A DNA stretch of 64,000 nt, taken from NCBI GenBank assembly GCA_017962445.1, contig JAGCVI010000021.1:3751-67750 (forward strand). The letters are read 5' to 3'. Positions 1 to 64,000 of this stretch are shown here, piece by piece. This stretch comes from Bacteroidales bacterium. GTDB taxonomy: Bacteria; Bacteroidota; Bacteroidia; Bacteroidales; P3. Each line of letters begins with the position of its first letter. Position 1 is the first letter of the stretch. Under the pieces are notes generated by a model. That model was not told the origin of the DNA, made no database searches, and saw only the letters and a list, made by a program, of their open reading frames with translations. Made by a program: the position numbers and the translations under genes.

Positions 1-2568
1 CTCGTCGTCGCAACGGGAGCCGTGCCCTTCATGCCTAGCTTCGAAAACGACGATGTCCCCGGTGTCTACACCGCCGCCGTCTTCCAGAAGATGATGAACC
101 AGGAGCACACCCTCCTCGGCCGCAACGTGCTCACCGTCGGTGCAGGCAACATCGGCTACCTCACCTCATACCAGGGCATGCAGGCCGGAGCCAACATCCG
201 CGCCATCATCGAGGCCATGCCCCGCGAGGGCGGCTTCCCTGTCCAGGCCAACCGTGTACGCCGCCTCGGCATACCCATCATGACGGGCTACACTCTCGTC
301 CGCGCCGTCCCCAACGCCGACCGCACCGCCATCACTGGCGCCGTCATCGCCAAGTGCGAGAACTTCAAGCCTATCCCGGGCACCGAACAGCTCATCGAGG
401 GCATCGACATAATCAATATCTGCACCGGCCTTGTGCCTGACAACCAGCTTTTGGTCAAAGGTCGCGATGTCTTCGGCATCAACACCTATGCCGCCGGTGA
501 CGCTGTCCGCATCGGCGAAGGCACCTCCGCCGTCCTCCGTGGCCGCCAGGCCGCCTACGAGGTCGCCCAGAACATCGGCGTCCGCTTCAACTACGACGAC
601 TATCTCGACGTCTCCCGCCAGTACATCGACTCTCAGCAGCATCCCGTCCGCATTCTCGAGCACCCCAATCTGCCGTCGCCCGAACGTATGAAGATAAAAC
701 CGTTCGTTCAGATGGACTGCCTCTACGGCTTCGCCTGCAACCCCTGCTCTTTCGCATGCCCGCAGGGCGCCATCACCAAGGCCTCTACCAACACCACGCC
801 GGTTGTCGACTACGACAAGTGCATAGGCTGCATGGAGTGCGTCTACCAGTGCCCGGGTCTCGCCATCTTTGGCTATAATGTCGAGAAACAGTGGTGCTTC
901 CTCCCGATTGAATACGAAATCGCTGAAAATACCCCCGTCTTCCTCGTCGACAACAACGGCGCCAAGATAGGGGAGGGCATCATCGAGAAAATACTTCGCA
1001 AACCCAACAAGACTAACGTCGCACGCGTCCACGTCGAGAAAGTCGACGGCACCATGACCGACATCAAGGGCTTCATCGCCAAGGACCGCTACCCCGAACC
1101 TCTTAAAAACACAGAATTCAAAAACCTTAATTCGGCCGATCCCGTCTACGTATGCCATTGCGAGGATGTCAAACTCGACGAACTCCTCAATGTCATCGGC
1201 GACCGCAAATATATCTCCGTCGACGAACTCAAGCACATCACCCGTATGGGTATGGGTCCTTGCCGCGGCAAACGCTGCATACCGCGTGCCCGTCAGATTC
1301 TCCGCGCCCACGGCATCGAGGTCGTCGGCGACGCCACTCCGCGTGCCCCGCTTTCGGCCCCCGTCACTCTCGGCGACGTCTACACCGAAGGCACCAAGGA
1401 ATGCTTTGTCTTCCCGAAGAACAACAATGTCACTCGTCGCGAGGTCCGCGTACTCATTGCCGGCGGCGGCATCGCAGGCTCCGGACTCTTCCGCTACTTC
1501 TCCGAGGCTGGCCTCAAGCCTGTACTCATCAACTGGAGCCGCGGCGCATCGTGGCGCAACATCGGTGGCGGCCGTCCGGCATTCTCCAACCCCGACATCG
1601 CTGACATCGCTACCCACAGCCACGAAATCTTCAAGTCCATACAGAAGGTCCACAATATCAACTACAAGCCTACTCGCTACGTCAACCTCGTCCACGACGA
1701 CGCTACCTACCGCGCCCTCGACGCATCGCGTGCCTGGAGCGACGCCTACATGGTCGACCGCAAGGACTTCAAGAAGGAGATTTCACCCCTCTGGGACGAC
1801 TCCCGTACCACCTACTCGCATGCCCTCATCACTCGCGACTGCTGGCAGGCCACACCGGGCCGTGTCATCGACTACATCCGCGGTATCGGCATCTCCCTCG
1901 GCGGTCAGGTCTTCGAGGATTGCGAGCTCCTCAGCGTGGCTCACCACGGCGACAAGTTCCTCGCTCTCGTACGCACTCACGAGGGTCAATACATCGAGTT
2001 CCTCGCCGACCACTTCGTCAACTCCATGGGCTGGGGCGCCGAACGCTTCACCGACATGCTCGGCATCGACACCGGCCTCTATCCCGTCAAGCACCAGGCT
2101 TTCATCACACGCCGCCTGCCGCTCATGGGTGTTAATGGCGATTCGCTCGACATGATTATCGACCGCCGTCATTACAAGGGCTTCTCCGCTGTCTACGGCC
2201 AGCAGTTCCTCCACACTGGTCAGATCATCGGTTGTGCTTCGCCCGACACCGATGCCTACGAAACTCGCCAGAATATCAAGTACAACTCCAAGGAGTTTCT
2301 CGAGATTGTCTCCGAAGTCTTCGCCGAGTGGATCCCCAACCTCCGCGAGGTGGGCTTCCATGCCGTCTGGGCCGGCCGCTACACTGAGCCGCGCTACATC
2401 GTCGACCCCTCCGTCGGTCTCCTCACCGGTCTCCGCGGTCACGGCTTCATGCTCGGCCAGTATCTCGCCAAGCTCTATGTAGACAAGTACCTCGGTCGCG
2501 AAGTGCCCTCCTACATGGCTGACCTTGCCCTCTCAGGCAAAGGCCTCTCCGAGAATGCATTCAAATAG
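1..2568 (+). CDS. multidomain FAD/NAD(P)-dependent oxidoreductase (pyridine-nucleotide-disulfide reductase module + 4Fe-4S ferredoxin + BFD-like 2Fe-2S + DAO-type FAD oxidoreductase); 5' end cut by window edge
   Basis: Frame is open from base 1 (LVVATGAVPF precedes the first Met at 22). Has GAGNIGY and AGGGIAGSG dinucleotide-binding loops, ferredoxin Cys motifs CNPCSFACP and CIGCMECVYQCP, and a CHCEDV...GPCRGKRC BFD-like motif. Confidence 0.8.
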   Translation, partial: LVVATGAVPFMPSFENDDVPGVYTAAVFQKMMNQEHTLLGRNVLTVGAGNIGYLTSYQGMQAGANIRAIIEAMPREGGFPVQANRVRRLGIPIMTGYTLVRAVPNADRTAITGAVIAKCENFKPIPGTEQLIEGIDIINICTGLVPDNQLLVKGRDVFGINTYAAGDAVRIGEGTSAVLRGRQAAYEVAQNIGVRFNYDDYLDVSRQYIDSQQHPVRILEHPNLPSPERMKIKPFVQMDCLYGFACNPCSFACPQGAITKASTNTTPVVDYDKCIGCMECVYQCPGLAIFGYNVEKQWCFLPIEYEIAENTPVFLVDNNGAKIGEGIIEKILRKPNKTNVARVHVEKVDGTMTDIKGFIAKDRYPEPLKNTEFKNLNSADPVYVCHCEDVKLDELLNVIGDRKYISVDELKHITRMGMGPCRGKRCIPRARQILRAHGIEVVGDATPRAPLSAPVTLGDVYTEGTKECFVFPKNNNVTRREVRVLIAGGGIAGSGLFRYFSEAGLKPVLINWSRGASWRNIGGGRPAFSNPDIADIATHSHEIFKSIQKVHNINYKPTRYVNLVHDDATYRALDASRAWSDAYMVDRKDFKKEISPLWDDSRTTYSHALITRDCWQATPGRVIDYIRGIGISLGGQVFEDCELLSVAHHGDKFLALVRTHEGQYIEFLADHFVNSMGWGAERFTDMLGIDTGLYPVKHQAFITRRLPLMGVNGDSLDMIIDRRHYKGFSAVYGQQFLHTGQIIGCASPDTDAYETRQNIKYNSKEFLEIVSEVFAEWIPNLREVGFHAVWAGRYTEPRYIVDPSVGLLTGLRGHGFMLGQYLAKLYVDKYLGREVPSYMADLALSGKGLSENAFK

Positions 2569-2596
2569 CAGTAGAAGCTTGATAAACCGAATTCAA

Positions 2597-2634
2597 CAAA
2601 CCCCACACAGCATTGCTTGTGTGGGGTTTGTTTT
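2597..2634 (+). terminator. hairpin + T-run terminator after the oxidoreductase gene
   Basis: 13-bp stem caaaccccacaca (2597-2609) / tgtgtggggtttg (2618-2630) followed by TTTT. Confidence 0.7.
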
Positions 2635-2681
2635 AGAAATCAAGGTGACTTCTCTTTTTTCAGAAATTCAGGATTAATCTC

Positions 2682-2726
2682 GCCCATTGGCCCTATTGGA
2701 ACCATAGGCCATATAGGAAATATCAA
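2682..2726. repeat. degenerate 9-bp tandem array (CCTATTGG-type units)
   Basis: Reads gcccattgg ccctattgg aaccatagg ccatatagg aaatatcaa. Lies between two convergent gene ends. Confidence 0.6.
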
Positions 2727-2763
2727 CCTTCAATATTAAATCTATTGCTCCTGCAATGTGCTT

Positions 2764-3321
2764 TTACGCTTCTCCGTTAACCACGTTAGAGACCATTGTC
2801 CCGTCGTCGAGGTTAAGCAAAGTCCGCCAAAAGGCATTGCCCCCATCCCTGACATGGACAATCCGCTTTTTTATGTCATCCATTAGCCATGTTTCTTTTA
2901 TAGATATGGCGTTTATCCATACATAACGCTTGCCGTCGGACGCCACACCGAAAATATATTGCCTGACGTAAGAATCAAGGGGCGGTCTGCGATAGGTGTT
3001 GATGCCTACTTTCTCGCCAGGCATGATTTTCCGGTATTTCTTGTTGAGAAGGTTTTCCGCTTCGCGAACCTCATCCATCGTCGGGATGTACTCTGTCATC
3101 TCAAATGTATGCTCTTTGCCGGAAAGATCAATGGACGTTGATTTGTAATGTTCCATGAACACATATCCCACAAGCGTTGTGTCGTCGGTTTTTGTTGTGT
3201 CGATGTCATTGACGCGGATGGCCAATACCGAGCCTTTGGTTTCTGTTTGTGCCTGCGTCTGCAGCGATGCACAGGCCGCAAGTGCAAAAAACAATAAGCC
3301 GAACAAGATTCCCTTTTTCAT
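2764..3321 (-). CDS. hypothetical lipoprotein
   Basis: 185-aa ORF with N-terminal signal peptide and lipobox-like LAACAS. No recognisable catalytic motif. Confidence 0.6.
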   Translation of the reverse strand: MKKGILFGLLFFALAACASLQTQAQTETKGSVLAIRVNDIDTTKTDDTTLVGYVFMEHYKSTSIDLSGKEHTFEMTEYIPTMDEVREAENLLNKKYRKIMPGEKVGINTYRRPPLDSYVRQYIFGVASDGKRYVWINAISIKETWLMDDIKKRIVHVRDGGNAFWRTLLNLDDGTMVSNVVNGEA

Positions 3322-3328
3322 AAAACCA

Positions 3329-3838
3329 TTACTTCAACCTCTTGAACGTGTAACGGTCTGTCCCCTCCAGATGGTGGTGGCTATACTCCTCGGGGTTGTT
3401 GTAGTATTTCTCGACAACAAGATTCTTGTTGTCGAGTTCCTTTATCTCGAAGGTAACCCACCTGTGCTCTTTCGATTCAAACCAAACAATCAACGAGTCG
3501 CCTTTGATATACCAGTTGAAATCCCAGTATGAATAGGGAAACATGCCTTGTTGTACGTAACGGTCGTTCATGTGCCATCGCGTCGTCCCGTCGGCATTGA
3601 ACTCGACTGTGTCATATCCGATATAGATGGAGTCTGTGGCGTTCACCGTATACTCGTTGTGCGTTCCTGCGGTGTGGTCGTCCACCGTATAGTGGATGTT
3701 TTGCACTTCCCATTTGCCTACAATCTGTTCATCGTAATCTGTGTCGTCGTTGCCGCATGCGGTTATCAGGGCAAGCGAAACAAAGGCGATGCAGGCCATA
3801 AAAAATATTTTTGATACGAATAGTTTAAGCTTTTTCAT
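3329..3838 (-). CDS. hypothetical lipoprotein
   Basis: 169-aa ORF with signal peptide ending LITACGNDD (lipobox Cys). Sits in tandem with the preceding lipoprotein gene. Confidence 0.6.
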   Translation of the reverse strand: MKKLKLFVSKIFFMACIAFVSLALITACGNDDTDYDEQIVGKWEVQNIHYTVDDHTAGTHNEYTVNATDSIYIGYDTVEFNADGTTRWHMNDRYVQQGMFPYSYWDFNWYIKGDSLIVWFESKEHRWVTFEIKELDNKNLVVEKYYNNPEEYSHHHLEGTDRYTFKRLK

Positions 3839-4137
3839 TGTATTAAAATGTTTTAGTTGTTAATGATTTGTTTTTTGAAGAACCGAGATTCCTTCAATCT
3901 GACACATTGGTAACATTTTTTGTAAAAAATTTACACTGCAATGAAAAAAAATCATTCAATAAAAAAAGTATAAGGTAAAACGTACCGTACCCGCACCACT
4001 ACCGCCAGAACCCGAAATTGAACTCGACCCCGATACCCACCTTCGACCTTGATATTTCTTTTCAACGTGTGAACTAACGCCCCATCATTGAATATGGGGA
4101 AAATCGGACGGGTATTCCCTTCCCTCATGAATAGGTA

Positions 4138-4172
4138 AAAAAATGCCAGTTGATTATCAACTGGCATTTTTT
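4138..4172. terminator. bidirectional hairpin terminator
   Basis: A-run, then 11-bp stem atgccagttga / tcaactggcat with a 3-nt loop, then a T-run. Lies immediately 3' of the acyl-CoA dehydrogenase gene on the minus strand. Confidence 0.7.
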
Positions 4173-4190
4173 ATCTATTGTATTTATGCT

Positions 4191-5825
4191 TTAGCAACTC
4201 AACTCGGCCAGATGCTTGCTCACCTCGCCAATCGACTCCTTCACGAAATACTTGCACGACTTCATGAAACGACCGTCTCTCTGGCTGTCAAGCAGCAGCA
4301 GGTAGCCCATGATGATGTTGCTCAGCACCTCCGTCAGCGCACGGGTGTTGTGCTCGAAACGCTCGCTCGTGGTGCCTTCCGAGGCTGCCAGCTCATACAT
4401 CTTCTTGTATTCTTCGGTAGCCTTGCGCAACGTGGCCTGGCACTGGCGCATCTCGTCGGTCATACCCTCAAAGGAGGAAGCTTTCTCGTCGTAGCTCTCA
4501 ATCTGTTTCAGGTACGCGCCGCTGGCTATGCCCTTCATGGCGGCAACAACCTGCAGCTGGCTGGTACCTTCATAAATCGAGAGGATTCTTGCATCGCGGT
4601 ACAGTCTCTCGCATGCGTATTCTTTCATGAATCCGCTGCCGCCGTGCACCTGTATGCAGTCGTAGGCGCATCTGTTGGCAAACTCGCTGGCGTTCAGCTT
4701 TACAAGCGGAGTAAGTATGTCGGCAATCCTCGATGCGGGTTTGCTGCTCGACGAAAGATCCACATAACGGGCCGTCTCGTACATCAGGCTGCGGGCACCG
4801 TCGGTGCGAGCACGCATCTGGTACAGCAAATCCTGAACGGCTACAAATTGGTCAATCGTGTGTCCGAACTGTTCGCGGCTTGCAGCGTAGGCCTCGGCCT
4901 CGCGGCAGGCGGCTTCGCACAAGCCTATCGACTGTGCTCCCACACCCAGACGTGCGCCGTTCATCAGCGACATCACGTACTTTATCAGTCCCAGCCTGCG
5001 CTCTCCAACAATCTGTGCGGGGGCGTTGTTGAACTGCAACTCGGCGGTGGGACTTCCCTTGATACCCATCTTGTTCTCGATTCTGCGTACTACCATGCCG
5101 CCGTCAGCTTTGTCAAACACAAAGTAGCTTAGTCCACGGCCGTCGTTGGTGCCCTCCTCGCTGCGTGCCAGCACAAGGTGAAGGTCGGCATCGCCATTGG
5201 TGATGAATCTCTTCACACCGTTCAGGCGCCAGCAGTTCGACTTCTCGTCCCAGGTGGCTTTCAGTCTCACCGACTGCAGGTCGCTGCCTGCGTCGGGCTC
5301 CGTAAGGTCCATCGAGCAGGTGGCTCCCTCATATATGCGTGGCAGGTATTTGTCTTTCAGCTCTTCGCTTGCAAAATGCTGTATCGTCTCGGCGCAGTCC
5401 TGCAGACCCCAAATGGTGGCGAAACCAACGTCGGCTCTTGCTATGACCTCGGCGGCCATAACCTCCACCACACGCGGAAAGTTCAGTCCGTTGTATTTGC
5501 GCTCCAAGGCCATGCCGTACAGTCCCGACTGTATCAGCGCGTCGAGGTTCTTCCTCGTGCCGGGGGCATAGTGCACACGGCCGTCAATGAGCTGTGGTCC
5601 CACATGGTCCACCTCCTCGGCGTTCGGCGCAATCACGTCTCCTGCTATGTCGCCCAGCAGCTTCATAACCATGTCGTACTGCTCCACAGCCTCCTCGGCG
5701 TTCTTCGGAGCCTCGGGGTGTGTGCCGGCCTCGGCGTAGTCTTTTTCCTTCACTGCCACCACCTGGTCCATGTCTGGATGGTGCAGGTAAAAACTAAGGT
5801 TCTCGTTATCTGTGTAAAAATTCAT
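4191..5825 (-). CDS. acyl-CoA dehydrogenase family protein (long form of about 544 aa)
   Basis: ACAD-like pattern throughout (TEPDAGSDL, RFITNG, IYEGT, QVHGGSGF). Immediately downstream of etfBA in the same orientation. Confidence 0.85.
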   Translation of the reverse strand: MNFYTDNENLSFYLHHPDMDQVVAVKEKDYAEAGTHPEAPKNAEEAVEQYDMVMKLLGDIAGDVIAPNAEEVDHVGPQLIDGRVHYAPGTRKNLDALIQSGLYGMALERKYNGLNFPRVVEVMAAEVIARADVGFATIWGLQDCAETIQHFASEELKDKYLPRIYEGATCSMDLTEPDAGSDLQSVRLKATWDEKSNCWRLNGVKRFITNGDADLHLVLARSEEGTNDGRGLSYFVFDKADGGMVVRRIENKMGIKGSPTAELQFNNAPAQIVGERRLGLIKYVMSLMNGARLGVGAQSIGLCEAACREAEAYAASREQFGHTIDQFVAVQDLLYQMRARTDGARSLMYETARYVDLSSSSKPASRIADILTPLVKLNASEFANRCAYDCIQVHGGSGFMKEYACERLYRDARILSIYEGTSQLQVVAAMKGIASGAYLKQIESYDEKASSFEGMTDEMRQCQATLRKATEEYKKMYELAASEGTTSERFEHNTRALTEVLSNIIMGYLLLLDSQRDGRFMKSCKYFVKESIGEVSKHLAELSC

Positions 5826-5867
5826 GATTCTCTTTTTTTAATTGCCTAATTTGCCTATTCCTGGGGC

Positions 5868-6890
5868 TTACTTCAAGTTCTTTTTGTAGCAGGCCATGAA
5901 CTGCGGTATCACCGTCATCACGTCGCCTATTATCGTATAGTCGGCTATGGCGTTGATAGGTGCGTCGGGGTCGGTGTTTATGGAGATGATTTTCGAACTC
6001 TGCTCCATGCCGGCACGGTGCTGCACTGCGCCGCTGATGCCACAGGCTATGTACAGTTTCGGTCTCACCGTCACACCTGTCTGACCAATCTGGCGTTCGC
6101 CCTCGGCCCAGCCGGCGTCGACGGCTGCACGGGTGGCTCCCACGCTGCCGCCAATAAGGTGTGCGAATTTGTGCAGCAGTTCGAAGTTCTCCTTGCTGCC
6201 CATGCCGTAGCCGCCGGCAACGATTATCTGCGCACCTTTGATGTCTACCTTCTGCTCCTCTATCTCGCGGCTCAGAATCTCAACGGCCTTGTCGGCTTTC
6301 TCTAATGTGCTCTCCACGGCTACAGGTATGATTTCTCCCTTGTAGTTCGGGTCAAGGATTTCTTTCTTCATCACGCCCTCGCGAACGGTGGCCATCTGCG
6401 GACGTGTCTCGGGACATACAATCGTGGCTATGATATTGCCGCCAAAGGCGGGACGTATCTGCATCAGGATGTTGTCATACGTCTTCTGGTTCTTCACGTC
6501 CTCATGGCTGCCGATTTCAAGCGACGTGCAGTCGGCCGTAAGTCCGCAACGCAGGAACGACGCGATTCTCGGCGCCAGGTCGCGCCCTACCGACGATGCT
6601 CCGAAAAGCACGATGTCGGGTTTCTGTGCCTGTATCAGCTTCGAAAGCACGTCGAAGTGCGGCAGCGTTCTGTACGGCGACAGCCTTTTGTCGTCGGCCA
6701 TGAACACCTCGTCAACGCCATATGGATACAGCGTTTCTGCAGCTGCTCGCACGTCGCTGCCCAGCACTGCAGCCTGAAGCTTCACACCCAGGCGTGTCGC
6801 CAGCTGGCGTCCTTTCGTGCACAATTCCAAACTGATGTCGGCTATCTCGTTTTTCTCCGATAGCTCGCAGTATACTAAAACATTATTCAT
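5868..6890 (-). CDS. etfA: electron transfer flavoprotein subunit alpha
   Basis: 340 aa. C-terminal FAD-binding region reads PKLYIACGISGAVQHRAGM. Adjacent to etfB. Confidence 0.9.
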   Translation of the reverse strand: MNNVLVYCELSEKNEIADISLELCTKGRQLATRLGVKLQAAVLGSDVRAAAETLYPYGVDEVFMADDKRLSPYRTLPHFDVLSKLIQAQKPDIVLFGASSVGRDLAPRIASFLRCGLTADCTSLEIGSHEDVKNQKTYDNILMQIRPAFGGNIIATIVCPETRPQMATVREGVMKKEILDPNYKGEIIPVAVESTLEKADKAVEILSREIEEQKVDIKGAQIIVAGGYGMGSKENFELLHKFAHLIGGSVGATRAAVDAGWAEGERQIGQTGVTVRPKLYIACGISGAVQHRAGMEQSSKIISINTDPDAPINAIADYTIIGDVMTVIPQFMACYKKNLK

Positions 6891-6906
6891 CTCTTTTTCT
6901 TCTTTG

Positions 6907-6976
6907 GAATCGAAAATCGAATGTTGAAAATCGACAGTGGAATACAGGAATTTTCAATCCTCAATTTTCAACTTTC
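6907..6976. repeat. degenerate 7-bp tandem array in the etfB-etfA intercistronic gap
   Basis: Ten units: gaatcga aaatcga atgttga aaatcga cagtgga atacagg aattttc aatcctc aattttc aactttc. The two halves are roughly reverse complements (gttgaaaat 6923-6931 pairs with attttcaac 6964-6972). Confidence 0.65.
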
Positions 6977-6980
6977 TTTT

Positions 6981-7781
6981 TTACAAAATGTGTTCTTTTA
7001 TCAGTGTTGCGCTGAGTTCGTCAAGTGCAGCCTCTGTAGGCTCGAGCACTACGCTTTCCTTGTGAGCAAGCACCACGTTCTCAATCTTCTTCACCTTCGT
7101 CGGCGATCCTTTCAGTCCAAGTCTGTCAAGGTCGGCATCAATGTTGTCGGCATTGATCATGCGCACCTCGTCCTTGGCCTGGCGTATCAGCCTGTGGGCG
7201 TTCGGAAAACGGCAGTCCTCGCCGGCCGATGTCACCGTTACTAGTACTGGCATGGCTGCTTTCACACATTCTGTGCCGTGCTCCAGTCGGCGGCGTATGG
7301 AAATCTCTTTCTCGTTCACCTCTAGCAGCTCTTCGGCATAGGTTATCTGTGCAATCTCAAGCTTTTCAGCTACCTGCGGACCTACTTGAGCTGTGTCGCC
7401 GTCTATAGCCTGGCGACCGCCCATGATAAGGTCTACCTTACCAATCTGCTTGATGGCCTGCGACAATGCATATGATGTCGCAAGTGTGTCGGCACCTGCA
7501 AAGCGCATGTCGCTCAACACAAAACCGTCATCAGCACCTCTCGCACAAGCGTCTTTTATTATCTCCGCAGCTCTCGGGGGTCCCATCGTTACCACGGTCA
7601 ACTTGCTGCCAGGCATGGCGTCTTTTACCCTCAGCGCCATCTCAAGCGCCTTTAAATCCTCGGGGTTGAACACTGTCGGCAGTGCAGCGCGGTTCACTGT
7701 GCCGTCCGCGTTCATGGCATCGGCACCCACGTTGTGTGTGTCGGGCACCTGTTTTGCCAATACTACTATATTCAATGACAT
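6981..7781 (-). CDS. etfB: electron transfer flavoprotein subunit beta
   Basis: 266 aa. N-terminus reads IVVLAKQVPDT, with an ETF-beta-like pattern throughout. Confidence 0.9.
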   Translation of the reverse strand: MSLNIVVLAKQVPDTHNVGADAMNADGTVNRAALPTVFNPEDLKALEMALRVKDAMPGSKLTVVTMGPPRAAEIIKDACARGADDGFVLSDMRFAGADTLATSYALSQAIKQIGKVDLIMGGRQAIDGDTAQVGPQVAEKLEIAQITYAEELLEVNEKEISIRRRLEHGTECVKAAMPVLVTVTSAGEDCRFPNAHRLIRQAKDEVRMINADNIDADLDRLGLKGSPTKVKKIENVVLAHKESVVLEPTEAALDELSATLIKEHIL

Positions 7782-7836
7782 GTCTATTGTTTTTTCTGTT
7801 CTTTGACAGGCTATGCTACTTGCATCTCCTGTGCTA

Positions 7837-8091
7837 TTATTTATTGTTTTCTACGTATTCTACTATGTCGCCCACGGTCTTGATGTTTTCCGCTGCTTCT
7901 TCAGGTATGCTGATGTCGAATTTCTGCTCTATCGACATTATCAACTCCACACTGTCCAGCGAATCGGCACCAAGGTCGTTGATGATGTTCTTCTCCAGAG
8001 TGATGTCCGATGCCGACACGCCAAGTCTTTCTTCAATGATGGCGATGACTGTTTCAGCAATCTGCTCTTTACTCATTTCTTTTTTATCCAT
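7837..8091 (-). CDS. acpP: acyl carrier protein
   Basis: 84 aa with the phosphopantetheine attachment motif [11 protein letters not shown]. Confidence 0.85.
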
Positions 8092-8111
8092 TGATGTATT
8101 TTTTGTGCTAC

Positions 8112-8861
8112 TTAGTTTATCGCCAAACCGCCGTCGCAGCTGATAACCTGTCCGGTAACATACGATGCCAGGTCGCTGGCCAAAAACAGCGATACGTGGG
8201 CCACGTCGGTGTCCAAGCCTCCGCGACGCAGCGGAATCTTAGTCATCCAGTCCTTGCGTACATCCTCGGGCAGCTGCTGAGTCATAGGTGTCTCTATGAA
8301 TCCGGGTGCCACAGCATTGCAACGGATGTTTCTCGAACCCAGCTCCTTGGCTATCGAACGGGTGAAGCCGATAATGCCGGCTTTCGATGCCGAGTAGTTG
8401 CACTGGCCGGCGTTGCCGTTCAGTCCCACTATCGAGCTGATGTTTATTATCGAGCCGCTTCTCTGCTTCATCATCATCGGAGCGAAGGCCTTGGTGTAGT
8501 TGAACACCGAGCGCAGGTTCACCTCCATGATCAGGTTCCAGTCCTCCACGCTCATGCGCAGTATCAGGTTGTCCTTCGTGATGCCTGCATTGTTCACCAG
8601 CACGTCAAGACGGCCGTAGTTTTCGGCTACCCAGTTGGCAACCTCTTGTGCCTGTGCATTGTCAGCAGCGTTCGAGGCCAGGAAGTCGGCTCTCACGCCT
8701 TTGGCTCTCAGTTCCGACAGCAGCGATTCGCTGTTCTCATTCTCCTTGAGGTCGGTGAAGATAATGTTTGCGCCTTCTTCTGCAAACAACAGGGCATGGC
8801 TGCGACCGATTCCGCGCGAAGCGCCGGTAATCAGAGCAGTTTTATTTTCTAACAGTTTCAT
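8112..8861 (-). CDS. fabG: 3-oxoacyl-ACP reductase (SDR family)
   Basis: Has TGASRGIG cofactor loop, NNAG, and YSASKAG catalytic Tyr/Lys. 249 aa. Confidence 0.85.
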
Positions 8862-8895
8862 ATCGTTTCAATTAATTTTCAATTATCATTTTTTA

Positions 8896-9309
8896 TTACT
8901 TGTCTGCCAGCATGAATATCAGGCTGCCTTTCGCACAGAGCTTTCCGTCAACTTTGGCTTCAGCGTCCACAAAGAATGTCAGTCCGCGTTTGGCACTGAT
9001 TTTCCCTGTCACGGTGATGGTGTCGCCAGGACGCACCTGGTTCTTAAAGCGTACTTTGTCCATTCCGGCGTAGAAGGTCAGTCGTCCGGGCAACTCTTCC
9101 AGCATCAGCGTACAACTGCACTGTCCCATGATTTCGCACAGTATTACGCCCGGAACTACCGGATAGTCAGGAAAATGACCTTGCAGAAAAAATTCGTCGC
9201 CACGTACATGGTAGTGGCCTATGGCGGTGTCGCCTTCCATTGTCACGTCATCCACAAGCAGCATAGGCTCGCGGTGCGGCAGATAATTTTTTATTTCTTC
9301 TCTATTCAT
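8896..9309 (-). CDS. fabZ: 3-hydroxyacyl-ACP dehydratase, FabZ/FabA hot-dog fold
   Basis: 137 aa. Has LPHREPMLLVD and HFPDYPVVPGVILCE motifs. Confidence 0.75.
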   Translation of the reverse strand: MNREEIKNYLPHREPMLLVDDVTMEGDTAIGHYHVRGDEFFLQGHFPDYPVVPGVILCEIMGQCSCTLMLEELPGRLTFYAGMDKVRFKNQVRPGDTITVTGKISAKRGLTFFVDAEAKVDGKLCAKGSLIFMLADK

Positions 9310-9377
9310 AGTTGTTGTTTTTTCTCAATTATTAAATCACGATTCACATGAGACGAATCATAATTAGATAAGCAATC

Positions 9378-10616
9378 TTACACTCTTCTCAGTGCTACAC
9401 ATGCATTCTGTCCTCCGAAACCAAACGAGTTGCTGATCGTCAGGTCGGCTTTGAAGTCGCGTGCCGTGTGCGGCGTGTAGTCCAGGTCGCATTCCGGGTC
9501 TGGCTGGTCAAGGTGAATTGTCGGAGCTACCTTGCCCTCCTGCAGCGTCTTGGCGCATATCACCATCTCGATGGCTCCTGTTGCGCCGAGCATGTGGCCA
9601 AGCATCGACTTGGTGCTGCTAATCACAGCCTTCCTTGCCTCGTCTTCGCCCATGGCCTGCTTCAGTGCCAGCGTCTCGGCTTTGTCGTTCAGCGGAGTAC
9701 CGGTACCGTGTGCGTTGACATACACTTTCTCGCCGGCTTTGAATCCGGCCTCTTCAAGAGCCCATTTAATTGCATTGGTTGCGCATTTTGCGTCGCTTCT
9801 CGGTGCGGTGTAGTGATATGCGTCGCAGGTGTTGCCATAGCCGCACACCTCTGCATAGATGTGTGCACCGCGTTTGCGTGCCAGCTCATAGTCCTCAAGT
9901 ATCATCACACCAGAGCCTTCGCCCATCACGAAACCTTTTCTCCTGATGTCGAACGGCAGCGATGCAGCCATCGGGTCTTCACTGGTCGACAGCGCCTTCA
10001 TGTTGGCGAAGCCTGCAATGGCTATTTCGCATATTGCGGCCTCTGCACCGCCGGTGATCATCGCGTCGGCGCGGCCTTCCTTAATCATTCTGTATGCCTC
10101 GCCCACCGAGTGCGTGCCTGTGGCGCAGGCTGTCACTACCGGCAGGTTCGGGCCTTCGGCGTGGAATACTGTTGCCACGTTGCCCGATGCTATGTTGGCT
10201 ATCATTTCGGGAATGAACATCGGCGACACTCTCCTCGGACCGCTAGACATAAGTTCTGAATGTTCGCGGCAGAACGTCTGTATTCCGCCAATGCCAGAAC
10301 CGATGGCACAGCCGAAACGGCTGGGATCCACGTCTTTGTCAACAGTCAGCCCACTGTCTTGCATGGCCTGCGTGGCGGCGGCTATGGCGTAAAGCGCATA
10401 GCGGTCGTTGTGACGAATCATCGCCTTCTCTATGCCGAAATCCTCAGGCTTGAAATCCAGAATCTCGGCGGCGACCTTCACCGTCAGGTTCTCGGTGTTG
10501 ATGTTCTGTATTTTATTGATGGCGCAAGTGCCTTTCAGCAACTCCGACCAGAATTTGTCTACATTGTGGCCCAGCGGCGTAACACATCCCAGGCCCGTGA
10601 TTACTACTCGTTTCAT
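9378..10616 (-). CDS. fabF: beta-ketoacyl-ACP synthase II
   Basis: 412 aa. Has active-site ACATG, HGTGTP and GHMLGATG motifs. Confidence 0.9.
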   Translation of the reverse strand: MKRVVITGLGCVTPLGHNVDKFWSELLKGTCAINKIQNINTENLTVKVAAEILDFKPEDFGIEKAMIRHNDRYALYAIAAATQAMQDSGLTVDKDVDPSRFGCAIGSGIGGIQTFCREHSELMSSGPRRVSPMFIPEMIANIASGNVATVFHAEGPNLPVVTACATGTHSVGEAYRMIKEGRADAMITGGAEAAICEIAIAGFANMKALSTSEDPMAASLPFDIRRKGFVMGEGSGVMILEDYELARKRGAHIYAEVCGYGNTCDAYHYTAPRSDAKCATNAIKWALEEAGFKAGEKVYVNAHGTGTPLNDKAETLALKQAMGEDEARKAVISSTKSMLGHMLGATGAIEMVICAKTLQEGKVAPTIHLDQPDPECDLDYTPHTARDFKADLTISNSFGFGGQNACVALRRV

Positions 10617-10657
10617 ATCTTTAATACTATTTTTTCTTGTTTTATTTAATTATTATT

Positions 10658-10702
10658 AGTCCCATCGGTCCTATTGGCCCTATTAGCCCTATTGGTCCTA
10701 TT
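10658..10702. repeat. degenerate 9-bp tandem array (GGYCCTATT units)
   Basis: Reads agtcccatc ggtcctatt ggccctatt agccctatt ggtcctatt. Sits in the fabH-fabF junction, and the last unit overlaps the fabH stop codon. Confidence 0.7.
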
Positions 10703-11669
10703 CCTCCTCATACTTTATCTCGCTCCACTTCATAATCGTGATTCCTGTCACAAATCCGCCGCCGAAGGCGCTCAGAAGCAGTGTCATGCCGTCTTTCAGC
10801 TCGCCGGCCCTCGACAGCTCGTCCATAAGTATCGGAATGCTTGCCGACGAGGTATTGCCGTATTTTTGCAGGTTGGTCGGGAATTTCTCCTTTGGCTGAC
10901 CCAGATGCTCGCGAATTGATTCTATGATTCTCATGTTCGCCTGGTGAAGCAGATACATGTCTATGTCTTCGCCGGTCATGTTGTTGCGCTCAAGCATCAC
11001 ATCCACATCCTTGATGCAGGCTCTCACCGCCAGCTTGAACACCTCGCGTCCCTGCATCACCAAGGGCATCGTCTTTTCTTCAACTCTGTCGTAGGGTGTC
11101 ACTTCCAGCGAACGTTTGTAGTACAAAACGTCGGTGTGTGTGTCTGCCGTGACTCGGAAATCCTTGAATCCCTCGCCTTCGGTCAGCACAACGGCACCGG
11201 CTCCGTCGCCAAACAGCACCGATGTCTCACGTTCGTGCCAGTTGCAGAACCTCGACGGCTCCTCGGCGGCAACTATCAGTATGTTCTTTGCCCTGCCGGT
11301 CTTGAAAAACGCGTCTGCCATGTCAAGCGAATAGATAAATCCCGCACAGGCTCCGTTCAGGTCAATGCATGGGCAGCAGCACCCCAACGGCGCAAGTATG
11401 ATACTGCTCAGCGAGGGCGATACATAGCTGTTCGCTACATTCGAACATATCAGATAGTCAATGTCTTCGGGATTCAGTCCTGACGATTTTATTGCGTTCT
11501 GTGCAGCCGTGATGGCCAACTCCGACAAAGTCTCTTTGCTTAACAATCGCCGTGTTTGGATTCCTGTTCTTGTTGTGATCCAACTGTCGCTTGTCTCCAA
11601 AAATCCTGCCAGCATGTCGTTGGTCACTTCCTTCTCCGGCAATGCGCTTCCTGTTCCTATTATTTTCAT
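10698..11669 (-). CDS. fabH: beta-ketoacyl-ACP synthase III
   Basis: 323 aa. Has active-site GACAGF Cys, HQAN and GNTSSASIP motifs. Confidence 0.85.
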   Translation of the reverse strand: MKIIGTGSALPEKEVTNDMLAGFLETSDSWITTRTGIQTRRLLSKETLSELAITAAQNAIKSSGLNPEDIDYLICSNVANSYVSPSLSSIILAPLGCCCPCIDLNGACAGFIYSLDMADAFFKTGRAKNILIVAAEEPSRFCNWHERETSVLFGDGAGAVVLTEGEGFKDFRVTADTHTDVLYYKRSLEVTPYDRVEEKTMPLVMQGREVFKLAVRACIKDVDVMLERNNMTGEDIDMYLLHQANMRIIESIREHLGQPKEKFPTNLQKYGNTSSASIPILMDELSRAGELKDGMTLLLSAFGGGFVTGITIMKWSEIKYEEE

Positions 11670-11865
11670 ATAAATGTATTCTTTATTTATTATATCTGTA
11701 TATTATTGTATACACAGATTTCTCATTTCGGGCTGCAAAGGAATAACAAATTTTTTAAATAATTTTGTTAAAAATGATAATATACGTAATAATTTGGGTG
11801 TAATAACGTTTTTTATGGTGAAAATATATACTTTTTGGTGAATAACGTGAAATTCTATTAACATT

Positions 11866-12738
11866 ATGGCGAAAAACATCGTTAGAGTTCCTAAATTCCT
11901 CACCGAGATGAGAAGTATCTGGCTTTTTCTCTCTGCCATGCTTGTCTCTTCTCTCGTGTTTATTATAGTCTATCAACCTGCAAGTTTTATGCGCATTGAC
12001 ACGCCTGTAACGCGGTTGAATATTTATATCTATACTGTCATTTTTGTTTTCAGCGGGCTTTTCATCTTTGCCCTGAGCAGGATGATATTGTATCTGGTCA
12101 ATAGGAAACATTCGTTGGAGTTCTTCCATTTTATTATTTGGATGGTCTCCGAGCTCATTGTAACGTCTGTTATTCTAACAGTTATCGCTTTTTTCCTGGC
12201 CAACGAGGCAAACTTGTCTTTCTCCGATATGCTGTGGCACGTAACTCTCGACCTGCTCTCTGTCATCGCCGTGCCCTACATTGTTTCGGTAATGCTGTTC
12301 TATCTTGGCGAACGTCGACAGCAAATCGATGAGCTTAGGCATATTATCGACTCCACGCCGGGACTTGCACCGTCTGAGGGCGACAATATGAATTTCTACG
12401 ACCGTGGCGGCAAGCTCGCCTTCTCTACCAGTCGCGCGAACGTTCTCTTTATCGAGGCCGCCGACAACTACAGCAACATACATTATATTGATGAGGGTAA
12501 GGAGACCACCTTCATTCTTCATAACTCAATGAAGTCGCTCGACAATTCTGAACTTTACAAAGGCCTGCTCCGATGCCACCGCGGATATATGGTCAACATC
12601 GGCAATGTCAAGCTTTTGCGTAAAGAAAAAGGCGGCCTCGTGCTTGAGCTCACCCAGGGTGCCCGCTCCATCCCCGTCTCCCGCAACTATACTGAAAAGG
12701 TGGTCCATTTCTTCGCCGGCGACTCCTCTATACAATAG
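11866..12738 (+). CDS. membrane-anchored LytTR-domain DNA-binding protein (no receiver domain)
   Basis: Several N-terminal hydrophobic helices. C-terminal LytTR pattern (VLFIEAADNYSNIHY ... CHRGYMVNI ... IPVSRNY). Divergent from the fab/etf string. Confidence 0.75.
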   Translation: MAKNIVRVPKFLTEMRSIWLFLSAMLVSSLVFIIVYQPASFMRIDTPVTRLNIYIYTVIFVFSGLFIFALSRMILYLVNRKHSLEFFHFIIWMVSELIVTSVILTVIAFFLANEANLSFSDMLWHVTLDLLSVIAVPYIVSVMLFYLGERRQQIDELRHIIDSTPGLAPSEGDNMNFYDRGGKLAFSTSRANVLFIEAADNYSNIHYIDEGKETTFILHNSMKSLDNSELYKGLLRCHRGYMVNIGNVKLLRKEKGGLVLELTQGARSIPVSRNYTEKVVHFFAGDSSIQ

Positions 12739-13339
12739 TCATAGGCGCCCGCTCTGTTACTATTTCAATAATGTGTCGAAGACACAACATCTCAATAACC
12801 CCAGACTATAGTCTGGGGTACACGGAATCAACAAGATAATGCGTCTCGTAGTGAAGAAAGAGCCAGTGGCTCTTTTGATAGCGAAGCGGAGAATTTGGCG
12901 ACCACAAACAAGTATTGATTCACTTTAGTATTCCACTTAACATTTTGTTAATAACATTTTGTTAAGTCTGATTTTTCATGTATCTTGTCTACCCTCAAAT
13001 CGGGAATGAGATTGGATTGTACCTACAGAAGAATAGTTTTGGAGCCTTCGATTCGAATGATAGTTCAATTTGGCGCTTGCTATCCGCCAAATTGCTATTA
13101 ACTGATAATCAAAAAGAAGAAAAACGACGGATGCTATCCGCCAAATTGGAAGGGTGGTGCACTCTGTAATGAACCCCGAAAGTTGGACAATAAACTTTCG
13201 GGGTTCATTATGAAAAAAAGAAACACGGTTGAGGAACGACTAAAAGCAGTTATGTGATGCCTTTCAGGTAGAAATGTAAAAAAGTATCAAAAGAGTAAGG
13301 CATCAAGGAACACTACAGCAATGTGTCAGGTATTGTCTT

Positions 13340-13873
13340 TCATAAATTTTCTTTCTCCCATAAATACTCACCGTTTATGTATTTCTTTAGCTTATATATA
13401 CGCTCCTTTTTTTTTATAAATAAAAATTCAAAATCAGGATGTTCTGGATTAGGAAATTCGAAAAGACTGTAGCGAATTCGGATGTATTTCGTCGGATATG
13501 GCACAATTATATCTTGACAAAACGTCCTAGTGCAATATAGATAATTTGTATAGTGCCTAAAGAAAATATTTGTATCTTTGGTTTCCCTCGTTATTGTATG
13601 ACAAAAGGATGGCAATAACTTTATGTTTACGGTGTCGCCACTAATCCACATTGTGTCAATCATCTGAGAAACATCATATTTGTAATTTGGTATATCCCAA
13701 TAAGCTTTATCCTTGCATGGAAAACGTAATGGAATATCCCTTTTCTTGACGTGATACTGCAAAGTAACAAGGCTTTGCGCTGATAGTTCCAAGCCGAAAA
13801 ACACTGCGAAAAATAATAATACTATTTTCGGTTTAACTATTGTCATGAGTTTATATTTTTGAAGTTGATGCAA
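13340..13873 (-). CDS. hypothetical secreted protein
   Basis: 177-aa ORF with a hydrophobic N-terminal signal-like segment, in an AT-rich region. No motif recognised. Confidence 0.45.
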   Translation of the reverse strand: MHQLQKYKLMTIVKPKIVLLFFAVFFGLELSAQSLVTLQYHVKKRDIPLRFPCKDKAYWDIPNYKYDVSQMIDTMWISGDTVNIKLLPSFCHTITRETKDTNIFFRHYTNYLYCTRTFCQDIIVPYPTKYIRIRYSLFEFPNPEHPDFEFLFIKKKERIYKLKKYINGEYLWEKENL

Positions 13874-14076
13874 TTATAACGAATTGAAAATCCTTTTAGT
13901 ATTGGTGGCTTGTCTCAAATTTTCCATAATTGAACCAGAACAATATTCTGTCGCTTTTGCATTCCCTCAAAACAATCTAATCCGCAATCGCCAATCCGTT
14001 GAATTATGCATATTTACAATTTTTTTTTATTCAAGGCATTGGTATTGAAAAAAATGCGTATATTTGCAACCGATAA

Positions 14077-14094
14077 TGCGAAATAGATTTCGCA
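14077..14094. promoter_or_regulatory. candidate operator: perfect 8+2+8 palindrome upstream of the WYL regulator gene
   Basis: tgcgaaat-ag-atttcgca lies just upstream of the TAATTTTG -7 box at 14104-14111. Confidence 0.4.
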
Positions 14095-14103
14095 GGACAA
14101 TTG

Positions 14104-14111
14104 TAATTTTG
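14104..14111 (+). promoter_or_regulatory. Bacteroidota-type -7 promoter box (TAnnTTTG)
   Basis: TAATTTTG lies 22 nt before the ATG at 14134. Confidence 0.55.
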
Positions 14112-14133
14112 CAGCTGAGAAAAACGAAAGAAT

Positions 14134-15204
14134 ATGCCCGCAAACAAAAACACAGTAACACGATACTACATTCTGGATAAGTTGTTGGCCAACCGTTACC
14201 ATCACTATTCCGTAGAGGACTTGCGTCAGCATGTCAACGAGGAGCTGAAAGAACTCGGACAGGAACCTGTGAGCCGCCGCACCATTGAACTCGACCTGCA
14301 CTATCTGGAGTATGAAGGTCCTTTCCTCGCAGAGATTGAACATTATCAGATAGATGTTCCTAGTCAGAAAAACCCCAATAAGACGGTCAAGAAGAGCTGT
14401 CACCGTTACGCAGATCCTTCGTTCTCAATCTTCAAGAAAGAATTGAAGGAGGATGAGAAGTACCTCCTCTCCGAAGCCTTGTCTTTGCTGGGACAGTTTG
14501 AGGGCCTTCCTAATTTGGATGGTCTGGAGACCCTGCGGAAGAGTCTAGACGTGAAGACCGACCGTCAGATAATCTCCTTCACCAAAAACCCGTTGGAAAA
14601 CTCGACGCTGCTTGGCGAACTCTTCACGGCTATCTCGCAGAAACAGGTTGTGGAAATCCACTATCACCGCTTTGAAGCCCCTGATGAAGAACGGCAGATT
14701 ACAGTTCATCCCTATTCGCTCAAAGAATACAACCGCCGTTGGTATCTGATGGCGACAGCCGATACAGACAAAAAAATCTTGATCCTTGCTCTTGACCGCA
14801 TTGATAGTGTTGTGCCTCTGCCTGCCAAAGGGTACGCTTCCTTTGATGGCGACATTAGCGAACGCTTCGAGGACATAATCGGGGTGACGCTTCACGAAGA
14901 CCGCCCCGTGCAGCCCATCCTCTTTTGGGTCAGTGACCATTCCAAGGACTATGTCGCCACAAAGCCCATCCACGAATCCCAGCGGCACTACAGCGGCGAG
15001 CGTGAAAAGGGACTTCGTCAGCAGTACCCGATGCTTGAAGGTGGATACTTCTTCTCTATCGAATGCGTCGAGAACTATGAGCTTATACGCGAACTCACCT
15101 CCTTTGGCGAAGACCTGATTGTGCTATCGCCAGAAGATATCCAGCAGAAGGTGATCAACAAAATAAATGGAATGCGCAACAAATATGACTTTATTTGCAA
15201 ATGA
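14134..15204 (+). CDS. HTH-WYL-WCX transcriptional regulator (BrxR/CapW-like architecture)
   Basis: N-terminal wHTH-like segment (VSRRTIELDLHYLE). WYL core reads ITVHPYSLKEYNRRWYLMA...LALDRI. C-terminal extension reads YELIRELTSFGEDLIVLSP. Confidence 0.8.
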   Translation: MPANKNTVTRYYILDKLLANRYHHYSVEDLRQHVNEELKELGQEPVSRRTIELDLHYLEYEGPFLAEIEHYQIDVPSQKNPNKTVKKSCHRYADPSFSIFKKELKEDEKYLLSEALSLLGQFEGLPNLDGLETLRKSLDVKTDRQIISFTKNPLENSTLLGELFTAISQKQVVEIHYHRFEAPDEERQITVHPYSLKEYNRRWYLMATADTDKKILILALDRIDSVVPLPAKGYASFDGDISERFEDIIGVTLHEDRPVQPILFWVSDHSKDYVATKPIHESQRHYSGEREKGLRQQYPMLEGGYFFSIECVENYELIRELTSFGEDLIVLSPEDIQQKVINKINGMRNKYDFICK

Positions 15205-15219
15205 TTGCGAATTATTTTG

Positions 15220-15227
15220 TAATTTTG
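15220..15227 (+). promoter_or_regulatory. Bacteroidota-type -7 promoter box (TAnnTTTG)
   Basis: TAATTTTG lies 23 nt before the ATG at 15251. Confidence 0.5.
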
Positions 15228-15250
15228 CATTTCGATAATTCAACAGAATA

Positions 15251-16390
15251 ATGGACAATAAACCCACATTTATATCCCGAGACGGAATGATTGCCGACAG
15301 CAATTATGTTCAGTGGATAGCAAATATTAAATCGCGCTTTCAACAAAGTCAAATTAAAGCTGCTGTGAAGGTGAATACTTCGCTCCTGGAGTTTTACTGG
15401 AGCGTAGGACGTGACTTGGTAGCCCTTAAAGCAGAAGAGCGTTGGGGCAGCGGAATAGTTAAACAGTTTGCTTTGGATATGCGGAATGCTTTCCCTGATG
15501 CTAAAGGCTTCTCTGACACAAACGTGAAGTATATGAAGCGCTGGTATCTGTTTTATTATAAGCAAGTTGAAAAAGATCAGCAAGCTGTTGGCCTTTGGGA
15601 AGACCCTAAAGGTCGGCAAGATGCCGACCAAATCAAAGAGACAAAAAAAGGTCGGCAACTTGCCGACCAATTAGAAATGCCCGAAATATTTGGTCAAATT
15701 CCATGGTATCATCATATTCGTATAATCAGCCACTGCAAGACTCTCGACGAAGCCATGTTCTATATGAACAAGACGATAGAAGAGGGCTGGAGCCGCAGCT
15801 GGCTCGAAGACCAGATCGCTCAAAACCTATACCGCAACCAGGGCTCTGCTATTACAAACTTTGACATCGCCTTGCCTGCGCCGCAAAGCAAGTTAGCAAA
15901 AGAGATTCTGAAAAACGAATACAATCTTAGTTTTATCAATGCCGAGTGTGTGAGGCAAGAAAAAGACCTGGAAGAGGCTCTTGTCGCGAACGTCACACGT
16001 TTTCTTCTGGAACTAGGGAAGGGGTTTGCATACGTGGGCCGACAGATGGAATTGAGGATGGATGATGAAACGGCATTCTTCCCGGACTTGGTTTTCTATC
16101 ACATACCGCAAAAACGTTACGTCATTATAGAGTTGAAGGCAGTCAAGTTCGAGCCGGAGTTTGCCGGCAAGTTGAATTTCTATGTCACCGCTGCCGACAA
16201 GCTTCTTAGGGGCGACGGTGACAACGAATCGGTAGGCCTGATAATTTGCAAAACAGCAAAGAAGACTATTGTCGAGTGGTCGCTGAAAGACATTAACAAG
16301 CCGTTAGGAGTATCGACTTACCAACTTGAAGAAGTCGTTGCCCGCACTATAGCAGAACTGGAACAACAAAAAGAGAAAGCCCGCAAATAG
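15251..16390 (+). CDS. DUF1016/YhcG-family PD-(D/E)xK nuclease-like protein
   Basis: N-terminal YhcG-type pattern (LLEFYWSVGRDL...WGSGIVKQFALDM...GFSDTNVKYMKRWY). C-terminal nuclease core reads GKGFAYVGRQ...FPDLVFYH...VIIELKAVKF. Confidence 0.8.
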   Translation: MDNKPTFISRDGMIADSNYVQWIANIKSRFQQSQIKAAVKVNTSLLEFYWSVGRDLVALKAEERWGSGIVKQFALDMRNAFPDAKGFSDTNVKYMKRWYLFYYKQVEKDQQAVGLWEDPKGRQDADQIKETKKGRQLADQLEMPEIFGQIPWYHHIRIISHCKTLDEAMFYMNKTIEEGWSRSWLEDQIAQNLYRNQGSAITNFDIALPAPQSKLAKEILKNEYNLSFINAECVRQEKDLEEALVANVTRFLLELGKGFAYVGRQMELRMDDETAFFPDLVFYHIPQKRYVIIELKAVKFEPEFAGKLNFYVTAADKLLRGDGDNESVGLIICKTAKKTIVEWSLKDINKPLGVSTYQLEEVVARTIAELEQQKEKARK

Positions 16391-16407
16391 ATTGCGTGCA
16401 TTAGTCG

Positions 16408-16415
16408 TACTTTTG
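16408..16415 (+). promoter_or_regulatory. Bacteroidota-type -7 promoter box (TAnnTTTG) for the ATPase operon
   Basis: TACTTTTG lies 22 nt before the ATG at 16438. Confidence 0.5.
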
Positions 16416-16437
16416 CAAACGAAAACGAAATAGAAAA

Positions 16438-18021
16438 ATGAAAAATATGGAAAAACACAATCCTATTTTTAGTCTAAAGAATTTCCGTTCCTTTGGTGAA
16501 GAAGGTGCCGATTTTGAACTTGCACCAATTACCGTACTTACTGGATGTAATAGTGCCGGTAAAAGTTCTCTTGTGAAAGCATTGTTCCTTATGTCAATGC
16601 AAGGCAACAAACCAGGAGTGCTACCTATAAGCAACCTTCAAATATCATCTAAAGAATTAAATCTTGGAAGATTCGACAAAGTAATACACAAGAATGTAGA
16701 CGGAAAGATGATAAATCTATCATATAAAATGTGGTCGAATTATCTTCAAGAAACAGTAACGGTAAGCCGCTTCTTTGCCGAAAACAAGAACGATTTGCTT
16801 AACAATGGCGACCTTAAAATGTACACTATCGAGAAAGAAGACGGAACACTAATTTACCAGTATTGTCCAAAAGCTATTAACTATTCAGATCCATATATAG
16901 AAGAAAAGTATGAAGCAATCCAAAGCAATTTCACACGATTCTCCAAATCGTGCAGATACGTGGAATTAAAGCAAAAGCAAGCCATTTTAAGCCACAAAGA
17001 TTCGCTGAATAATGAAATGAAAGCCACCAAAGAAAGGATGGAAAAGGAACTGCTGGATTTTTCAAGTGAAATAGATATTATTAGGGTGGATGAGTATCCA
17101 GTCGAGTTGCTTAAAAAATTTGTAAATAGACATAATGAGGATGCAATAGTTGACTTGTATAAAGATTTATCCAAGGAGGAGAAAGAAAAGCTGGACTTCC
17201 AAGAATATTTTCAGCATGTTTGTAATGAAGTCATTGCACCATGGTTTATTAATGATATTGTATACGTGAATTCTTCTTCGGCTCAAATAGGCAGGGTTTA
17301 TGATATAAGTGACAGCAACAAGTTCTGCAAAGCTCTACACTCTTTAAATAACAAAACCGTAACATTCAAAGATAGTCTTCCTGTTGAAAGCTATTCAACA
17401 ACACACACGCCGCTCTCATTTGTCAATAAATGGATAAAGGCTTTCGGTATCGGTGATAGAATTGAGGTGGAAGGTACTATCGAAGGGTTAGGAGTCCTTA
17501 TCTATTTGATTAGGGGTAAAGAGAGAACATTACTTGCTGATGAAGGATATGGAATAACACAGTTAATATCGCTACTCATGCAAATTGATAATTCTATTCC
17601 TTTATATTTAGAAGGTAACCCTACTTTCAATCTAGAAAAATTTGAATATGATTACAGTAATTTAGATATGACATATCCGCATTATGTGATTTGTGTCGAG
17701 GAACCCGAGATACATTTACATCCTAAATACCAATCCTTGCTGGCAGACATGTTCTTGGAAGCTTACCAGAAATATAACATTCACTTCATTATCGAGACAC
17801 ATAGCGAGTATTTAATACGCAAACTCCAGGTAATGGTGGCCGATAAAGATAATACCATTACTTCCAATGAAGTTTCTCTTAATTATGTTGAGAAGGATGG
17901 GAATGGCGTGTCTACCAATCGCAAAATCGAGATATTGGAAGATGGCCGATTAAGTGAACCTTTTGGCCCTGGATTCTTTGATGAATCAAAATCCTTAGTC
18001 ATGCAAATGCTGAAATTCTAA
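16438..18021 (+). CDS. ABC/AAA_15-like P-loop ATPase with DUF3696-type C-terminus
   Basis: Walker A VLTGCNSAGKSS, signature-like LADEGYGITQ, Walker B VICVEEPEIHLHPKYQ, H-loop IIETHSEYLI, and C-terminal GPGFFDE. A long helical insert separates the two ATPase lobes. Confidence 0.8.
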   Translation: MKNMEKHNPIFSLKNFRSFGEEGADFELAPITVLTGCNSAGKSSLVKALFLMSMQGNKPGVLPISNLQISSKELNLGRFDKVIHKNVDGKMINLSYKMWSNYLQETVTVSRFFAENKNDLLNNGDLKMYTIEKEDGTLIYQYCPKAINYSDPYIEEKYEAIQSNFTRFSKSCRYVELKQKQAILSHKDSLNNEMKATKERMEKELLDFSSEIDIIRVDEYPVELLKKFVNRHNEDAIVDLYKDLSKEEKEKLDFQEYFQHVCNEVIAPWFINDIVYVNSSSAQIGRVYDISDSNKFCKALHSLNNKTVTFKDSLPVESYSTTHTPLSFVNKWIKAFGIGDRIEVEGTIEGLGVLIYLIRGKERTLLADEGYGITQLISLLMQIDNSIPLYLEGNPTFNLEKFEYDYSNLDMTYPHYVICVEEPEIHLHPKYQSLLADMFLEAYQKYNIHFIIETHSEYLIRKLQVMVADKDNTITSNEVSLNYVEKDGNGVSTNRKIEILEDGRLSEPFGPGFFDESKSLVMQMLKF

Positions 18022-18033
18022 AAACACATTATT

Positions 18034-19083
18034 ATGAAAAAACGGCTAATATACCTTCAATCTGGCTTTTGGAAAAAGATTAGGAAATGCGATAGTGTTG
18101 AAGACAAACGCATGTTTTGGGATTTATATGGAGCTTTGGAATGTTGTAATATTAAGGCTGACTTTACGTCAAGCGAATGGGCAGAAGATAAAGATGATTT
18201 ACTGTATTACTTGCTACAAAGCAGTTCTGATGGGAATGGGACGAAGATTGAATTTTGTGCCACTGAAAATATACAGGAAGCATTAGACTACACGAAAGAA
18301 CAGTCAATAGAGAATTTATGCGCTGCATTCCTTCTGGACGAAGAAACAAGGGTGTGTCTAGACCGAAGTAAAGAATTGGGAGTTTTGTGTTTAAACTCGG
18401 ATATGATAAAAGAGCATAAATTTGTTCGGGGTGATGCTGTTATGTATGAGAAAGGTGAGATGTTTGATAGATTTGACAAATGTAAAACAGCCCTTGCTTC
18501 TCCGTGCAATGCTATAATCTTAATTGATCCATATATACTGTTTAATAAATGGAGCGTTGAATTAAATTTAATTCCTTTGATGGATAAATGCTTACCGCCT
18601 GATCCCAAGAGGCAAGATGACCAGAAAATTGATTTTCATTTATCTATTCTTTCACAAACAAATCAATGTTTTATTGGCAAGTATAAAGATATACTTCGGT
18701 ATGAAAAGATTTATGACTATGTAAAAGAAGAAATCAGAAAGATTAGACCTAATATGAAATTAAAGTTTACTCTGTATCACACTAATACAACGGGTAATGG
18801 AGATGGGGATTTTCATAGCAGACATCTTGTAACAAATTGTATGCTTGTAAATTCCGAGGATGGTTTCGATTTTTTCGAAAATAAAAAGAATGAGTACACG
18901 GGGAAATGGGAAACGGTAAGTGGTAAACATGCTAGACTTGAGTTTCTATATCCTACACTACTTGATAATCGTCGTTTAGATGCTGATAATTATTATCGCT
19001 GGATAACACTGTCAGCAAACAATTGTGTCGATAATTCTTTGTGCTGGGGTGATAAAGAAAATCGATTGTTTGAATTAGTTTAA
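18034..19083 (+). CDS. hypothetical protein with MIT_C-like (PLD-fold) C-terminal region
   Basis: Starts 12 nt after the ATPase stop. LIDPYIL ... FHSRHLVTNCMLVNSEDGFDFF resembles, from memory, the MITD1 C-terminal domain motifs EDPYIR ... IHDREIRFNNGW..GRGLDYF. Not verified by profile search. Confidence 0.5.
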   Translation: MKKRLIYLQSGFWKKIRKCDSVEDKRMFWDLYGALECCNIKADFTSSEWAEDKDDLLYYLLQSSSDGNGTKIEFCATENIQEALDYTKEQSIENLCAAFLLDEETRVCLDRSKELGVLCLNSDMIKEHKFVRGDAVMYEKGEMFDRFDKCKTALASPCNAIILIDPYILFNKWSVELNLIPLMDKCLPPDPKRQDDQKIDFHLSILSQTNQCFIGKYKDILRYEKIYDYVKEEIRKIRPNMKLKFTLYHTNTTGNGDGDFHSRHLVTNCMLVNSEDGFDFFENKKNEYTGKWETVSGKHARLEFLYPTLLDNRRLDADNYYRWITLSANNCVDNSLCWGDKENRLFELV

Positions 19084-19087
19084 TAGC

Positions 19088-19981
19088 ATGGCGTACATTA
19101 CCAACGCAAATTTCCGAAGAATAACAAGAGAATTCGACGTTCCCAAAGACAAGAATTTCTCGTTTAACGATATCGTTATTTGGGAATCGCCCAATGGTAA
19201 AGTTGTTGACAAGAAAAATCCATATATCTTCAGTTGGTGGGAAGTCAATGAGTTGCTTACCTTTAAGGAATTCTGCAAGGATACAAAGATGGCTGTTGAG
19301 CACTTCTATAGAAAAATAGAGAAACCACTAGACAGCCTCAAGTACGTTGATCCAGAACGATGCCCTGCTTACCATTGTGATAGGAACTGCGAGGCTATGC
19401 ATTCATCTCTTCAACGAATAGAAATACCAGAAGAAATAAGAGAACAAGGAAAAGATAAAGTACAGGAATTCCGAAAATGGTGGAAAAGTAACGAGAGTAT
19501 TCGAGAAGAAAAGCCCGATGCTTTTGTGGCCAAACTTAATTTAGCGTTTGGTACAAAGCTTCATGGTTATGAGGTTGAGGACAAAAGCAACTCTGGGGTT
19601 CATGACATGACAGACAATCGTTCTATCAAAGAGATAAATCAAGAAATACGCACGAAGTTTAATGATTTGTTTAAATGGGCAAAAGATGAAGAAAGAAGGA
19701 AAAAGATTTTTGTGAAATTCAAATTCCTATCTTTTTTGGGGGATAGTGATTATCCAATACTAATCGACACTGGCAATTTCACTGAAAGTGAGATTAAAAC
19801 CGTTTTGAGAGATGTGCATTCAAGGAAAAAAGAAATTGTTGAAGAACTCAAAAAGTTATATCAGAGAAGGTACATCCCCGATTTAAACTTTCAGACCTCA
19901 TTGCTAGAGAACCTCGGTTTTGTTCCTTGCTACACCTGTATGGGTGGCATTGCTGAAGAGCATGTTTTTGATGAGGAATGA
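19088..19981 (+). CDS. hypothetical Cys-rich protein, third gene of the ATPase operon
   Basis: Starts 4 nt after the preceding stop. Contains CPAYHCDRNCEAMH and C-terminal CYTC clusters. No family recognised. Confidence 0.5.
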   Translation: MAYITNANFRRITREFDVPKDKNFSFNDIVIWESPNGKVVDKKNPYIFSWWEVNELLTFKEFCKDTKMAVEHFYRKIEKPLDSLKYVDPERCPAYHCDRNCEAMHSSLQRIEIPEEIREQGKDKVQEFRKWWKSNESIREEKPDAFVAKLNLAFGTKLHGYEVEDKSNSGVHDMTDNRSIKEINQEIRTKFNDLFKWAKDEERRKKIFVKFKFLSFLGDSDYPILIDTGNFTESEIKTVLRDVHSRKKEIVEELKKLYQRRYIPDLNFQTSLLENLGFVPCYTCMGGIAEEHVFDEE

Positions 19982-20245
19982 AAGAAACGCGTTTTTTTAC
20001 ATAAAATTATTTATAAACCGGAATCTTGTCACTGCATTAGACATCCTGTTTGCGTGACGGGGTATCGTCAGGATGTCTGTTGATAAAAAAATGCCGTTTG
20101 ACAATGAGACGTTTGACACTGGGCGGGTGCTCTGCAAATTGATAGTCAGGTAATTATAATGTTGTGTTATGTTGTTGATATACAAATAGATGCACGCGGT
20201 TTATAACTTCCGCCCTATGTTTAAAAAGTGAACGCTTTTCCGCTG

Positions 20246-20253
20246 TAACTTTG
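20246..20253 (+). promoter_or_regulatory. Bacteroidota-type -7 promoter box (TAnnTTTG) for the retron-like transcript
   Basis: TAACTTTG lies about 30-40 nt upstream of the a1-like arm of the ncRNA. Confidence 0.5.
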
Positions 20254-20283
20254 CAAACGAAATTGCACGCTAAAGAGTTCTTT

Positions 20284-20588
20284 GAAACAGTTGTCACCCA
20301 TTAGTCTGAATTAGAAACTTCCGGCTGTTTACCAGTCGGTCGCCGTCTGCTGCAATCGGCAGATTCCGGGCGGTGGACTTCCGGTCCATGCAGGCCCGCA
20401 TAGCAATGTCGCTTCACCGGCGGTCCGCGTCTACAACCGTGGCGCGGCGTCGTGCGGCCTTAGTGACGAGGGATAGCCAGGCAAGAGCCGAGTTGTCCCC
20501 CGGCATCATCCCGCGCTCCACAACTCGGCTCTTGCCTGGGTTCAGGGGACATATCTGAAGTAATGGGGGACAGGGTGGCAGCTGTTTT
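20284..20588 (+). ncRNA. retron msr-msd-like non-coding RNA
   Basis: GC-rich non-coding stretch immediately 5' of a retron-type RT. Has a perfect 20-bp stem (20477-20496 / 20520-20539, 23-nt loop). Flanking a1/a2-type pairing is either 20291-20303 with 20561-20573 or 20284-20299 with 20573-20588. CACCCATTAG at 20295-20304 mirrors the Ec86 CACCCTTAG branch-G context. Confidence 0.6.
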
Positions 20589-20642
20589 GGGAACCGGCGG
20601 ATGGATGCAGGGAGTCGGAATAGTTCAAATGTATAATTCAAA

Positions 20643-21785
20643 ATGAAGAAAGTGGCTGAAATAACTGACAGGAGAGCGGAAGTCAAGGCTGCGGAGACGC
20701 GAATCCATGACCTGTGGAGTTGCCTTCACACTAAGAGGGACCTCCTCAGGCTGGTGAACGTTGCGCTTGAAGGTCTGTATGGCATGGACGCGAGAACGGT
20801 CACGATGAGGCAGTTGAACCTATCCGCATACTCCTCGCTTAATGCGCACAGGTACCGCACTTTCCAAATTCCTAAGAAGAGGAAAGGCGAGTTCCGCACT
20901 ATCGACGCGCCTGACCCCACGCTGAAATACATACAGCAGGGGCTGAACTTTGTGCTGCAGACCGTCCACACTCCCCATCCCGCCGCAATGGGCTTTGTTC
21001 CTCACCGTTCAACGGTGACAGGTGCAAAAGTGCATCTGGGCCAGAGGTTTGTGTATAATATCGACCTAAAGGACTTCTTCCACACCGTCACGTCGGGGCG
21101 GCTATACAAGCGTCTGACTTTGGAGCCGTTCTGTCTGGACGGCGAGGTGGCAGGCCTAATCACTGACCTCTGCTGTTACATGGGTCCCGACGGAAGAAAC
21201 GTGCTGCCTATGGGCGCTCCCACGTCGCCTGCGGTGACAAACATAATCTGCGAGCGTATGGACGGAAAACTATCACGGCTGGCTAGGGTATACGGCTTGA
21301 AATACTCACGCTACGCCGACGACATCACCTTCAGCGGAATGGCGGATGTCTTCGCCGAGGACGGACGTTTCATCATGTCGATGCGCAACATCATCGTGAA
21401 TGAGGAAGGCTTCACCATCAATCCCGAAAAGACTAGGCTCTGCCACTGGGGTATGCGCCAGGAGGTCACTGGCATCACGGTGAACAGCAGGGAGAATGTC
21501 CCGCGGAAGTACGTAAAGCAGTTGCGGACAATGATTCACAACTGGGAGATGGACGGACACGACAAGGCTCAGGCTGTCTTCGAGAAGTACTATATGGAGC
21601 AGAACTACACGCACAATCCCGATGTGAAGCACCATATCGAGAACGTTGTCGCAGGGAAACTTCTGTACCTCAAAATGGTGAAGGGCGAGACTGACCCGAC
21701 ATACAGGGCCCTCGACCGCAGGTTCAGAGCCCTGACGGAAACAGGCGGGCGGGATACGCAAGGAACTGGAAAAAACAGATTATAA
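20643..21785 (+). CDS. retron-type reverse transcriptase
   Basis: RT motifs 1-7: FQIPKKRKGEFRTIDAP, NIDLKDFF, LPMGAPTSPAVTN, YSRYADDITFSG and INPEKT. Also has the retron-typical RQEVTGITVN (VTG) segment. Confidence 0.85.
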   Translation: MKKVAEITDRRAEVKAAETRIHDLWSCLHTKRDLLRLVNVALEGLYGMDARTVTMRQLNLSAYSSLNAHRYRTFQIPKKRKGEFRTIDAPDPTLKYIQQGLNFVLQTVHTPHPAAMGFVPHRSTVTGAKVHLGQRFVYNIDLKDFFHTVTSGRLYKRLTLEPFCLDGEVAGLITDLCCYMGPDGRNVLPMGAPTSPAVTNIICERMDGKLSRLARVYGLKYSRYADDITFSGMADVFAEDGRFIMSMRNIIVNEEGFTINPEKTRLCHWGMRQEVTGITVNSRENVPRKYVKQLRTMIHNWEMDGHDKAQAVFEKYYMEQNYTHNPDVKHHIENVVAGKLLYLKMVKGETDPTYRALDRRFRALTETGGRDTQGTGKNRL

Positions 21786-21806
21786 AGAATAATACAGTAT
21801 AACACA

Positions 21807-22712
21807 ATGAAACTGAATAAGCTTTTATACCATATCAGGGAGAAGGAGGACTGCATCCCTACAGGAATACCGAGCCTCGACGAACTGACTGGCGGCCTGC
21901 CTGTGGGCGGCATAACAGCCCTTGCTGCACGCCCATCGATGGGCAAGACTCCCTTTGCGATGACAGTGGTGCGAAACGCCGGAATCATTGGCAGGATTCC
22001 CACAGCGGTCCTTTCTTTTGAGGACGACAGTGAATATGTCGCCAAGCGCCTTCTTGCTACCCAGATAGGATGGGACGCGGTGAAATCGATGGAGCACGAT
22101 CCTGTCAGGCTCACAGCTGAGCAGAAGGAGAAAATCGGGAAACTGGAGCAGATAGGCTTCATATCGCAGAATATTGAAGACTCTAGTTTCCTCGAAAAGA
22201 TGAAGGAAGCCCCGGTGTGGATTGAACACGATGCCTATGTGACGATGGACGAGCTGGTGAGCAAGATTGAACGCCTGAAACGCGAGAACAACATCAGCTT
22301 GCTGGTCATTGACAACTTCGGGCATATCGCTATGGACGGCTATGCTTCCGACAAGGAACATAAGATGCAGAAACTGCTACAAACCGCAGAGCGGCTTAAG
22401 ATTGCCGTGCTTGTGACGGCAAGGGTGCTGCGGAGTGTAGAGACTCGCGGCGGAACAAAAAAGCCGATGCTTTCTGATATTGAGAATGAGGCATTTCTCG
22501 AAAACTACGCATCGCTGATAGTGTTCCTATACCGCCCGGAATACTACTGCATCTTTGAGGACGAATACGGTTCTACACTTAACAAGGCCTATGCCATCGT
22601 TGCCCGCAATAAGCGCGGCGACATTGGCGAGGTGAGCCTTGATTTTGTAAAAAAGGCTAGGTTCGCCGACTGGACCCCGATTAATAAAACATTTAATAAG
22701 ATAATAATATGA
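21807..22712 (+). CDS. DnaB C-terminal-domain-like (RecA-fold) P-loop ATPase lacking the DnaB N-terminal domain
   Basis: IPTGIPSLDELTGGL...AARPSMGKTPFAM (Walker A) and LLVIDNFGHI (Walker B) align by eye with E. coli DnaB GVPTGFTDLD...AARPSMGKTTFAM...LIMIDYLQL. Only about 20 aa precede the ATPase core. Starts 21 nt after the RT stop. Confidence 0.75.
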   Translation: MKLNKLLYHIREKEDCIPTGIPSLDELTGGLPVGGITALAARPSMGKTPFAMTVVRNAGIIGRIPTAVLSFEDDSEYVAKRLLATQIGWDAVKSMEHDPVRLTAEQKEKIGKLEQIGFISQNIEDSSFLEKMKEAPVWIEHDAYVTMDELVSKIERLKRENNISLLVIDNFGHIAMDGYASDKEHKMQKLLQTAERLKIAVLVTARVLRSVETRGGTKKPMLSDIENEAFLENYASLIVFLYRPEYYCIFEDEYGSTLNKAYAIVARNKRGDIGEVSLDFVKKARFADWTPINKTFNKIII

Positions 22713-23311
22713 TACCAGGTAATTCTGAATTATTAAAATGCCCGTTTTGCGGCGAAGAAAAGGAAGTGCTGACATTGCTTTCAGGGAACACTTGCAATGG
22801 CCAGCAATGGTCTGACATGAAAAGCATATATCCTATGTTGCCAAAGGTTTCTCCCATTCAGAAATGCCCTTCCTGCGGCAAATACTATTTCACTAAGGAT
22901 GCGGAGAAGCGACAGGGTAAGGCCTACAGCCTTGAGAAAGGCGACCTTACATACACGCAGCTGAAAGAAGCGGCAGTCCAGTTCGGTGACGAAATATCCA
23001 AAGAAGACCGATTTGTCCTTGACTTGCTTCTGCTGTGGGCGTACAACGACCTCTACAATAGGGAAGACGTGAATATAACGGATGCACCCGCCGAGGAGAA
23101 AGCGTATATTGATACTGTCCTTGACAGGCTGGTAGAAAGGGAGGATATTGACAATATTATGAAGGCTGAATTCTACAGGGAAATGGGCCTTTTCGTCTAT
23201 GTGCCTCTGCTAATCAGTCAGCTTAATATTGAAGACCCATTCCTCAGAGATGTCGCCAAGCGTATCCACGACTACGCTAAGTGCAAGAAAAGCATAGCAT
23301 TTAAAATATAA
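22709..23311 (+). CDS. hypothetical zinc-ribbon protein
   Basis: ATGA start/stop overlap with the ATPase gene. N-terminal CPFC...CPSC four-Cys ribbon followed by a helical region. No family recognised. Confidence 0.55.
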   Translation: MIPGNSELLKCPFCGEEKEVLTLLSGNTCNGQQWSDMKSIYPMLPKVSPIQKCPSCGKYYFTKDAEKRQGKAYSLEKGDLTYTQLKEAAVQFGDEISKEDRFVLDLLLLWAYNDLYNREDVNITDAPAEEKAYIDTVLDRLVEREDIDNIMKAEFYREMGLFVYVPLLISQLNIEDPFLRDVAKRIHDYAKCKKSIAFKI

Positions 23312-23557
23312 AGTGTAATTGTTAGAAGGTGATAGATTCTGACGCAATCTCATTGGTCGGATTCTTGTCGGACTTTTTTTAGAAAAGACATTGTATATAA
23401 GGCTTAATCATCTACCTCTATAACAGATGAGCCATTATAAAACATCGTGCGTAATAAATTTCATACAATGGCGAGTACACTTCATAGATCGCATATCTGA
23501 AACATGAAACAATACGCTATTTGTTTGTAATTTTGCAAAAAAGAATCAATTGGAAAT

Positions 23558-24265
23558 ATGAAAGTATATAGCATTTTATTGTTTATTGCCGTTGCCGCAT
23601 TCATCTCTAGTGGTGTACGTGCCAATACGCCGCAAGAAGTGTACTCGGCGACTGTTGATTCTGTAAATAGGACTCAGGAAAAACTCAGGATGGAATATGT
23701 CAGCCCTGACACCGTGATTGGAAGGTTCGTTTCGCTGCAAGAAGACACGATTCTGTTCAGACGCTATTCCAACAAGTCGCACAGGTATATCGACAGCCTG
23801 CCCAAGTGGGGAGATAATTTCGAGGTAGGAGACGACATCGACTGGTTTCGCGAAAATGATATCGTGATGAAAGTCGTGACCACCGACGGTAGAGTCATAC
23901 ACACGGAAAATGATGCCATGTTTGTACACTGTGCCATTCCTCTACCTGGCCTGGTGCAGGGATATGATGTCCTTGCCGTGATATGGAAACATCAGGATTT
24001 CAGTGGATTTAAATCGTGTCATATGGTTGGAATGAAAGACGGACAGTGGAAGGAACTCGGCAGCTTTGACGTGAACACCAACATGTTCCCTGAAACGCTG
24101 ACACCTGGAATTATTGACGGATTCCTTGAAAGGAAAAACGGCGTATGGATGTACAGGGATTATGGAGACCAGATGCGGTGGATGGAGAAACACGACGGCG
24201 ATTGCCCGATGAAGCCGTTGAAAAAAAAGCTTGGCAGACGTAATCTAAAGCGCTTCTTTAAATAG
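23558..24265 (+). CDS. hypothetical secreted protein
   Basis: 235 aa with a signal peptide. A TAATTTTG box lies about 25 nt upstream. Confidence 0.5.
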   Translation: MKVYSILLFIAVAAFISSGVRANTPQEVYSATVDSVNRTQEKLRMEYVSPDTVIGRFVSLQEDTILFRRYSNKSHRYIDSLPKWGDNFEVGDDIDWFRENDIVMKVVTTDGRVIHTENDAMFVHCAIPLPGLVQGYDVLAVIWKHQDFSGFKSCHMVGMKDGQWKELGSFDVNTNMFPETLTPGIIDGFLERKNGVWMYRDYGDQMRWMEKHDGDCPMKPLKKKLGRRNLKRFFK

Positions 24266-24444
24266 AACTGCAACTCTATGAAATATCTTGGAGTAGAGAA
24301 GTTGTCCTATGCCGTTTTTGATACCAATTTTTTTTAAGTGTGTAAATAGTAATTGAAAAGTAAACCATAAGGGTCGGCTTTTCACGTTGTCACAGCAGCA
24401 AGAAAATGCTCTAATCCGCAATAAAACCGCCTTTTCCGCGTTAT

Positions 24445-25185
24445 ATGTTCGCTATGAAAAGATTGACCTATAGATTCTCTTCTTTCCCGTGCCACTATGG
24501 CATGCTGATTCTGCTGCTGTGTATTCTATGTACTCTATCTTGCCGTCAGCCTGCTGCGGAGGAAACGCAGCCTGATGCCACTGCCGATGCCGCTGTTGAA
24601 CCGCAACTGCAGTCTGCCGACCTCATCTTTGTAGGTATTCCTGCTGACTACCGCATCTTCGACACCTCTTCTTTCGGCAATGTCGACGCTCCCCTCAACT
24701 ACATCCACGTCGCCATCCTCGAGGTCGACGGCGACTCGCTGTGGGTTATCGATGCAACCGCCAAGCGCGGCGTCCATCGTCATCCTCTCGATACTCTCCT
24801 TGCCGATTTCACTCTTCGCGACGGCTCGTTGCCGAGCCTCGTTGTCATGCGCCTCGTCAATGCTGACGACCCCGCACGTTTCATCGCTGCCGCCAAGCAG
24901 TACATCGGCCAGCCATACGATTTCGACTTCTCTCTGACAAACCAGGCTCAGTACTGCAGCGAACTGGTCTACAATTCATTCCTGTCGCCCGGCAACCAGC
25001 ATCTGCTGCCGCTATGCCCAATGGACTTCAACGGCTCCGATGGCAAAATCATGCCTTATTGGCAGGACCTGTTCGATTGGCTGAAAGCCCCTGTCCCGCA
25101 AGGGGTCATAGGCACCGTACCCAACGACATGTGTTCCAATCCCGACCTACGTTATGTAACCACTTTGGGCTCATCCAAATTATAA
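24445..25185 (+). CDS. YiiX-like permuted papain/NlpC-P60 superfamily protein
   Basis: Has a signal peptide. ADLIFVG...HVAIL...GQPYDFDF...QYCSELVYNSF pattern is typical of the permuted Cys/His family. Confidence 0.55.
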   Translation: MFAMKRLTYRFSSFPCHYGMLILLLCILCTLSCRQPAAEETQPDATADAAVEPQLQSADLIFVGIPADYRIFDTSSFGNVDAPLNYIHVAILEVDGDSLWVIDATAKRGVHRHPLDTLLADFTLRDGSLPSLVVMRLVNADDPARFIAAAKQYIGQPYDFDFSLTNQAQYCSELVYNSFLSPGNQHLLPLCPMDFNGSDGKIMPYWQDLFDWLKAPVPQGVIGTVPNDMCSNPDLRYVTTLGSSKL

Positions 25186-25207
25186 CATACCTCAAAACTT
25201 ACAAAAG

Positions 25208-26719
25208 ATGAAAAAAATCTCATTCATATTGCTTCTCCTCGCCTCGTTGTCGGCCACCGCACAGAAACCTCAGGACTCCGATACCCTGCTCTGGAACGGA
25301 CGCACCTACCTCGTCACCGTGCATACTGACGTGCCGTCTGTGGTTCAAGTGTTCTATCAGCGCACCTTCTCGGAGCTGCCTTTCACCTTCTGGAGCAACA
25401 CCAACAGCCGCGGCCACCTGGCTACGTTCGAGTTGCTGAACGACGAGATATATCTTATCCGTATCGAGGCTAAACGCTTCCGGACCAACAGCGACGACCC
25501 TTGGTCTGAATCGGGCATCGACACTGTCGTCACACCCGACTATTTCAAAATCCACAGCCTCTTGGCCGACCGCTCGTTTTCAAACGACATTGTGCTGGCC
25601 GACTGGTTCTCGGGTGTCCTAGAACTGACTCTGCTGCCACGCGACAAGAAGGAACGCAAGTCCGACGAGGCTCACGGCCACAGGCTGCTTCTTATCCGCG
25701 ACGGCAAGGTGGTGAACAACGCCTTCATATCCGACAAGGAATACAAACTACTGGCCGAAAAGGGCCAGATCACCGACGACAAAAGGTTTATGCTCGAAAT
25801 GCAACGCAAGTTCATTGACTTTTACTCTCGTTGCGCAATGGAGCGTGAGCCTGTGACGATGAACGGCCACGATGGTCTGTTTGAACATAAGCCGAATTCT
25901 CTCTCTCTCGTCATGGAGGCATTCGACAACAACCCTACGCGTTATAGGCATGAGCCGGATTCAATCTATGGAGCTCCGATCGGATCATGGGTGTTGTCGG
26001 GCGACTCAATTTTCCTCGTCGGTATCTCCACGCATCCTGACGACAGCCCCCAGTCCATTAGACGGAATGTGTCTGCATGCTTCATTGGTTTCGACCTTGA
26101 TATTCACATTGGCGATCCTATTTTTGCCTATTGGCTCAACGGCTCCTATGTTATCCATTATGGCAACTGGGTGACCGACGCCTATGGTGTACGCAACTAT
26201 ATGGTGTCCAAAACTCAGGAAATACGCGTAAAAGACGGCGTGATTCTCTCGTCCAAATTCTCGCCTCGCAGCTTTGAGGACGACGAAAAGGCTCTCCAAG
26301 CCGACGCCTTCTCGCTTTGCAACGCCGCTGACGTCTGGTCGGTCGACGACAAGCAGCTGGCCGAGACATTCGGCAAATTCAAGTCGCCTAAGAAAAACCC
26401 CTACTACACGGGCGGCAAGGATGCTCTTCGCAACTACCTCAACCGATACCCTCTCACCGACTCCCGCGCCAAGGAACGCCTCTTCCGCGTCCGCATAGGT
26501 TTTATGGTCAACTGCAACGGTGAGGCTGGCCAGTGGCAGATAATCAACAAAACTCGCGGAGAACTCAATGAATTCGCCAACATGGTGCTTGACGTCGTAA
26601 AGAACATGCCTCAGAATTGGAAACCTGCTGTCGACAAAAAAGGCAACAACGTCGACTGCTGGCAGGTCATCGAGATAACCGTCAGCAACGGCGACCTCTC
26701 TAACGCTGATTACAAATAA
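25208..26719 (+). CDS. hypothetical secreted protein
   Basis: 503 aa with a signal peptide. The C-terminal part reads like a TonB-C/GldN-type small domain (YYTGGKDALRNYLNRYPL). Confidence 0.5.
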   Translation: MKKISFILLLLASLSATAQKPQDSDTLLWNGRTYLVTVHTDVPSVVQVFYQRTFSELPFTFWSNTNSRGHLATFELLNDEIYLIRIEAKRFRTNSDDPWSESGIDTVVTPDYFKIHSLLADRSFSNDIVLADWFSGVLELTLLPRDKKERKSDEAHGHRLLLIRDGKVVNNAFISDKEYKLLAEKGQITDDKRFMLEMQRKFIDFYSRCAMEREPVTMNGHDGLFEHKPNSLSLVMEAFDNNPTRYRHEPDSIYGAPIGSWVLSGDSIFLVGISTHPDDSPQSIRRNVSACFIGFDLDIHIGDPIFAYWLNGSYVIHYGNWVTDAYGVRNYMVSKTQEIRVKDGVILSSKFSPRSFEDDEKALQADAFSLCNAADVWSVDDKQLAETFGKFKSPKKNPYYTGGKDALRNYLNRYPLTDSRAKERLFRVRIGFMVNCNGEAGQWQIINKTRGELNEFANMVLDVVKNMPQNWKPAVDKKGNNVDCWQVIEITVSNGDLSNADYK

Positions 26720-26743
26720 CAGTTTAAACTTAATGCCCTTATC

Positions 26744-27082
26744 ATGCTCCCCATTATCATCCACACCCGCCGTTTCCCGCCCAAGCGTTTCCATGCAATA
26801 ACGCTGTTCCCTTTCGTGTTCCACAACGGTGAACCTCTCACCGAATCCGAAATCCGCCACGAGACCATCCACATGTGGCAGCAGCTAGCATTCATTTTCG
26901 TGGGCTTCTATTTGATTTATCTTGTCGCCTGGCTTGTCAATCTAATCCGCTACCGCGACAGCTTTAAGGCTTATCTCAATATCCCCTTCGAACGCTATGC
27001 CTACGCCAACGAGGAAAACACCGCTCTCACCCGCTCACTGATGGCATTCGGCTGGCTGGGAAAACCAAAAAACAAACAATAA
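26744..27082 (+). CDS. small membrane protein with HExxH motif
   Basis: 112 aa. HETIH is followed by a hydrophobic helix. Confidence 0.45.
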   Translation: MLPIIIHTRRFPPKRFHAITLFPFVFHNGEPLTESEIRHETIHMWQQLAFIFVGFYLIYLVAWLVNLIRYRDSFKAYLNIPFERYAYANEENTALTRSLMAFGWLGKPKNKQ

Positions 27083-27095
27083 AACTCTTCGTCTG

Positions 27096-27854
27096 ATGAT
27101 TCTATATTTCTCTGGCTGTGGCAACAGCTTCTTCGTGGCCCGGCAACTTTCCTCGCTCATCGACAGCGCTCTTGTGAAAATCAACCCCGCCGACCCCTCT
27201 CCAGCCCTCACTCTCTCTGAAGGTGAGCCGCTAGGTATTGTGTGCCCGGTTTATGCATGGGCTGTGCCGCGACTGGTCAGCGACTACGTGTCACGTATCC
27301 AGTCCTGCCAACGGCCTGCTTACTGTTTTCTTGCATGTACCTGCGGCGACAACGTCGGCCGCACACCTGAACGCTTCGCCAAGGTCCTGCAACGCAAAGG
27401 CTGGCAGCTCGATGCGGCATTCTCTTTCGTCATGCCTGAGACTTACATTAATCTCCCTGGCTTCAACATCGACAGCCCTGAGAAAGAACAGCGTAAGATC
27501 TCTGCTGTACGCCAGCGCCTGCCCGAGGTGGCTGCCCGAATCAAGAACCGTGAACATGTCATTGACGTGGTACGCGGCAAGATCCCACGCTTCAACTCTT
27601 ACGTCACCAACGCTCTTTTCTACGGCCTCCTTATTACCGACCGCAAGTTCCGCGTCAACGGCGACTGCATATCTTGTGGCCTCTGCGAGAAGTCGTGCCC
27701 TCTCGGCAATATATCTCTCGTCGACGGCCGCCCGCAGTGGCATGGCAACTGCACCAACTGCTTGTCATGCTACCACCGCTGCCCCATGAATGCTATCAAT
27801 TTCGGCAAGGCCACCGTGGGCAAAGGCCAATATATTTTCAAAGAGGAAAAATAA
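27096..27854 (+). CDS. EFR1-type flavodoxin-like/4Fe-4S dicluster ferredoxin protein
   Basis: N-terminal MILYFSGCGNS, plus C-terminal CISCGLCEKSCP and CTNCLSCYHRCP. Confidence 0.75.
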   Translation: MILYFSGCGNSFFVARQLSSLIDSALVKINPADPSPALTLSEGEPLGIVCPVYAWAVPRLVSDYVSRIQSCQRPAYCFLACTCGDNVGRTPERFAKVLQRKGWQLDAAFSFVMPETYINLPGFNIDSPEKEQRKISAVRQRLPEVAARIKNREHVIDVVRGKIPRFNSYVTNALFYGLLITDRKFRVNGDCISCGLCEKSCPLGNISLVDGRPQWHGNCTNCLSCYHRCPMNAINFGKATVGKGQYIFKEEK

Positions 27855-27896
27855 GACCGATACACTCATTTATCTAATTTCCGGTTAATAACAGAT

Positions 27897-28328
27897 ATGC
27901 TTCAAAGCCTCGGACTTTTCGGACTCTTCCTCGGTTGCGCTCTCTCTGCTACCATCATACCTTTCGCCTCCGAAGCTCTTCTCACCGGGGCCTTGTTGCT
28001 CGGCTACAACGTGTGGGTCGTCGTCATCGTTGCCACTCTCGGCAACACTCTCGGCGGCATGGTCAGCTTCCTGCTGGGATGGCTATGCAAGTGGGAATGG
28101 CTCGAAAAGTACCTCAAAGTCGACCGCGCCAAACTTGAAAAGATACGCCTTAAGGTTACTCGTTACGGCTATCCTGCCGCTCTGTTCGCCTGGCTCCCCG
28201 TTGTCGGCGACCTCATCGCCATCGCCATGGGACTCCTCCGCCTCAACCCTTGGCTAACGGCCATCCTCATGTTCACCGGCAAATTCGCCCGCTACATCCT
28301 CGTCGCCGGCATCGTCAACCTCTTCTGA
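27897..28328 (+). CDS. YqaA/DedA-related small membrane protein
   Basis: 143 aa with four hydrophobic segments and an IPFASEALL motif. Confidence 0.6.
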   Translation: MLQSLGLFGLFLGCALSATIIPFASEALLTGALLLGYNVWVVVIVATLGNTLGGMVSFLLGWLCKWEWLEKYLKVDRAKLEKIRLKVTRYGYPAALFAWLPVVGDLIAIAMGLLRLNPWLTAILMFTGKFARYILVAGIVNLF

Positions 28329-28350
28329 CTCCGTGCAAAGATATTGACGT

Positions 28351-32193
<3,843 letters not shown>

Positions 32194-32205
32194 CTAATTG
32201 GAACA

Positions 32206-33177
32206 TTGATGTCCGACGAACAAATAGTTGAAGGATTAGTTGTCAGAACTACAGGTAGTTGGTATAACGTGCTAACCGATGCCGGCGACACTTTCTCCTG
32301 TCGTCTGCGTGGCAATTTCCGCATCCGTGGCAACAAGCAGACCAACCCCATTGCAGTCGGCGACCATGTCACCTTCCAGCTTCTCGAGGACGGAACGGGA
32401 CTCATCACTGCCGTCGCCGACCGACACAACTGCATCATCCGCCGTTCCACCAATCTCTCCAAGCAGACTCACGTCATAGCATCCAACATCGACCTGCTCT
32501 GTATCGTCGCAACCCTCGGCTTCCCGCGCACATCCACAGGCTTCATCGACCGTCTACTCGTCACCGCCGAGGCCTACCATATCCCCGCCGTGCTTATCTT
32601 CAACAAGTGCGACCTATACAACGACGAGCTTTGGCAGCTCCACAACGAAATAAAGGAAATCTACGTCGGTGCCGGCTATCCTGTGTTCGAGGTCTCTGCC
32701 CTCACCGGTATGGGCATTCAGTCTGTCATCGAGCTTATAAATGGCCGTGTCACTCTTTTCTCCGGCCATAGCGGTGTAGGCAAATCCGCACTTCTCAATG
32801 CCATCGACCCATCTCTCAACCTTCGTACCGGCGAAGTCAGCGAATGGTCACTCAAAGGCACTCATACCACCACTTTCGCCGAAATTTTTCCGATTAAACT
32901 CTCAACTATTAACTCTCAACTCTCAACTTATCTCATTGACACTCCGGGCATCAAGGAGTTCGGCATGGTAGACATCAAGCGTGAGGAATTGTCACATTTC
33001 TTCCCCGAAATGCGCGAAGTGCTTCACGAATGCCATTTTGCCAACTGCACCCACGTCCACGAGCCTGGCTGTGCTGTCAAGGCTGCCGTCGATTCCGGTA
33101 GCATCCATCCAGAACGCTACCAAAACTACCTCAATATCCTCGAATCCATCGACTCCGACGCCCCCATCCGCCGCTGA
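32206..33177 (+). CDS. rsgA: ribosome small-subunit-dependent GTPase A
   Basis: Circularly permuted GTPase order: NKCDL, GHSGVGKSAL, DTPG. C-terminal zinc cluster reads CHFANCTHVHEPGC. Confidence 0.9.
   Translation: MMSDEQIVEGLVVRTTGSWYNVLTDAGDTFSCRLRGNFRIRGNKQTNPIAVGDHVTFQLLEDGTGLITAVADRHNCIIRRSTNLSKQTHVIASNIDLLCIVATLGFPRTSTGFIDRLLVTAEAYHIPAVLIFNKCDLYNDELWQLHNEIKEIYVGAGYPVFEVSALTGMGIQSVIELINGRVTLFSGHSGVGKSALLNAIDPSLNLRTGEVSEWSLKGTHTTTFAEIFPIKLSTINSQLSTYLIDTPGIKEFGMVDIKREELSHFFPEMREVLHECHFANCTHVHEPGCAVKAAVDSGSIHPERYQNYLNILESIDSDAPIRR
32897..32931 (+). repeat. in-frame 7-bp tandem array (AACTCTC-type) inside rsgA
   Basis: aactctc aactatt aactctc aactctc aacttat encodes KLSTINSQLSTY just before the DTPG motif. 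Confidence 0.65.
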
Positions 33178-33210
33178 TTGATTCTGTCTTCTTGAAATAA
33201 TTCATTTTAT

Positions 33211-33276
33211 ATGCAATATTATATTGTTAATGCCTTTACCGACAAGCCTTTCGGTGGAAATACTACCGTAATCTAA
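33211..33276 (+). pseudogene. remnant of a PhzF-family isomerase gene (first about 17 codons only)
   Basis: MQYYIVNAFTDKPFGGN matches the hallmark PhzF N-terminus (xVDAFTxxPFxGNPAAV). It then diverges and stops after 21 codons. The next gene starts at 33320. Confidence 0.45.
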
Positions 33277-33319
33277 TAATACCAATACTGTTTAATATCA
33301 CTCTAAATCGTGTCGTTCT

Positions 33320-33832
33320 ATGGCTTTAATCAAATCATATAAAGGTCTTTCTCCTAAATGGGGCAAGGAATGCTATTTCAGCGAAAATGCTACCATCGTG
33401 GGCGATGTGACATTGGGCGACCAATGCTCTGTGTGGTTCAACGCTGTGATTCGCGGTGATGTGGCCCCTATAACCATTGGAGACCGTACCAACGTGCAGG
33501 ATGGTAGTTGCATACATGTGACTCACGAGACGGGACCTACCCATATCGGCAAGGATGTGACAATCGGCCACAATGTTACCGTACATGCTTGTACCATCAG
33601 CGATGGCGCCCTTATTGGTATGGGTGCTACACTACTCGACGACTGTGTGGTTGGGGAGGGCTCTATTGTCGCGGCTGGTGCTTTGGTCCTGCAGGGTACC
33701 AAGATTCCTCCTCATGAGATCTGGGGCGGCGTACCTGCCAAGTTTATCAAACCTACACGACCGGGTCAGACTGACAATGCAGCCCACTATGTCGAGTATG
33801 CAAAAATATATCTTGAAATGATGAACAGCTAA
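33320..33832 (+). CDS. gamma-class carbonic anhydrase / hexapeptide-repeat family protein
   Basis: 170 aa with left-handed beta-helix hexapeptide repeats and a YrdA/PaaY-like pattern (VWFNAVIRGD, GHNVTVHAC). Confidence 0.8.
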   Translation: MALIKSYKGLSPKWGKECYFSENATIVGDVTLGDQCSVWFNAVIRGDVAPITIGDRTNVQDGSCIHVTHETGPTHIGKDVTIGHNVTVHACTISDGALIGMGATLLDDCVVGEGSIVAAGALVLQGTKIPPHEIWGGVPAKFIKPTRPGQTDNAAHYVEYAKIYLEMMNS

Positions 33833-33938
33833 TCCGCAACGCAGATTACATCAATGAATCAAAGTCCCAGTCACCCCTCTCCGTCCTGCAACTTCTAATC
33901 CCCCCAGAGATACCATTCCGCCCACAGGCCCACTTTTC

Positions 33939-34841
33939 CTATCTTTTCCCTCTCTTCTTGTCCGCCTGCCACATTTGCCAGCTGTTCCAAACGTTCTGGA
34001 ATACGGAGTAGAACGCCATGAAAACCGACGCCAGTGGCGTAAGATAATAGTTGGCCATCCAGATGCCCATGGCTGTGTTTTTCTGCCCAAGCAACTGACC
34101 TCCGCTGATTTTGTCGCCGTAGCGGCTTCCGAGCCAACGCCCGAAACCGAACTGCAGGATGCAGAACAATAGCGATGCCACTCCAAGCCATACAATATTG
34201 CCCCAATTGCCTTCGCCATGCAGGAAAATGAAATCAATGGTCTGCCCCAGCGTGAACAACAGTGCGAACGACCACAGGTAAAACGACAGTCCTTTGTATT
34301 TCCGCAGAAAGTCGCTCCCTTTCGGCCACCAGGATTCCAATGCCCACGCAATGAAAAACGGTATGCCAAGAACTGTGCCTATCCGTTTCAGAATCATCCA
34401 GAACGAGTCAATGAACAGCATGTCCTGCTGGTTGCCGATGAACGAGAAGTATATGGGTGCTACCACTGCTACCATTAGGTTGCCGATGATGGTGTACGCC
34501 GTCACTGTCTCGCGGTTCGCGCCAAGCATGCAGCTTATCACCGCAACACTCGATGCCACCGGGCATAGCACTCCTATCAGCACGCCTTCGGCTACAACGT
34601 TGTCGGCACCAACACTGCGCAGCACGATATACGATCCCAGGCTGACAACAATCTGGAACAGCATCAGCCACACGTCAAGCCATGTCATCCGCAGCTTCCG
34701 AATGTCCACTGCCGAGAAGGTCAGCAGCAGAATGGTGAAGATGATGTACGGCACCATGAAACTGAACATTGCGCAGTATTTGTGCAACAGCAGTCCCAGC
34801 ACAATGGCCGCAGGCAGTATGTAACTTCGGTATTTCTGCAT
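33939..34841 (-). CDS. polytopic membrane transporter (bile acid:sodium symporter-like fold suspected)
   Basis: 300 aa with about 9-10 hydrophobic segments. Family assignment by eye only. Confidence 0.5.
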   Translation of the reverse strand: MQKYRSYILPAAIVLGLLLHKYCAMFSFMVPYIIFTILLLTFSAVDIRKLRMTWLDVWLMLFQIVVSLGSYIVLRSVGADNVVAEGVLIGVLCPVASSVAVISCMLGANRETVTAYTIIGNLMVAVVAPIYFSFIGNQQDMLFIDSFWMILKRIGTVLGIPFFIAWALESWWPKGSDFLRKYKGLSFYLWSFALLFTLGQTIDFIFLHGEGNWGNIVWLGVASLLFCILQFGFGRWLGSRYGDKISGGQLLGQKNTAMGIWMANYYLTPLASVFMAFYSVFQNVWNSWQMWQADKKRGKR

Positions 34842-34959
34842 TTTTATCTTGGTGCAAGGCGATGCTTATCTTGTTGTGTCCAAAAGGATTGCAACGATTC
34901 CTCAACCTCGCTTGTCGCTGCAAAATTACTCAATCCCCTCAAATCTCAAAAAAAATGTG

Positions 34960-34967
34960 TACCTTTG
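34960..34967 (+). promoter_or_regulatory. Bacteroidota-type -7 promoter box (TAnnTTTG)
   Basis: TACCTTTG lies upstream of the radical SAM gene. No comparable box is seen in the 35-nt gap before the SIR2-like/TIR gene. Confidence 0.45.
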
Positions 34968-35044
34968 CAACCCTAATCTTAATTAGGGGTCTTAATAACC
35001 TTAAATGATTCTCAATACTAAACTCTTAAATCAAAAATATACTT

Positions 35045-35800
35045 ATGCTTCGCGAAGAAACTGTTTTTGGACCAATACATAGCCGCCGACTGGGTACATC
35101 TCTCGGCATAAACCTGCTGCCCGAAAAAGGCAAATTCTGCAATTTCGACTGCATCTACTGCGAATGCGGATGGAACCGTGACGGCCGTAACGACACCAGG
35201 CTGCCATCTGCTGAAAAGGTGCGCCATGACCTGAGCAATAAGCTGCAGGATTTGCTTGCTGACGGCATCAAGGTCGATTCCATCACTTTCTCGGGCGATG
35301 GCGAACCGACGCTCAACCCGGAGTTCCCTCAGATTATCGACAACACGTTGGCTCTCCGCGACCGCTATGCACCGACTGCCAAGGTCTCTATCCTCTCCAA
35401 CGCCACGCGGGTCCACATACCCGAGATTTTCGCTGCACTCCGCAAGGTCGACAACCCCATCATGAAGATCGATGCACCAACAAACGAGCTGATCGCCAAA
35501 ATCAACAATCCCGCACCAGGCTACGATGTCGCTCGTGTAATCGAGGCATTGAAACAGTTCAAGGGCGATTTTGTCCTTCAGTGGTGCCTTCTGCGTAGTC
35601 CCGAATTCGACTCGACAAGTCCTGAGGTCGTTGACGGCATGTTGCAGATTATACGCGATCTCCGTCCACGCGAAGTAATGGCCTACACCATCGACCGCCC
35701 CACCCCGGCACAAAACCTGACAAAACTGACACCAGAAGAGATGCGTAAGCTTTTGCAGCCGATTATCGACGAAGGTTTCCAAGTCCAGATAAAAGGATAA
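35045..35800 (+). CDS. radical SAM protein
   Basis: CNFDCIYC (CxxxCxxC) cluster motif, and GDGEPTL. Confidence 0.8.
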   Translation: MLREETVFGPIHSRRLGTSLGINLLPEKGKFCNFDCIYCECGWNRDGRNDTRLPSAEKVRHDLSNKLQDLLADGIKVDSITFSGDGEPTLNPEFPQIIDNTLALRDRYAPTAKVSILSNATRVHIPEIFAALRKVDNPIMKIDAPTNELIAKINNPAPGYDVARVIEALKQFKGDFVLQWCLLRSPEFDSTSPEVVDGMLQIIRDLRPREVMAYTIDRPTPAQNLTKLTPEEMRKLLQPIIDEGFQVQIKG

Positions 35801-35835
35801 CATTTAATTAAAATTTTCAATAATATTTAACATTT

Positions 35836-37203
35836 ATGGGATTCAAGCCGAAAGAAAACAGCAGCGCCCAGCTTTTGAGACTTCCAGAGGCTGTTTTCAG
35901 CCAGGAGCAGTTTGTCGACGATGTCTTCAACGACGACTACATACTAGTTGTCGGCAGCGAGGTTGTGATGAATACAGACGAGGAGTGCACTGGCGATGTG
36001 AAGCGTTACATTCTTAATTCAATCAACAGCAAGCTGGGCACTGATTACAACAGTTTCGACGACCTGTATAGATATGTAGGCCGCGGCATCGACCCTGTCC
36101 GCAACATCCTCTATTCAGAAGACTTCACATACAGTGTTGACGACCTCTCGCCCGAATTGCGTCGATTGTTCGAAACCAAGTTGTTCCGCTTTGTGATGAC
36201 CACTACTTTCGACAGCTATCTTGAGGTGCTGATGGAGTATGTGTGGGGCAAGGGCGGCTACAGTGTGGTGAATATGGGCGACAAGGCCAGTGTCGACAGG
36301 CTGCGCAACGAATTGGCCGAGTGTCGCGAGGGCGACCGCTATATGCAACCGACGCTGTTTTACATTTTCGGGAAAGCAGAGAAGGATGAATCCAAGAGTT
36401 ATGTACGCAACGACGACGACGCTATTCAAATAATCGACAAATGGATTCAGCTGCCTAAGGACGACCCAATGGTGCGCCATATCCGCAACAAGAAAATCCT
36501 TGCCCTCGGCTGCAAGTTCGACGACTGGTATTTCCGTTTCTTCTGGTACAATCTCAAGCGCGACATCAGCCGCCTGCGCGAAGGTCAGGTGGCCTTTATG
36601 CTCGACGAGAACGACACGACGGATGCTAAACTCGACACCTTCCTGAAACATTCGATGATATACCGCCATAAGGATGTTCGTGCCTTCATGTCACATATTG
36701 CAGAACTGCTTACCTCAACTGAACACGATAATCCTTTGCACGATATGGTTGTCAGGAAACGTCGTGAGGGCGGTGTGTTCCTCTCCTATTGCAGCAAGGA
36801 TTTCATTATGGCCAGCCGACTGTTCTTCATGCTTCAGCGTGAAGGTTTCGATGTGTGGTTCGACAATATGCGTCTAAAAGGTGGCGACGATTACAACGGC
36901 GACATCGAGAACGCTATTGGCAAGGCCAAAGTATTTGTGCCGCTGCTCACACCCAGTGTCGCTGCCGACCTCACCGCAGGCGAAACAGATAATTATTACA
37001 ATAAGGAGTGGCTTATGGCGGCGCAAACTGGCGACAAGGCTTTCGTGCCTGTGGCCGCAAACGGCTACAACCTGCGTGAAGACTACCATACGAAAGGCTT
37101 CGAACCGTTCACGTCAACCAGTAATTCCGGCATAGACCTTATGGGTCGTGACGGCTGCAAGAAGTTGATAGAGTCAATCACCAAACATCTGCACAGACTA
37201 TGA
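35836..37203 (+). CDS. SIR2-like (SIR2_2-type) N-terminal domain fused to a C-terminal TIR domain
   Basis: N-terminal segments ILVVGSEV, FVMTTTFDSYLE, LFYIFGK and ILALGCKFDDWYF follow the SIR2_2 layout, but the usual HG reads FG. C-terminal GGVFLSYCSKD...GFDVWFD...GGDDYNGDIENAIGKAKVFVPLLT is TIR-like. Confidence 0.7.
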   Translation: MGFKPKENSSAQLLRLPEAVFSQEQFVDDVFNDDYILVVGSEVVMNTDEECTGDVKRYILNSINSKLGTDYNSFDDLYRYVGRGIDPVRNILYSEDFTYSVDDLSPELRRLFETKLFRFVMTTTFDSYLEVLMEYVWGKGGYSVVNMGDKASVDRLRNELAECREGDRYMQPTLFYIFGKAEKDESKSYVRNDDDAIQIIDKWIQLPKDDPMVRHIRNKKILALGCKFDDWYFRFFWYNLKRDISRLREGQVAFMLDENDTTDAKLDTFLKHSMIYRHKDVRAFMSHIAELLTSTEHDNPLHDMVVRKRREGGVFLSYCSKDFIMASRLFFMLQREGFDVWFDNMRLKGGDDYNGDIENAIGKAKVFVPLLTPSVAADLTAGETDNYYNKEWLMAAQTGDKAFVPVAANGYNLREDYHTKGFEPFTSTSNSGIDLMGRDGCKKLIESITKHLHRL

Positions 37204-40200
37204 CTACACAACGCACCAATCCATGGGCCGGTCTGGCATCGTATCAGGACCCCGCAACAGCCGATATCAAGTTGAAGTTCTGTGGTCGCGACAACGAGAG
37301 CTACGATGTTGCACGGCTAATTGACGATAATATCTGCGTCACCCTCTATGGCAAGAGCGGCACTGGCAAGACCTCGCTGCTCAACGCAGGTGTATTTCCG
37401 CGTCTACGTCGCCAGCAGTATCTGCCGGTCGCCATACGTCTTGCAATGGATGCCCGCGAGTGTGGCTTCCAACACTGCGTCATAGAACTTGTGTTGAAAG
37501 CTGCCGCCGCTGCCGCGGCTACGGTGCAGACGGTTGATGTGGTTCCGATGCCTGCCGACGAGAAGACCGATGACTATCTGTGGCATTTTTTCGCCCGCAG
37601 CCGCTTTGTCGGCGCCGATGGACAAGTGCTGTTCCCCGTGATGGTCTTCGACCAGTTCGAGGAGGTGTTCCGTGGCCGCCGTGACGAGGCCGAAGTGCTG
37701 CTGCGGCAAATCCATTTCATGATGGACGAGAGCCATACGCTCGCCGACCGTATGGTCGACGGGCAGCCCTACAGCTATGACTTCAATTTCCGCTTTGTGT
37801 TGTCGCTTCGTGAGGACGATCTCTACCGCCTTGAAGACTGCATCGACAACTGCTACCTGCCAGAAATGAAGCGTTGCCGCTACCGTTTGCGAAGCCTTTC
37901 GGAGAGCGCCGCACGTGATGTGGTGTTGATCCCTGGCGAGGGGCTGTTTTGGTCCGGTGAACAGGAAACTGTTGCAAAGACCATTGTCGACACCGCACGC
38001 AACAAAGAGGAGCACACTATAAGCACAAACATATTGTCGCTCATCTGCAGCCGCATCTTTGTCGAATGGCAAAAGAGTGGGGCAGAGTTCATACAGCCAT
38101 CGTTGGTGGAAGGGTTTGTCAAGGGCAACCCCTTTGAACGATTCTACGACGAGGCTACGCGAGGCTTCTCGAATCGAGAGAAGACCTATATTGAAGAGCA
38201 TTTTGTCGACAGCGATGGTCGTCGCAACTCTGTTCCCGAAAAAGACTTGCAGCATAACATATCAAACTGGAAACGCCTACTCGAGGGCGACAACCGCATA
38301 CTACAACGCATATCGTCATCAGCCGACAGCAGCAGCTACCGTGTTGAGTTGTTGCACGACTCGTTTTGCAAGCCACTGCTCGGACAAAAAGAAAAACGTG
38401 CAAAACGCAGACGGTTGAAATGGCTGGCGCTATGTTTGGCGTTGCTTGCCGTGTGCTTTGGAATTGCAGTGCTGATAGTTTACTTGAACAATAGGAACAG
38501 GCTAAATGAAGCAACTATTTCGCAGCATGAAAGTACCATCGCGGAGCAGAACAAACAACTTGCGGAGCAGAACAAACAGCTTTTGTCAGAAAGTGACTCT
38601 TTAAAAAGTGCTTTTTTACTTGTCGACAAAACCAACAGATTGTTGTTGGATCGAGAACGTGAATTGTTGGCTACAAACGAAGGCTTATTGGTTGGACAGT
38701 CAAAAATTATTGCAGGACATGCTGTAAGAATTGCAGATGAGGGTGATTCCTATATGGCTCGTTTGCTTGCGTTGGAATCTTTAAAGCGAGCCTATACCTC
38801 TGAAGCGGAAAGCGCACTTCGCAATGCTTGCAATCACAACACGGCAATTCTGAAAGGACATACTTCTTCTGTGAACTCCGCTTCTTTTAGCTACGACGGC
38901 AAACGCATTGTATCGGCATCGTCGGACGGCACAATCCGTATTTGGGATGCCGCAACCGGTCGCTGTTTAAGAACATTGAAAGGACATTTCAATTATGTGT
39001 TTTCCGCCGCTTTCAGTCCTGATGACAAACGTATTGTCTCGGCATCAGATGACAATAACGTCCGCATCTGGGATGCCGCCACCGGTCGCTGCATAGATAC
39101 CTTGAAAGGACATACTAGATGGGTGATGTCCACCGCCTTCAGTCCCGACGGCAAACGCATAGTCTCGGCATCAAAGGACAAGACCATCCGCATCTGGGAT
39201 GCCGCCACCGGTCGTTGTATTGATACGTTGAGAGGAAATACCAGAGATGTTAACTATGCTGCTTTCAGTCCCGACGGCACACGCATAGTTTCGGCATCGT
39301 CCCACAACATCAACATCTGGGATGCCGCTACAGGTCGCTGTATAGACACGTTGAAAGGGCATACCAATATTGTGAACTCCGCAGTCTATAGTCACGACGG
39401 CACACTCATAGTTTCGGCATCGTTTGACGGTACCGTTCGCATCTGGGATGCTGCCACTGGTCGTTGCATAGATACGTTGAAAGGGCATACCTATATTGTA
39501 GGATCTGCCGTCTTCAGTCGCGACGACACACGCATAGTTTCAGCATCTGGGGGGAAGGACAATACCATCCGCATCTGGGATGCCGCCACCGGTCGCTGCA
39601 TTGAAACGCTGAGAGGACATACCGGAAGTTTTAACTCTGCTGCTTTCAGTCCCGACGGCACACGTATAGTTTCGGTATCGGGGGAGAGTGACAATACCAT
39701 CCGTATTTGGGATGCTGTCACTTTCAGTTACTGCAAGAATACGTTAAAACATTATAATCCGTATTCTGCTGTTTTCAGTCGCGACGGCACACGCATAGTT
39801 TCGGCATCGGGGGGGGATAACACCATCCGCATCTGGAATGCAACCACTGGTCGCTGCATAGATACATTGAAAGGGCACGCAAATACTGTTTATTCCGCTA
39901 CATTCAGTCCCGACGGCAAACGCATAGTTTCGGCATCGGGAGACAGAACCATCCGCATCTGGAATGCAACCACTGGTCGCTGCATACGAACATTGAAAGG
40001 ACATACACGGGGAGTTATATATGCTTCTTTTAGTCCTGACGGCAAACGCATAGTCTCGGCATCGAGTGATCGTACTGTTCGCATTTGGGATGTCGCTACC
40101 GACCGTTGCATAGATACATTGGAAGGACATACCAATGGCGTGAACTTCGCTGCCTATAGTCCCGACAATAAACACATAGTTTCGGCATCGAATGACGGCA

Positions 40201-40694
40201 CTGTCCGCATTTGGGATGTCGCTACCGGCCGTTGCATAGATACATTGGAAGGACATAATAATACCGTACACTCCGCTGCCTATAGTCCCGACAATAAACG
40301 CATAGTCTCGGCATCGTGTGACAATACAGTTCGCATCTGGGATGCCGTTACCGGTCGCTGTATACGGACATTAGAAGGGCATACAAATTGGGTGTATTCC
40401 GCCTTTTTTAGTTATGACGGCAAACACATAGTTTCGGCATCGTGGGACAAAACCATCCGTATCTGGGATGCCGCCACTGGTTGCTGCATACAGACATTGA
40501 AAGGACATACATGGAGAGTAAAATCCGCCGCTTTCAGTCGCGATGGCAAACGCATAGTCTCGACATCGGAAGACGGAACTGTTCGTATTTGGAATTTTCC
40601 GCGACTTGCGGATTTGATAAAGCTGACTTGCGATCGCTTCGAGGACAGACCCTTGACACCCGAAGAACGCAGAACCTACTATATAGACAATTGA
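37200..40694 (+). CDS. STAND-type P-loop NTPase - single TM helix - coiled coil - 14x WD40 repeat protein
   Basis: ATGA overlap with the TIR gene. N-terminal WAGLASYQD...FCGRDNE...LYGKSGTGKTSLLNAGVFPRL (Walker A) and VMVFDQFEEVF (Walker B) are typical of WD40/TPR-fused STAND NTPases. TM helix is WLALCLALLAVCFGIAVLIVYL. Carries 14 GH...WD units. Confidence 0.85.
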   Translation: MTTQRTNPWAGLASYQDPATADIKLKFCGRDNESYDVARLIDDNICVTLYGKSGTGKTSLLNAGVFPRLRRQQYLPVAIRLAMDARECGFQHCVIELVLKAAAAAAATVQTVDVVPMPADEKTDDYLWHFFARSRFVGADGQVLFPVMVFDQFEEVFRGRRDEAEVLLRQIHFMMDESHTLADRMVDGQPYSYDFNFRFVLSLREDDLYRLEDCIDNCYLPEMKRCRYRLRSLSESAARDVVLIPGEGLFWSGEQETVAKTIVDTARNKEEHTISTNILSLICSRIFVEWQKSGAEFIQPSLVEGFVKGNPFERFYDEATRGFSNREKTYIEEHFVDSDGRRNSVPEKDLQHNISNWKRLLEGDNRILQRISSSADSSSYRVELLHDSFCKPLLGQKEKRAKRRRLKWLALCLALLAVCFGIAVLIVYLNNRNRLNEATISQHESTIAEQNKQLAEQNKQLLSESDSLKSAFLLVDKTNRLLLDRERELLATNEGLLVGQSKIIAGHAVRIADEGDSYMARLLALESLKRAYTSEAESALRNACNHNTAILKGHTSSVNSASFSYDGKRIVSASSDGTIRIWDAATGRCLRTLKGHFNYVFSAAFSPDDKRIVSASDDNNVRIWDAATGRCIDTLKGHTRWVMSTAFSPDGKRIVSASKDKTIRIWDAATGRCIDTLRGNTRDVNYAAFSPDGTRIVSASSHNINIWDAATGRCIDTLKGHTNIVNSAVYSHDGTLIVSASFDGTVRIWDAATGRCIDTLKGHTYIVGSAVFSRDDTRIVSASGGKDNTIRIWDAATGRCIETLRGHTGSFNSAAFSPDGTRIVSVSGESDNTIRIWDAVTFSYCKNTLKHYNPYSAVFSRDGTRIVSASGGDNTIRIWNATTGRCIDTLKGHANTVYSATFSPDGKRIVSASGDRTIRIWNATTGRCIRTLKGHTRGVIYASFSPDGKRIVSASSDRTVRIWDVATDRCIDTLEGHTNGVNFAAYSPDNKHIVSASNDGTVRIWDVATGRCIDTLEGHNNTVHSAAYSPDNKRIVSASCDNTVRIWDAVTGRCIRTLEGHTNWVYSAFFSYDGKHIVSASWDKTIRIWDAATGCCIQTLKGHTWRVKSAAFSRDGKRIVSTSEDGTVRIWNFPRLADLIKLTCDRFEDRPLTPEERRTYYIDN
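38850..40597 (+). repeat. 14 tandem coding repeats of about 126 bp (WD40 units) with high nucleotide identity
   Basis: Recurring LKGHTxxVxSAxFSPDGKRIVSASxDxTIRIWDAATGRCIDT. Strings such as cgcatagtttcggcatcg and atccgcatctgggatgccgc recur many times. Confidence 0.9.
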
Positions 40695-40782
40695 CAATTG
40701 ATTAACAATAGAGAAATCGACACGCAAAATAAAAAAAATCACATAAATAAAAATATTTTTTGCCTACGTCGCAAAAAGTTCG

Positions 40783-40790
40783 TACCTTTG
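40783..40790 (+). promoter_or_regulatory. Bacteroidota-type -7 promoter box (TAnnTTTG)
   Basis: TACCTTTG lies 40 nt before the iorA ATG. Confidence 0.5.
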
Positions 40791-40830
40791 CAAAATTGAA
40801 TTCATTAATTAATAACTAAATATAAACGAC

Positions 40831-42417
40831 ATGTCAAAAATGCTTTTGCTGGGCGATGAAGCTATCGCTCAAGCTTTTATAGACGCTGGCGGTAGTGCCA
40901 TCAACAGCTACCCCGGAACCCCCTCGACTCAGATTACGGAGTATGTGATTAAATCTAAGGAAGCCAAGGAAAAAGGCATCGTCGCCAACTGGTGCGCCAA
41001 CGAAAAGACGGCTCTCGAAGCCTCCATCGGCGTGGCCTATGCAGGCAAGCGCGCAATGACTTGCATGAAGCACGTGGGTCTTAACGTCTGCGGTGACCCC
41101 TTCATGAACGCTGCCATCATCGGTACAAAGGGTGTTATCATCGTTGTCGCCGACGACCCCTCAATGTTCTCCAGCCAGGACGAACAGGACAGCCGCTACT
41201 ATGGTCATTGGGCAATGATTCCCATGCTTGAACCAAGCAACCAGCAGGAGGCTTATGATATGGTCTTTTTTGGCTATGAACTGAGCGAGAAATTGGGCAC
41301 CCCCATACTTTACAGAATCCCCACCCGTCTGGCACACAGCCGCGCTGGTGTTGAGCGTAAGCCCGCCCTGCCGCAGAACCCGCTGACGAGCCCATCAGAC
41401 CCGAAGAGCTTCGTTCTGCTGCCGGTGAACGCAAAGCGTCTCTATCGTGACCTTATCGAAAAACAGCCTGCTTTCACCAAATCTTCTGAGGAGAGTGGCT
41501 TCAATCAGTATATCCCCGGCACTGATAAGAGCCGCGGTATCATCACCACGGGTATTGCTTTCAACTATTTGCAGGAGAACTTCCCCGGTGGCAAATGCCC
41601 CTATCCTGTTGTGAAGATTACCCAGTATCCGCTGCCGTTCAATATGCTCAACAAACTCTATGACGAAGTTGACGAAATCCTCGTCCTCGAGGATGGCCAG
41701 CCTTTCGTAGAGGAGCATATCAAGGGCTTCTTGGGCAAAGGCAAGCCCGTTCACGGCCGTCTTGACGAGACCATCCGTCGCGATGGCGAGCTCAACGCCG
41801 AAAAAGTTGCCAAGGCTCTTGGAATGGAAATTCCTAATGGCCCCGCTGTTCCCGATGTAGTTACAAACCGTCCTCCGGCTCTCTGTGTCGGCTGCCCGCA
41901 TATCGACAGCTACGAGGCTGTTGTCGAGGTTATGAAGAAATACCCCAATGGCCGCGTATTCGGCGACATCGGATGCTATACCCTCGGCTTCAACATGGGT
42001 GCTATCAACACCACCGTCTGCATGGGTGCTTCGGTCACTATGGCCAAGGGTGCCTCTGAAATGGGTGTGTTCCCTGCCATCGGTGTTATCGGTGACGGTA
42101 CCTTCGGTCATAGCGGCATGACTGGCCTCCTCGACTGCGTCAACGAAAAGGCTAACGTCATTATCATGATTCTCGACAACGACATTACGGCTATGACCGG
42201 TGGTCAGCCCTCGAGCGCAAACCAGAAGCTCTTCAATATCTGCAAGGGCCTCGGTGTCGACCCCGACCACATCCGTACTATCGTTCCCCTCAAGAAGAAC
42301 CACGACGAGTTCGTCAAGATTCTTGAAGAGGAAATCGCATACAACGGCGTCAGCGTCATCATCCCGCAGCGCGTCTGCATCGTCGAGAACAAAAAACGTA
42401 TTGCAGCGAATAAATAA
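40831..42417 (+). CDS. iorA: indolepyruvate ferredoxin oxidoreductase subunit alpha
   Basis: 528 aa with a TPP-enzyme pattern (GDIGCYTLG, GDGTFGHSG) and an internal CVGCPH Cys motif. Paired with iorB. Confidence 0.85.
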   Translation: MSKMLLLGDEAIAQAFIDAGGSAINSYPGTPSTQITEYVIKSKEAKEKGIVANWCANEKTALEASIGVAYAGKRAMTCMKHVGLNVCGDPFMNAAIIGTKGVIIVVADDPSMFSSQDEQDSRYYGHWAMIPMLEPSNQQEAYDMVFFGYELSEKLGTPILYRIPTRLAHSRAGVERKPALPQNPLTSPSDPKSFVLLPVNAKRLYRDLIEKQPAFTKSSEESGFNQYIPGTDKSRGIITTGIAFNYLQENFPGGKCPYPVVKITQYPLPFNMLNKLYDEVDEILVLEDGQPFVEEHIKGFLGKGKPVHGRLDETIRRDGELNAEKVAKALGMEIPNGPAVPDVVTNRPPALCVGCPHIDSYEAVVEVMKKYPNGRVFGDIGCYTLGFNMGAINTTVCMGASVTMAKGASEMGVFPAIGVIGDGTFGHSGMTGLLDCVNEKANVIIMILDNDITAMTGGQPSSANQKLFNICKGLGVDPDHIRTIVPLKKNHDEFVKILEEEIAYNGVSVIIPQRVCIVENKKRIAANK

Positions 42418-42420
42418 TTT

Positions 42421-42465
42421 GTCAGACCCGTCCGACTAGTCTGACTAGTCCGACCTGTCGGACAC
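42421..42465. repeat. degenerate 9-bp tandem array (GTCYGACnn units) in the iorA-iorB gap
   Basis: Reads gtcagaccc gtccgacta gtctgacta gtccgacct gtcggacac. Self-complementary pieces include gactagtc, and gtccgac-ct-gtcggac. Confidence 0.7.
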
Positions 42466-42479
42466 AATAACAGAAAACA

Positions 42480-43043
42480 ATGAAAAAAGACATCATACTT
42501 TGTGGCGTAGGCGGTGACGGTATCGTCTCCGTAGCCAAGATAATCAGCGACGCAGCCCTCAATCTGGGTATGAACGTCAAGCAAAGTGAAATCCACGGTA
42601 TGTCGCAGCGCGGCGGTTCGGTCTTCAGCCATCTTCGCGTTAGTAGCGACCCCATCTTCGCCGACGTGATCCCCGAAGGCAAGGCCGACATCATCCTCAG
42701 CTCTGAGCCAATGGAAGCTCTCCGCTATCTGCCTTTCCTCGCCCCCGACGGCGTGGTCATCACCAACAGCGACCCCTTCGTCAACATCACCAACTATCCT
42801 GATATGGAGAAGGTGAACGCTGAGTTGGCCAAGCTGCCCAAATGCGTAAGCTTCAATGCCAATGCCATCGCCAAGGAACTCAATGCCCGTGGCAATATGG
42901 TGCTTCTCGGTGCTGCAGCTCCCTATCTCGAGATTGCTTTCGAGGAACTGGAGAAGGCTATCAAAGCTATCTTCGGCCGCAAGGGCGACGCTGTCGTCGA
43001 GACCAACATCAAGGCTATCCGCGCTGGTCGCGATGCTAAGTAA
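42480..43043 (+). CDS. iorB: indolepyruvate oxidoreductase subunit beta
   Basis: 187 aa. Pyruvate/ketoisovalerate oxidoreductase gamma-type N-terminus reads ILCGVGGDGIVS. Confidence 0.85.
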   Translation: MKKDIILCGVGGDGIVSVAKIISDAALNLGMNVKQSEIHGMSQRGGSVFSHLRVSSDPIFADVIPEGKADIILSSEPMEALRYLPFLAPDGVVITNSDPFVNITNYPDMEKVNAELAKLPKCVSFNANAIAKELNARGNMVLLGAAAPYLEIAFEELEKAIKAIFGRKGDAVVETNIKAIRAGRDAK

Positions 43044-43068
43044 AGATTAGCATTTTCTAATAAAACAT

Positions 43069-43109
43069 CAGGGTCGCGGAGCATTCGCTCCGCGACCCTG
43101 TCATTTTTT
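43069..43109 (+). terminator. rho-independent terminator after iorB
   Basis: 14-bp stem cagggtcgcggagc / gctccgcgaccctg with a 4-nt loop, followed by tcATTTTTT. Confidence 0.85.
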
Positions 43110-43137
43110 GTATGCCAATCGCTAATTTGTCCTGATA

Positions 43138-44022
43138 TTACTCCCCTTTTTTCGCAATTATCATTCTCTCTTTCCCTTTGAAATCATTCTGTATTTCTGT
43201 TTCAAAGCCTTCCTCTTTGAAGATTTGCGCTGTCTCCTGGCCGAATCTTTCGTTTATCTCCACCACAACCATTCCGCCTGTGGCAAGATTCTGTCTGGCT
43301 TCTCGGGCAATCGCTTTGTAGAATCTCAACGGCTCCTCGTCAGGAACAAACAAAGCCATGTCGGGTTCCCAGTCCAGCACGTTTTTCTGCATATTCTTGC
43401 GTTCACTTTCTGTTACGTAAGGTGGATTGCTGATAATCAAATCAAAAGGGTGGGGGAGTTCCATCCCACGGCCTGAAAGCACATCCATTCTTCGCCAATC
43501 AATCTCCACACCGTTTGCCGTGCCGTTTTCCCTTGCTTTCTCCAATGCCTTCTCTGAAATGTCAATCGCTGTGACTTCCGCTTCAGCCCATTGCTTGGCC
43601 AGTGCTATGGCTATGCATCCGCTTCCGGTGCAGATGTCCAGCACTCGCTTAGGCCTTTTCTCTGAAAGTATGCTGATGGTGCGTTGAACGATCTCTTCGG
43701 TCTCGGGTCTCGGTATCAGCGTGCTTTCGTCAACGGCGATGCGACAGCCACAGAACTCTGTCCATCCGATAATTTGTTGAATAGGCCTGTATCTTTTCAG
43801 CTCCTCCACTGCCCAGTGGAACCGCAGCAGGTCCGACTGGTTCACCGTCTCCTCTTTGGAAGTCAACAACCGTACTTGGTCCCATCCCAGGAAGCCTTCA
43901 AACAGTATCCTTGTCATCATCCTCACCTCGCCGTCAGGGTACAGCCCACCAAGTTCACGGCAGATGTATCTTTCAATGTCGCGAACCTTGTTTGAGGGTA
44001 TCTTCATGTCGGTTGTATTCAT
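43138..44022 (-). CDS. prmC: peptide chain release factor N5-glutamine methyltransferase
   Basis: Has VLDICTGSGCIA SAM motif and NPPYV. Start placed at MNTTDMK, because the longer ORF would overlap rnhA. Confidence 0.8.
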   Translation of the reverse strand: MNTTDMKIPSNKVRDIERYICRELGGLYPDGEVRMMTRILFEGFLGWDQVRLLTSKEETVNQSDLLRFHWAVEELKRYRPIQQIIGWTEFCGCRIAVDESTLIPRPETEEIVQRTISILSEKRPKRVLDICTGSGCIAIALAKQWAEAEVTAIDISEKALEKARENGTANGVEIDWRRMDVLSGRGMELPHPFDLIISNPPYVTESERKNMQKNVLDWEPDMALFVPDEEPLRFYKAIAREARQNLATGGMVVVEINERFGQETAQIFKEEGFETEIQNDFKGKERMIIAKKGE

Positions 44023-44035
44023 GCTGCAGAGATTT

Positions 44036-44704
44036 TTACTTCCTTCCAAAGTCTGCCGGTATCTCGCCCCAACGTTCAGTGTCCCATTTAAGTATCTGTG
44101 TCGTGTAACTGTTGTTGTGCAGCCATGCCTCGGCACGCCGTATCACTTCGTACAGCTTTGCCGTTTCCTCTGTCAATGCCAGTTTTGTGCGGCATTGTTT
44201 GGCCTTTACCCAGTTGATAGCGTTCACTGAGTCTGAATAAATAGGCTGACTCAGATTGTTTTTTTTAAGGTAAGCCAGCCCATGGACGATGGCCAAAAAC
44301 TCGCCTATGTTGTTCGTTCCTACTGACGATTTGTAGTGAAACAACTGTGTGCGACTTGCCACATACACGCCTTGGTATTCCATCACCCCGGGATTGCCGC
44401 TACAGGCCGCGTCGACGGCTATGGCGTCAAGCTCCGGTGCTGCGCCTTCAGCATTTTGACGCACCACGGTCATCCCCTCGTCGTCGACAGTCAGAATCGA
44501 CTCTCCTTTTGTCTGCTTCTCCACAACCGATGCAGCCAGTTCCGGCCCTACACGGAAGGCCTGTTCAGCCAGCGTGAGACTCTCATACGATTTGTATTTA
44601 GCACCCGTAACTCCTTTTATCTGCTTTTCGCACTCTGCCCACGAATCGTATATGCCAGGCTGGTTGCCTTGCCACACAACATAGTATTTCTGTTTCTTAG
44701 CCAT
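44036..44704 (-). CDS. rnhA: ribonuclease H1 with N-terminal hybrid-binding (viroplasmin-like) domain
   Basis: N-terminus reads KYYVVWQGNQPGIYDSWAECEKQIKG..AKYKSY. RNase H core reads VDAACSGNPG, NNIGEFLA, IYSDS. Confidence 0.8.
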   Translation of the reverse strand: MAKKQKYYVVWQGNQPGIYDSWAECEKQIKGVTGAKYKSYESLTLAEQAFRVGPELAASVVEKQTKGESILTVDDEGMTVVRQNAEGAAPELDAIAVDAACSGNPGVMEYQGVYVASRTQLFHYKSSVGTNNIGEFLAIVHGLAYLKKNNLSQPIYSDSVNAINWVKAKQCRTKLALTEETAKLYEVIRRAEAWLHNNSYTTQILKWDTERWGEIPADFGRK

Positions 44705-44772
44705 GTCAAATCAGAAAAAAGAGCGGTTGCATATTCACACAACCGCTCTTCTCTTTTTTATCAATTTGAGAT

Positions 44773-45762
44773 TTATGCTCCAAGTTCAAGTCTCTTGAAA
44801 CCTGTACATTTCAACTCTTTGTCGGTGCGGGCGATGAAGTCCTTAACGCTGACTTTGCTCTCCATGATATACTCCTGGTTCATCAGGGTGTTCTCCTGGA
44901 AGAACTTGTTCAAGCGGCCTTTTGCAATTCCTTCAATCTTGCCTTCAGGGAGGGAAGCGGCGGTTTCAGCACCAACCTTCTCCTTGATTTCACGGGCTTG
45001 GTTAGCCTGCTCTTCGGTAATCCAACCCTTGGCCATGTTCGAGTTGATGTGATCCTCGCTGTCAACGTGGGCGGGGTTGATACCGGCTTTCTTCAAAGCG
45101 GCGTCAACGGCCTTGCCGACAAGTTCCTCTTTGGTCTTCTCGCGGTATACGTTCAGCTCGCCGTCGATGACGCTCTGAGGAACGCTCTGCTCGTCGAGAG
45201 CCACGGGACGCATAGCCACAACCTGCATTGCAACGTTGTGTCCAACCTCGTCATAACCAGCCTTGTTCATTCCTACGATGCTGGCCATGCGGTTGCCCGG
45301 GTGTATGTAGGCGTAGACGGCCTCAGCCTCGATAGCCTCGAAATGAGCGAGTTCGATTTTCTCGCCGATCTTGGCAATCTGGTCGGTGATGCTGTCGCTA
45401 ACCTTGCGGCCGTTCAGATCCATATCCATAACCTCATCCTTGGTCATAAGGTGTTTGGCCATAGCGCTGTCGATAATGCTGGTGGTGAAAGCCACAAAGT
45501 CAGCATTCGTTGCCACGAAGTCGGTCTCGCAGCTCAGCATGATGATGGCACCGTATTTGCCAGTGCTCTTTGCAAGCACGCAGCCTTCATTGGCGTCGCG
45601 GTCGGCACGCTTGGCGGCCATCTTCTGGCCTTTCTGGCGCAGCAGCTCAATGGCTTTCTGCACGTCACCGTCGCATTCAACCAATGCTTTCTTGCAGTCC
45701 ATCATTCCCACGCCGGTAAGTTGGCGCAGTTCGTTTACCTGTTTTGCAGTGATAGTTGCCAT
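44773..45762 (-). CDS. tsf: translation elongation factor Ts
   Basis: N-terminus reads ITAKQVNELRQLTGVGMMDCKKAL. Downstream of rpsB. Confidence 0.9.
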   Translation of the reverse strand: MATITAKQVNELRQLTGVGMMDCKKALVECDGDVQKAIELLRQKGQKMAAKRADRDANEGCVLAKSTGKYGAIIMLSCETDFVATNADFVAFTTSIIDSAMAKHLMTKDEVMDMDLNGRKVSDSITDQIAKIGEKIELAHFEAIEAEAVYAYIHPGNRMASIVGMNKAGYDEVGHNVAMQVVAMRPVALDEQSVPQSVIDGELNVYREKTKEELVGKAVDAALKKAGINPAHVDSEDHINSNMAKGWITEEQANQAREIKEKVGAETAASLPEGKIEGIAKGRLNKFFQENTLMNQEYIMESKVSVKDFIARTDKELKCTGFKRLELGA

Positions 45763-45780
45763 AGTTCAAACTCCTTGTGA

Positions 45781-46605
45781 TTATTGATTGTTGGTGGTGT
45801 TGGCTTTTCTTCTCGGACGACGCGGACGACCGTCTTCGCGGGTTTCGCTCTTCGGCTCTTCTGCGGTCTCGGTAGCTTCTTCAACTTTCTCTTCCTCGAC
45901 GTTGTTCTCTTTGTCAAGCATACGCTCGTTCAGACCTTCCTGTATTGCCTCAATCATATATTTAAGGATAGCGGCAATCGACTTCGAAGCATCATCGTTG
46001 GCAGGAATCGGGAAGTCGATAAGGTCGGGGTTGCAATTGGTGTCGACAAGTGCGAATGTCGGGATGTTGAGTCTGCGTGCCTCGGCAACGGCAATGTGCT
46101 CCTTGTTGATGTCGATGACAAAGAGTGCGCTCGGCAGTCTGGTCAAGTCGGCAATGCTGCCAAGGTTCTTGTCCAGTTTTGCACGCTCACGCTGCACCTG
46201 GAGACGTTCGCGCTTCGAGATGTTGTTGAAATCTTTGTCGTGCATCATCTGGTCAAGCGAGTTCATCTTCTTCACGGCCTTGCGGATGGTGGTGAAGTTG
46301 GTGAGCATACCGCCAGGCCAACGCTCGGTCACGAAAGGCATGTCGACGGTCTTAACCATTTCGGCGACAACGTCTTTTGCCTGTTTCTTCGTGGCAACGA
46401 AAAGCACTTTCTTGCCTGATTTGGCGATTTGTTTCAGAGCTGCTGCGGCCTCGTCAGCTTTGGCGATGGTCTTCTGCAGGTCGATAACGTGGATTCCGTT
46501 GTGCTCCTTGAAGATGTAGGGAGCCATCTTGGGATTCCATTTTCTTTTGAGGTGGCCAAAGTGGCAACCAGCCTCAAGTAATTCTTCGAATTTTAATTCT
46601 GTCAT
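45781..46605 (-). CDS. rpsB: 30S ribosomal protein S2
   Basis: Has LLEAGCHFGH, WPGGMLTN and a basic C-terminal tail. Confidence 0.95.
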   Translation of the reverse strand: MTELKFEELLEAGCHFGHLKRKWNPKMAPYIFKEHNGIHVIDLQKTIAKADEAAAALKQIAKSGKKVLFVATKKQAKDVVAEMVKTVDMPFVTERWPGGMLTNFTTIRKAVKKMNSLDQMMHDKDFNNISKRERLQVQRERAKLDKNLGSIADLTRLPSALFVIDINKEHIAVAEARRLNIPTFALVDTNCNPDLIDFPIPANDDASKSIAAILKYMIEAIQEGLNERMLDKENNVEEEKVEEATETAEEPKSETREDGRPRRPRRKANTTNNQ

Positions 46606-46733
46606 TTTTTTATTTGTTTACGTTCCTTTTTACCAACCGCCAGGTAGTCCTTTGGGTCCGGTTTTCCGGCAGTCCTATGCTGCCAGACTGGCAACCGGAC
46701 GGAGTCCCGGCGATTTGGATACTAAACTGGTTT

Positions 46734-46791
46734 TCAATCTTGAATTGTGAATGTGGAATCTTGAATTCTTCGAATCCAAAACTCTCAATTC
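46734..46791. repeat. degenerate 7-bp tandem array (GAATnnn / AACTCTC units) between rpsI and rpsB
   Basis: Reads caatctt gaattgt gaatgtg gaatctt gaattct (tc) gaatcca aaactct caattca. Confidence 0.6.
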
Positions 46792-46804
46792 ACAGTTATA
46801 AATA

Positions 46805-47194
46805 CTAACGTTTGCTGAACTGGAAGCGCTTACGGGCTTTCGGCTGGCCGGGTTTCTTACGCTCAACCATACGCGGGTCACGCATAAGCAGGCTCTTGCT
46901 CTTCAGTGCAGGACGATCCTCGGCGTTGTTCTCGCAAAGTGCACGGGCGATGGCCATTCTCAGTGCCTCGGCCTGACCGGTGATTCCACCTCCGTCAAGA
47001 TTTGCTTTAACATCCCATTTGCCTTCGGCGTCAACAATCTGGAAAGCCTGGTTCACGATGAACTGCAGCGGACCAGTGGGGAAATATTCCTTATAGTCTC
47101 TCTTGTTGACGATGATTTTACCGGTTCCCGGGGTCATGTATATACGGGCAACAGCGGTCTTTCTTCTTCCTATAGTGTTGATTACTTGCTCCAT
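46805..47194 (-). CDS. rpsI: 30S ribosomal protein S9
   Basis: Has GRRKTAVARI and C-terminal KARKRFQFSKR. Confidence 0.95.
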   Translation of the reverse strand: MEQVINTIGRRKTAVARIYMTPGTGKIIVNKRDYKEYFPTGPLQFIVNQAFQIVDAEGKWDVKANLDGGGITGQAEALRMAIARALCENNAEDRPALKSKSLLMRDPRMVERKKPGQPKARKRFQFSKR

Positions 47195-47199
47195 TGTTA

Positions 47200-47655
47200 T
47201 TATCTTATATCGTTAATATTAATGGCTTTCGGGTTCTGTGCCTGATGCGGATGCTCGTTGCCGGCATACACATAAAGGTTGCGGTACAGGGCGTCGCCAA
47301 GTCTGTTCTTCGGAAGCATTCCGCGGATGGCATGCTCAAGCACGCGCTCGGGATGAGTGGCCAATACCTTTGCAGGTGTGGTCTCTCTCTGTCCGCCAGG
47401 ATAGCCTGTGTAACGCTGGTAGATCTTGTCTGTCATCTTCTTACCCGTGAAGACAATCTTCTCAGCATTGATGATGATAACATTGTCGCCGCAGTCAACA
47501 TGCGGGGTGAAGCAAGGCTTTGTCTTGCCTCTAAGTATGTTGGCAACTCTCGTGGCCAAGCGACCTACGGTCTGACCCTCTGCGTCTACCAACACCCATT
47601 CTTTCTGTACGGTGTTTTTGTTAGCCGATACTGTCTTGTAACTTAATGTACTCAT
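47200..47655 (-). CDS. rplM: 50S ribosomal protein L13
   Basis: Has WVLVDAEGQTVGRLAT..ANILRGK. Confidence 0.95.
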   Translation of the reverse strand: MSTLSYKTVSANKNTVQKEWVLVDAEGQTVGRLATRVANILRGKTKPCFTPHVDCGDNVIIINAEKIVFTGKKMTDKIYQRYTGYPGGQRETTPAKVLATHPERVLEHAIRGMLPKNRLGDALYRNLYVYAGNEHPHQAQNPKAININDIR

Positions 47656-47842
47656 TTTTTTACGATGATGTTCTTAATTTTTTCTTTTTGACCGGAGAAA
47701 AATACCCCGATCCGATTCCTTTTTTCTCATTATTTTAATGTCTGCATTAGGCTGACGGATAACCATAATACAATTACATTAATCTGATTTAGAAGACGTT
47801 GAACGGGTAATAACCTCTCCTAAATTCAGTCCAATGAGGTTG

Positions 47843-47850
47843 CAAAATTA
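47843..47850 (-). promoter_or_regulatory. Bacteroidota-type -7 promoter box (TAATTTTG on the minus strand) for rplM-rpsI
   Basis: The reverse complement of caaaatta is TAATTTTG. This implies a leader of about 185 nt before rplM. Confidence 0.45.
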
Positions 47851-47921
47851 CAACCTTTTTTTATTCCGACAAAATTTATTTGTTGATTTCTTCTAAAAAA
47901 ATGTTGAAAACTTTTAGTGCA

Positions 47922-49124
47922 TCAAACCGTCTTACAGACAAGTCCGGTTTTCTTCGTGCCTACTGTGGTGGCTATCACAAATAGCTCGCCACCCTCTTTC
48001 AGCCCAAGCTGCCGCTGCAGCTCTGCAGCCCCGACAGGATAGTTTCGTGTCACCACGTGTGCCTTTCCGTCGGGTATCGCTGTCGCAATGCTTTTCTTGT
48101 TCAATGCCACTTCGCTAATAACCATGAATTTCCTTCCGAAAAAGTCCATGTTCAGCTCGTCGCTCGTGTACAGGTGGGTGTTTCTCGCCAGCTTCTCCAC
48201 CTTGTACCATTCGCAGATGCTCTTGTACGGCCCGCCTTTCATCACTGATGGGGATGGCTCGTACAGGTATTGTTTTGTTTTCGTGCAGTATATTGCCTCT
48301 GCTTGTGATTCCTTGCTCCTCGTGTATGAAATGCTCTTTTCCTTTCCGTCGGCAATCTCCGCGCAGTGTATGCGGTACCCTTCCTGTTCCTGGCGCAGGT
48401 CGCATATAAACAGGATCTCTTTGCATTCGCCGTTCACCTCTATTATGTGTACGTCACTAACATCGCCAAGTTGCGAGGCGCCCAGTTCGATATCTATCAT
48501 TGGCGAGGCTTTGACTATCAGTGTCTCGCAGCTCGATTTCAGCAATTCTTTGTGTGCTATGATGTTTGGCGTACATGCTTCGAATGCAGAAACCTTCCTG
48601 CCTTGTGTGTCGCGCCTTGCAGGATCGATGAATATAATATTGAAAGGCTGCTTCTTTCCTGCCAACCATTCCATGCTGTCACCACAGTGGATGTCGACGT
48701 TGGTGATGTCCAGGGCTTTGCAGTTGTGCTCCATGAGGCGGCATAGAGCTGAATCTTGTTCCACGTAATCTACTTGGATGGTTTTGTTGCTGGCAAAAGC
48801 CATACTGTCTATTCCCATTCCGCCGGTCAGGTCGGCAATGGTTAGTTGTTTCGAACTGCCGCTGTACAGTTGCATGATGGTGTCGCGCTTGTATATCGCC
48901 GTCGCTTCCGACGAGCTTTGCTCTCTGTTCAGACGCGGAGGGAATAGAAAACAATGGCAATGAGCAAGCGTCGGCCATTTGGTCGACGCTTGCATCACCC
49001 CTTCCATTTGCTGCGCCACCTGTGTCATATCCACGTCGGGATATTTCTTTTTCTGCAGCAGCAGCTTCACTGGGTCCTCGTCCGCATGTTCACGGACAAA
49101 TTCTATGAGCTTTTCAGCATCCAA
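47922..49124 (-). CDS. class I SAM-dependent methyltransferase (THUMP-like C-terminal region)
   Basis: Has ADLTGGMGIDS SAM loop and IIFIDPARR. Confidence 0.65.
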   Translation of the reverse strand: MDAEKLIEFVREHADEDPVKLLLQKKKYPDVDMTQVAQQMEGVMQASTKWPTLAHCHCFLFPPRLNREQSSSEATAIYKRDTIMQLYSGSSKQLTIADLTGGMGIDSMAFASNKTIQVDYVEQDSALCRLMEHNCKALDITNVDIHCGDSMEWLAGKKQPFNIIFIDPARRDTQGRKVSAFEACTPNIIAHKELLKSSCETLIVKASPMIDIELGASQLGDVSDVHIIEVNGECKEILFICDLRQEQEGYRIHCAEIADGKEKSISYTRSKESQAEAIYCTKTKQYLYEPSPSVMKGGPYKSICEWYKVEKLARNTHLYTSDELNMDFFGRKFMVISEVALNKKSIATAIPDGKAHVVTRNYPVGAAELQRQLGLKEGGELFVIATTVGTKKTGLVCKTV

Positions 49125-49178
49125 TTCTTAATTCGTCGTGCAGTATGATGCAACGATTACAGCTCTAAATCTGGAATT

Positions 49179-50069
49179 TTAATACACTCCTTCTTCGTGC
49201 AGTTTCTTCAGTCTTTCAACCACCATTGGGCGGTCTTCTTTGTAGGTCACGCCAAACCACTGGGCTGTGGTCTTCAGTACGCGCATTGTGGCATACCCGC
49301 TGGCAAGGAATGTGTTGACTGCGAATGGGATGTAGTATTCTGATTTCATCTCGGTTCCGCGTTCTTTCAGGAACTCTACGAATAGTTTCTCGCTCTCGGC
49401 AAAGTAGTCGGGCGTAAAGCCGAACAGGTTCATCGACACTGTTGCATCAGCCGGCAGCGGGTGCATGCTTCCGTCGTCGTCTTTATACTCTATGCCGTTG
49501 GCGGTGCGGCCTATACTGGTGCGTTCGGTCATGCCTACCAAGTAGCCTTCGTTGTTCACGTTGCATACTCCGCGGCTCACCGTTCCGTTTTCTGACAGCG
49601 TGTTCTCCAGTTTGTAACCAACCATGCAGTATTTCCCTTTCTGGCCGTCCAGCTCGCGCAGGTAGTCGCCCATCACCTTGAAGGCGTCGCAACCGTAGAA
49701 ATCGTCGGCGTTGATTACTGCAAACGGCTCTTTGATGACATCCTTGGCCATCAGAATGGCGTGGTTGGTTCCCCATGGTTTCTCGCGTCCTTCTGGCACT
49801 TTGAATCCTGCAGGCAGGTTGTCAAGTTCCTGGAAGACATATTCCACGGCTATCTTGTTTCCGAAGTGTTCGGCGTTGATTTTTGCTTTGAACTCGTTCT
49901 CGAAGCTGTGGCGGATTACAAACACCACCTTGCCGAAACCGGCCCTGATGGCGTCGGTAATCGAGTAGTCCATTATAATCTCACCGTTAGGACCTACGCC
50001 GTCCATCTGTTTCAACCCGCCGTAGCGGCTGCCCATACCGGCAGCTAATACTAATAATGTTGGTTTCAT
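49179..50069 (-). CDS. sugar-phosphate nucleotidyltransferase family protein
   Basis: N-terminus reads LAAGMGSRYGGLKQ. Substrate not assignable by eye. Confidence 0.65.
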   Translation of the reverse strand: MKPTLLVLAAGMGSRYGGLKQMDGVGPNGEIIMDYSITDAIRAGFGKVVFVIRHSFENEFKAKINAEHFGNKIAVEYVFQELDNLPAGFKVPEGREKPWGTNHAILMAKDVIKEPFAVINADDFYGCDAFKVMGDYLRELDGQKGKYCMVGYKLENTLSENGTVSRGVCNVNNEGYLVGMTERTSIGRTANGIEYKDDDGSMHPLPADATVSMNLFGFTPDYFAESEKLFVEFLKERGTEMKSEYYIPFAVNTFLASGYATMRVLKTTAQWFGVTYKEDRPMVVERLKKLHEEGVY

Positions 50070-50134
50070 ATTTGTATTTTTTGTTTCTATATATTCGTTT
50101 TGTTAGATTTGGATGTCCTGTTTGAAAATTGGTT

Positions 50135-50581
50135 TTATCTCTTTGCCTTGAAGAACTTCTTCATCAGCTCTTCACTCTCTTCTGCAAGCACTCCTTTCAC
50201 CACCTCTGTCTTGGGGTGGAGCATACCTCGTCCCAGTCGCTCGAAGCCTCTTTTCTCGTCGCTGGCACCATATACGATCCTTCCAATCTGTTCCCATCCT
50301 GCAGCTCCAGCACACATTGCGCAGGGCTCTACGGTGACATACAGCGTGCAGTTGTTCAGGTATTTGCTGCCCAGCGTGTTTGCTGCTGCCGTGAAAGCTA
50401 TCATTTCGGCATGTGCCGTCACGTCGTGCAGTCGCTCTGTGTTGTTGTGTGCCCGCGCTACCACATGCCCGTCGCACACTATCACCGCACCAATCGGTAT
50501 CTCGTCTTCGTCGTAGGCGGCACGGGCCTCACGCAGAGCCTGCTGCATATAGTATTCGTCCTCGTTGTCGAAAATGCTCAT
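50135..50581 (-). CDS. tadA: tRNA adenosine(34) deaminase
   Basis: HAEMIA and PCAMCAGA zinc motifs. 148 aa. Confidence 0.9.
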   Translation of the reverse strand: MSIFDNEDEYYMQQALREARAAYDEDEIPIGAVIVCDGHVVARAHNNTERLHDVTAHAEMIAFTAAANTLGSKYLNNCTLYVTVEPCAMCAGAAGWEQIGRIVYGASDEKRGFERLGRGMLHPKTEVVKGVLAEESEELMKKFFKAKR

Positions 50582-50584
50582 TGC

Positions 50585-51331
50585 TTACTTCTGTATAAAC
50601 AGTTTTTCGTCCTTGGTTACATACTTGTAAGTGTGGAATATCAGCGTTATGTCGCCTCCATACTGGTAGCTCTCGATGCTTGGCAGCAGAGCCTTTCCCA
50701 CGGGTTGGTATTCATGGTAGGCTCTCCAGTCTACATGCTCGTCGTCAAGCACAACCATCCTGTCTGAATGGCTGTCGGTCTCGTCAATCAGAAATAGCAG
50801 TCCGCTTCTTTTGTCGAACATGTAGTAGCGTTCATATCGGTCGGGATTAGTCACAAATATGCGGTATACCTCTTGGTCGTTGAATTTCCATATTCCTTTG
50901 TATTGAAGATGTGTGTTGTCAGTTTTCCATTTGAACAGCGGCCCGTGGAAGTCGTAGCCCCAAAATTCATTGTAGAACGACGACATATTTGCGTCTTCCC
51001 ACCTCTTGTTGCCTTTGCTGTACATCATATACACATCCTTGCCGTTGCAGCTCAAACCTGTAACCATTGTGTCGCTGTGCCACACTTCAGTGCGGTAGTT
51101 GAAAGGTGGTAGGAACCAGCGTTTCATTATTGTCGTGTCGTGCGGATCGCTGCGTTGGTAGATATAACTCTCTATGTATAGCGTGCTGTCGCTCTTGATG
51201 GCATCAAAATTCATCAGCCTTATGTAGTTCTGCACCACCATCTCTGCCGAATCCACTTTGTATTCGTGGTTCTGGCAGCGTCCACCGACATACATCGACA
51301 GCATTATTGCTATGACTATTATTTTTCTCAT
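50585..51331 (-). CDS. hypothetical secreted protein
   Basis: 248 aa with a signal peptide. No motif recognised. Confidence 0.5.
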   Translation of the reverse strand: MRKIIVIAIMLSMYVGGRCQNHEYKVDSAEMVVQNYIRLMNFDAIKSDSTLYIESYIYQRSDPHDTTIMKRWFLPPFNYRTEVWHSDTMVTGLSCNGKDVYMMYSKGNKRWEDANMSSFYNEFWGYDFHGPLFKWKTDNTHLQYKGIWKFNDQEVYRIFVTNPDRYERYYMFDKRSGLLFLIDETDSHSDRMVVLDDEHVDWRAYHEYQPVGKALLPSIESYQYGGDITLIFHTYKYVTKDEKLFIQK

Positions 51332-51428
51332 ATATTCTATCCTTTTTTTTGTTATAACTTTTGTTATAACGTTAAACCGTTATAACGTAATAACGAAACT
51401 CAATCTTCTAAATCCTCTCAATTCTACA

Positions 51429-52211
51429 CTACAGCTCCTTGCATCTCTTCGGAATACTGAAAGGCATGCTTTCTCGTTGGTTTATCGTTATCTTCTCTAG
51501 CGAAAGTTTTGTATTGGTGTCGAAACTCCTGTTCTTCAGGGTTATGCCTATCGTCGCCGGTAGGCGTCGTCCCTCTATGTCCTTTGTGTTGCTGTAGGTG
51601 CACCGTAGCCGTTGGTTCTGCGCAGGACTGTACATCGATGTCGATATCAGCTTCTTGCTCTTGTAGTTCTTTACGAGTGACAGCTCTCGGTCTTTCGATG
51701 TCGCCCCGCTTTTCTGCTTGTATTCCAAATACACTGTGTCGTGGCCTCGTATCGGTTCGGCTTCGCGTTTGCAGTTTGGCGGACAGTTGCCCACCAGCAG
51801 TGCCTCCAGTGTGGCGTAGTCGATGTCTATTCCCCAGCGCCGCGATAGCGTGGCGTAATCGCCGTCGTAATATTTGTTTACCACCTTGGCATAGCCTTTA
51901 ACACGAGTGGGGGTCAGCACTGCACGTCCAAGCTCTATCACCTTGCTGAAACTAACCCATATCATGCTGTCGTGGACTATGCGTATCTGTCCTGTCACTT
52001 TTACGCCCTCGACTGTGCAACTGAAGTTCGCCGAGTAGTATTTGTACCTGGCGTTCATAATGGTGTCCAGCCTTTCGGGTGCTGGTTTCTCTTCCACCAC
52101 GGGCTCCGGTGTCTCGGTTTGCAGCTCCTTGTGCGTGCGGCATCCTACCGTAATCATTATCACGGCAATAGCCATCGTCGCAAAGATTCCTTTTATTTTT
52201 AATAGATACAT
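51429..52211 (-). CDS. putative lipoprotein (DUF4292-like context next to a TPR protein)
   Basis: Signal peptide with ITVGC lipobox. Family call is from memory of Bacteroidales synteny only. Confidence 0.45.
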   Translation of the reverse strand: MYLLKIKGIFATMAIAVIMITVGCRTHKELQTETPEPVVEEKPAPERLDTIMNARYKYYSANFSCTVEGVKVTGQIRIVHDSMIWVSFSKVIELGRAVLTPTRVKGYAKVVNKYYDGDYATLSRRWGIDIDYATLEALLVGNCPPNCKREAEPIRGHDTVYLEYKQKSGATSKDRELSLVKNYKSKKLISTSMYSPAQNQRLRCTYSNTKDIEGRRLPATIGITLKNRSFDTNTKLSLEKITINQRESMPFSIPKRCKEL

Positions 52212-52274
52212 TATGTTTGTATAAAAATCTTCCTGTGAAAAAAAATGTTCGTTGTTTAACTCTCTGCAACTATG

Positions 52275-53987
52275 TTACTTCCCTTTGATTACTTCCTGAT
52301 GCTTCATTATCTCTTCGTCTTCCTCTTTCAGCATCTTGACAGCCGCCTCTATTTGCTTCAAGGCTTCCGTGTCGTTGCCCATCAGGTGGAGGATCCAGGC
52401 ATAGGTGTCGCGGAAGTATGGGTTGTTGGGTTGCGCGTCGATGGTCTGTTTCGACATTGCCAGGGCCTTTTCCAGCTCTTTGTTCTCCATGGCCAGACGA
52501 TAGGCATAGCTGTTCATCGCCCCCATGTCGTTGGGTTGCAGTTTCAAGTATTTCTCGTAGTATTCCAGGCTTCGGACATCGTCCATGCGATTGTAGCATT
52601 CTGCTATCAGGTTGTATGTCTCGGCTTCGAGATATCCGTTGCTGAAGCCCATTTGTTCACATCTCTTGGCTAGGGTGACGGCCTCTTCATATTCCTTGTT
52701 GTCGTATGCCAGCACGCCCTGTATGTAGTATGGCATCGGGTGCAACGGAAACAGGCTGGATGCCCGTAGCGCGTCGCGACGCAGCTGTGCGGTGTCGGAC
52801 TCCGATTGCATCTCGCTTATCAGCAGGGCCTCCCAGACCTCATATTTGCTGCTGTCTACCGTCAATGCCAGCTCGAACTGCTGCGCTGCCTTGGCGTATT
52901 TCTTTTGTCTCATCAGCACATCGCCGTAGAATGCCGCGTACGAGGTGCTGTCGTCGCTCTGTTGCATTATTATGTCAAGCAGTGTGAAGGCGTATTTAGA
53001 GTGTATGCCGTAGAATTCGTCGTTGCTGTAGAAATTTGTCAGCACCTGAAGTTTGTTTTTCGTGCTCAGCTTGTTTTGTGCAAATCCCAGCTTCAGTTCC
53101 TCGTATGCCTTGCGTGGCTGTCCAACGGCTTTGTAGTAGTCTGCTAGCGATATGTGTATGTACTCGTCGTTGGGGTCTGCGGCAAGCACCCTGTCATAGT
53201 ACATCTTGGCCTTGTCGTACTCCTTCATCTTCATGTACGTCTCCGCCAGTGTGCCGTTCAGTTTCACCTCGTTGGGCATGGCCTCTGCAAGTTTCTCTAT
53301 CTCTGCCAATTCTTTGTCTGGGCGTCCTTCGTAGGCCCACAGTTTGGCTTTTTGAAGCGACACTTCTTCGCTTACCCCCACCATTTTCTCCACTCTGTTC
53401 AGTGTCGATATGGCTCCTTTTATGTTGCCGTCGGTGACGTATGCGTTCGAAAGCTCGTAATAGTAGTTCAGCACACTAGGGTTCTCTTTTACAATCTGTT
53501 CCCACACGTCAATGCATTTCTTGTTCTGTCCTGTGTACTGGTATAGTGTGGCCAAGTGGAGTTTGTACCAAACATTGTTCTTTCCGTTTGATATTGCCAT
53601 CTGGGCGTAGTGTATGGCACTGTCTATCATGCCGGACTCGGTCATAAGTATGCTGCTTTCGTAGTATGCGGCATCGTTTTTTGCATCGCGTTGCAGCACT
53701 TTACCGTATAGTGCGCGGGCCTCGTCCTTTCGGCCTGTCTCCTGCTTCATCTTGGCGTCGATCAGCATCGCCTCGGTCAGCAGTTTCTCGTCAGTAGTCG
53801 TCATTGGGGGTCGTCCATTGCGTGCCGCTGCTTGACTTGCCGACTTCCCCGTAGCGGTACGGCTCCCGCCGCACGCCGCAACAGTCAGGGCTGCCACCGC
53901 GACAAGCATCCACATTGTATAATGCACGACCGGCCGTATATGCCTGTAATCTCTTGTCATCAATGTCTGTTTTTCTGTCAAATCCAT
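52275..53987 (-). CDS. tetratricopeptide-repeat protein
   Basis: Multiple 34-aa TPR-like units (A..YY...L......A...). Has an N-terminal signal/lipobox-like AACGG, so the true start may be internal. Confidence 0.7.
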   Translation of the reverse strand: MDLTEKQTLMTRDYRHIRPVVHYTMWMLVAVAALTVAACGGSRTATGKSASQAAARNGRPPMTTTDEKLLTEAMLIDAKMKQETGRKDEARALYGKVLQRDAKNDAAYYESSILMTESGMIDSAIHYAQMAISNGKNNVWYKLHLATLYQYTGQNKKCIDVWEQIVKENPSVLNYYYELSNAYVTDGNIKGAISTLNRVEKMVGVSEEVSLQKAKLWAYEGRPDKELAEIEKLAEAMPNEVKLNGTLAETYMKMKEYDKAKMYYDRVLAADPNDEYIHISLADYYKAVGQPRKAYEELKLGFAQNKLSTKNKLQVLTNFYSNDEFYGIHSKYAFTLLDIIMQQSDDSTSYAAFYGDVLMRQKKYAKAAQQFELALTVDSSKYEVWEALLISEMQSESDTAQLRRDALRASSLFPLHPMPYYIQGVLAYDNKEYEEAVTLAKRCEQMGFSNGYLEAETYNLIAECYNRMDDVRSLEYYEKYLKLQPNDMGAMNSYAYRLAMENKELEKALAMSKQTIDAQPNNPYFRDTYAWILHLMGNDTEALKQIEAAVKMLKEEDEEIMKHQEVIKGK

Positions 53988-54240
53988 ACTCTAATTTCTC
54001 TCTGTCCCCCTTCTTTTCAACCTCTCCTCAATAAAACTCTTTTCCCTCTAATTTAGTATGTTCAAATCAAAAAAAATCTAAAAAAACAAAAATATTTTGC
54101 CAGTACAAGAATTTGTGCTATATTTGCATTCGAATAACCATGTCGCGCATACATTCTTGTGCAACCCTAAGTATGTTGTGTAATAATGTGTTGCGTTTAT
54201 AATTGAATGAAATTTTTTTATTAATCAAAAATCAATTACA

Positions 54241-56808
54241 ATGAAAAAAACATTAATGGTTCTTGGCTTTGCTCTGTGCGCCTCTTTTGCTTTTGCACAG
54301 ACGGAAAGCTCTGTGATGTCCAACAAGGTCATCAAGCAAACTGTGCGCGTTAACGATAACGCCATGGATGCTCAGAAAGCAGGTTTCAACGGCTCCATCT
54401 TTACCAAGGATGGTGAGATCTTCACCTGCGACTTCGCTGAAAACGCCACCAACTACTCTACTGGTACGGTCGGCGCCAACCAGATGATCGGTGGCGCTGT
54501 GGCTACTCAGCACACCCGCACTACTAACTGGTCACAGTGGCGTCGTATTGCCGACACTATCCTGACCACCTCCATCGCAGAGGATTATCCCTGCATGGCT
54601 TCGCATTTTTCGAACCTTTTCCAGCGTGTTACTTCCCCGACTAACCACAACGGCTTCATGCTCATGTCCATGCTTGAGGACTATGTGACCTGGGGCGGTG
54701 ACGGTACTACCGGTAACTACGATGCCTACATCGCTTTCGCTCCCTTCTCGACCGCAAGCGAGAATATGGTTACTCTCCGCTTCTATCAGTGGTATCGCGC
54801 TTTCAACAACGACCAGTGCTTCATCGACTACAGCACCGATGGTACTACTTGGAACACCATCGAAATCAACAGCGAAATCGGTTCCAACACCAATAGTGGT
54901 ACCTACATGACTCCCAAGAGTGTTATGCTCCCCGCTTCTGCTGGTCATCAGGCCAATGTCTATGTCCGTATCCGTTGGACTGAAAACACCGACAATGGTG
55001 GTTACTATTGGGTGGTCGACGACGCATCGGTTGTACCCGCTCCCCAGTATTCCTGCCATATCGACGATGCCGCTTATTTCGACGGCTTCTATCAGATTAT
55101 GCCTAAAGACATGAACCTCCCCGTTGTTTGGCATGTTGACCTCACCAACGAAGGCCAGAACGCTCAGAACAACGTCACTGGTTCTCTCTATACTTGGATG
55201 GATGGCGACGCTAACGTCACCACTCTCCTCTCCGAGAACGTCGGAACTCTCGACTGCTGCCTTGGCACTAAGAGCATCATCGTCGACCCGCTCGGCTACT
55301 ATGATGGTTCTTTCCCCGCAAGTGAGTCTGGCCACGGCTGGGGTTACATCGAGTTCCCCGACTCTGTCCACGCTATGGGTCCCAATGTCCACCTGCCCAA
55401 CACCCAGGTCGGAGTTGGTCACTTCTATGGTGACTTCACCACCAGCGTTAAAAACCACGCTTATGAAAACGATACCGCTTGGGCTACCTTCGACACCATG
55501 CGTTACCTCGTCAACTGGGATGCTAACTACCATAACGGCCGTGCTACCTGGGGCCGCGACAATGGTGCTCTCCGCAAATTCTCATCTTGGACCTATGGTC
55601 TTGTCGCCCCCAACGTCTTCAGCAACGCTGACAATGGCGAAACCATGTGGAGTGAGGCTGGCTACGGTGTATTCGTAGGCTATGCAGTTGGTGACCAGGT
55701 TCCCGAAGGTTGGAAGATCCTCGGTATGGAAATCGTTCCCTCCACTCGCGAAGGCCGCCGTTCCGCCGGTGCTAAACTGATCCCCTACCTCTTCCAGGAT
55801 TCTATGCTTGCTCATCCCGACTCGACTGGCTATCGTATGCGTCTTACCCTCGACCATGGTGCCGGTACCTACACCGTTCAGCAGAGCGACATCCTCAGTG
55901 GCGATGACTACACCGACCTCACCTATCTCGAGCGTGGTGACTATCCCACCATCTTCATCCCCTTCCCCAACCAGCCCTCTATCCATGCTAAGAAAGTTTA
56001 CCGTGTTGGTTTCCGTCTGGCTGAGGAGAACACCTTCGCAGTCGCTACCCAGGGTAACTACTACTACAGCCTTGATGACTCTAGCGCTGTTTACTTCTGG
56101 AACGAGCCCGGTATGCAGTCCTATGGTCACTGCGCTACCGTCCGCACCAATCCCTACACTGTCCAGACTCTCGACCCCTATGACAATGGTTTCCACACCT
56201 TCGTCGTTGACGAATTTCCTATGATTCGTATGGTTGTTGGTCCTGGCTTCTATGTCCAGAAACATACCCTCAGCTTCGAGTGCGGTCCCAACGGTTCATT
56301 CCAGGATGGCGACTACAACGACCTCTGCGGTACTTCCGACACCACCATCGCCGATGGTGCAGTTGCTAGCTACTATATCATGCCCGCCGAGGGTTATGAC
56401 ATCGACGTGGTTTACCTCGATGGTGTTGCCCTCACTGCTGGTACCGACTACGAAGTCTATGAAGATGCTGATGGCGCTCAGTATGGTATCATCTCCCTCG
56501 AGAACGTTACCGCTGACCACACCCTCCGTTGCACCTTCAAGGTCCATGTCGGATTCGATCCTATCGCCGGTGTTTCTATGAAGCTCCAGCCGAACCCCGC
56601 CACCTCCAACGTCAACATCACCCTCAAGGGTGTTACCGGTTCTGTTGACATGGCTCTCATCGACATGAGCGGTCGCGTCATCACCACCTCTACCTTCAAC
56701 GCTGAGAATGGCACCAACATCAACGTCTCCAACCTCGCTAAGGGCGCTTATTTCGTCCGCATCGTCAACGACAAGTTCAGCAAGGTTGAGAAGCTGATCG
56801 TTCGCTAA
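54241..56808 (+). CDS. large secreted protein with T9SS C-terminal sorting domain
   Basis: Has a signal peptide. C-terminus reads LQPNPATSNVNITL...GAYFVRIVNDKFSKVEKLIVR, typical of a Por/T9SS CTD. Confidence 0.75.
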   Translation: MKKTLMVLGFALCASFAFAQTESSVMSNKVIKQTVRVNDNAMDAQKAGFNGSIFTKDGEIFTCDFAENATNYSTGTVGANQMIGGAVATQHTRTTNWSQWRRIADTILTTSIAEDYPCMASHFSNLFQRVTSPTNHNGFMLMSMLEDYVTWGGDGTTGNYDAYIAFAPFSTASENMVTLRFYQWYRAFNNDQCFIDYSTDGTTWNTIEINSEIGSNTNSGTYMTPKSVMLPASAGHQANVYVRIRWTENTDNGGYYWVVDDASVVPAPQYSCHIDDAAYFDGFYQIMPKDMNLPVVWHVDLTNEGQNAQNNVTGSLYTWMDGDANVTTLLSENVGTLDCCLGTKSIIVDPLGYYDGSFPASESGHGWGYIEFPDSVHAMGPNVHLPNTQVGVGHFYGDFTTSVKNHAYENDTAWATFDTMRYLVNWDANYHNGRATWGRDNGALRKFSSWTYGLVAPNVFSNADNGETMWSEAGYGVFVGYAVGDQVPEGWKILGMEIVPSTREGRRSAGAKLIPYLFQDSMLAHPDSTGYRMRLTLDHGAGTYTVQQSDILSGDDYTDLTYLERGDYPTIFIPFPNQPSIHAKKVYRVGFRLAEENTFAVATQGNYYYSLDDSSAVYFWNEPGMQSYGHCATVRTNPYTVQTLDPYDNGFHTFVVDEFPMIRMVVGPGFYVQKHTLSFECGPNGSFQDGDYNDLCGTSDTTIADGAVASYYIMPAEGYDIDVVYLDGVALTAGTDYEVYEDADGAQYGIISLENVTADHTLRCTFKVHVGFDPIAGVSMKLQPNPATSNVNITLKGVTGSVDMALIDMSGRVITTSTFNAENGTNINVSNLAKGAYFVRIVNDKFSKVEKLIVR

Positions 56809-56827
56809 GCATTTTAGCAACTCTCAA

Positions 56828-56859
56828 TAAAAAAGGCATCCAAACGGATGCCTTTTTTT
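56828..56859. terminator. bidirectional hairpin terminator
   Basis: A-run, ggcatcc-aaac-ggatgcc, T-run. Lies between two convergent genes. Confidence 0.8.
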
Positions 56860-56865
56860 ATTTCC

Positions 56866-56910
56866 GAGAACTCCGAGTTCTCTGTGCTTTCTGAATTCTC
56901 TTAGTTCTCC
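56866..56910. repeat. degenerate 9-bp tandem array (nnnTTCTCY units)
   Basis: Reads gagaactcc gagttctct gtgctttct gaattctct tagttctcc. Lies directly 3' of yicC and next to the terminator. Confidence 0.65.
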
Positions 56911-56914
56911 AAGC

Positions 56915-57781
56915 TTACAAAATATTTCCCAGCTGCTCTTTTATTTTCTCCAGCTCGTCCTTCATGGCCACAACTCTCTTCTGTATCTCCACATGGTTGG
57001 CTTTCGAGCCGGTAGTGTTTATCTCGCGTCCCATCTCCTGGGCAATGAAGCCGAGCTTCTTGCCGCTGCCTTCTTCGTTCTCCATTACCTCGCGGAAATA
57101 GTTGATGTGCTTTGCAAGGCGCACCTTCTCCTCGGTGATGTCAAGCTTCTCGAGATAATATATCAACTCCTGCTCAAAACGGTTCTGGTCAACCTCCACG
57201 CCGGCCTCGTTCAGGAATGCGCGTATTCTCTCCTTGGCAATCTCTATTCTCTGCGACTCAAATTGCGGTATCTCGCCCAGATATTTTTCGATAAGATCTA
57301 TGTGTTTTCCAAAGTCGGCCTTCAGTATCTCTCCCTCGTGCTGGCGTGTTGCATCGACCTCGTCGATGGCTTCGCCGATGATCGCCGACAACTGCTGCCA
57401 TGCCTCGTCGGCAAGCTCGTTGTCGGTGTTGCTGCTCCACACATCGTCGCGTGCTATGATGCTTGTCAGCAGTGACGTCGGGTCTATCTTCTCACCAAGC
57501 GATGCTGACAGCTCCTTCAGCTCGTTGAAACGGTTCGTCAGTAATTCTCTGTTCAGCTGCTGGGCGGTGTCGTTGCTCAGCTCCTCGTTGAGCATAAAGT
57601 CGATCTTGCCTCTCTCAAGGCGGTTCAACATGGCACGGATGTCCAACTCATGCGATCGGTAGTTGGCCGGCATCTTCACGTTGGCATCCATCTGCTTGCT
57701 GTTGAGTGTCTTTATCTCTATGGTAATCTTCTTGCCGTCTAAGCAGCATTGCTTCTTGGCAAAGCCTGTCATTGATTTCAT
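56915..57781 (-). CDS. yicC: YicC/YloC family protein
   Basis: N-terminal MKSMTGF. C-terminal GRKLGFIAQEMGREINTTGSKA pattern. Confidence 0.85.
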   Translation of the reverse strand: MKSMTGFAKKQCCLDGKKITIEIKTLNSKQMDANVKMPANYRSHELDIRAMLNRLERGKIDFMLNEELSNDTAQQLNRELLTNRFNELKELSASLGEKIDPTSLLTSIIARDDVWSSNTDNELADEAWQQLSAIIGEAIDEVDATRQHEGEILKADFGKHIDLIEKYLGEIPQFESQRIEIAKERIRAFLNEAGVEVDQNRFEQELIYYLEKLDITEEKVRLAKHINYFREVMENEEGSGKKLGFIAQEMGREINTTGSKANHVEIQKRVVAMKDELEKIKEQLGNIL

Positions 57782-57813
57782 ATCTTGGTCTTTTAATTAT
57801 TTCGTGAGTTATA

Positions 57814-58854
57814 TTAATCATTATTCATGAATCTTGCGAACCCTTGCGTGGCGTAAGTCTTGTATTCCCCATTTTCGGTATAGATGAAGAATACAGCTTG
57901 CGTCCCGGTGTCGTCCGGGTGCCGCTTGATGAAGTCGAGCGATTTCTCCAGGCCCATCACCATGAATGCTGTTGCCAGCGCGTCGGCACGCCATGAGGCG
58001 GTGTCTATTACCGATACGCTCAGCAGTGTGTGCTCCACGGGGCGACCTGTTTTCGGGTCGATGGTGTGCGAATAGCGTTCACCGTCTTTCTCGTAGTATT
58101 TGCGGTAACTGCCGGAGGTAACAACCGACATGCCACTCAACTCAATGCTTGTCTCTATCTCGCGGCTGCTGTATTTGTTTTCCGCTGGCCGCTCAATGCC
58201 GACAACCCATTTCTTGCCGTCTGGCTTGGTGCCTTTGGCGTAAATCTCGCCGCCTATGTCTACAAGATAGTTGGTGATACCTTTCGATTCCAGCAGCTGG
58301 CATATCTTGTCGGTTGTGTAGCCCTGTGCTATGGCGTTGAAGTCGAACGAGGTCTCGGCAAAAGGTTTGCGAACTATAAGTCGTCCTTGTTTGTCACGCA
58401 CAATCTGCGGCTGGCGGCCTGTATACTGCAGCAGGCTGTCGATGGTTGCGTCGCTCACCTCTTCACGTTTCTCAAAGCCGAATCCCCATGCGTTTACCAG
58501 CTTGCCGACGGTGCAGTCGAAATTGCCTTCGGTGAAGCTGTTCATTTCGGTCGAGAGTCTCAGCAGCTCGGCAAAAGTCTCGTTGACTACGCTGTCCTTG
58601 TTTTCGTTCACATGGCGCAGCATGGAGTTCTCAACCCACAGTGACGCTGTCTTGTCAAACTCGTCAAGGAATGCTTTTATCTCGTCTTGCAGGTTGCGTT
58701 GCTGCTCGTCATAATATATAATAGAATAATAGGTGCCCTGAGCCTCGCCGGAAATCCTGATCGGCTCGCCGGTGCCTTTCTTCCCCATGCCATTGCACGC
58801 AGTAAGCAATCCCACCGCCACCAATAATATAATATGTATGCTTATTCTTCTCAT
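57814..58854 (-). CDS. apbE: FAD:protein FMN transferase
   Basis: Lipoprotein signal (LLTACNG), with AQGYTTD, DIGGEI and HTIDPKTG motifs. Confidence 0.85.
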   Translation of the reverse strand: MRRISIHIILLVAVGLLTACNGMGKKGTGEPIRISGEAQGTYYSIIYYDEQQRNLQDEIKAFLDEFDKTASLWVENSMLRHVNENKDSVVNETFAELLRLSTEMNSFTEGNFDCTVGKLVNAWGFGFEKREEVSDATIDSLLQYTGRQPQIVRDKQGRLIVRKPFAETSFDFNAIAQGYTTDKICQLLESKGITNYLVDIGGEIYAKGTKPDGKKWVVGIERPAENKYSSREIETSIELSGMSVVTSGSYRKYYEKDGERYSHTIDPKTGRPVEHTLLSVSVIDTASWRADALATAFMVMGLEKSLDFIKRHPDDTGTQAVFFIYTENGEYKTYATQGFARFMNND

Positions 58855-58936
58855 TATTTCATTTCACAGAAACTCTCCTTATGCAAGAAAAGCGTCCGAG
58901 TACGGACGCTTTTCTTATATTTAATATGAAGAAGCA

Positions 58937-60247
58937 TTATTTCGAGAGAATGACGGTTCTTGTAGCTACGGTGCCGTTCTCAAGTTCGACGCGCACTACA
59001 TATGAACCGTTTCCGAGAACGCTCAGGTCGATGCTGGTAGAATTATTGGCATTGATTACCTGCTGACCCATGAGGTTGAAGATGCTGACGTTCTTCACCT
59101 GGCCTTCAGCGTTGATGTTGATTACCGAGCTTGTCGGGTTGGGATAGATGCTCAGCATGTCGTTGTCGACATCGCCAATGGCTGCGTTGGCCATCACGGT
59201 GACATAGGAAGTATGGCTGCATCCGGTATTGTTGTTAGTGCCGGTCAGCCACACGTCGACATTGCCGGTCACATTGGTCAGTGTGATGCTCTCTGCGGTG
59301 CTGTTGTTGTACCACAGGTAGGCAACGTTTTGGTCGCTGTTGGCATAGAGCACTGCATCGCTGCCTGGAGTCACGCGCAGGTCACCGGTAATGGTAATCT
59401 CGGGGCTCTTGTTGATGGTGAGACGCAGGATGTAGTTGCTGTCGCATCCGTTGGTAGCCTTGGGGGCCTTTATGGTGTCGACCACTGAGTGGGTGAAGAC
59501 ATGGAGCGAGTCGCCAATCATTACGGAGTAGTTGTCGCAGGCGCTCTCAACATGGTTTTCGTATACGGGCATTTTCACAGTCACGTGGTAGTAGAGGGTG
59601 CTGTCGTAGCATTTCTCAACAGTGCGGAAAGAATATCTTCTGAAAACAGTGGTGTCGGCTCTGAACGGTTTGTTGAAACCTGGGACACTGACGCGCTCAC
59701 AGCCGCTAATGTCAAAGTTGGTGTCAATCTGTGCGGGGGTGATGATGGTCAGGTTAAGGGTCAGAATAGAGTCGCAGTTACCAACAGTCGAGGTGTCGTG
59801 ATATGTACCTGAGGTTTCATAGGTGTTGCCTTTCCATGTGTAGCTGGCGCATTTAGTCACCGTATAAGAACGGATGGCCGTGGTATCGAGAACCAGGTTG
59901 AAACGCACGATGCTGTCGCAGCCTTCAACGCTCTGGAAGGTGTGTACCTTGTTGCCGGGGGTGTTGTATACGCTGTCACCCAGTGAGTATGTGCAGCCTC
60001 CTTGTACGGGAGTCGTAAGTGTCTCGTCGGTTGTATGTCCGATGACCAGATCAAGGATGTAAAGGGTGTCGCCTGAAACCTGAGTACGTACGCCAGATGT
60101 GGTGTAGGTGTCACCCGTAATGCTCCAAGTGTAGCTGTCGCATGCAACAACGGTGGTGTCGATATGCACACTTGAATTGAATTGAGCTCTCGTTGCAAAT
60201 GGCATCATCAGCGCTGCCATCATAAGAAAGAATACTCCTTTTTTCAT
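58937..60247 (-). CDS. secreted Cys-repeat protein with T9SS C-terminal sorting domain
   Basis: Has a signal peptide and about 4 modules of type CxSYTW..G.TY.TSG...GCDS...L.L.I. C-terminus reads LSIYPNPTSSVININ...GSYVVRVE...RTVILSK. Confidence 0.7.
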   Translation of the reverse strand: MKKGVFFLMMAALMMPFATRAQFNSSVHIDTTVVACDSYTWSITGDTYTTSGVRTQVSGDTLYILDLVIGHTTDETLTTPVQGGCTYSLGDSVYNTPGNKVHTFQSVEGCDSIVRFNLVLDTTAIRSYTVTKCASYTWKGNTYETSGTYHDTSTVGNCDSILTLNLTIITPAQIDTNFDISGCERVSVPGFNKPFRADTTVFRRYSFRTVEKCYDSTLYYHVTVKMPVYENHVESACDNYSVMIGDSLHVFTHSVVDTIKAPKATNGCDSNYILRLTINKSPEITITGDLRVTPGSDAVLYANSDQNVAYLWYNNSTAESITLTNVTGNVDVWLTGTNNNTGCSHTSYVTVMANAAIGDVDNDMLSIYPNPTSSVININAEGQVKNVSIFNLMGQQVINANNSTSIDLSVLGNGSYVVRVELENGTVATRTVILSK

Positions 60248-60396
60248 CTTGTAGATAGAATTAATATTGTTATACTACTTTATTATTTATTTCTTATTTA
60301 ATTATATTTCAAACCAATAGATGATAATTTGCACTACTTGCCGACAAATTATCAACATGCAAAGATAGTATTTTTTTCAATTCTGACCTAATTTTT

Positions 60397-61827
60397 TTAA
60401 TTTTTGTTTTTTAATATTAGCTCAGCTATGTTCTCCACATGCTGTGTGTGGGGGAACATGTCGACGGGCTGTATTCGTCCGATGTCGTATTTTGCCTCAA
60501 GCATGGCAAGGTCGCGTGCCTGTGTCGCAGGGTTGCAACTGACATAGACTATCCTCTTGGCTTCGATGGCAAGCAACTGGTGAACAACTTTTTCATGCAT
60601 GCCTGCTCGGGGAGGGTCGGTTATCACCACGTCGGGTCTGCCGTTGGCTTGTACAAAGTCGTCGGTCAGCACCTTGGCCATGTCGCCTGCATAGAATGTG
60701 CAGTTGTCAAAGCCGTTCATCGCTGCATTCTCGCGGGCGTCGGCGATGGCCTCTTCAACATATTCGATGCCGACTACTTTCTTACAGTTGGATGCCACGA
60801 ATTGCGCTATAGTGCCGGTACCGGTGTATAGGTCGTAAACCGTTTCGTCTCCTTTCAACTGCGCCAGGTCGGCCACATGGCTGTATAGGCGGAAGGCCTG
60901 CTCGGAGTTGGTCTGGTAGAATGACTTGGGATTGATGCGGAACCGTAGTGGCTCGCCTCCACCGTAGCGTGGCATCTGCTCGGTGATGTAGCCTTGCCCG
61001 CTGTAGGTCACGGCCTCAAGGTCGGTGTAGGAATCGTTCATCTTGCTGTTGATGATGTACAGCAATGAGGTGATTTCAGGGAAGTTGCCTTTGATGTGCT
61101 CCATCAAGGGAACGAGCCACTCTGGCTTGTCTTCGGCAACGATGACGACAAGCATCCATTCTCCTGTCGTCGTGCAGCGAATAACTATGTTGCGGAGATA
61201 GCCTGTGTGGTTGCGTATGTCGTAGAACGGCAGATTGTTACGCAATGCATAGTCGCGAATGGATGTCCTGATGCGGTTAGACGGCTCACGCTGCAGTGCG
61301 CAATGCTCGATGGGCAGCACCTTGTCAAAGACTGTCGGTACATGAAATCCCACGGCTCCAGGATCGTTCTCGTCACGCACTTCGCCTTCGTTCAGCCAGC
61401 GTTTGCTCGAAAATGTGAATTCAAGCTTGTTGCGGTAGTAGAAAATGTTCTCCGACCCACAGATGGGCTGCATGCCGGCGGTGTTGATATGGCCCAGCCG
61501 TTCAAGGTTGTCGCGTACTTGGCGTTCCTTGCATTTCAGCTGCTCGTCGTAACGCATTGTCTGCCACTTGCAGCCGCCGCAAATGCCGAAATGAGGACAG
61601 GCCTGCTCGACACGCAGTGGCGACGGGCGTTTCAACGCGATGGCGCGCCCCTCGGCATAGTTCTTTTTCTTCTTGAAAATCTTCAGGTCTATAACATCCC
61701 CGGGCACTACAAACGGTACAAATACAACCATGCCGTCGATACGCGCCACGGCCATGCCCTCGGCACCGGCATCGGCTATTTCAACATCCTGAATGATAAT
61801 TTCTTGTTTAGCTTTCCGCATCTTCAT
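60397..61827 (-). CDS. rlmD: 23S rRNA (uracil-C5)-methyltransferase RlmD/RumA family
   Basis: TRAM-like N-terminus, CPHFGICGGCKWQ iron-sulfur motif, DLYTGTGTI SAM loop, DPPRAG, and YVSCNP catalytic Cys. Confidence 0.85.
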   Translation of the reverse strand: MKMRKAKQEIIIQDVEIADAGAEGMAVARIDGMVVFVPFVVPGDVIDLKIFKKKKNYAEGRAIALKRPSPLRVEQACPHFGICGGCKWQTMRYDEQLKCKERQVRDNLERLGHINTAGMQPICGSENIFYYRNKLEFTFSSKRWLNEGEVRDENDPGAVGFHVPTVFDKVLPIEHCALQREPSNRIRTSIRDYALRNNLPFYDIRNHTGYLRNIVIRCTTTGEWMLVVIVAEDKPEWLVPLMEHIKGNFPEITSLLYIINSKMNDSYTDLEAVTYSGQGYITEQMPRYGGGEPLRFRINPKSFYQTNSEQAFRLYSHVADLAQLKGDETVYDLYTGTGTIAQFVASNCKKVVGIEYVEEAIADARENAAMNGFDNCTFYAGDMAKVLTDDFVQANGRPDVVITDPPRAGMHEKVVHQLLAIEAKRIVYVSCNPATQARDLAMLEAKYDIGRIQPVDMFPHTQHVENIAELILKNKN

Positions 61828-61898
61828 CTTTGATTAAAAAGGCAATTGTTTTTGGGTATATTCCGTCGACCTCTCCATGACTGTACCGCATCTTCTTG

Positions 61899-61933
61899 TA
61901 AAAAAAAAGAAGTATTGCACTTCAATACTTCTT
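61899..61933 (-). terminator. rho-independent terminator of rpmH
   Basis: On the minus strand, an 11-bp stem aagaagtattg / caatacttctt with a 5-nt loop is followed by an 8-nt T-run. Confidence 0.8.
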
Positions 61934-61980
61934 ATCTCATTCCGGCAAAAGGTGCTCCATACGGGGAGGACCGCCTTTGC

Positions 61981-62127
61981 TTAGCGTTCGTCTGATACGG
62001 TCAGTTTCTTTCTGCCTTTTCTACGGCGTGCAGACAGAACTTTTCTGCCATTTGCCGTCGACATTCTCTGACGAAAACCATGCTTATTTGCTCTTTTTCT
62101 GCGTGATGGTTGAAATGTTCTCTTCAT
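61981..62127 (-). CDS. rpmH: 50S ribosomal protein L34 (too short for the supplied ORF track)
   Basis: Own translation of the minus strand gives [48 protein letters not shown] (48 aa + stop), the canonical L34 sequence pattern. Confidence 0.9.
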
Positions 62128-62320
62128 TTTTTCTCGATTTTGGAAGTGCAAAATTACACAAAAAAAACAATATAGAAACCAAAAAATGTTTAAAACTTTT
62201 ATTTTTTATTGTAATCACTTGAAATATAATGATATAAAAATTAACATTGTTGATTGTCTTCCCATTTGAAAAAAAACTTGTACATTTGCATTTTGAATTT
62301 TTGTGCACCAAAATTACAAA

Positions 62321-62992
62321 ATGATGGAAAAATCAGCGTTTAATGTCAAGTTGTCCAACATGACCCGTTACTCAATGCTGGACAAGTCGGAAATTCAGCA
62401 GGAAAAGAACCGCTACCCCTACTGCGCTCTGCTGCAGGTCATGGATCTGCTCAGCGACAAGGCTACCGGCACTTCCCAGTGGGAAACCCGTTTCCTGCCC
62501 CGTACGTTGCTCTATCTGTTCGACAACAAGAGATTCTTTGAATATCTTTCTCAGGTGGGACTTGCTGAAATCCAGACTCCTGCTGATTTGAAGGCTAAGC
62601 AGGAGGTCGAGCAGGCCAAGAGCCTGGAATACTCCGCAAACGAACCCGAGGCTTTCGACATCATGAAAGAGATAAACGCCTATCAGGAGGTGTCGTTCAA
62701 GACCGCTCCGAAGAGTGTGATTTTGTCCAAATTTCTTGAATCCGGCAATTACAAACCGGAGGATTTAGGCAACACCAACGACATCCCAATTGAGGTTTTG
62801 GGTAAAAACAGTATTCGTGAAAATGATTCGTTAGATACTGAAACTCTTGCTATTGTGCTTGAAAAACAGGGTAAATTCGAAAAGGCTATCGACGTTTATG
62901 AAAAATTAATATCCAAATATCCCGAAAAAAGTAGTACTTTTGCAATTCGAATTTCGGAATTAAAACTTAAAATAGAAAATAATAAAAAGTAA
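62321..62992 (+). CDS. hypothetical protein with TPR-like C-terminal helix pair
   Basis: Start moved to the ATG at 62321 (MMEKS), downstream of a TACATTTG box at 62281-62288. C-terminus reads LEKQGKFEKAIDVYEKLISKYPEK. Confidence 0.55.
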   Translation: MMEKSAFNVKLSNMTRYSMLDKSEIQQEKNRYPYCALLQVMDLLSDKATGTSQWETRFLPRTLLYLFDNKRFFEYLSQVGLAEIQTPADLKAKQEVEQAKSLEYSANEPEAFDIMKEINAYQEVSFKTAPKSVILSKFLESGNYKPEDLGNTNDIPIEVLGKNSIRENDSLDTETLAIVLEKQGKFEKAIDVYEKLISKYPEKSSTFAIRISELKLKIENNKK

Positions 62993-62998
62993 CAAGAG

Positions 62999-63355
62999 AT
63001 GTACACTTTTATCGTAACACTTATTCTGATTGTCAGCGTGCTTTTGGCCATTATCGTGCTTGTGCAGAATTCGAAGGGTGGTGGCCTTGCCGCTAATTTC
63101 TCGGCTCCGAACCAAATTATGGGTGTGCGCCGTACCACTGATTTTCTTGAAAAGGCAACTTGGACTCTCGCCGCTGCACTTGTGGTGCTCAGTCTCATAG
63201 CCACCATAAGCATCAAATCGCTTAAGAGCAACGAGGGCGCAGGTCAGGCCGGCGGTCTCAATACCGAAATCAACGGTCAGCCTACACAGCAGCAGGCCGC
63301 CAATACCACCACTGCTGGAACTCAGGCTCCTGCCGAAGGCGGTGCACAGCAATAA
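62999..63355 (+). CDS. secG: preprotein translocase subunit SecG
   Basis: Has LILIVSVLLAIIVLVQNSKGGGLA, a second TM helix and a Q/A/T-rich tail. Confidence 0.85.
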   Translation: MYTFIVTLILIVSVLLAIIVLVQNSKGGGLAANFSAPNQIMGVRRTTDFLEKATWTLAAALVVLSLIATISIKSLKSNEGAGQAGGLNTEINGQPTQQQAANTTTAGTQAPAEGGAQQ

Positions 63356-63380
63356 TTGATGATTTACAATCTGAAATAAT

Positions 63381-63411
63381 GAGATTTGCCAGACGGCAAA
63401 TCTCTTTTTTT
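63381..63411 (+). terminator. rho-independent terminator after secG
   Basis: gagatttgcc-agac-ggcaaatctc followed by TTTTTTT. Confidence 0.85.
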
Positions 63412-63417
63412 GTCATA

Positions 63418-64000
63418 ATGAACAAGGTCGAGAGTCTTATTTTCCGTTTTTTCGCCCACCAGCCCACCGAAGGGCAGAGGAGAGCGTGCGCTGGGATTGT
63501 CGATTTCCTGTTCGACCCTGACCCTCGGTCGGCGTTCCTTTTGCGCGGCTACGCCGGAACGGGCAAGACCTCGCTGGTGGCGGCACTTATCAAGGCTGCT
63601 CCATATCTTAAAATAAAAACCGTCCTGCTCGCTCCCACAGGACGCGCAGCCAAGGTTCTGTCGGGCTACTCGCAGAAGAAGGCTTTCACCATCCACAAGA
63701 AAATATACACCACGGTTACCGACTCCTCGGGCAACGTTCACTGCGTAAGAGCCCGGAACAAACACGCATACACATTGTTCATTGTCGACGAGGCTTCAAT
63801 GATTGGCACCACTCCTAACGATGGATCTTTCGCAGGTCGACACTCTTTGCTCGAGGATTTGATAGATTATGTCAACGACGGTTCTCATTGCCGTCTTATG
63901 CTAATTGGCGATTCTGCCCAGCTGCCGCCTGTGGGCTCGGTCGACAGTCCTGCATTGTCGGCCAACTATCTGCAGTCGCTCGCCGATCTGAAAATCCACG
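63418..64000 (+). CDS. RecD-like / AAA_30 superfamily 1 DNA helicase, 3' end beyond the window
   Basis: Own translation gives MNKVESLIFRFF...QRRACAGIVDFL...LLRGYAGTGKTSLVAAL (Walker A)...LFIVDEASMIG (Walker B). The frame stays open to base 64000, so it is absent from the ORF track. Confidence 0.8.
   Translation, partial: MNKVESLIFRFFAHQPTEGQRRACAGIVDFLFDPDPRSAFLLRGYAGTGKTSLVAALIKAAPYLKIKTVLLAPTGRAAKVLSGYSQKKAFTIHKKIYTTVTDSSGNVHCVRARNKHAYTLFIVDEASMIGTTPNDGSFAGRHSLLEDLIDYVNDGSHCRLMLIGDSAQLPPVGSVDSPALSANYLQSLADLKIH

Follow-up and report, generated by a model that had tools for sequence, protein, structure and literature searches.

Three consecutive ORFs at positions 16408-19981 of a stretch of Bacteroidales DNA raise the question of which of their products work together. 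An earlier note, made from inspection of this DNA, had read the three genes as one ATPase-plus-effector unit that could not be assigned to any named system. The reading favored here, to which we give a probability of roughly 0.6, is that genes 1 and 2 would constitute a self-contained two-gene anti-phage module, analogous in build to the B and C components of Menshen, to PARIS and to Septu, with gene 3 lying outside its core. Features are located within the whole 64,000-nt stretch that was analyzed (hereafter, the window) and are listed in Table 1.

Locus organization and genomic setting

The tight spacing of the three ORFs behind a box of their own, as originally described, agrees with the coordinates: the intergenic gaps are 12 nt between genes 1 and 2 and 4 nt between genes 2 and 3, and the start given for the feature, 16408, is that of the TACTTTTG box. 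The TACTTTTG-type 8-mer has 50 matches in the window versus 33.6 expected, a weak enrichment that is weak evidence on its own. Further copies, at 14104, 15220 and 20246, lie just 5' of the WYL gene, just 5' of the DUF1016 gene and within the retron leader, respectively, and no promoter box was found between genes 2 and 3. Gene 3 is probably co-transcribed with genes 1 and 2 here. The GC content of genes 1, 2 and 3 is 0.36, 0.35 and 0.38, respectively, whereas the window has 0.49 and the RT gene 0.54, and the Pfam and PADLOC annotation of the neighbors likewise agrees with the reported setting, an AT-rich island bounded by a WYL regulator plus a DUF1016 nuclease and by a retron.

WYL regulators co-localize with many defense systems (PMC9122601). 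In nearly all related loci a WYL-WCX homolog lies upstream of the ATPase and gene 2, directly adjoining them in about nine and separated by one or two inserted genes otherwise. The WYL-WCX gene is a recurrent head of this island type, and its product is likely a transcriptional controller of the downstream defense cargo, the ATPase-gene 2 pair included. The order WYL-DUF1016-ATPase-gene 2 is also found in L016, L019, L022, L023 and L027; the DUF1016 gene is island cargo in its own right, inserted after the WYL gene and ahead of the pair. Defense-type genes recurring around the pair encompass WYL, PDC-S02, retron RT, SLFN_AlbA_2, PIF1/UvrD helicases and DUF4143 ATPases, and the setting is a defense island, as suggested, with which the ATPase-plus-effector logic fits.

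Table 1. Coordinates of the features of the locus and its immediate neighbors within the window.
Feature	Position	Strand	Remarks
WYL-WCX regulator gene	14134-15204	+	Pfam WYL 4e-14, WCX 6.6e-6; PADLOC WYL 9e-24
DUF1016/YhcG PDDEXK nuclease gene	15251-16390	+	PADLOC candidate PDC-S02 (5e-126); Pfam YhcG_C 1e-49, DUF1016_N 7e-34
TACTTTTG, candidate Bacteroidota-type -7 promoter box	16408-16415	+	For gene 1-3 transcript; 23 nt upstream of gene 1 ATG
Gene 1	16438-18021	+	ORF, 527 aa; NsnB-like ABC ATPase, AAA_15 plus DUF3696 tail
Walker A of gene 1, G36-CNSAGK-S43	16543-16566	+	G36, N38, S39, G41, K42, S43 invariant in 11 family members
Middle of gene 1, residues about 56-410	16603-17667	+	Hypervariable, indel-rich; candidate trigger-sensing surface
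Walker B (V420-EEPEIHLHP-429) to H-loop (E453-THSEY-458) of gene 1	17695-17811	+	E421, E422, P423, E424, H426-P429, E453-Y458 invariant
DUF3696 C-terminal segment and tail of gene 1	17857-18018	+	GPGFFDE, then ...SKSLVMQMLKF; predicted docking element for gene 2
Gene 2	18034-19083	+	ORF, 349 aa
Gene 2 N-terminal alpha/beta domain, residues 1 to about 150	18034-18483	+	Candidate inactive-PIN-like adaptor; AF2 model, alternating strand-helix order
Gene 2 C-terminal MIT_C-type PLD-fold domain	18496-19083	+	Putative effector; D165-P166 at 18526-18531; H261-x-R263-x4-N268 at 18814-18837
Gene 3	19088-19981	+	ORF, 297 aa
Retron-type RT gene	20643-21785		Followed by DnaB_C-like ATPase and Zn-ribbon protein genes

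Sequence features of the gene 1 ATPase

Pfam matches of gene 1 comprise AAA_15 (2e-20) and, at residues 474-523, DUF3696 (6.5e-7), and no fused nuclease was found with Pfam. The best of its 109 PADLOC hits is NsnB, the Menshen ATPase (6e-43), with residues 12-525 aligning to positions 6-343 of the 345-position profile, i.e. along its full length. Weaker PADLOC matches behind NsnB include PDC-M55A, HEC-03B, AriA (6e-19), PtuA (3e-13) and GajA, and gene 1 also gives weak RecF/SMC_N matches. The Walker A, Walker B, H-loop and GPGFFDE motifs that the earlier note had recognized proved invariant, the last of them as G510-PGFFDE-516, as is the signature G370-Y-G372 (GxG); the Walker B residues are E421-E422, not E-N. 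From these profile matches and motifs, gene 1 is classified, as previously proposed, as a DUF3696-type ABC ATPase of the defense-associated AAA_15 group.

Members of the ATPase family range from 466 to 724 aa, and all of this length variation falls in the middle region. Between the window and the related locus L012 the ATPase middle is replaced, with both ends of the gene retaining 78-81% nucleotide identity. Beyond GFFDE, the tail co-varies with the clade of gene 2 (ρ = 0.59 and 0.53, permutation P = 0.001), and the rest of the ATPase (N-terminus, middle and core) shows no co-variation with gene 2 (ρ = 0.06-0.24). This pattern supports a contact between the ATPase tail and the gene 2 protein, but it could reflect cassette recombination alone, because the tail physically adjoins gene 2.

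Fold and motifs of the gene 2 protein

The protein encoded by gene 2 of the window has no match at any Pfam threshold, and a mixed-family gene 2 profile found no match in the PDB. Pfam MIT_C (PF16565) is matched by 7 of 24 gene 2 relatives (best 3.8e-7), BLASTP links gene 2 to an MIT_C-annotated homolog carrying HDR (6e-25), and a sister-subfamily profile matches MITD1 (4A5Z/2YMB, E = 5e-4) with the DPYI, HxRx4N and GxGF motifs aligned. For the AF2 model (pLDDT 90.2, pTM 0.90), the top Foldseek match in the PDB is again MITD1 (2YMB, E = 7e-6), followed by Streptomyces PLD, PLD3/4, Tdp1 and PssA. Family-level and structural evidence thus assigns an MIT_C-type PLD-fold domain to the C-terminal part of gene 2, and the MIT_C/PLD identification made in the earlier note holds. 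In the N-terminal domain, family conservation reveals no conserved PIN-type acidic residues.

Invariant residues in the gene 2 family include D165 and P166 of the LIDPYI motif and H261, R263, T267 and N268 of the FHSRHLVTN motif; the position between H and R is variable, occupied by S, D, E, R, A, G or N, with D in the sister subfamily. The canonical HKD motif (H-x-K-x4-D) is absent from gene 2, where H261-S-R263-H-L-V-T-N268 reads H-x-R-x4-N as in MITD1 (IHDREIRFNN), and the catalytic competence of gene 2 is therefore uncertain. The MIT_C domain of MITD1 is known for membrane binding rather than catalysis; we know of no demonstrated catalytic activity for it, or of any activity for MIT_C itself. 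Together with the departure from H-x-K-x4-D, this means that the gene 2 domain could bind rather than cut.

Conservation of the gene pair and distribution of gene 3

Across 23 distinct loci from rumen or gut Bacteroidales, the ATPase gene invariably adjoins gene 2, as it does in all 13 of the species-representative genomes among them; the two overlap by 4 nt in 11 of the 23 and lie at most 12 nt apart in the others. Gene 3 directly follows the pair in two of these loci, the window included, and is missing directly behind the remaining 21, one of them at 74% gene 2 identity; elsewhere the third slot holds NERD/UvrD, PIF1, DUF1016, radical-SAM, DUF1848 or GHKL proteins. What is conserved is the pair of ATPase and gene 2, in most cases together with a WYL regulator, and not the trio. 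Gene neighborhoods uphold the association of the first two genes with each other and with defense genes, but the view of the three genes as one conserved unit is not borne out. Pfam annotation of the related loci records no DUF262 gene, and no DUF262 (NsnA) gene was found in the 11.8-27 kb flanks of the pair in the window, where the upstream genes are WYL-WCX and DUF1016; an NsnA may nevertheless be encoded elsewhere in the genome, beyond the 64-kb window.

Gene 3 itself has no match in Pfam, NCBIfam or PHROGs and no fold match in the PDB or BFVD, in line with the earlier statement that it belongs to no recognizable family. PADLOC returned one marginal match (CARF_PDDEXK, 0.0026), and gene 3 matched no model of a known retron-associated effector. 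An exhaustive search nonetheless delineated a family of 737 clusters at 50% identity, with a conserved core made up of H96, C101, C281-x-x-C284 and an N168-S-G170 motif. Of the Cys clusters described before, the CxxC (C281/C284) is thus conserved, and the CxxxHCxxxC cluster is so at H96 and C101 but not at C92 and C97. The family is probably metal-binding. Its members follow RT-C3 clusters (at least 6 loci), a Zorya-like cluster (1 locus) and other clusters; the C3 protein beside them is HEPN-like (RNxxxH), and neither C3 nor a gene 3 paralog had a PADLOC match. Gene 3 is a separable module rather than a core part, its family being widespread and attached 3' of several unrelated defense operons.

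Alternative readings of gene 3 and of the pair

This distribution can be taken further, by regarding the gene 3 family as a new, widespread plug-in of bacterial immunity, with a generic role as sensor, safety catch or co-effector, which together with the NsnA-less ATPase-PLD pair would form an unnamed three-part system in this lineage. If so, gene 3 would share a transcript with the nuclease effector gene immediately ahead of it, and these effectors would be unrelated: the PLD/MIT_C protein here, the HEPN-like one behind retron-type RTs and an HNH protein behind ZorAB-like genes. A functional link may exist in these lineages, since gene 3 lies 4 nt from gene 2, recurs directly behind a pair in L012 and lies near a third, divergent pair in L056/L057; the full proposal is nevertheless tentative and, in our estimate, unlikely.

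A true three-gene system, in which gene 3 stands in for NsnA as the sensor or third subunit of the ATPase and PLD effector, is quite unlikely. The 4-nt gap without an intervening promoter box, and the low GC common to genes 1-3, are what such a system would display, and the order ATPase-MIT_C protein-gene 3 recurs with a 1-nt gap in L012-L014/L029, where gene 2 is 26% identical yet gene 3 is 68% identical; in L056/L057, moreover, a gene 3 homolog is found three genes downstream of a further divergent ATPase-HDR-PLD pair. However, the GC of gene 3 is low in every locus, and the 21 of 23 pairs without gene 3 directly behind them (even at 74% gene 2 identity), the changing occupants of the third slot, and the relatives behind RT-C3 and Zorya-like clusters all argue against it.

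Gene 3 could instead work with the adjacent retron and merely be transcribed from the upstream operon, which we regard as distinctly improbable. Homologs of gene 3 do lie downstream of close homologs of the window RT (E = 7e-115 to 3e-144), typically as RT-C3-gene 3 (L010, L030, L031, L032, L039, L040, L042, L043, L045), and gene 3 of the window is immediately upstream of the retron leader. Here, however, it precedes the RT, with 661 nt and a separate TAACTTTG box between them versus 4 nt to gene 2, and the retron partners differ, being a DnaB_C-like ATPase and a Zn-ribbon protein, with C3 absent. L012, which has gene 3, keeps a homolog of the post-retron Zn-ribbon gene of the window (2e-38) but has no RT. 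The association of gene 3 with RTs is by position only, and the GC contents of 0.54 (RT) and 0.38 (gene 3) argue for separate origins.

Very improbable, finally, is a housekeeping or mobile-element maintenance role for the pair, for instance as an SMC/RecF-like DNA-repair ATPase whose MIT_C partner binds lipids or membranes: the RecF/SMC_N matches, the membrane binding of MITD1 MIT_C and an H-x-R-x4-N that is not a catalytic HKD would accommodate it, but the patchy, mosaic distribution, low GC, consistent placement among defense genes behind a WYL regulator, hypervariable ATPase insert and replaced effector are typical of conflict systems, not housekeeping, and the nearest ATPase profile matches are NsnB, PARIS, Septu and Gabija.

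Proposed mode of action of the two-gene module

In the preferred reading of genes 1 and 2 as a self-contained module, the NsnB-like ATPase would oligomerize and hold the gene 2 protein via its C-terminal DUF3696 tail, keeping it inactive. Gene 2 would combine an N-terminal adaptor, probably of an inactive-PIN type, with a C-terminal MIT_C-type PLD carrying a single H-x-R-x4-N half-site. PLD enzymes need two half-sites, and gene 2 would therefore have to pair up for activity. With no NsnA/DUF262 sensor, the ATPase would itself sense infection, its hypervariable middle being the most likely means; the effector would next be released or rearranged on ATP binding or hydrolysis, and the gene 2 protein would cut nucleic acid and stop the infection. 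Expression would probably be under the control of the WYL-WCX regulator that heads the island.

Comparison with known systems

The predicted fold of gene 2 is that of MITD1 MIT_C, of PLD nucleases (Nuc/NucT, PLD3/4, Tdp1) and of the MIT_C domain at the BrxL C-terminus. The DPY and H-x-R-x4-N...G-x-G-F motifs are common to MITD1 and gene 2, and the single half-site would imply working as a pair, as in these proteins. Gene 2 differs from them in its bacterial origin, in the different N-terminal domain to which it is fused and in its coupling to an ABC ATPase, and from PLD-superfamily nucleases in having arginine and asparagine in place of the classic HKD lysine and aspartate.

In PARIS (AriA-AriB) and Septu (PtuA-PtuB), a nuclease effector is held by ATPase dimers, and the ATPase acts as the sensor in PARIS. 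The present pair resembles both in consisting of two genes, an AAA_15 ABC ATPase and a separate effector. Its effector, however, is of the PLD/MIT_C type rather than DUF4435/Toprim (AriB) or HNH (PtuB), and gene 1 carries a DUF3696 tail and scores far lower against AriA and PtuA than against NsnB. PADLOC and Pfam found no DUF4435/Toprim AriB, HNH PtuB or ATPase-fused Toprim in genes 1-3, as the earlier note had observed of the partner genes. In the BrxR/CapW-type regulators, as here, a WYL+WCX protein heads variable defense cargo (PMC9122601); the WYL-WCX protein is conserved across the present loci (up to E-176) while the cargo changes. Here, however, the N-terminal HTH of the wHTH-WYL-WCX architecture lies below Pfam detection, with only a sub-threshold FUR-like match (0.072), and control of the pair is presumptive.

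The closest named relative is Menshen, and the partner set is in this respect less isolated than first thought, although no NsnA gene lies next to it. Menshen comprises NsnA-NsnB-NsnC, and some NsnC proteins carry a PB-PLD1 effector (Li et al., NAR 2025, PMC12065111), an MIT_C-like class in which beta-2 is followed by an acidic residue and an HDR motif is present (PMC12065111). AlphaFold 3 models place NsnC, whose N-terminal domain is PIN-like and inactive, between two DUF3696 tails, and NsnB of S. silvestris has a Walker B EN, a GxG signature and a Q-loop arginine (PMC12065111). The two systems have in common the AAA_15 plus DUF3696 architecture of the ATPase, with NsnB as the best profile match of gene 1; a translationally coupled downstream gene whose product joins an alpha/beta domain at its N-terminus to an MIT_C-like PLD at its C-terminus, with an acidic residue (D165) and an H-(D/S)-R motif as in PB-PLD1; and a highly polymorphic effector next to conserved ATPase ends. 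They differ in that NsnA (ParB-DUF262 plus ParBDB) is not beside the pair, here or in the Pfam-annotated related loci, its upstream slot being taken by the WYL-WCX gene; in the hypervariable insert and 466-724 aa of the ATPase family versus the 345 positions of the NsnB profile; and in the Walker B EE of gene 1 versus the EN reported for NsnB. Because the published Menshen survey took DUF262 as its anchor (PMC12065111), NsnA-less loci were beyond its reach. Since NsnA/DUF262 is the defining gene of Menshen, the locus is a variant and not a member and, as judged from sequence comparison, represents a new NsnA-less form of the Menshen-type ATPase-effector module, accompanied by a promiscuous gene 3.

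Operon structure and genomic setting

The three open reading frames proposed in the earlier note as an operon are real and co-directional, with gaps of 12 nt between genes 1 and 2 and of 4 nt between genes 2 and 3, and the start assigned to the operon, position 16408, coincides with a TACTTTTG box located 23 nt 5' of the gene 1 ATG. Further copies of the box lie directly 5' of the WYL gene and of the DUF1016 gene, and also inside the retron leader; over the whole window the 8-mer is mildly enriched (50 matches versus 33.6 expected). A terminator scan returned no confident terminator within the operon or just 3' of it. The neighbours named from the sequence, a WYL regulator and a DUF1016 nuclease upstream and a retron downstream, were found by Pfam and PADLOC, and the AT-rich setting was borne out by GC contents of 0.36, 0.35 and 0.38 for genes 1 to 3 against 0.49 for the window. 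Housekeeping genes (FabF, FabH) and a LytTR protein lie to the left of the block, and a C92 amidase to its right. WYL-WCX and DUF1016/YhcG (PDC-S02) genes recur as an adjacent pair in related loci fetched for comparison (L016, L019, L022, L023, L027, L032), sometimes overlapping by 4 nt, and head variable defence cargo. Since the WYL protein is conserved (E-values to 1e-176) far above any downstream gene, the island may represent a WYL-anchored integration hotspot, as this comparison suggests.

Features of the island (nucleotide positions in the window) and invariant motifs of gene 1 (residue numbers)
Feature	Position	Strand	Description
WYL-WCX gene	14134-15204		Upstream neighbour
DUF1016/YhcG PDDEXK gene	15251-16390		Upstream neighbour; PADLOC PDC-S02, 5e-126
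WYL-WCX and DUF1016/YhcG pair	14134-16390		Recurrent adjacent pair
Gene 1 (DUF3696-type ATPase)	16438-18021	+	ORF, 527 aa
Gene 2 (MIT_C/PLD-like protein)	18034-19083	+	ORF, 349 aa
Gene 3 (Cys-rich protein)	19088-19981	+	ORF, 297 aa
Retron-like unit	20000-23311		Unusual partners; leader GC-rich and structured
Long hairpins of the retron leader	about 20041-20078 and 20480-20537
Retron-type RT	20643-21785		Downstream neighbour; followed by DnaB_C-like ATPase, then Zn-ribbon protein
Zn-ribbon protein	22709-23311		Two CxxC pairs; weak Lar-like match
Gene 1 Walker A	G36-S43		Invariant in 11-member alignment
Gene 1 GxG signature	G370-Y-G372		Invariant in 11-member alignment
Gene 1 Walker B-containing motif	E421-E422-P-E-x-H-L-H-P		Invariant in 11-member alignment
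Gene 1 H-loop motif	E453-THSEY		Invariant in 11-member alignment
Gene 1 C-terminal motif	G510-x-G-F-x-D-E516		Invariant in 11-member alignment

Genes 1 and 2 encode a DUF3696-type ATPase and an MIT_C-type PLD protein

Gene 1 matches Pfam AAA_15 (2e-20) and DUF3696 (6.5e-7), and Pfam reveals no fused nuclease, in agreement with the ATPase type read from its motifs, which do not vary among 11 aligned family members. The stretch from about residue 56 to 410 is hypervariable, with many indels, and family members range from 466 to 724 aa. In PADLOC, NsnB, the ATPase of the Menshen anti-phage system, heads 109 ATPase matches (6e-43 across the whole profile), followed by PDC-M55A, HEC-03B, AriA, PtuA and GajA.

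The window gene 2 protein has no direct match in Pfam, NCBIfam, PHROGs or PADLOC. Its relatives form 41 clusters, raised to 57 by profile search, and the named sources are Bacteroidales metagenome-assembled genomes throughout, mostly from the rumen. The resemblance to MIT_C proposed from the sequence was upheld by four independent tests, and both the profile and the fold search that the earlier note had proposed reached MITD1. Pfam MIT_C is matched individually by 7 of 24 relatives (best 3.8e-7), and one homologue of 312 aa, in which the HDR motif is literal and MIT_C is a precomputed match, gives a 6e-25 alignment to the window protein. A profile of the HDR subfamily, searched against PDB sequences, matches MITD1 (4A5Z, 5e-4; 2YMB, 7e-4), pairing D-x-Y-I with EDPYIR, IHDR-x4-N with IHDREIRFNN and G-x-G-F with GRGLDYF; this more homogeneous profile was required, as the mixed family profile returned a single, spurious match to eIF2 (E 0.48). 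Finally, a fold search of the PDB with the AlphaFold2 model (pLDDT 90.2, pTM 0.90) placed MITD1 2YMB first (E 7e-6), with only PLD-superfamily enzymes after it. The invariant columns are D165-P166 (LIDPYI), H261-x-R263...T267-N268, G277-F278 and N343-RLF346. The motif is thus H-x-R-x4-N, as in MIT_C, and not the catalytic H-x-K-x4-D, which makes any catalytic activity of this putative effector domain uncertain. In the model, strands and helices alternate in a separate domain spanning residues 1 to about 150, and the alignment of this domain contains no conserved acidic residues.

The ATPase and the PLD protein form a conserved pair

Loci for comparison were gathered via exact-protein look-ups and pattern scans (63 in all) and scanned with profiles of the window genes. 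The ATPase and gene 2 are adjacent in 23/23 distinct pairs, overlapping by 4 nt in 11 and lying at most 12 nt apart in the others, and the gene calls with precomputed Pfam annotation include no DUF262 gene in the vicinity of the pair. Nearly all 23 are preceded by a WYL-WCX gene, directly adjacent in about nine and separated in the remainder by one or two defence-type genes (DUF1016, AAA_14/DUF4143, DUF234, SLFN_AlbA_2). The slot after gene 2 varies, holding a NERD/UvrD helicase (including a locus with 74% gene 2 identity), a PIF1 helicase, DUF1016, radical SAM, DUF1848 with a helicase, or a GHKL-type gene. Gene 3 directly follows the pair in the window and one other locus only (L012-L014/L029); in L056/L057 it lies three genes beyond a further divergent ATPase-HDR-PLD pair. 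The initial view of genes 1 to 3 as a conserved trio is hence not sustained and, because gene 3 rarely follows the pair, the conserved trio, if any, is WYL, ATPase and PLD. Helicases (PIF1, NERD-UvrD, UvrD_C), a 796-aa GHKL-type protein and DUF1848 recur just 3' of ATPase-PLD pairs (L001:9108-12823; L053, L055, L051, L056, L061); these may belong to the linked set as extra modules or be distinct systems.

Window and L012 form a mosaic: DNA identity is 70-81% across gene 3, the WYL gene and the two ends of gene 1, while the gene 1 middle is replaced and gene 2 is replaced almost in full. Beyond GFFDE, the ATPase tails of the 23 pairs can be sorted into discrete types, and tail type follows gene 2 clade. 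Tail and gene 2 distance matrices are correlated (rho 0.59 and 0.53, permutation p 0.001), whereas the ATPase N-terminus, middle and core show no correlation with gene 2 (rho 0.06-0.24). This co-variation fits the DUF3696-NsnC contact predicted for Menshen, with the caveat that cassette exchange alone would yield the same signal, because the tail physically adjoins gene 2.

Gene 3 belongs to a large family of separable modules

The description of gene 3 as lacking a recognisable family held: no Pfam, NCBIfam or PHROG model was found, the PADLOC match is marginal, and a fold search with its model (pLDDT 80) gave no match in the PDB (best E 5) or the viral BFVD (best E 2). Its 27 cluster-level relatives expand in an exhaustive profile search to 737 clusters (50% identity), of which 551 reach E ≤ 1e-10. 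The universal core, defined on 105 representatives, comprises P93-x-Y-H96-x4-C101, P114, R129, N168-S-G170, K247 and C281-x-x-C284, which suggests an H-C...C-C metal site assembled from distant segments. Part of the reported Cys clusters is therefore conserved (H96, C101, C281-x-x-C284) and part is not (C92, C97). Longer members carry added TPR, WG_beta_rep or HTH_40 modules.

The gene that usually precedes gene 3 relatives, at a distance of 1-64 nt and in the same direction, encodes about 240-350 aa and is not the same from locus to locus: a PLD protein in the window and L012, an R-N-x-x-x-H HEPN-like protein after close homologues of the window RT (L010, L030-L032, L042, L043, L045), and an HNH_3 protein after MotA/OmpA-like genes in the Zorya-like cluster of L011. 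These three partner types are unrelated nuclease folds. Family-wide, gene 3 behaves as a separable module, within a defence-associated family that is large and unannotated. A 394-aa paralogue (L010:8981-10165, E 3e-19) directly follows one homologue as a tandem pair. Distant homologues adjoin MotA/ExbB-like and OmpA-like genes (L011:4185-8129, L046/L048), an arrangement that in L011 resembles Zorya type II.

In the window, the 4-nt gap to gene 2, the 661 nt separating gene 3 from the RT, and the different partners and GC of the retron argue that gene 3 would be transcribed with the pair. From this arrangement one could read a true three-part system in which gene 3 is the sensor; this is nonetheless unlikely, given that gene 3 recurs directly behind the pair in a single other locus. 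That gene 3, which lies between pair and retron, is instead a retron component is somewhat less likely still, the same spacing, partner and GC differences standing against it. Low GC as a sign that gene 3 belongs with genes 1 and 2 was rejected as weak, since AT-richness marks gene 3 relatives whatever their context.

Retron and other island cargo

Downstream of its leader, the retron-like unit encodes an unfused 380-aa RT, which PADLOC matches best to the RT portions of the fused types XI, XII and I-C, a DnaB_C-like ATPase (Pfam 1.6e-41) and the Zn-ribbon protein. An Rfam scan of 13-24 kb for retron ncRNA, by which the leader could have been delimited, gave no credible match. The order retron-type RT, 240-340 aa R-N-x-x-x-H (HEPN-like) protein and gene 3 homologue recurs in rumen Bacteroidales (L010:5635-8885; L031:3787-6939; L043:3750-7017; L045), usually behind a WYL gene, and may constitute an undescribed RT-based system, since neither the HEPN-like protein nor the gene 3 homologue has a PADLOC or Pfam model. 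The HEPN-like protein, a 317-aa protein of L012 and the window DnaB_C-like protein were considered as a single family and rejected for lack of similarity; the L012 protein looks like an unrelated lipoprotein. A 310-aa protein of L057 was likewise rejected as HEPN-like. The Zn-ribbon protein has homologues in islands without an RT (L012:9939-10562, 2e-38; L055:10765-11299, 2e-27), and therefore behaves as independent cargo.

Proposed mechanism and comparison with Menshen

For the ATPase-PLD pair, we propose a mechanism to which we assign a probability of roughly 60%. An ATPase oligomer would sequester the PLD protein via its DUF3696 tails and would itself sense infection, possibly by the hypervariable insert, as AriA does in PARIS. 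A nucleotide-dependent change would then free or re-arrange the effector, which would act on nucleic acid only once paired, since it presents a single half-site. Expression would be set by the WYL-WCX protein, in the manner of the BrxR-type regulators of other defence systems (PMC9122601). The defence role originally inferred for the operon is supported for genes 1 and 2 by the defence-island context and the NsnB-like ATPase, and a non-defence role for the pair is very improbable.

MIT_C-type PLD domains are also present in human MITD1 and in BrxL, and the pair lends independent support to the idea that they are immunity effector modules. The pair is an extension of an established design; gene 3 is the less explained of the two, and points to a large unannotated family found repeatedly attached to defence operons.

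Menshen consists of three parts (Li et al., PMC12065111): NsnA, a ParB-DUF262 plus ParBDB protein proposed as sensor; NsnB, with AAA_15 and DUF3696; and NsnC, which joins an N-terminal inactive PIN domain to a polymorphic C-terminal effector, one class of which, PB-PLD1, resembles MIT_C and has an HDR motif and, following beta-2, an acidic residue. In the AlphaFold 3 models of that study, an NsnB tetramer holds the N-domain of NsnC between two of its DUF3696 tails, an arrangement shared with PARIS and Septu (PMC12065111). Genes 1 and 2 closely match the B and C parts, but NsnA was looked for next to the window pair and is absent, so the pair falls outside Menshen as defined; PARIS, Septu and Gabija were rejected because their effectors are absent. 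That the earlier note could assign the set to no named system therefore holds for full membership and not for kinship, Menshen being a close named relative. The most fitting label for the pair is a new NsnA-less form of the Menshen-type ATPase-effector module. To date, Menshen has been delineated and searched for through its DUF262 sensor and, the published survey being anchored on DUF262 matches (PMC12065111), loci without NsnA were beyond its reach. With a rumen and gut Bacteroidales family that keeps the ATPase and a PLD-type effector and drops NsnA, the B-C core would work alone, as in PARIS and Septu, sensing probably through the hypervariable insert of the ATPase; this would broaden the search space for Menshen-like systems and offer a simpler two-protein model of effector control by DUF3696 ATPases.

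Follow-up and report, generated by a model that had tools for sequence, protein, structure and literature searches.

Sequence analysis of a Bacteroidales retron with a truncated DnaB helicase as its conserved partner

Locus organization

The window (the entire 64,000 nucleotide stretch of Bacteroidales DNA that was analysed) contains, between positions 20246 and 22712, a promoter motif followed by a ~300 nt msr-msd-like RNA, a retron-clade reverse transcriptase (RT), and a 301 residue protein that consists only of the DnaB C-terminal domain (DnaB_C) (Table 1). Retrons comprise a reverse transcriptase and its own structured RNA, and they normally act as anti-phage systems. On sequence grounds, this locus is a real bacterial retron; the partner conserved with it is an N-terminally truncated version of the replicative helicase DnaB. 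A first-pass annotation of the same DNA had described the promoter, the non-coding stretch, the RT, a DnaB-like ORF and a zinc-ribbon ORF, all of which are reproduced here; its interpretation is partly supported, with the locus appearing to be another member of a recently named retron subtype.

The promoter consensus occurs twice on the + strand between positions 19900 and 23700, and the second occurrence, at 23528, precedes the next gene. It is also present 34–118 nt upstream of a1 in seven of eight related loci.

Table 1. Features of the retron locus and the adjoining zinc-ribbon gene (window coordinates).
Feature	Coordinates	Strand	Basis or remark
Bacteroidetes-type -7 promoter motif TAACTTTG (TAnnTTTG)	20246..20253	+	consensus match only; 31 nt upstream of a1
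Putative retron ncRNA (msr-msd), ~303 nt, a1/a2-closed	20285..20587	+	inverted repeat, MFE, covariation
Motif GTCTGAATTAG, candidate RT-recognition and branching-G region	20304..20314	+	just 3' of a1
Two msr stem-loops	20321..20364	+	RNAalifold helices 3-5
Perfect 20-bp hairpin with 23-nt loop; presumed msd (msDNA template) stem	20477..20539	+	arms 20477-20496 / 20520-20539
Motif TATCTGAAGTAAT	20552..20564	+	just 5' of a2; near-direct repeat of the 5' motif
Retron reverse transcriptase, 380 aa, stand-alone, no fused effector	20643..21785	+	PADLOC, NCBIfam and Pfam profiles
DnaB C-terminal-domain-only protein, 301 aa; partial linker helix and RecA-fold domain	21807..22712	+	Pfam DnaB_C; predicted structure
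Zinc-ribbon and helical protein, 200 aa	22709..23311	+	start inside the DnaB_C stop (ATGA, 4-nt overlap)

The msr-msd RNA

The putative ncRNA segment is non-coding, has a G+C content of 60%, and is closed by a long-range inverted repeat in which a1 (20285–20299) pairs with a2 (20573–20587). Its MFE is −147.5 kcal/mol (z = −4.8 versus dinucleotide shuffles), and none of 100 shuffles is equally stable. An alignment of ten loci provides evidence that the fold is conserved. First, two-sided (compensatory) changes affect 8 of the 12 base pairs of the a1/a2 helix. Second, 13 of the 34 pairs of the RNA exhibit compensatory change, a count matched by 0 of 500 shuffles. Third, paired cells amount to 94.9% overall, compared with 26–48% in a control in which the partners are slid. 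All 11 related retron loci have both an a1/a2 stem and a long internal hairpin, and a search of the ncRNA against Rfam gave no match.

Within the RNA, 10 of the 11 positions of GTCTGAATTAG are identical in all ten aligned loci, the first position being either G or A; retron architecture suggests that this motif may include the branch site. The first msr stem-loop (20321–20339) covaries, with compensatory changes identified by RNAalifold, and the second (20345–20364), GTCTGCTG-CAAT-CGGCAGAT, is nearly invariant with 98.8% pairing. A long perfect hairpin lies at the position equivalent to the presumed msd stem in every related locus, but each has its own, and the arms differ by lineage (e.g. CCAGGCAAGAGCCGAGTTGT, CCAGGATTGAGGCGAGTTGCG and GCCGTCGATAAGC). 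The core of the motif preceding a2, CTGAAGTAAT, is invariant in 10/10 aligned loci. An a1/a2-closed msr-msd RNA adjacent to the RT and structurally conserved among relatives, as is characteristic of retrons, is thus present.

The reverse transcriptase

The best PADLOC matches of the RT are RT-Protease_XI (9e-99), RT-TIR_XII (2.5e-90) and RT-Toprim_I-C (4e-83), all restricted to the RT part, making types XI, XII and I-C the closest profiles. NCBIfam retron RT models match at 1e-54 to 1e-77, versus 1.5e-18 for the group II intron RT and 3e-9 for Drt3a; the scores of group II intron and DRT profiles are thus far worse. RVT_1 is the only Pfam domain in this protein, as it is in the best 120 RT homologues. 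The hallmark motifs reported in the first-pass annotation, YADD and RQEVTGITVN, begin at residues 224 and 272, with the VTG of region Y at residue 275. Profile scores and the YADD and VTG motifs together identify a retron-clade RT and, with the covarying RNA, uphold the earlier recognition of a retron-type module. Region X reads GAKVH in the subclade of the window versus NAxxH in other lineages.

The DnaB_C protein

The DnaB-like ORF begins after a gap of 21 nt from the RT ORF. Its 301 residue product matches Pfam DnaB_C (E 1.6e-41) over profile positions 2–252 of 255 and aligns to residues 176–435 of G. stearothermophilus DnaB, and a Pfam search of the protein did not find the DnaB N-terminal domain (PF00772), in agreement with the C-terminal-only assignment made at first reading. 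The AlphaFold model (pLDDT 86) bears out the DnaB fold: its top PDB matches are all DnaB structures, led by 4esv (E 3e-20, TM 0.75), and identity to solved DnaB structures is 25–28% with TM values of 0.70–0.76. Like DnaB, the protein has a C-terminal RecA-fold domain with P-loop, Walker B and H4-type motifs; unlike DnaB, it carries an insertion at approximately residues 85–135. NCBIfam DnaB models score it at 69–132 bits, far under their curated cut-offs of 385–898.

The Walker A motif reads RPSMGKT and the Walker B motif LLVIDNF, and the P-loop Lys (K47), catalytic Glu (E72) and Walker B Asp (D169) are all present. The arginine-finger position is occupied by a lysine, K269 (Lys-Arg at this site), and E226 replaces the arginine of the ssDNA loop (Bst R381); the roles of these residues in DnaB have been described (PMC3236778, R420A inactive; bioRxiv 10.1101/2024.11.09.622779). 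The window protein could therefore still hydrolyse ATP, judging from the retained residues. Across the family, most members lack at least one ATPase or ssDNA-contact residue. The full set of P-loop Lys, catalytic Glu, Walker B Asp and Arg finger is retained in just 5 of 40 members; the partner is therefore unlikely to serve as a helicase motor, and a ring-shaped msDNA binder, decoy or replication poison appears more likely. A full DnaB replicative helicase is rejected on the missing PF00772 domain and the degenerate catalytic residues of the family. The earlier label of ATPase needs caution in view of that degeneracy.

Association of the RT with DnaB_C

The RNA, RT and DnaB_C trio recurs in 10 of the 11 DnaB_C lineages examined. 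In these ten, the RT lies upstream of DnaB_C in the same orientation, directly adjacent in seven and separated by one extra ORF in three, and the lineages that share this gene order are 42–69% identical. Pairwise identities of the RT and DnaB_C are correlated (r = 0.86, 36 pairs). In L090 the pair stands alone, flanked by a GmrSD gene and convergent housekeeping genes. Synteny and co-variation indicate that DnaB_C is a conserved, co-evolving partner of the RT, i.e. the specifically associated accessory or effector protein expected of a retron, and the DnaB-type protein proposed as syntenic partner is confirmed in that place. One family member, L177, has no RT nearby, so the DnaB_C protein can exist outside a retron. 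Some lineages encode an extra conserved protein of 248–310 residues adjoining the RT. So far, the lineage is known only from Bacteroidales-type genomes of gut and rumen.

Other defence genes surround these loci. The window contains a WYL gene 5.4 kb upstream of the retron, PDC-S02, and an AAA_15/DUF3696 ATPase; neighbours in related loci include GmrSD, Fic and WYL, with WYL genes located 2–3 genes upstream in L094 and L178. This embedding would fit an anti-phage (abortive infection) role for the locus.

Relation to known retrons

The combination of RT and DnaB_C is absent from PADLOC-DB 2.0. The architecture was first reported, under the name TXI_noncan_h, in a May 2026 bioRxiv survey (Toro 2026, 10.64898/2026.05.14.725207), which is computational only; the suggestion that the system might be undescribed accordingly falls, whereas "poorly described" still applies. 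The window shares with TXI_noncan_h a type XI-like RT that lacks a protease, a separate gene for a DnaB_C-only protein (usually, and here, at +1), Bacteroidota hosts and a defence-island context. The conserved a1/a2-flanked ncRNA of that group ends 22–104 bp upstream of the RT, and 55 nt lie between the end of a2 (20587) and the ATG in the window, an agreement judged by position and a1/a2 type. The window thus appears to be of the TXI_noncan_h type, an assignment made by architecture as described in the preprint.

Several differences are apparent. The consensus RNA of the preprint is a compact double stem-loop of 23 bp, whereas a1/a2 in the window enclose ~300 nt that include the long msd hairpin. 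For this lineage the preprint found no WYL genes, whereas they occur near the L094, L178 and window loci, and it does not mention zinc-ribbon proteins, the extra 248–310 residue ORF, or degeneracy of the DnaB catalytic residues. It describes TXI_noncan_h as a monophyletic RT radiation distinct from the WYL-associated TXI_C2like (10.64898/2026.05.14.725207). Because L094, L010 and L178 combine WYL, DnaB_C and a 248–289 residue ORF common to the WYL-type sister locus L261, the boundary between the two groups may be less sharp than stated.

In canonical type XI retrons, the clade 8 RT forms a single fusion protein with a trypsin-like protease (Mestre et al. 2020, PMC7736814). Although RT-Protease_XI is the best PADLOC profile of the window RT, the match extends only to profile position 324 of 510, covering the RT region; with 380 residues and RVT_1 as its sole Pfam domain, the enzyme has no protease domain and the locus is not a canonical type XI retron. 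A separate DnaB_C partner replaces the fused protease. For type XI, no msr-msd RNA had been recognised in 2020 (PMC7736814), but one can be detected here. Types I-A, I-B and I-C, which use an OLD-family ABC ATPase with HNH or Toprim, are similarly tripartite (ncRNA, RT and NTPase-fold partner), and the window RT scores well on the RT-Toprim_I-C profiles. However, the partner here is a RecA-fold DnaB domain with no nuclease domain and with poorly conserved ATPase residues.

Proposed mechanism and alternatives

The best explanation, in which we have moderate confidence, is a two-protein retron that joins a type XI-like, protease-less RT to an N-terminally truncated DnaB as conserved partner. Beyond the identification as a retron, its mechanism is extrapolated from other retron types. 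The RT would bind the folded RNA, take as primer the 2'-OH of a G within or close to the conserved GUCUGAAUUAG element, and convert the msd part with its 20-bp hairpin into msDNA. DnaB_C would be held in check by this RT-msDNA complex until phage infection altered the msDNA or the complex and released the protein. DnaB_C retains the RecA domain that forms the ring, together with some of the linker helix, but not the primase-binding N-terminal collar; because the collar is absent and most family members have lost at least one ATPase or ssDNA-contact residue, a non-translocating ring or poison subunit is likelier than a helicase. Such a protein might clamp ssDNA or forks, or it might act on the replicative helicase or its loader by titration or capping, and by either route DNA replication would stop and the infection would be aborted. 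We tentatively suggest that the decayed, collar-less DnaB ring has msDNA as a pseudo-substrate and that its phage-triggered release jams or caps helicase, loader or forks, which would be replisome mimicry in place of an enzymatic toxin; in this scheme, possible but well short of probable, the WYL and 248–310 residue proteins are ancestral facultative components linking both preprint lineages.

No toxic domain is evident in the locus, so the true effector could lie elsewhere. DnaB_C may instead be a sensor or decoy that mimics the C-terminal tier of the host helicase and, when bound by phage helicase loaders, hijackers or inhibitors, switches on the RT-msDNA complex or another effector. The loader-binding tier is kept, the structures 6kza, 9oa1 and 8a3v, which are among the top PDB matches, show DnaC, lambda P and DciA bound to the DnaB C-terminal domain, and the catalytic residues are dispensable. 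Phage helicases also reportedly trigger another retron type, as the title of Garcia-Rodriguez et al. 2025 indicates, and the extra protein beside the RT in some lineages is a candidate effector. However, the window, L090, L092 and L180 encode no other conserved effector candidate, and interaction with phage factors is putative only, leaving this a somewhat doubtful alternative.

The zinc-ribbon gene was previously proposed to supply half of an effector pair, in a three-protein retron. The ORF itself is as described, a 200 residue protein with CPxC...CPxC (CPFC...CPSC), and it is probably co-transcribed with DnaB_C here because of the ATGA overlap and the absence of a promoter motif between that of the ncRNA and 23528. 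A related RT-DnaB_C pair in L007–L009 is likewise followed by a zinc-ribbon gene (60% identical), although in L007 a gene for a DnaJ-domain protein intervenes between it and DnaB_C. Joint action is nevertheless unlikely. While RT and DnaB_C remain together in 10 of 11 lineages, only two of ten, the window and L007, extend the synteny to the zinc-ribbon gene; the other eight (L090, L092, L094, L010, L095/96, L178, L179 and L180) lack it downstream of RT and DnaB_C. None of 80 metagenomic loci with zinc-ribbon homologues (34–69% identity), some with 2–5 kb of upstream sequence, has an adjacent RT-DnaB_C pair. The homologues occur in unrelated arrays with ADP-ribosylglycohydrolase, NUDIX, DUF218 and ABC transporter genes, or beside host dnaB or dnaG, and ~290 zinc-ribbon clusters were found versus ~55 short DnaB_C clusters. 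Profile and structure searches of the protein did not yield a family: Pfam, PADLOC and NCBIfam gave no match, and the model (pLDDT 95) has a best PDB match of only E 0.14. The gene is probably a passenger and not a conserved system component, and in the two-protein scheme it would be a dispensable, locally co-transcribed neighbour.

Least probable, and very unlikely, is a non-immune role in which RT, ncRNA and DnaB_C serve to replicate or maintain a mobile element and DnaB_C works as a helicase: the L179 pair directly follows a full-length DnaB gene near a resolvase gene, and related retrons in L010 and L007 lie a few kb from dnaB genes, but the pair has no integrase or replication-initiator gene beside it in the window or in the majority of loci, defence genes neighbour it, the N-terminal domain for primase coupling is missing and the motor residues are degenerate, the RT groups with retron RTs, and the best 80 matches from 2.9 million viral contigs include no close homologue, the best being a phage DnaB at 32% identity.

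Significance

These comparisons narrow the minimal unit to clone and mutate to the promoter, the ~300 nt RNA, the RT and DnaB_C, with the zinc-ribbon gene left out. Developers of retron-based DNA-production tools may also find the well-defined a1/a2 stem and the long msd hairpin of interest. To our knowledge, every retron effector characterised to date is a nuclease, an NAD- or nucleotide-targeting enzyme, a membrane protein or a protease. A partner that descends from a replicative helicase and apparently does not need its motor residues would, if true, represent a different retron route against phage, one of interference with, or surveillance of, the replication-fork machinery.

Organization of the retron locus

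The locus runs from a promoter motif through a structured non-coding RNA (ncRNA) to genes for a reverse transcriptase (RT), a protein consisting of the C-terminal domain of DnaB (DnaB_C) and a zinc-ribbon protein. Each of these elements, proposed in the first-pass annotation, is present at the positions listed in the table. Between positions 19900 and 23700 the + strand holds the TAnnTTTG motif at two sites only, 20246 and 23528, the latter just 5' of the next gene. The retron lies in a defense island, where it is preceded in order by a WYL gene, a PDC-S02 gene and an ATPase block, with the zinc-ribbon gene coming after it; on both sides lie housekeeping genes.

Features of the retron locus and the surrounding defense island, in window positions
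Feature	Position	Strand	Remarks
WYL regulator-like gene	14134–15204	+	WYL/WCX domain; first in island
PDC-S02 (DUF1016/YhcG, PDDEXK) nuclease	15251–16390	+	PADLOC candidate defense family PDC-S02, E 5e-126
Three-gene block led by AAA_15/DUF3696 ATPase	16438–19981	+	AT-rich, 35–38% G+C; tightly spaced
Promoter motif TAACTTTG	20246–20253	+	Match to Bacteroidetes -7 consensus, TAnnTTTG
ncRNA stretch	20285–20587	+	Non-coding; G+C 60% vs 49% in the whole window
Long-range inverted repeat (a1/a2)	20285–20299 with 20573–20587	+	Repeat search
Conserved motif GTCTGAATTAG	20304–20314		3' of a1
Perfect 20-bp hairpin	20477–20496 with 20520–20539	+	Repeat search
Conserved motif TATCTGAAGTAAT	20552–20564		5' of a2
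RT ORF	20643–21785	+	380 aa; YADD at residue 224, RQEVTGITVN at 272
DnaB_C ORF	21807–22712	+	301 aa; 21-nt gap after RT ORF
Zinc-ribbon ORF	22709–23311	+	200 aa; ATGA overlap with DnaB_C stop

A retron reverse transcriptase and its RNA

The best PADLOC matches for the RT are RT-Protease_XI (9e-99), RT-TIR_XII (2.5e-90) and RT-Toprim_I-C (4e-83), in all three cases with no more than the RT portion of the fusion profile covered. NCBIfam retron models match at 1e-54 to 1e-77, against 1.5e-18 for the group II intron RT and 3e-9 for Drt3a, and Pfam finds only RVT_1 in the ORF. These profile results place the RT, as far as sequence can tell, in the retron clade of types XI, XII and I-C and indicate that it has no fused effector. 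Its earlier annotation as a retron RT is upheld: retron profiles score far better, and the protein does not fall among group II, DGR or Abi RTs. In region X, the window RT and its nearest relatives have GAKVH, the remaining lineages NAxxH.

The ncRNA stretch folds at -147.5 kcal/mol (z = -4.8), and none of 100 shuffles is equally stable. Homologues of DnaB_C or of the zinc-ribbon protein led to ten further retron loci (L007, L010, L090, L092, L094, L095, L096, L178, L179 and L180; L096 is of the same lineage as L095). All ten carry, 5' of the RT, an inverted repeat that encloses 210–310 nt with a long perfect hairpin toward the 3' side, and the hairpin arm sequences vary from lineage to lineage. 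Within a 10-sequence alignment, 10 of the 11 positions of the motif following a1 are invariant, as is the core CTGAAGTAAT of the motif preceding a2, both motifs being located just inside the a1/a2 closing stem; one hairpin of the msr (RNA) part, GTCTGCYG-NNAT-CGGCAGAC, is nearly invariant. The RNAalifold consensus has standard pairs in 94.9% of cells, compared with 26–48% when partners are slid by 1–3 columns. Both sides have changed in 13 of 34 consensus pairs, a count that 0 of 500 shuffles reach, and 8 of the 12 pairs of the a1/a2 helix are compensatory. MAFFT could not bring the hairpins of the msd (msDNA-template) part into register between lineages, so that their conservation is given per locus and not stated as covariation. 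The a2 end lies 55 nt from the RT start codon. An Rfam search of the ncRNA gave no match even with E up to 1. The organization of the ncRNA is the classical msr-msd arrangement. The two conserved motifs are also near-direct repeats of one another (TCTGAATTA, TCTGAAGTA); together they are likely to make up a conserved internal loop where the a1/a2 stem has its base.

A DnaB-derived partner protein

Pfam DnaB_C spans the entire 301-residue protein (E 1.6e-41), and no DnaB N-terminal domain is found in it by Pfam. The protein aligns to residues 176–435 of Geobacillus stearothermophilus DnaB (Bst), corresponding to part of the linker helix and the RecA-fold domain, and the leading PDB matches of its AlphaFold model (pLDDT 86) are without exception DnaB structures (4esv, E 3e-20, TM 0.75). 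Short proteins of this type (290–364 aa) form ~55 clusters at 38–98% identity, with full-length DnaB next at ~35%.

An RT gene lies upstream on the same strand in 10 of the 11 DnaB_C lineages with readable contigs, and pairwise identities of RT and DnaB_C vary together (r = 0.86, n = 36 pairs). This synteny and co-variation bear out the earlier proposal of a truncated DnaB as the retron partner. At L090 nothing else accompanies the RT-DnaB_C pair, which has a GmrSD gene on one side and convergent housekeeping genes on the other; the minimal system therefore consists of ncRNA, RT and DnaB_C. The only short DnaB_C member examined that has no nearby RT is in L177 (4619–5873), where TerB-domain and uncharacterized genes precede it, as does an intergenic stretch of ~230 nt containing several nested inverted repeats (4666–4891).

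A scan of genome contigs with the DnaB_C alignment as family source yielded mostly authentic DnaB genes, since they share the pattern YRPEYY with the family; L010 was the only true member. The viral-contig scan gave only phage DnaB, at ≤32% identity, among the matches listed, which is suggestive, among those matches, of the absence of the DnaB_C family from phages. Related retrons in L010 and L179 have a full-length dnaB gene no more than a few kb away (10838–12424 and 1870–3498, respectively), in L179 immediately upstream of the RT; L007 has an ORF for a DnaB N-terminal domain at such a distance (9099–9557), and in L099 a full-length dnaB (3135–4754) is within a few kb of a zinc-ribbon homologue. 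This closeness of dnaB to retrons may be chance, reflect a common hotspot beside dnaB or hint at the origin of DnaB_C.

In DnaB, Bst K216 is the P-loop lysine, and E259 and D340, in the numbering of a second DnaB (Vc), are the catalytic glutamate and the Walker B aspartate; the arginine finger is Bst R420, and the mutant R420A has neither ATPase nor helicase activity (PMC3236778; bioRxiv 10.1101/2024.11.09.622779). These catalytic residues are systematically degenerate across the DnaB_C family. Among 40 aligned members, the P-loop lysine is replaced by threonine in 7 and the catalytic glutamate in 16, mainly by hydrophobic residues; at the finger position 18 members carry Arg, 8 Lys and 7 Asp. 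Just five members keep all four residues together. The window protein, which is not a replicative helicase, retains K47, E72 and D169, with K269-R270 occupying the finger position. Its E226, a glutamate throughout the window subclade, corresponds in the alignment to Bst R381 of the RESG loop, which we take to contact ssDNA in the DnaB-ssDNA structure 4ESV. The sequence SDIENE was ruled out as a lost arginine finger, since the Bst alignment and the literature put the finger at R420, equivalent to K269. The protein begins with MKLNKLL; MKLN, its first four residues, and the backbone of the P-loop are invariant or nearly so across the family. We infer that oligomerization and nucleotide or DNA binding matter for DnaB_C, and that processive helicase activity would not.

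The zinc-ribbon gene

The ATGA overlap and the lack of a promoter motif between the genes indicate that the zinc-ribbon gene is probably co-transcribed with DnaB_C. However, the comparative data on synteny, family size and neighbors argue against a functional partnership with the retron. First, only the window and L007–L009, where a DnaJ-domain gene intervenes, have the gene after the RT-DnaB_C pair, and it is absent from the other eight RT-DnaB_C lineages. Second, its family outnumbers DnaB_C, with 289 hits from gut and rumen Bacteroidales and Muribaculaceae, and none of 80 metagenomic loci with homologues (34–69% identity) has the pair alongside. Third, the neighbors of these homologues are mixed: ADP-ribosylglycohydrolase, NUDIX, DUF218, ABC transporter, WYL, and host dnaB or dnaG genes. 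The gene is thus treated as a passenger, at most a lineage-specific add-on, and does not appear to be half of an effector pair. The first-pass reading therefore keeps its retron and its DnaB partner and loses its zinc-ribbon partner.

Searches of Pfam, PADLOC, NCBIfam and PHROGs with the zinc-ribbon protein gave only sub-threshold matches to generic zinc ribbons. In its confident model (pLDDT 95) the N terminus folds as a beta zinc ribbon and the C terminus as a helical domain of TPR-like form; with this model Foldseek found nothing better than E 0.14 in the PDB. The motifs CPxC...CPxCGKYY, WSD and AYND are invariant in the family, including homologues P0121–P0240. Family members often stand in arrays of small genes without assigned role, together with ADP-ribosylglycohydrolase.

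Upstream and accessory genes

The three-gene block is probably a separate defense system. Its ATPase matches NsnB (6e-43) and PDC-M55A (1e-33) in PADLOC, and its other two proteins (349 and 297 aa) have no family match. Homologues of the 297-residue protein (19088–19981) are encoded directly 5' of the retron ncRNA in L094 (2485–3447, E 1.8e-63) and L178 (1368–2270, E 2.6e-13), in both cases with a WYL gene ahead of them. The protein was rejected as a core retron part: it is absent elsewhere, a 994-aa ORF takes its slot in L010, a locus close to L094, and its G+C content (38%) is that of the AT-rich upstream block and not of the retron. It may be a facultative retron-associated gene or hotspot cargo.

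The window WYL protein, which may regulate the island or the retron, is 83% identical to the WYL protein encoded two genes 5' of the L094 retron, and also matches one upstream of a sister RT in L261, a retron without DnaB_C (E 1e-154). The slot between WYL and retron varies: L094 has a 320-aa protein there, L010 the 994-aa ORF and the window four genes. A family of 248–310 aa proteins with no match in Pfam or PADLOC is encoded between RT and DnaB_C in three lineages (L094 5247–5993, L010 5241–5990, L178 4145–5014) and right after the RT in the DnaB_C-less sister (L261 6489–7421); it could be an ancestral accessory protein. The WYL genes and this family link DnaB_C-type and WYL-type loci.

Proposed mechanism

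A promoter motif, a covarying RNA of retron type, a retron RT, a conserved and co-varying DnaB_C and a defense-island setting are combined here, and the locus is very probably a true retron in which DnaB_C is the partner. In the proposed mechanism, the RT would copy the msd part into msDNA, and the RT-msDNA complex would hold DnaB_C in check. Phage interference with the complex would then set free a DnaB ring or subunit, lacking the collar and largely non-motor, which might clamp ssDNA or forks, or titrate or cap helicase or loader. The resulting replication block would lead to abortive infection. Such a replication-poison mechanism is possible and is put forward tentatively. The main rival, in which DnaB_C senses the helicase-loading factors of phages or serves them as a decoy, seems only slightly less likely.

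Relation to described retrons

Type XI retrons were defined by a clade 8 RT fused to a trypsin-like protease, with no recognizable ncRNA, and DnaB is not mentioned in that classification (Mestre et al. 2020, PMC7736814). Unlike canonical type XI, the window RT is without the defining protease fusion. PADLOC-DB 2.0 holds no model for the DnaB_C partner, to which its only match is mad8 (6e-4). A full-text literature search on the architecture returned one relevant paper, a preprint of 14 May 2026 describing computationally 29 loci of a type XI-like lineage, TXI_noncan_h, from Bacillota and Bacteroidota (N. Toro, bioRxiv 10.64898/2026.05.14.725207). As far as the description goes, the window locus fits that account feature by feature. 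The preprint reports no WYL proteins accompanying the DnaB_C lineage, whereas here they are present slightly farther off, and the 248–310 aa family joins two lineages that it keeps distinct.

The architecture thus already has a name, and the suggestion of an undescribed subtype falls away; the alternative wording, poorly described, is apt for a recently named kind with a computational description only, of which this locus is a new member. Beyond that description, the present analysis adds an a1/a2 stem that closes an RNA of ~300 nt carrying a long msd hairpin, the systematic degeneracy of the DnaB_C catalytic residues, the setting aside of the zinc-ribbon gene as a component, and the WYL genes and 248–310 aa ORFs that connect DnaB_C-type with WYL-type loci.

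Follow-up and report, generated by a model that had tools for sequence, protein, structure and literature searches.

Two overlapping genes on a stretch of Bacteroidales DNA (GCA_017962445.1, JAGCVI010000021.1:3751-67750; 64,000 nucleotides, hereafter the window) raise the question of whether a bacterial NLR-like switch can be paired with a separate TIR effector, and on which side of the membrane such a switch would do its sensing. The first-pass annotation had read the two genes, here termed P1 and P2, as a split sensor and effector, a reading favoured by their domains, their co-conservation and their accessory status. With a probability of roughly 0.55, we interpret the pair here as a conflict system of two genes that was acquired horizontally and is most likely directed against phages or other invaders, comprising a membrane-spanning NLR-like receptor and a separate TIR effector. 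From sequence and model computation we infer the topology, the P1-P2 interaction, the ligand, the NADase output and the immune role; all homologues derive from metagenome-assembled genomes, with the exception of those of Paraburkholderia. Feature coordinates are collected in Table 1.

Table 1. Coordinates of the P1/P2 pair and its features, counted from the first nucleotide of the window
Feature	Position	Strand	Remarks
Left junction of insertion	35801-35835	+	AT-rich 35-nt spacer, radical-SAM stop codon to P1 start
P1 ORF	35836-37203	+	455 aa, ATG start; predicted cytosolic effector, pseudo-SIR2 then TIR
P1 SIR2-like (SIR2_2 fold) domain, aa ~24-298	35905-36729	+	predicted catalytically dead
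G40-S41-E42 in place of GAG	35947-35964	+	SIR2-like domain of P1
T122-T-T124-F-D126 in place of TTNYD	36199-36213	+	SIR2-like domain of P1
F178-G-K in place of HG	36364-36378	+	SIR2-like domain of P1
Conserved LGCKFDDWYFRFFWY stretch	36505-36549	+	SIR2-like domain of P1
P1 TIR domain, aa ~309-455	36760-37200	+	Pfam TIR_2, Foldseek
TIR strand A GGVFLSYCSKD	36769-36801	+	P1
TIR BB-loop LKGGDDY	36874-36894	+	P1
Putative catalytic Glu E391 in YYNKEW	36994-37011	+	P1 TIR
ATGA stop/start overlap P1/P2	37200-37203	+	read from sequence
P2 ORF	37200-40694	+	1164 aa, ATG start; nSTAND1 NTPase, TM helix, helical stalk, 14 WD40
Cytoplasmic nSTAND1 module, aa 1-386	37200-38357	+	with helical and winged-helix-like subdomains
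N-terminal NPWAGLASYQDP motif of NPWAGLASYQDP...FCGRD signature	37218-37253	+	P2
Walker A GKSGTGKTS, aa 51-59	37350-37376	+	P2
Walker B VMVFDQFEE, aa 147-155	37638-37664	+	P2
Juxtamembrane region: KEKRAKRRRLK (aa 397-407), TM helix WLALCLALLAVCFGIAVLIVYL (aa 408-429), NNRNR (aa 430-434)	38388-38501	+	hydropathy
Helical (coiled-coil-like) stalk, aa ~433-544	38496-38831	+	P2 model
AEQNKQL x2, 21-bp (one heptad) tandem duplication in stalk	38541-38582	+	Tandem Repeats Finder, 21-bp x 2
14 WD40 repeats, aa 551-1141	38850-40622	+	predicted extracytoplasmic ligand-binding domain
Right junction of insertion	40695-40740	+	similarity to empty-site iorA upstream region restarts ~40740 (alignment)

P1 joins a SIR2-like N-terminal half to a C-terminal TIR domain, as had been proposed. 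Both are matched above their Pfam cut-offs, SIR2_2 at aa 120-271 (25.7 bits; cut-off 24.5) and TIR_2 at aa 314-409 (51.1 bits; cut-off 28), with the fold search in agreement on the TIR domain, and the AlphaFold2 model of the protein reaches a pLDDT of 85 and a pTM of 0.85. Clustering of the P1 family yields 322 clusters at 90 % identity; at 50 % identity and E<=1e-30 there are 239. Among solved structures, the TIR domains of TIR-1/SARM1 are nearest in sequence, with E391 aligned to the Glu of the SARM1 motif 'WVHKE' and a TM-score to target of 0.70-0.73 against the SARM1 TIR (Foldseek), and the Glu at this catalytic site is kept in 125/126 P1-family representatives. P1 is thus likely to be an NAD-cleaving TIR protein. 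The SIR2-like domain was matched by Foldseek to KomC (8zsf; E 3.6e-8; TM-score to target 0.63), with ThsA and DSR2 likewise among its fold matches. The SIR2 fold is present, while the catalytic Asn and His and the GAG loop are not, as read from a profile alignment to KomC, and the position of the HG motif is occupied by F178-G179, as had been noticed. The degeneracy that had been raised as a possibility for this one protein holds family-wide, with a His at the SIR2 His site in 0/126 and an Asn at the Asn site in 3/126 representatives, and the Paraburkholderia homologue carries the same replacements. Judged by its sequence, the SIR2-like half is a pseudo-enzyme throughout the family, having lost the Asn, the His and the third Gly of GAG, and its probable function is that of a scaffold, or of a docking or autoinhibitory module.

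This half is nonetheless conserved as strongly as the TIR half, with G225, W231 and R234 invariant, and SIR2 domains are the NADase effectors of ThsA, DSR2 and KomC. It could be argued on these grounds that the SIR2-like domain is the real effector, with a non-canonical active site, and that the TIR domain is only an oligomerisation adaptor. This is highly improbable, as the residues mutated to inactivate DSR2 (H171A) and KomC (H146N), according to the titles of the structure entries, are replaced in essentially the whole family, which has retained the TIR catalytic Glu.

P2 belongs to the nSTAND1 clade (PF20703), which is matched at aa 8-269 (E 5e-19; 69.5 bits; cut-off 27.1) and above threshold in 10/10 homologues tested. 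The STAND signature of the first-pass annotation is thereby assigned to a clade, and profile searches bear out its TIR, SIR2_2 and STAND calls alike. The Walker A (GKSGTGKTS) and Walker B (hhhhDQFEE) motifs are invariant or nearly so in the alignment of homologues. The module, modelled with a pLDDT of 89.5, has the NBD-helical-winged-helix arrangement with intact Walker motifs, and its fold matches include Orc1/Cdc6, SSO1545, the plant TIR-NLR WRR4A and SAMD9 (Foldseek); the Avs and NACHT profiles among the PADLOC models and Pfam gave no match to P2. A hydrophobic helix at aa 408-429 (mean Kyte-Doolittle 3.1) forms part of a single continuous helix in the model (aa 387-513), with further helices at 517-544, and the TM helix is separated from the first WD repeat by a median of 73 aa among homologues. 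Fourteen WD40 stretches were distinguished with Pfam and fourteen by manual splitting, while Tandem Repeats Finder returned a 126-bp period x 13.6 (74 % match). The TM helix, coiled coil and 14 WD40 repeats described at first reading are therefore recovered by hydropathy, the helix model, Pfam and Tandem Repeats Finder. The repeats, enough for two 7-bladed propellers, share a mean pairwise identity of 66 %, with variation concentrated in a few columns and entropy peaks in those after GH and before the conserved Asp. Fungal NLRs of the HNWD/HET-E type, cytosolic members of the NACHT clade with a role in allorecognition, similarly combine a STAND NTPase with highly similar WD40 repeats that vary on the binding face, but they have neither a TM helix nor a TIR partner. 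More than 1,700 homologous clusters were found for the NTPase and TM part of P2.

The conserved TM helix is a hallmark of the P2 family. It occurs in 145/156 homologues of at least 460 aa; in eleven of the 156 no TM helix is clearly seen, and some contain several such segments. Within 15 aa of the helix, K+R residues average 6.99 in the N-terminal flank but 2.71 in the C-terminal flank, and the N-terminal count is the higher one in 142/145 homologues, a charge bias which corresponds to that of an N-in/C-out bitopic receptor. Furthermore, the C-terminal domains of P2 relatives are diverse, and include WD40, TPR, FGE-sulfatase, PBP-transpeptidase-like, peptidase M23, 5'-nucleotidase-C, BspA-LRR and PD40 domains, the last five of which are of periplasmic or cell-surface type. 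Because of this positive-inside bias and the swappable periplasm-type domains, the WD40 sensor is most likely extracytoplasmic, positioned there by the TM helix. Speaking against this placement, it is from cytosolic STAND proteins that classical WD40 arrays of the G-beta type are chiefly known. P2 could then be a classical intracellular NLR-like sensor tethered to the membrane, its helix acting as an anchor or re-entrant segment and its cytoplasmic WD40 domain binding phage proteins as in Avs/bNACHT. Cytosolic STANDs with WD40 sensors do exist, a minority of P2 homologues have no detectable TM helix, and the experimentally characterised bacterial STAND defence proteins all sense phage proteins in the cytoplasm (PMC13581612). 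However, such a tethered sensor is quite improbable for a family in which a single, strongly hydrophobic helix of 22 residues has some 7 K/R in its NTPase-side flank as against some 2.7 in the opposite one, in which the predicted helix runs straight and unbroken through this segment, and in which the ectodomain types are normally extracytoplasmic.

Since the profile matches exceed curated thresholds and the pair recurs in dozens of genomes, the ORFs, their domains and their pairing cannot be due to chance. The partners are adjacent in 42/43 species-level loci, and look-ups from the NTPase side found a TIR gene upstream in 6/6 cases, so that the two genes are co-conserved from either direction; the identities of P1 and the nSTAND protein co-vary (Spearman 0.79). 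The ATGA overlap reported for the window is present, and among 37 scorable homologous junctions fifteen overlap (ten by 4 nt) and twenty have gaps of 0-25 nt, junctions in the species-level loci mostly lying between -14 and +22 nt. An overlapping pair with the same motifs also occurs in Paraburkholderia. Across the 43 loci no third gene, as a possible downstream effector, is conserved with the pair.

Universal presence as a core gene would count against a conflict system. The pair is instead accessory, because the radical-SAM gene and iorA, which flank it in the window, are adjacent with no pair between them in nine contigs of the closest relatives, and because its homologues occur in unrelated contexts. 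The 35-nt spacer at the left junction is missing in the empty-site relatives (alignment with contigs L057, L060 and L065), and neither a target-site duplication nor an inverted repeat was found at the junctions. Other cargo occupies the same radical-SAM/iorA site in some relatives, while in the window the pair is inserted alone. Horizontal acquisition is the best explanation for the pair, whose GC content (0.49-0.53) equals that of the surrounding window, in line with the host-like composition first described. The gap between the radical-SAM gene and P1 is 35 nt, with no Bacteroidetes-type TAnnTTTG box within 340 nt upstream of P1, and the downstream iorA has a promoter-type box (TACCTTTG) at 40783. 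Expression of the pair in the window is uncertain, since its neighbours are housekeeping genes and it has no recognisable promoter of its own. Co-transcription with the radical-SAM gene, as suggested by the first-pass annotation, is partly upheld, in that this gene may supply the transcription of the pair; it is not a member of the system, as it occurs without the pair in the nine empty-site contigs and is missing beside it in 41/42 other loci. Its identity as a prokaryotic viperin was likewise rejected (33 bits; equivalog cut-off 180; NCBIfam), and it is unlinked to the system. The housekeeping surroundings described for the pair hold locally, and the window also contains a distinct defence island ~13 kb further upstream.

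Elsewhere, homologous pairs are often found in defence or mobile islands, where their neighbours include ThsB-TIR/TPR genes, CHAT, TIR-FGE-sulfatase, patatin and PrsW, as well as AbiEii, Cas1/Cas2, a VapE-like primase and integrase. Tandem pairs with different ectodomains also exist. The pair was not found in phages and viral contigs, and PADLOC holds no model for it and gave no Avs model match, a defence role being assigned by association only. Rather than in immunity, the pair could function in envelope signalling or in kin/non-kin recognition, with the TIR domain as a regulatory output in response to peptidoglycan or surface status, or to contact with a competitor (e.g. type VI secretion attack). 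The ectodomains derived from peptidoglycan enzymes (PBP transpeptidase-like, M23) or binding nucleotides (5'-nucleotidase C) would suit such a role, as would the housekeeping genes around the pair in the window and the highly similar WD40 repeats with focused variation, which are also typical of fungal allorecognition NLRs. This role is considered unlikely: a TIR NADase would be a costly regulatory output, and the patchy presence of the pair among near-identical backgrounds, its frequent placement in islands that also contain known defence and mobile genes, and the tandem paralogous pairs bearing different sensors argue for a conflict system rather than a housekeeping regulator.

As a conflict system, the pair would operate across the inner membrane. 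P2 would be a bitopic protein with its nSTAND1 NTPase switch in the cytoplasm and a TM helix that is prolonged into a rigid helical stalk, some 80-110 residues long, at whose extracytoplasmic (periplasmic) end the double WD40 propeller would sit; relatives would carry alternative ectodomains on this chassis. P1 would reside in the cytosol, with its pseudo-SIR2 half and a SARM1-like TIR half containing the catalytic Glu. An outside ligand, which may be a component of a phage or other invader, or envelope damage, would be bound by the variable propeller faces and cause the P2 receptors to cluster, whereupon the NTPase modules would swap nucleotide, oligomerise beneath the membrane and gather the TIR domains of P1 into active assemblies. 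These would cleave NAD+, and the attacked cell would stop growing or die. In its most far-reaching form, for which the odds are put slightly below even, the proposal is that such pairs are outward-looking bacterial NLR-like receptors, in which a STAND NTPase, linked by one TM helix to exchangeable sensors outside the cytoplasm (WD40, TPR, LRR, C-type-lectin-like FGE or peptidoglycan-enzyme-derived), activates a cytosolic SARM1-like TIR NADase with a pseudo-sirtuin scaffold. Toll-like-receptor logic would here be fused with NLR logic, and phage or other attack sensed in the periplasm before or during genome entry.

The output of the same receptor might also differ, with the TIR domain producing a cyclic ADPR isomer or a similar nucleotide signal, whose target would be either an effector with its gene at another locus or the pseudo-SIR2 half itself, serving as a ligand-binding module. 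The bacterial Thoeris TIRs, which produce signalling molecules, provide a precedent, and the layout of P1 superposes on that of ThsA (SIR2 and SLOG) over ~530 alignment columns (Foldseek). A conserved inactive SIR2 fold could keep a nucleotide pocket, and ThsB-type TIR, CHAT or patatin genes are often nearby. A signalling output is nevertheless unlikely for a pair that was inserted alone in the window and has no third conserved gene in its 43 loci. The replacement of GAG by GSE and the loss of the Asn and His argue against a normal NAD-type pocket, and the P1 TIR is nearest to the SARM1-type hydrolases. Thoeris and the P1/P2 pair both combine SIR2-fold and TIR-fold modules, and P1 is superposable on ThsA across both halves. 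In Thoeris, however, the TIR protein makes the signal and the SIR2 protein is the NADase, whereas the P1/P2 pair has no SLOG domain, and P1, which unites both folds and whose SIR2 fold is predicted to be dead, is partnered by a STAND NTPase. Thoeris membership was rejected on the weak ThsB matches (E 0.004-0.03; PADLOC) and the NCBIfam Thoeris type III ThcB4 score (17 bits; cut-off 220), both of which fall far short of their thresholds.

Among the systems compared, the nSTAND1-centred conflict systems of Kaur, Iyer, Burroughs and Aravind (eLife 2021; PMC8195603) share the NTPase clade (PF20703), TIR domains among their effectors, the FGE-sulfatase (FGS) as a C-terminal sensor, and a modular, multi-copy organisation. 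They differ in that their effector or adaptor is N-terminally fused, while the putative effector of the present pair is encoded by an upstream gene of its own, which overlaps that of P2 and includes a pseudo-SIR2 module; in that their sensor is presumed to encounter the invader's molecules intracellularly, while a conserved TM helix here lies between NTPase and sensor; and in their occurrence mainly in multicellular bacteria, as opposed to gut Bacteroidales and Paraburkholderia. The P1/P2 pair thus appears to be a new variant within the computationally known nSTAND1/TIR conflict systems, and no experimental description of it was found in the literature searched, as the first-pass annotation had supposed. 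Avs and bNACHT follow the same logic of effector, STAND NTPase and repeat sensor, with TIR and SIR2 as known effectors and an oligomerisation-type activation expected, but are single cytosolic polypeptides which sense phage proteins in the cytoplasm, without a separate effector gene; TM-containing NACHT proteins have been noted only computationally, as possible sensors of membrane or periplasmic signals.

SARM1/TIR-1 is the closest solved TIR in both sequence and fold, and likewise has a large non-catalytic N-terminal module in front of the TIR domain that may keep it inactive. In SARM1 this part consists of ARM and SAM domains, with sensing of NMN/NAD+, whereas P1 has a SIR2 fold and is presumably controlled by its STAND partner. 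Zorya, with its motor-like ZorAB complex, and Kiwa (KwaAB) are envelope-associated phage defences, and similarly detect attack at the envelope and not in the cytoplasm, but their proteins are unrelated and include neither a STAND NTPase nor a TIR domain. Animal Toll-like receptors also have a repeat ectodomain, one TM helix and a cytoplasmic TIR output, and their ligand-induced clustering is a natural model for P2. In P1/P2 the TIR domain belongs to a different protein from the ectodomain and probably acts as an enzyme instead of an adaptor, with a STAND NTPase between TM helix and TIR; the resemblance is one of layout and implies no homology of the ectodomain or TM region.

If the proposed reading is true, NLR-type switches can work as transmembrane receptors, in a layout that recalls the animal Toll-like receptors, whereas the bacterial STAND/NLR-like receptors studied to date all detect phage proteins intracellularly. 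The pair would then offer a simple model, of two genes only, of how a ligand bound outside the cell brings about TIR activation inside, and the swappable ectodomains suggest a toolbox for different envelope-level cues. A conserved dead sirtuin fused to a TIR domain that is predicted to be live furthermore constitutes a test case for the regulation of NADases by pseudo-enzymes. Paraburkholderia caribensis MBA4 is a cultured representative which makes experiments feasible, and the family is common among Bacteroidales of the gut and rumen, habitats whose microbiome is shaped by conflicts of phages with their hosts and of bacteria with one another.

The two genes of interest (the pair) encode a SIR2-like and TIR protein (P1) and an nSTAND1-TM-stalk-WD40 protein (P2), with an ATGA common to the P1 stop codon and the P2 start codon. 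Coordinates, strand and overlap are exactly those of the first-pass annotation, and the host-like composition described there was recovered, the base composition of the pair being that of the surrounding DNA. The window derives from a Bacteroidales metagenome-assembled genome (MAG), and a 95-kb ENA scaffold carries the identical locus. Pfam analysis placed a SIR2_2 domain at aa 120-271 of P1 (25.7 bits; narrowly over the 24.5 cut-off) and a TIR_2 domain at aa 314-409 (51.1 bits). The first 554 residues of P2, scanned separately since WD40 matches swamp the whole-protein scan, matched nSTAND1 (PF20703; E 5e-19). The SIR2_2-like, TIR and STAND NTPase assignments made from the sequence alone are thus borne out, as is the order of a TM helix followed by 14 WD40 units in P2.

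Features of the pair and of the separate defence island in the window (nucleotide positions in the window unless given as amino acids)
Feature	Position	Strand	Remark
P1 ORF, 455 aa	35836-37203	+	ORF reading
P2 ORF, 1164 aa	37200-40694	+	ORF reading
Walker A, GKSGTGKTS	P2 aa 51-59		sequence
Walker B, VMVFDQFEE	P2 aa 147-155		sequence
22-residue hydrophobic helix	P2 aa 408-429		K/R cluster just before
14 WD40 repeats	P2 aa 551-1141		after helical stalk
WYL-WCX regulator	14134-15204		defence island
YhcG/DUF1016 PDDEXK nuclease	15251-16390		PADLOC candidate PDC-S02, 419 bits
NsnB-like AAA_15/AAA_21-DUF3696 ATPase	16438-18021		defence island
Two ORFs, 349 and 297 aa	18034-19981		no family match
Retron-type reverse transcriptase, only 380 aa	within 20643-23311		best PADLOC: RT-Protease_XI, RT-TIR_XII, ~330 bits
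DnaB_C/KaiC-like ATPase, 301 aa	21807-22712		after reverse transcriptase
Zinc-ribbon-like ORF, 200 aa	22709-23311		overlaps DnaB_C/KaiC-like ATPase gene

In the structural model of P1 (pLDDT 85, pTM 0.85), the N-terminal half resembles the defence sirtuins KomC, ThsA and DSR2, and the C-terminal half the SARM1 TIR domain (TM to target 0.70-0.73). Profile alignment to KomC pairs the GAG motif with G40-S41-E42 and TTNYD with TTTFD (Asn to T124); the strand whose last residue is the catalytic His corresponds to I-F178-G-K. According to structure entry titles, it is this His that was exchanged in the inactive enzymes deposited as KomC(H146N) and DSR2(H171A). Among 126 diverse representatives none has His at this position and 113 have Phe, while Asn is retained at its own position in 3/126, so that loss of the catalytic HG, which reads FG in P1 and had raised the suspicion of a possibly degenerate SIR2 module, is a family-wide trait. 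The same set shows next to no variation at G225, W231 and R234, which belong to the LGCKFDDWYFRFFWY stretch. In the TIR half, E391 lines up with the Glu of SARM1 'WVHKE', which we take to be the catalytic E642, and Glu occupies this position in 125/126 representatives. Because the Glu is kept while the SIR2 His and Asn are lost, the TIR domain is predicted to be the conserved catalytic module. The residue patterns likewise point to the SIR2 fold as a conserved non-catalytic module, which could act as a scaffold, an NTPase docking surface or an autoinhibitory lid.

A strongly hydrophobic helix, starting at a median residue of 411 directly past the NTPase module, is present in 145/156 P2 NTPase homologues with a length of 460 aa or more. 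Mean Lys+Arg content in the 15-residue flanks is 6.99 before the helix versus 2.71 after it, with the N-terminal flank the richer in 142/145. Under the positive-inside rule the Lys/Arg-rich flank of a TM helix lies on the cytoplasmic side, and this bias thus argues for a cytoplasmic NTPase and an extracytoplasmic C-terminal region (ectodomain); the NTPase is also necessarily cytoplasmic since ATP and P1, which has no signal sequence, must be reachable. P2 is accordingly predicted to have its N-terminal side in and its C-terminal side out, and the helix appears to be a hallmark of the family, with the sensor probably facing outward. The AlphaFold2 model of P2 1-545 (pLDDT 89.5) comprises an NBD-helical-winged-helix module, the last element of which is modelled as running into a single continuous helix (aa 387-513) that takes in the TM segment as well as a ~80-residue stalk. 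Within the stalk, a 21-bp perfect-frame tandem duplication (38541-38582; AEQNKQL x2) amounts to exactly one extra heptad. The nearest solved folds to the model are Orc1/Cdc6-type ATPases, with plant TIR-NLR and SAMD9 lower down, and the P2 NTPase therefore has no close solved relative.

The regions after the TM helix are interchangeable among homologues and include WD40 arrays, TPR, FGE-sulfatase (C-type-lectin-like), PBP-transpeptidase-like, peptidase M23 and 5'-nucleotidase C-terminal domains, BspA-type LRR, PD40, multi-TM regions and a domain without identity; several are of types usually met in the periplasm or on the cell surface. One 432-aa partner (L012, 11362-12660) stops right past the TM helix and has no ectodomain, and in five loci (L032, L034, L041, L043 and L044) three to six extra TM segments replace the soluble ectodomain. 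Many short paralogues (650-750 aa; e.g. P0126, P0131 and P0182) share a conserved C-terminal region of ~150 aa with no Pfam match (consensus in the NTPase homologue alignment A3: ...P.LVYL.L.SKS....EKQ.WF.LY......Q..KLY.ILY.E...L), possibly the family's most frequent ectodomain. The 14 WD40 repeats of P2 have a mean mutual identity of 66 %, and their variability peaks at the positions immediately following the GH dipeptide and at those immediately preceding the conserved Asp, positions that presumably line the top, ligand-binding face of the propeller. Focused WD40 repeat variation of this kind is familiar in fungal NLRs.

The P1 family consists of SIR2_2 and TIR_2 proteins of ~455 aa, with 322 clusters at 90 % identity, mainly from Bacteroidales and Prevotella MAGs; an exhaustive P1 profile search yielded 239 clusters at 50 % identity (E<=1e-30), nearly all 430-530 aa long and matching end to end. 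A survey restricted to one genome per species gave 43 loci, every one a gut or rumen Bacteroidales MAG. Two of these pair-bearing loci (L017 and L027) are labelled as Firmicutes MAGs (Lachnospiraceae and Clostridium) and have genes resembling the Bacteroidales versions; mis-binning is the probable cause, with rare transfer as the alternative. Co-conservation of the two genes, which the first-pass annotation had made a test of its reading, was found from both sides: an nSTAND1 homologue, mostly on the same strand and directly 3', adjoins the P1 homologue in 42/43 species-level loci, the remaining locus being cut by a contig end, and a TIR_2 gene of 440-490 aa lies directly upstream of 6/6 NTPase homologues with differing C-termini. 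The junctions overlap in 15/37 scorable loci (10 by 4 nt) and have a gap of 0-25 nt in 20/37. Identities of P1 and NTPase homologues to the window proteins rise and fall together over loci (Spearman 0.79). An overlapping pair of the same kind was also found in a cultured betaproteobacterium, Paraburkholderia caribensis MBA4, where P1 identity is only 21 % and the same SIR2 site substitutions are present. In this strain the pair (L137, 3552-9065; NZ_CP012748.1) is without annotation in the PLSDB gene table, and a MAP3K_TRAF_bd and TPR-S protein, another conflict-linked domain combination, is encoded just upstream. This 2.5-Mb replicon is the sole match in the plasmid collection, and there were zero matches among the phages and viral contigs of IMG/VR and INPHARED; phage, viral-contig or plasmid carriage was thus rejected.

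In the window the pair lies between a radical-SAM gene and iorA, an arrangement that, with the SBF-transporter gene, recurs around the pair in only one other locus, an 85%-identical relative. Among 80 metagenomic contigs fetched with the radical-SAM protein as query, nine represent the closest relatives (radical-SAM 83-89 % and iorA 96-99 % identical), and in these the two genes are direct neighbours (98-177 nt between them) and the pair is entirely missing. The pair is therefore accessory, and not the universal core gene that the first-pass annotation had weighed against its reading. Alignment with the empty sites delimits an insertion from 35801, just past the radical-SAM stop codon, to ~40740, at which point the conserved promoter region of iorA resumes; the two genes of the pair are its entire gene content, and neither a target-site duplication nor terminal inverted repeats of at least 8 nt were found at its borders. 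The site (35801-40740) is a variable hotspot, empty in nine relatives, occupied by the pair in the window and one relative, by a 545-aa AAA_14/DUF4143-like ATPase in L058 and L059 (about 4722-6498), and by a BspA-like LRR protein with other ORFs in L068 (3654-8302). The same ATPase family also adjoins the pair in other genomes (L050 and L139).

The radical-SAM gene was rejected as a viperin-like component (generic similarity; 33 bits, cut-off 180), and it is not part of the system, because it is unlinked to the pair elsewhere and present at empty sites. It may still provide transcription for the pair, in line with the co-transcription suggested earlier: the 340 nt preceding P1 contain no TAnnTTTG box (Bacteroidetes-type -7), and iorA has one. 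Expression of the pair in this particular genome is uncertain. An Rfam scan of the window returned zero RNA families.

Elsewhere, in the inspected neighbourhoods of about a dozen loci, the pair is accompanied by ThsB-type TIR and TPR genes, CHAT, TIR-FGE-sulfatase, patatin, PrsW, RyR, TerB, AbiEii, Cas1/Cas2, RhuM, VapE-like primases and an integrase. In some single loci, paralogous pairs stand in tandem or close to one another and differ in their C-terminal domains; in a GCA_016648615.1 contig, L139 (1-9962) and L008 (5369-13343), a WD40 form adjoins an FGE-sulfatase or a short form. A longer upstream protein (at least 720 aa) overlaps a second nSTAND1-WD40 gene in L139, which hints at alternative effectors. 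In the window itself, a separate low-GC (0.36-0.45) defence island (14134-23311) is located ~13 kb upstream of the pair. Its reverse transcriptase has no fused effector and, together with the ATPase and zinc-ribbon genes, may constitute a retron/DRT variant with an unlisted effector; no ncRNA was detected in the window by Rfam.

PADLOC v2, which the first-pass annotation had proposed to run, includes no model covering the pair, and membership of Thoeris, Avs, bNACHT, retron-TIR or other PADLOC systems was rejected, with weak TIR-level matches only and none for the NTPase. nSTAND1 is a STAND clade defined computationally by Kaur et al. 2021 (PMC8195603); its members there carry FGS sensors, assumed to bind invader molecules, and have a TIR or adaptor domain at the N-terminus. 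Doré et al. 2024 found nSTAND1-FGE proteins that are targeted by diversity-generating retroelements, and predicted that one NACHT-lectin protein is located in the periplasm; the bNACHT preprint suggests that TM-type NACHT proteins might sense membrane or periplasmic signals. A 2026 STAND survey (PMC13581612) tested single-gene systems against phages and states that their sensors recognise phage proteins within the cell; in the text examined, it does not mention a pseudo-SIR2/TIR and nSTAND1-TM architecture. The open literature searched on SIR2-TIR fusions, membrane-anchored STANDs and Bacteroidales TIR-STAND systems likewise contained no account of the pair, in keeping with the earlier view that related architectures are catalogued computationally and that the split, membrane-spanning form is not known to have been described experimentally. 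Unlike in the nSTAND1 systems of Kaur et al., the effector is split off as a separate gene with a pseudo-sirtuin and, in contrast to known nSTAND1 systems, there is conserved transmembrane wiring to a swappable, predicted outward-facing sensor. As judged from sequence, the novelty would lie in this combination of a split pseudo-SIR2/TIR effector with an nSTAND1-TM-variable ectodomain protein, and not in a new category.

From gene structure, domain identity, co-conservation, accessory status, the TM helix and its charge bias, ectodomain swapping and the SIR2/TIR residues, we infer that the pair forms a transmembrane NLR-like receptor with a TIR effector. Binding of an extracytoplasmic ligand to the propellers would cluster the receptors, the NTPase modules would oligomerise in an NTP-dependent manner under the membrane, and the P1 TIR domains would be gathered into active arrays that consume NAD+. 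NAD+ depletion is favoured over signalling as the putative TIR output, because no third gene accompanies the pair and the TIR domain is closest to hydrolases. Candidate triggers would include components of phages on their way through the periplasm, damage to the envelope and other invaders.
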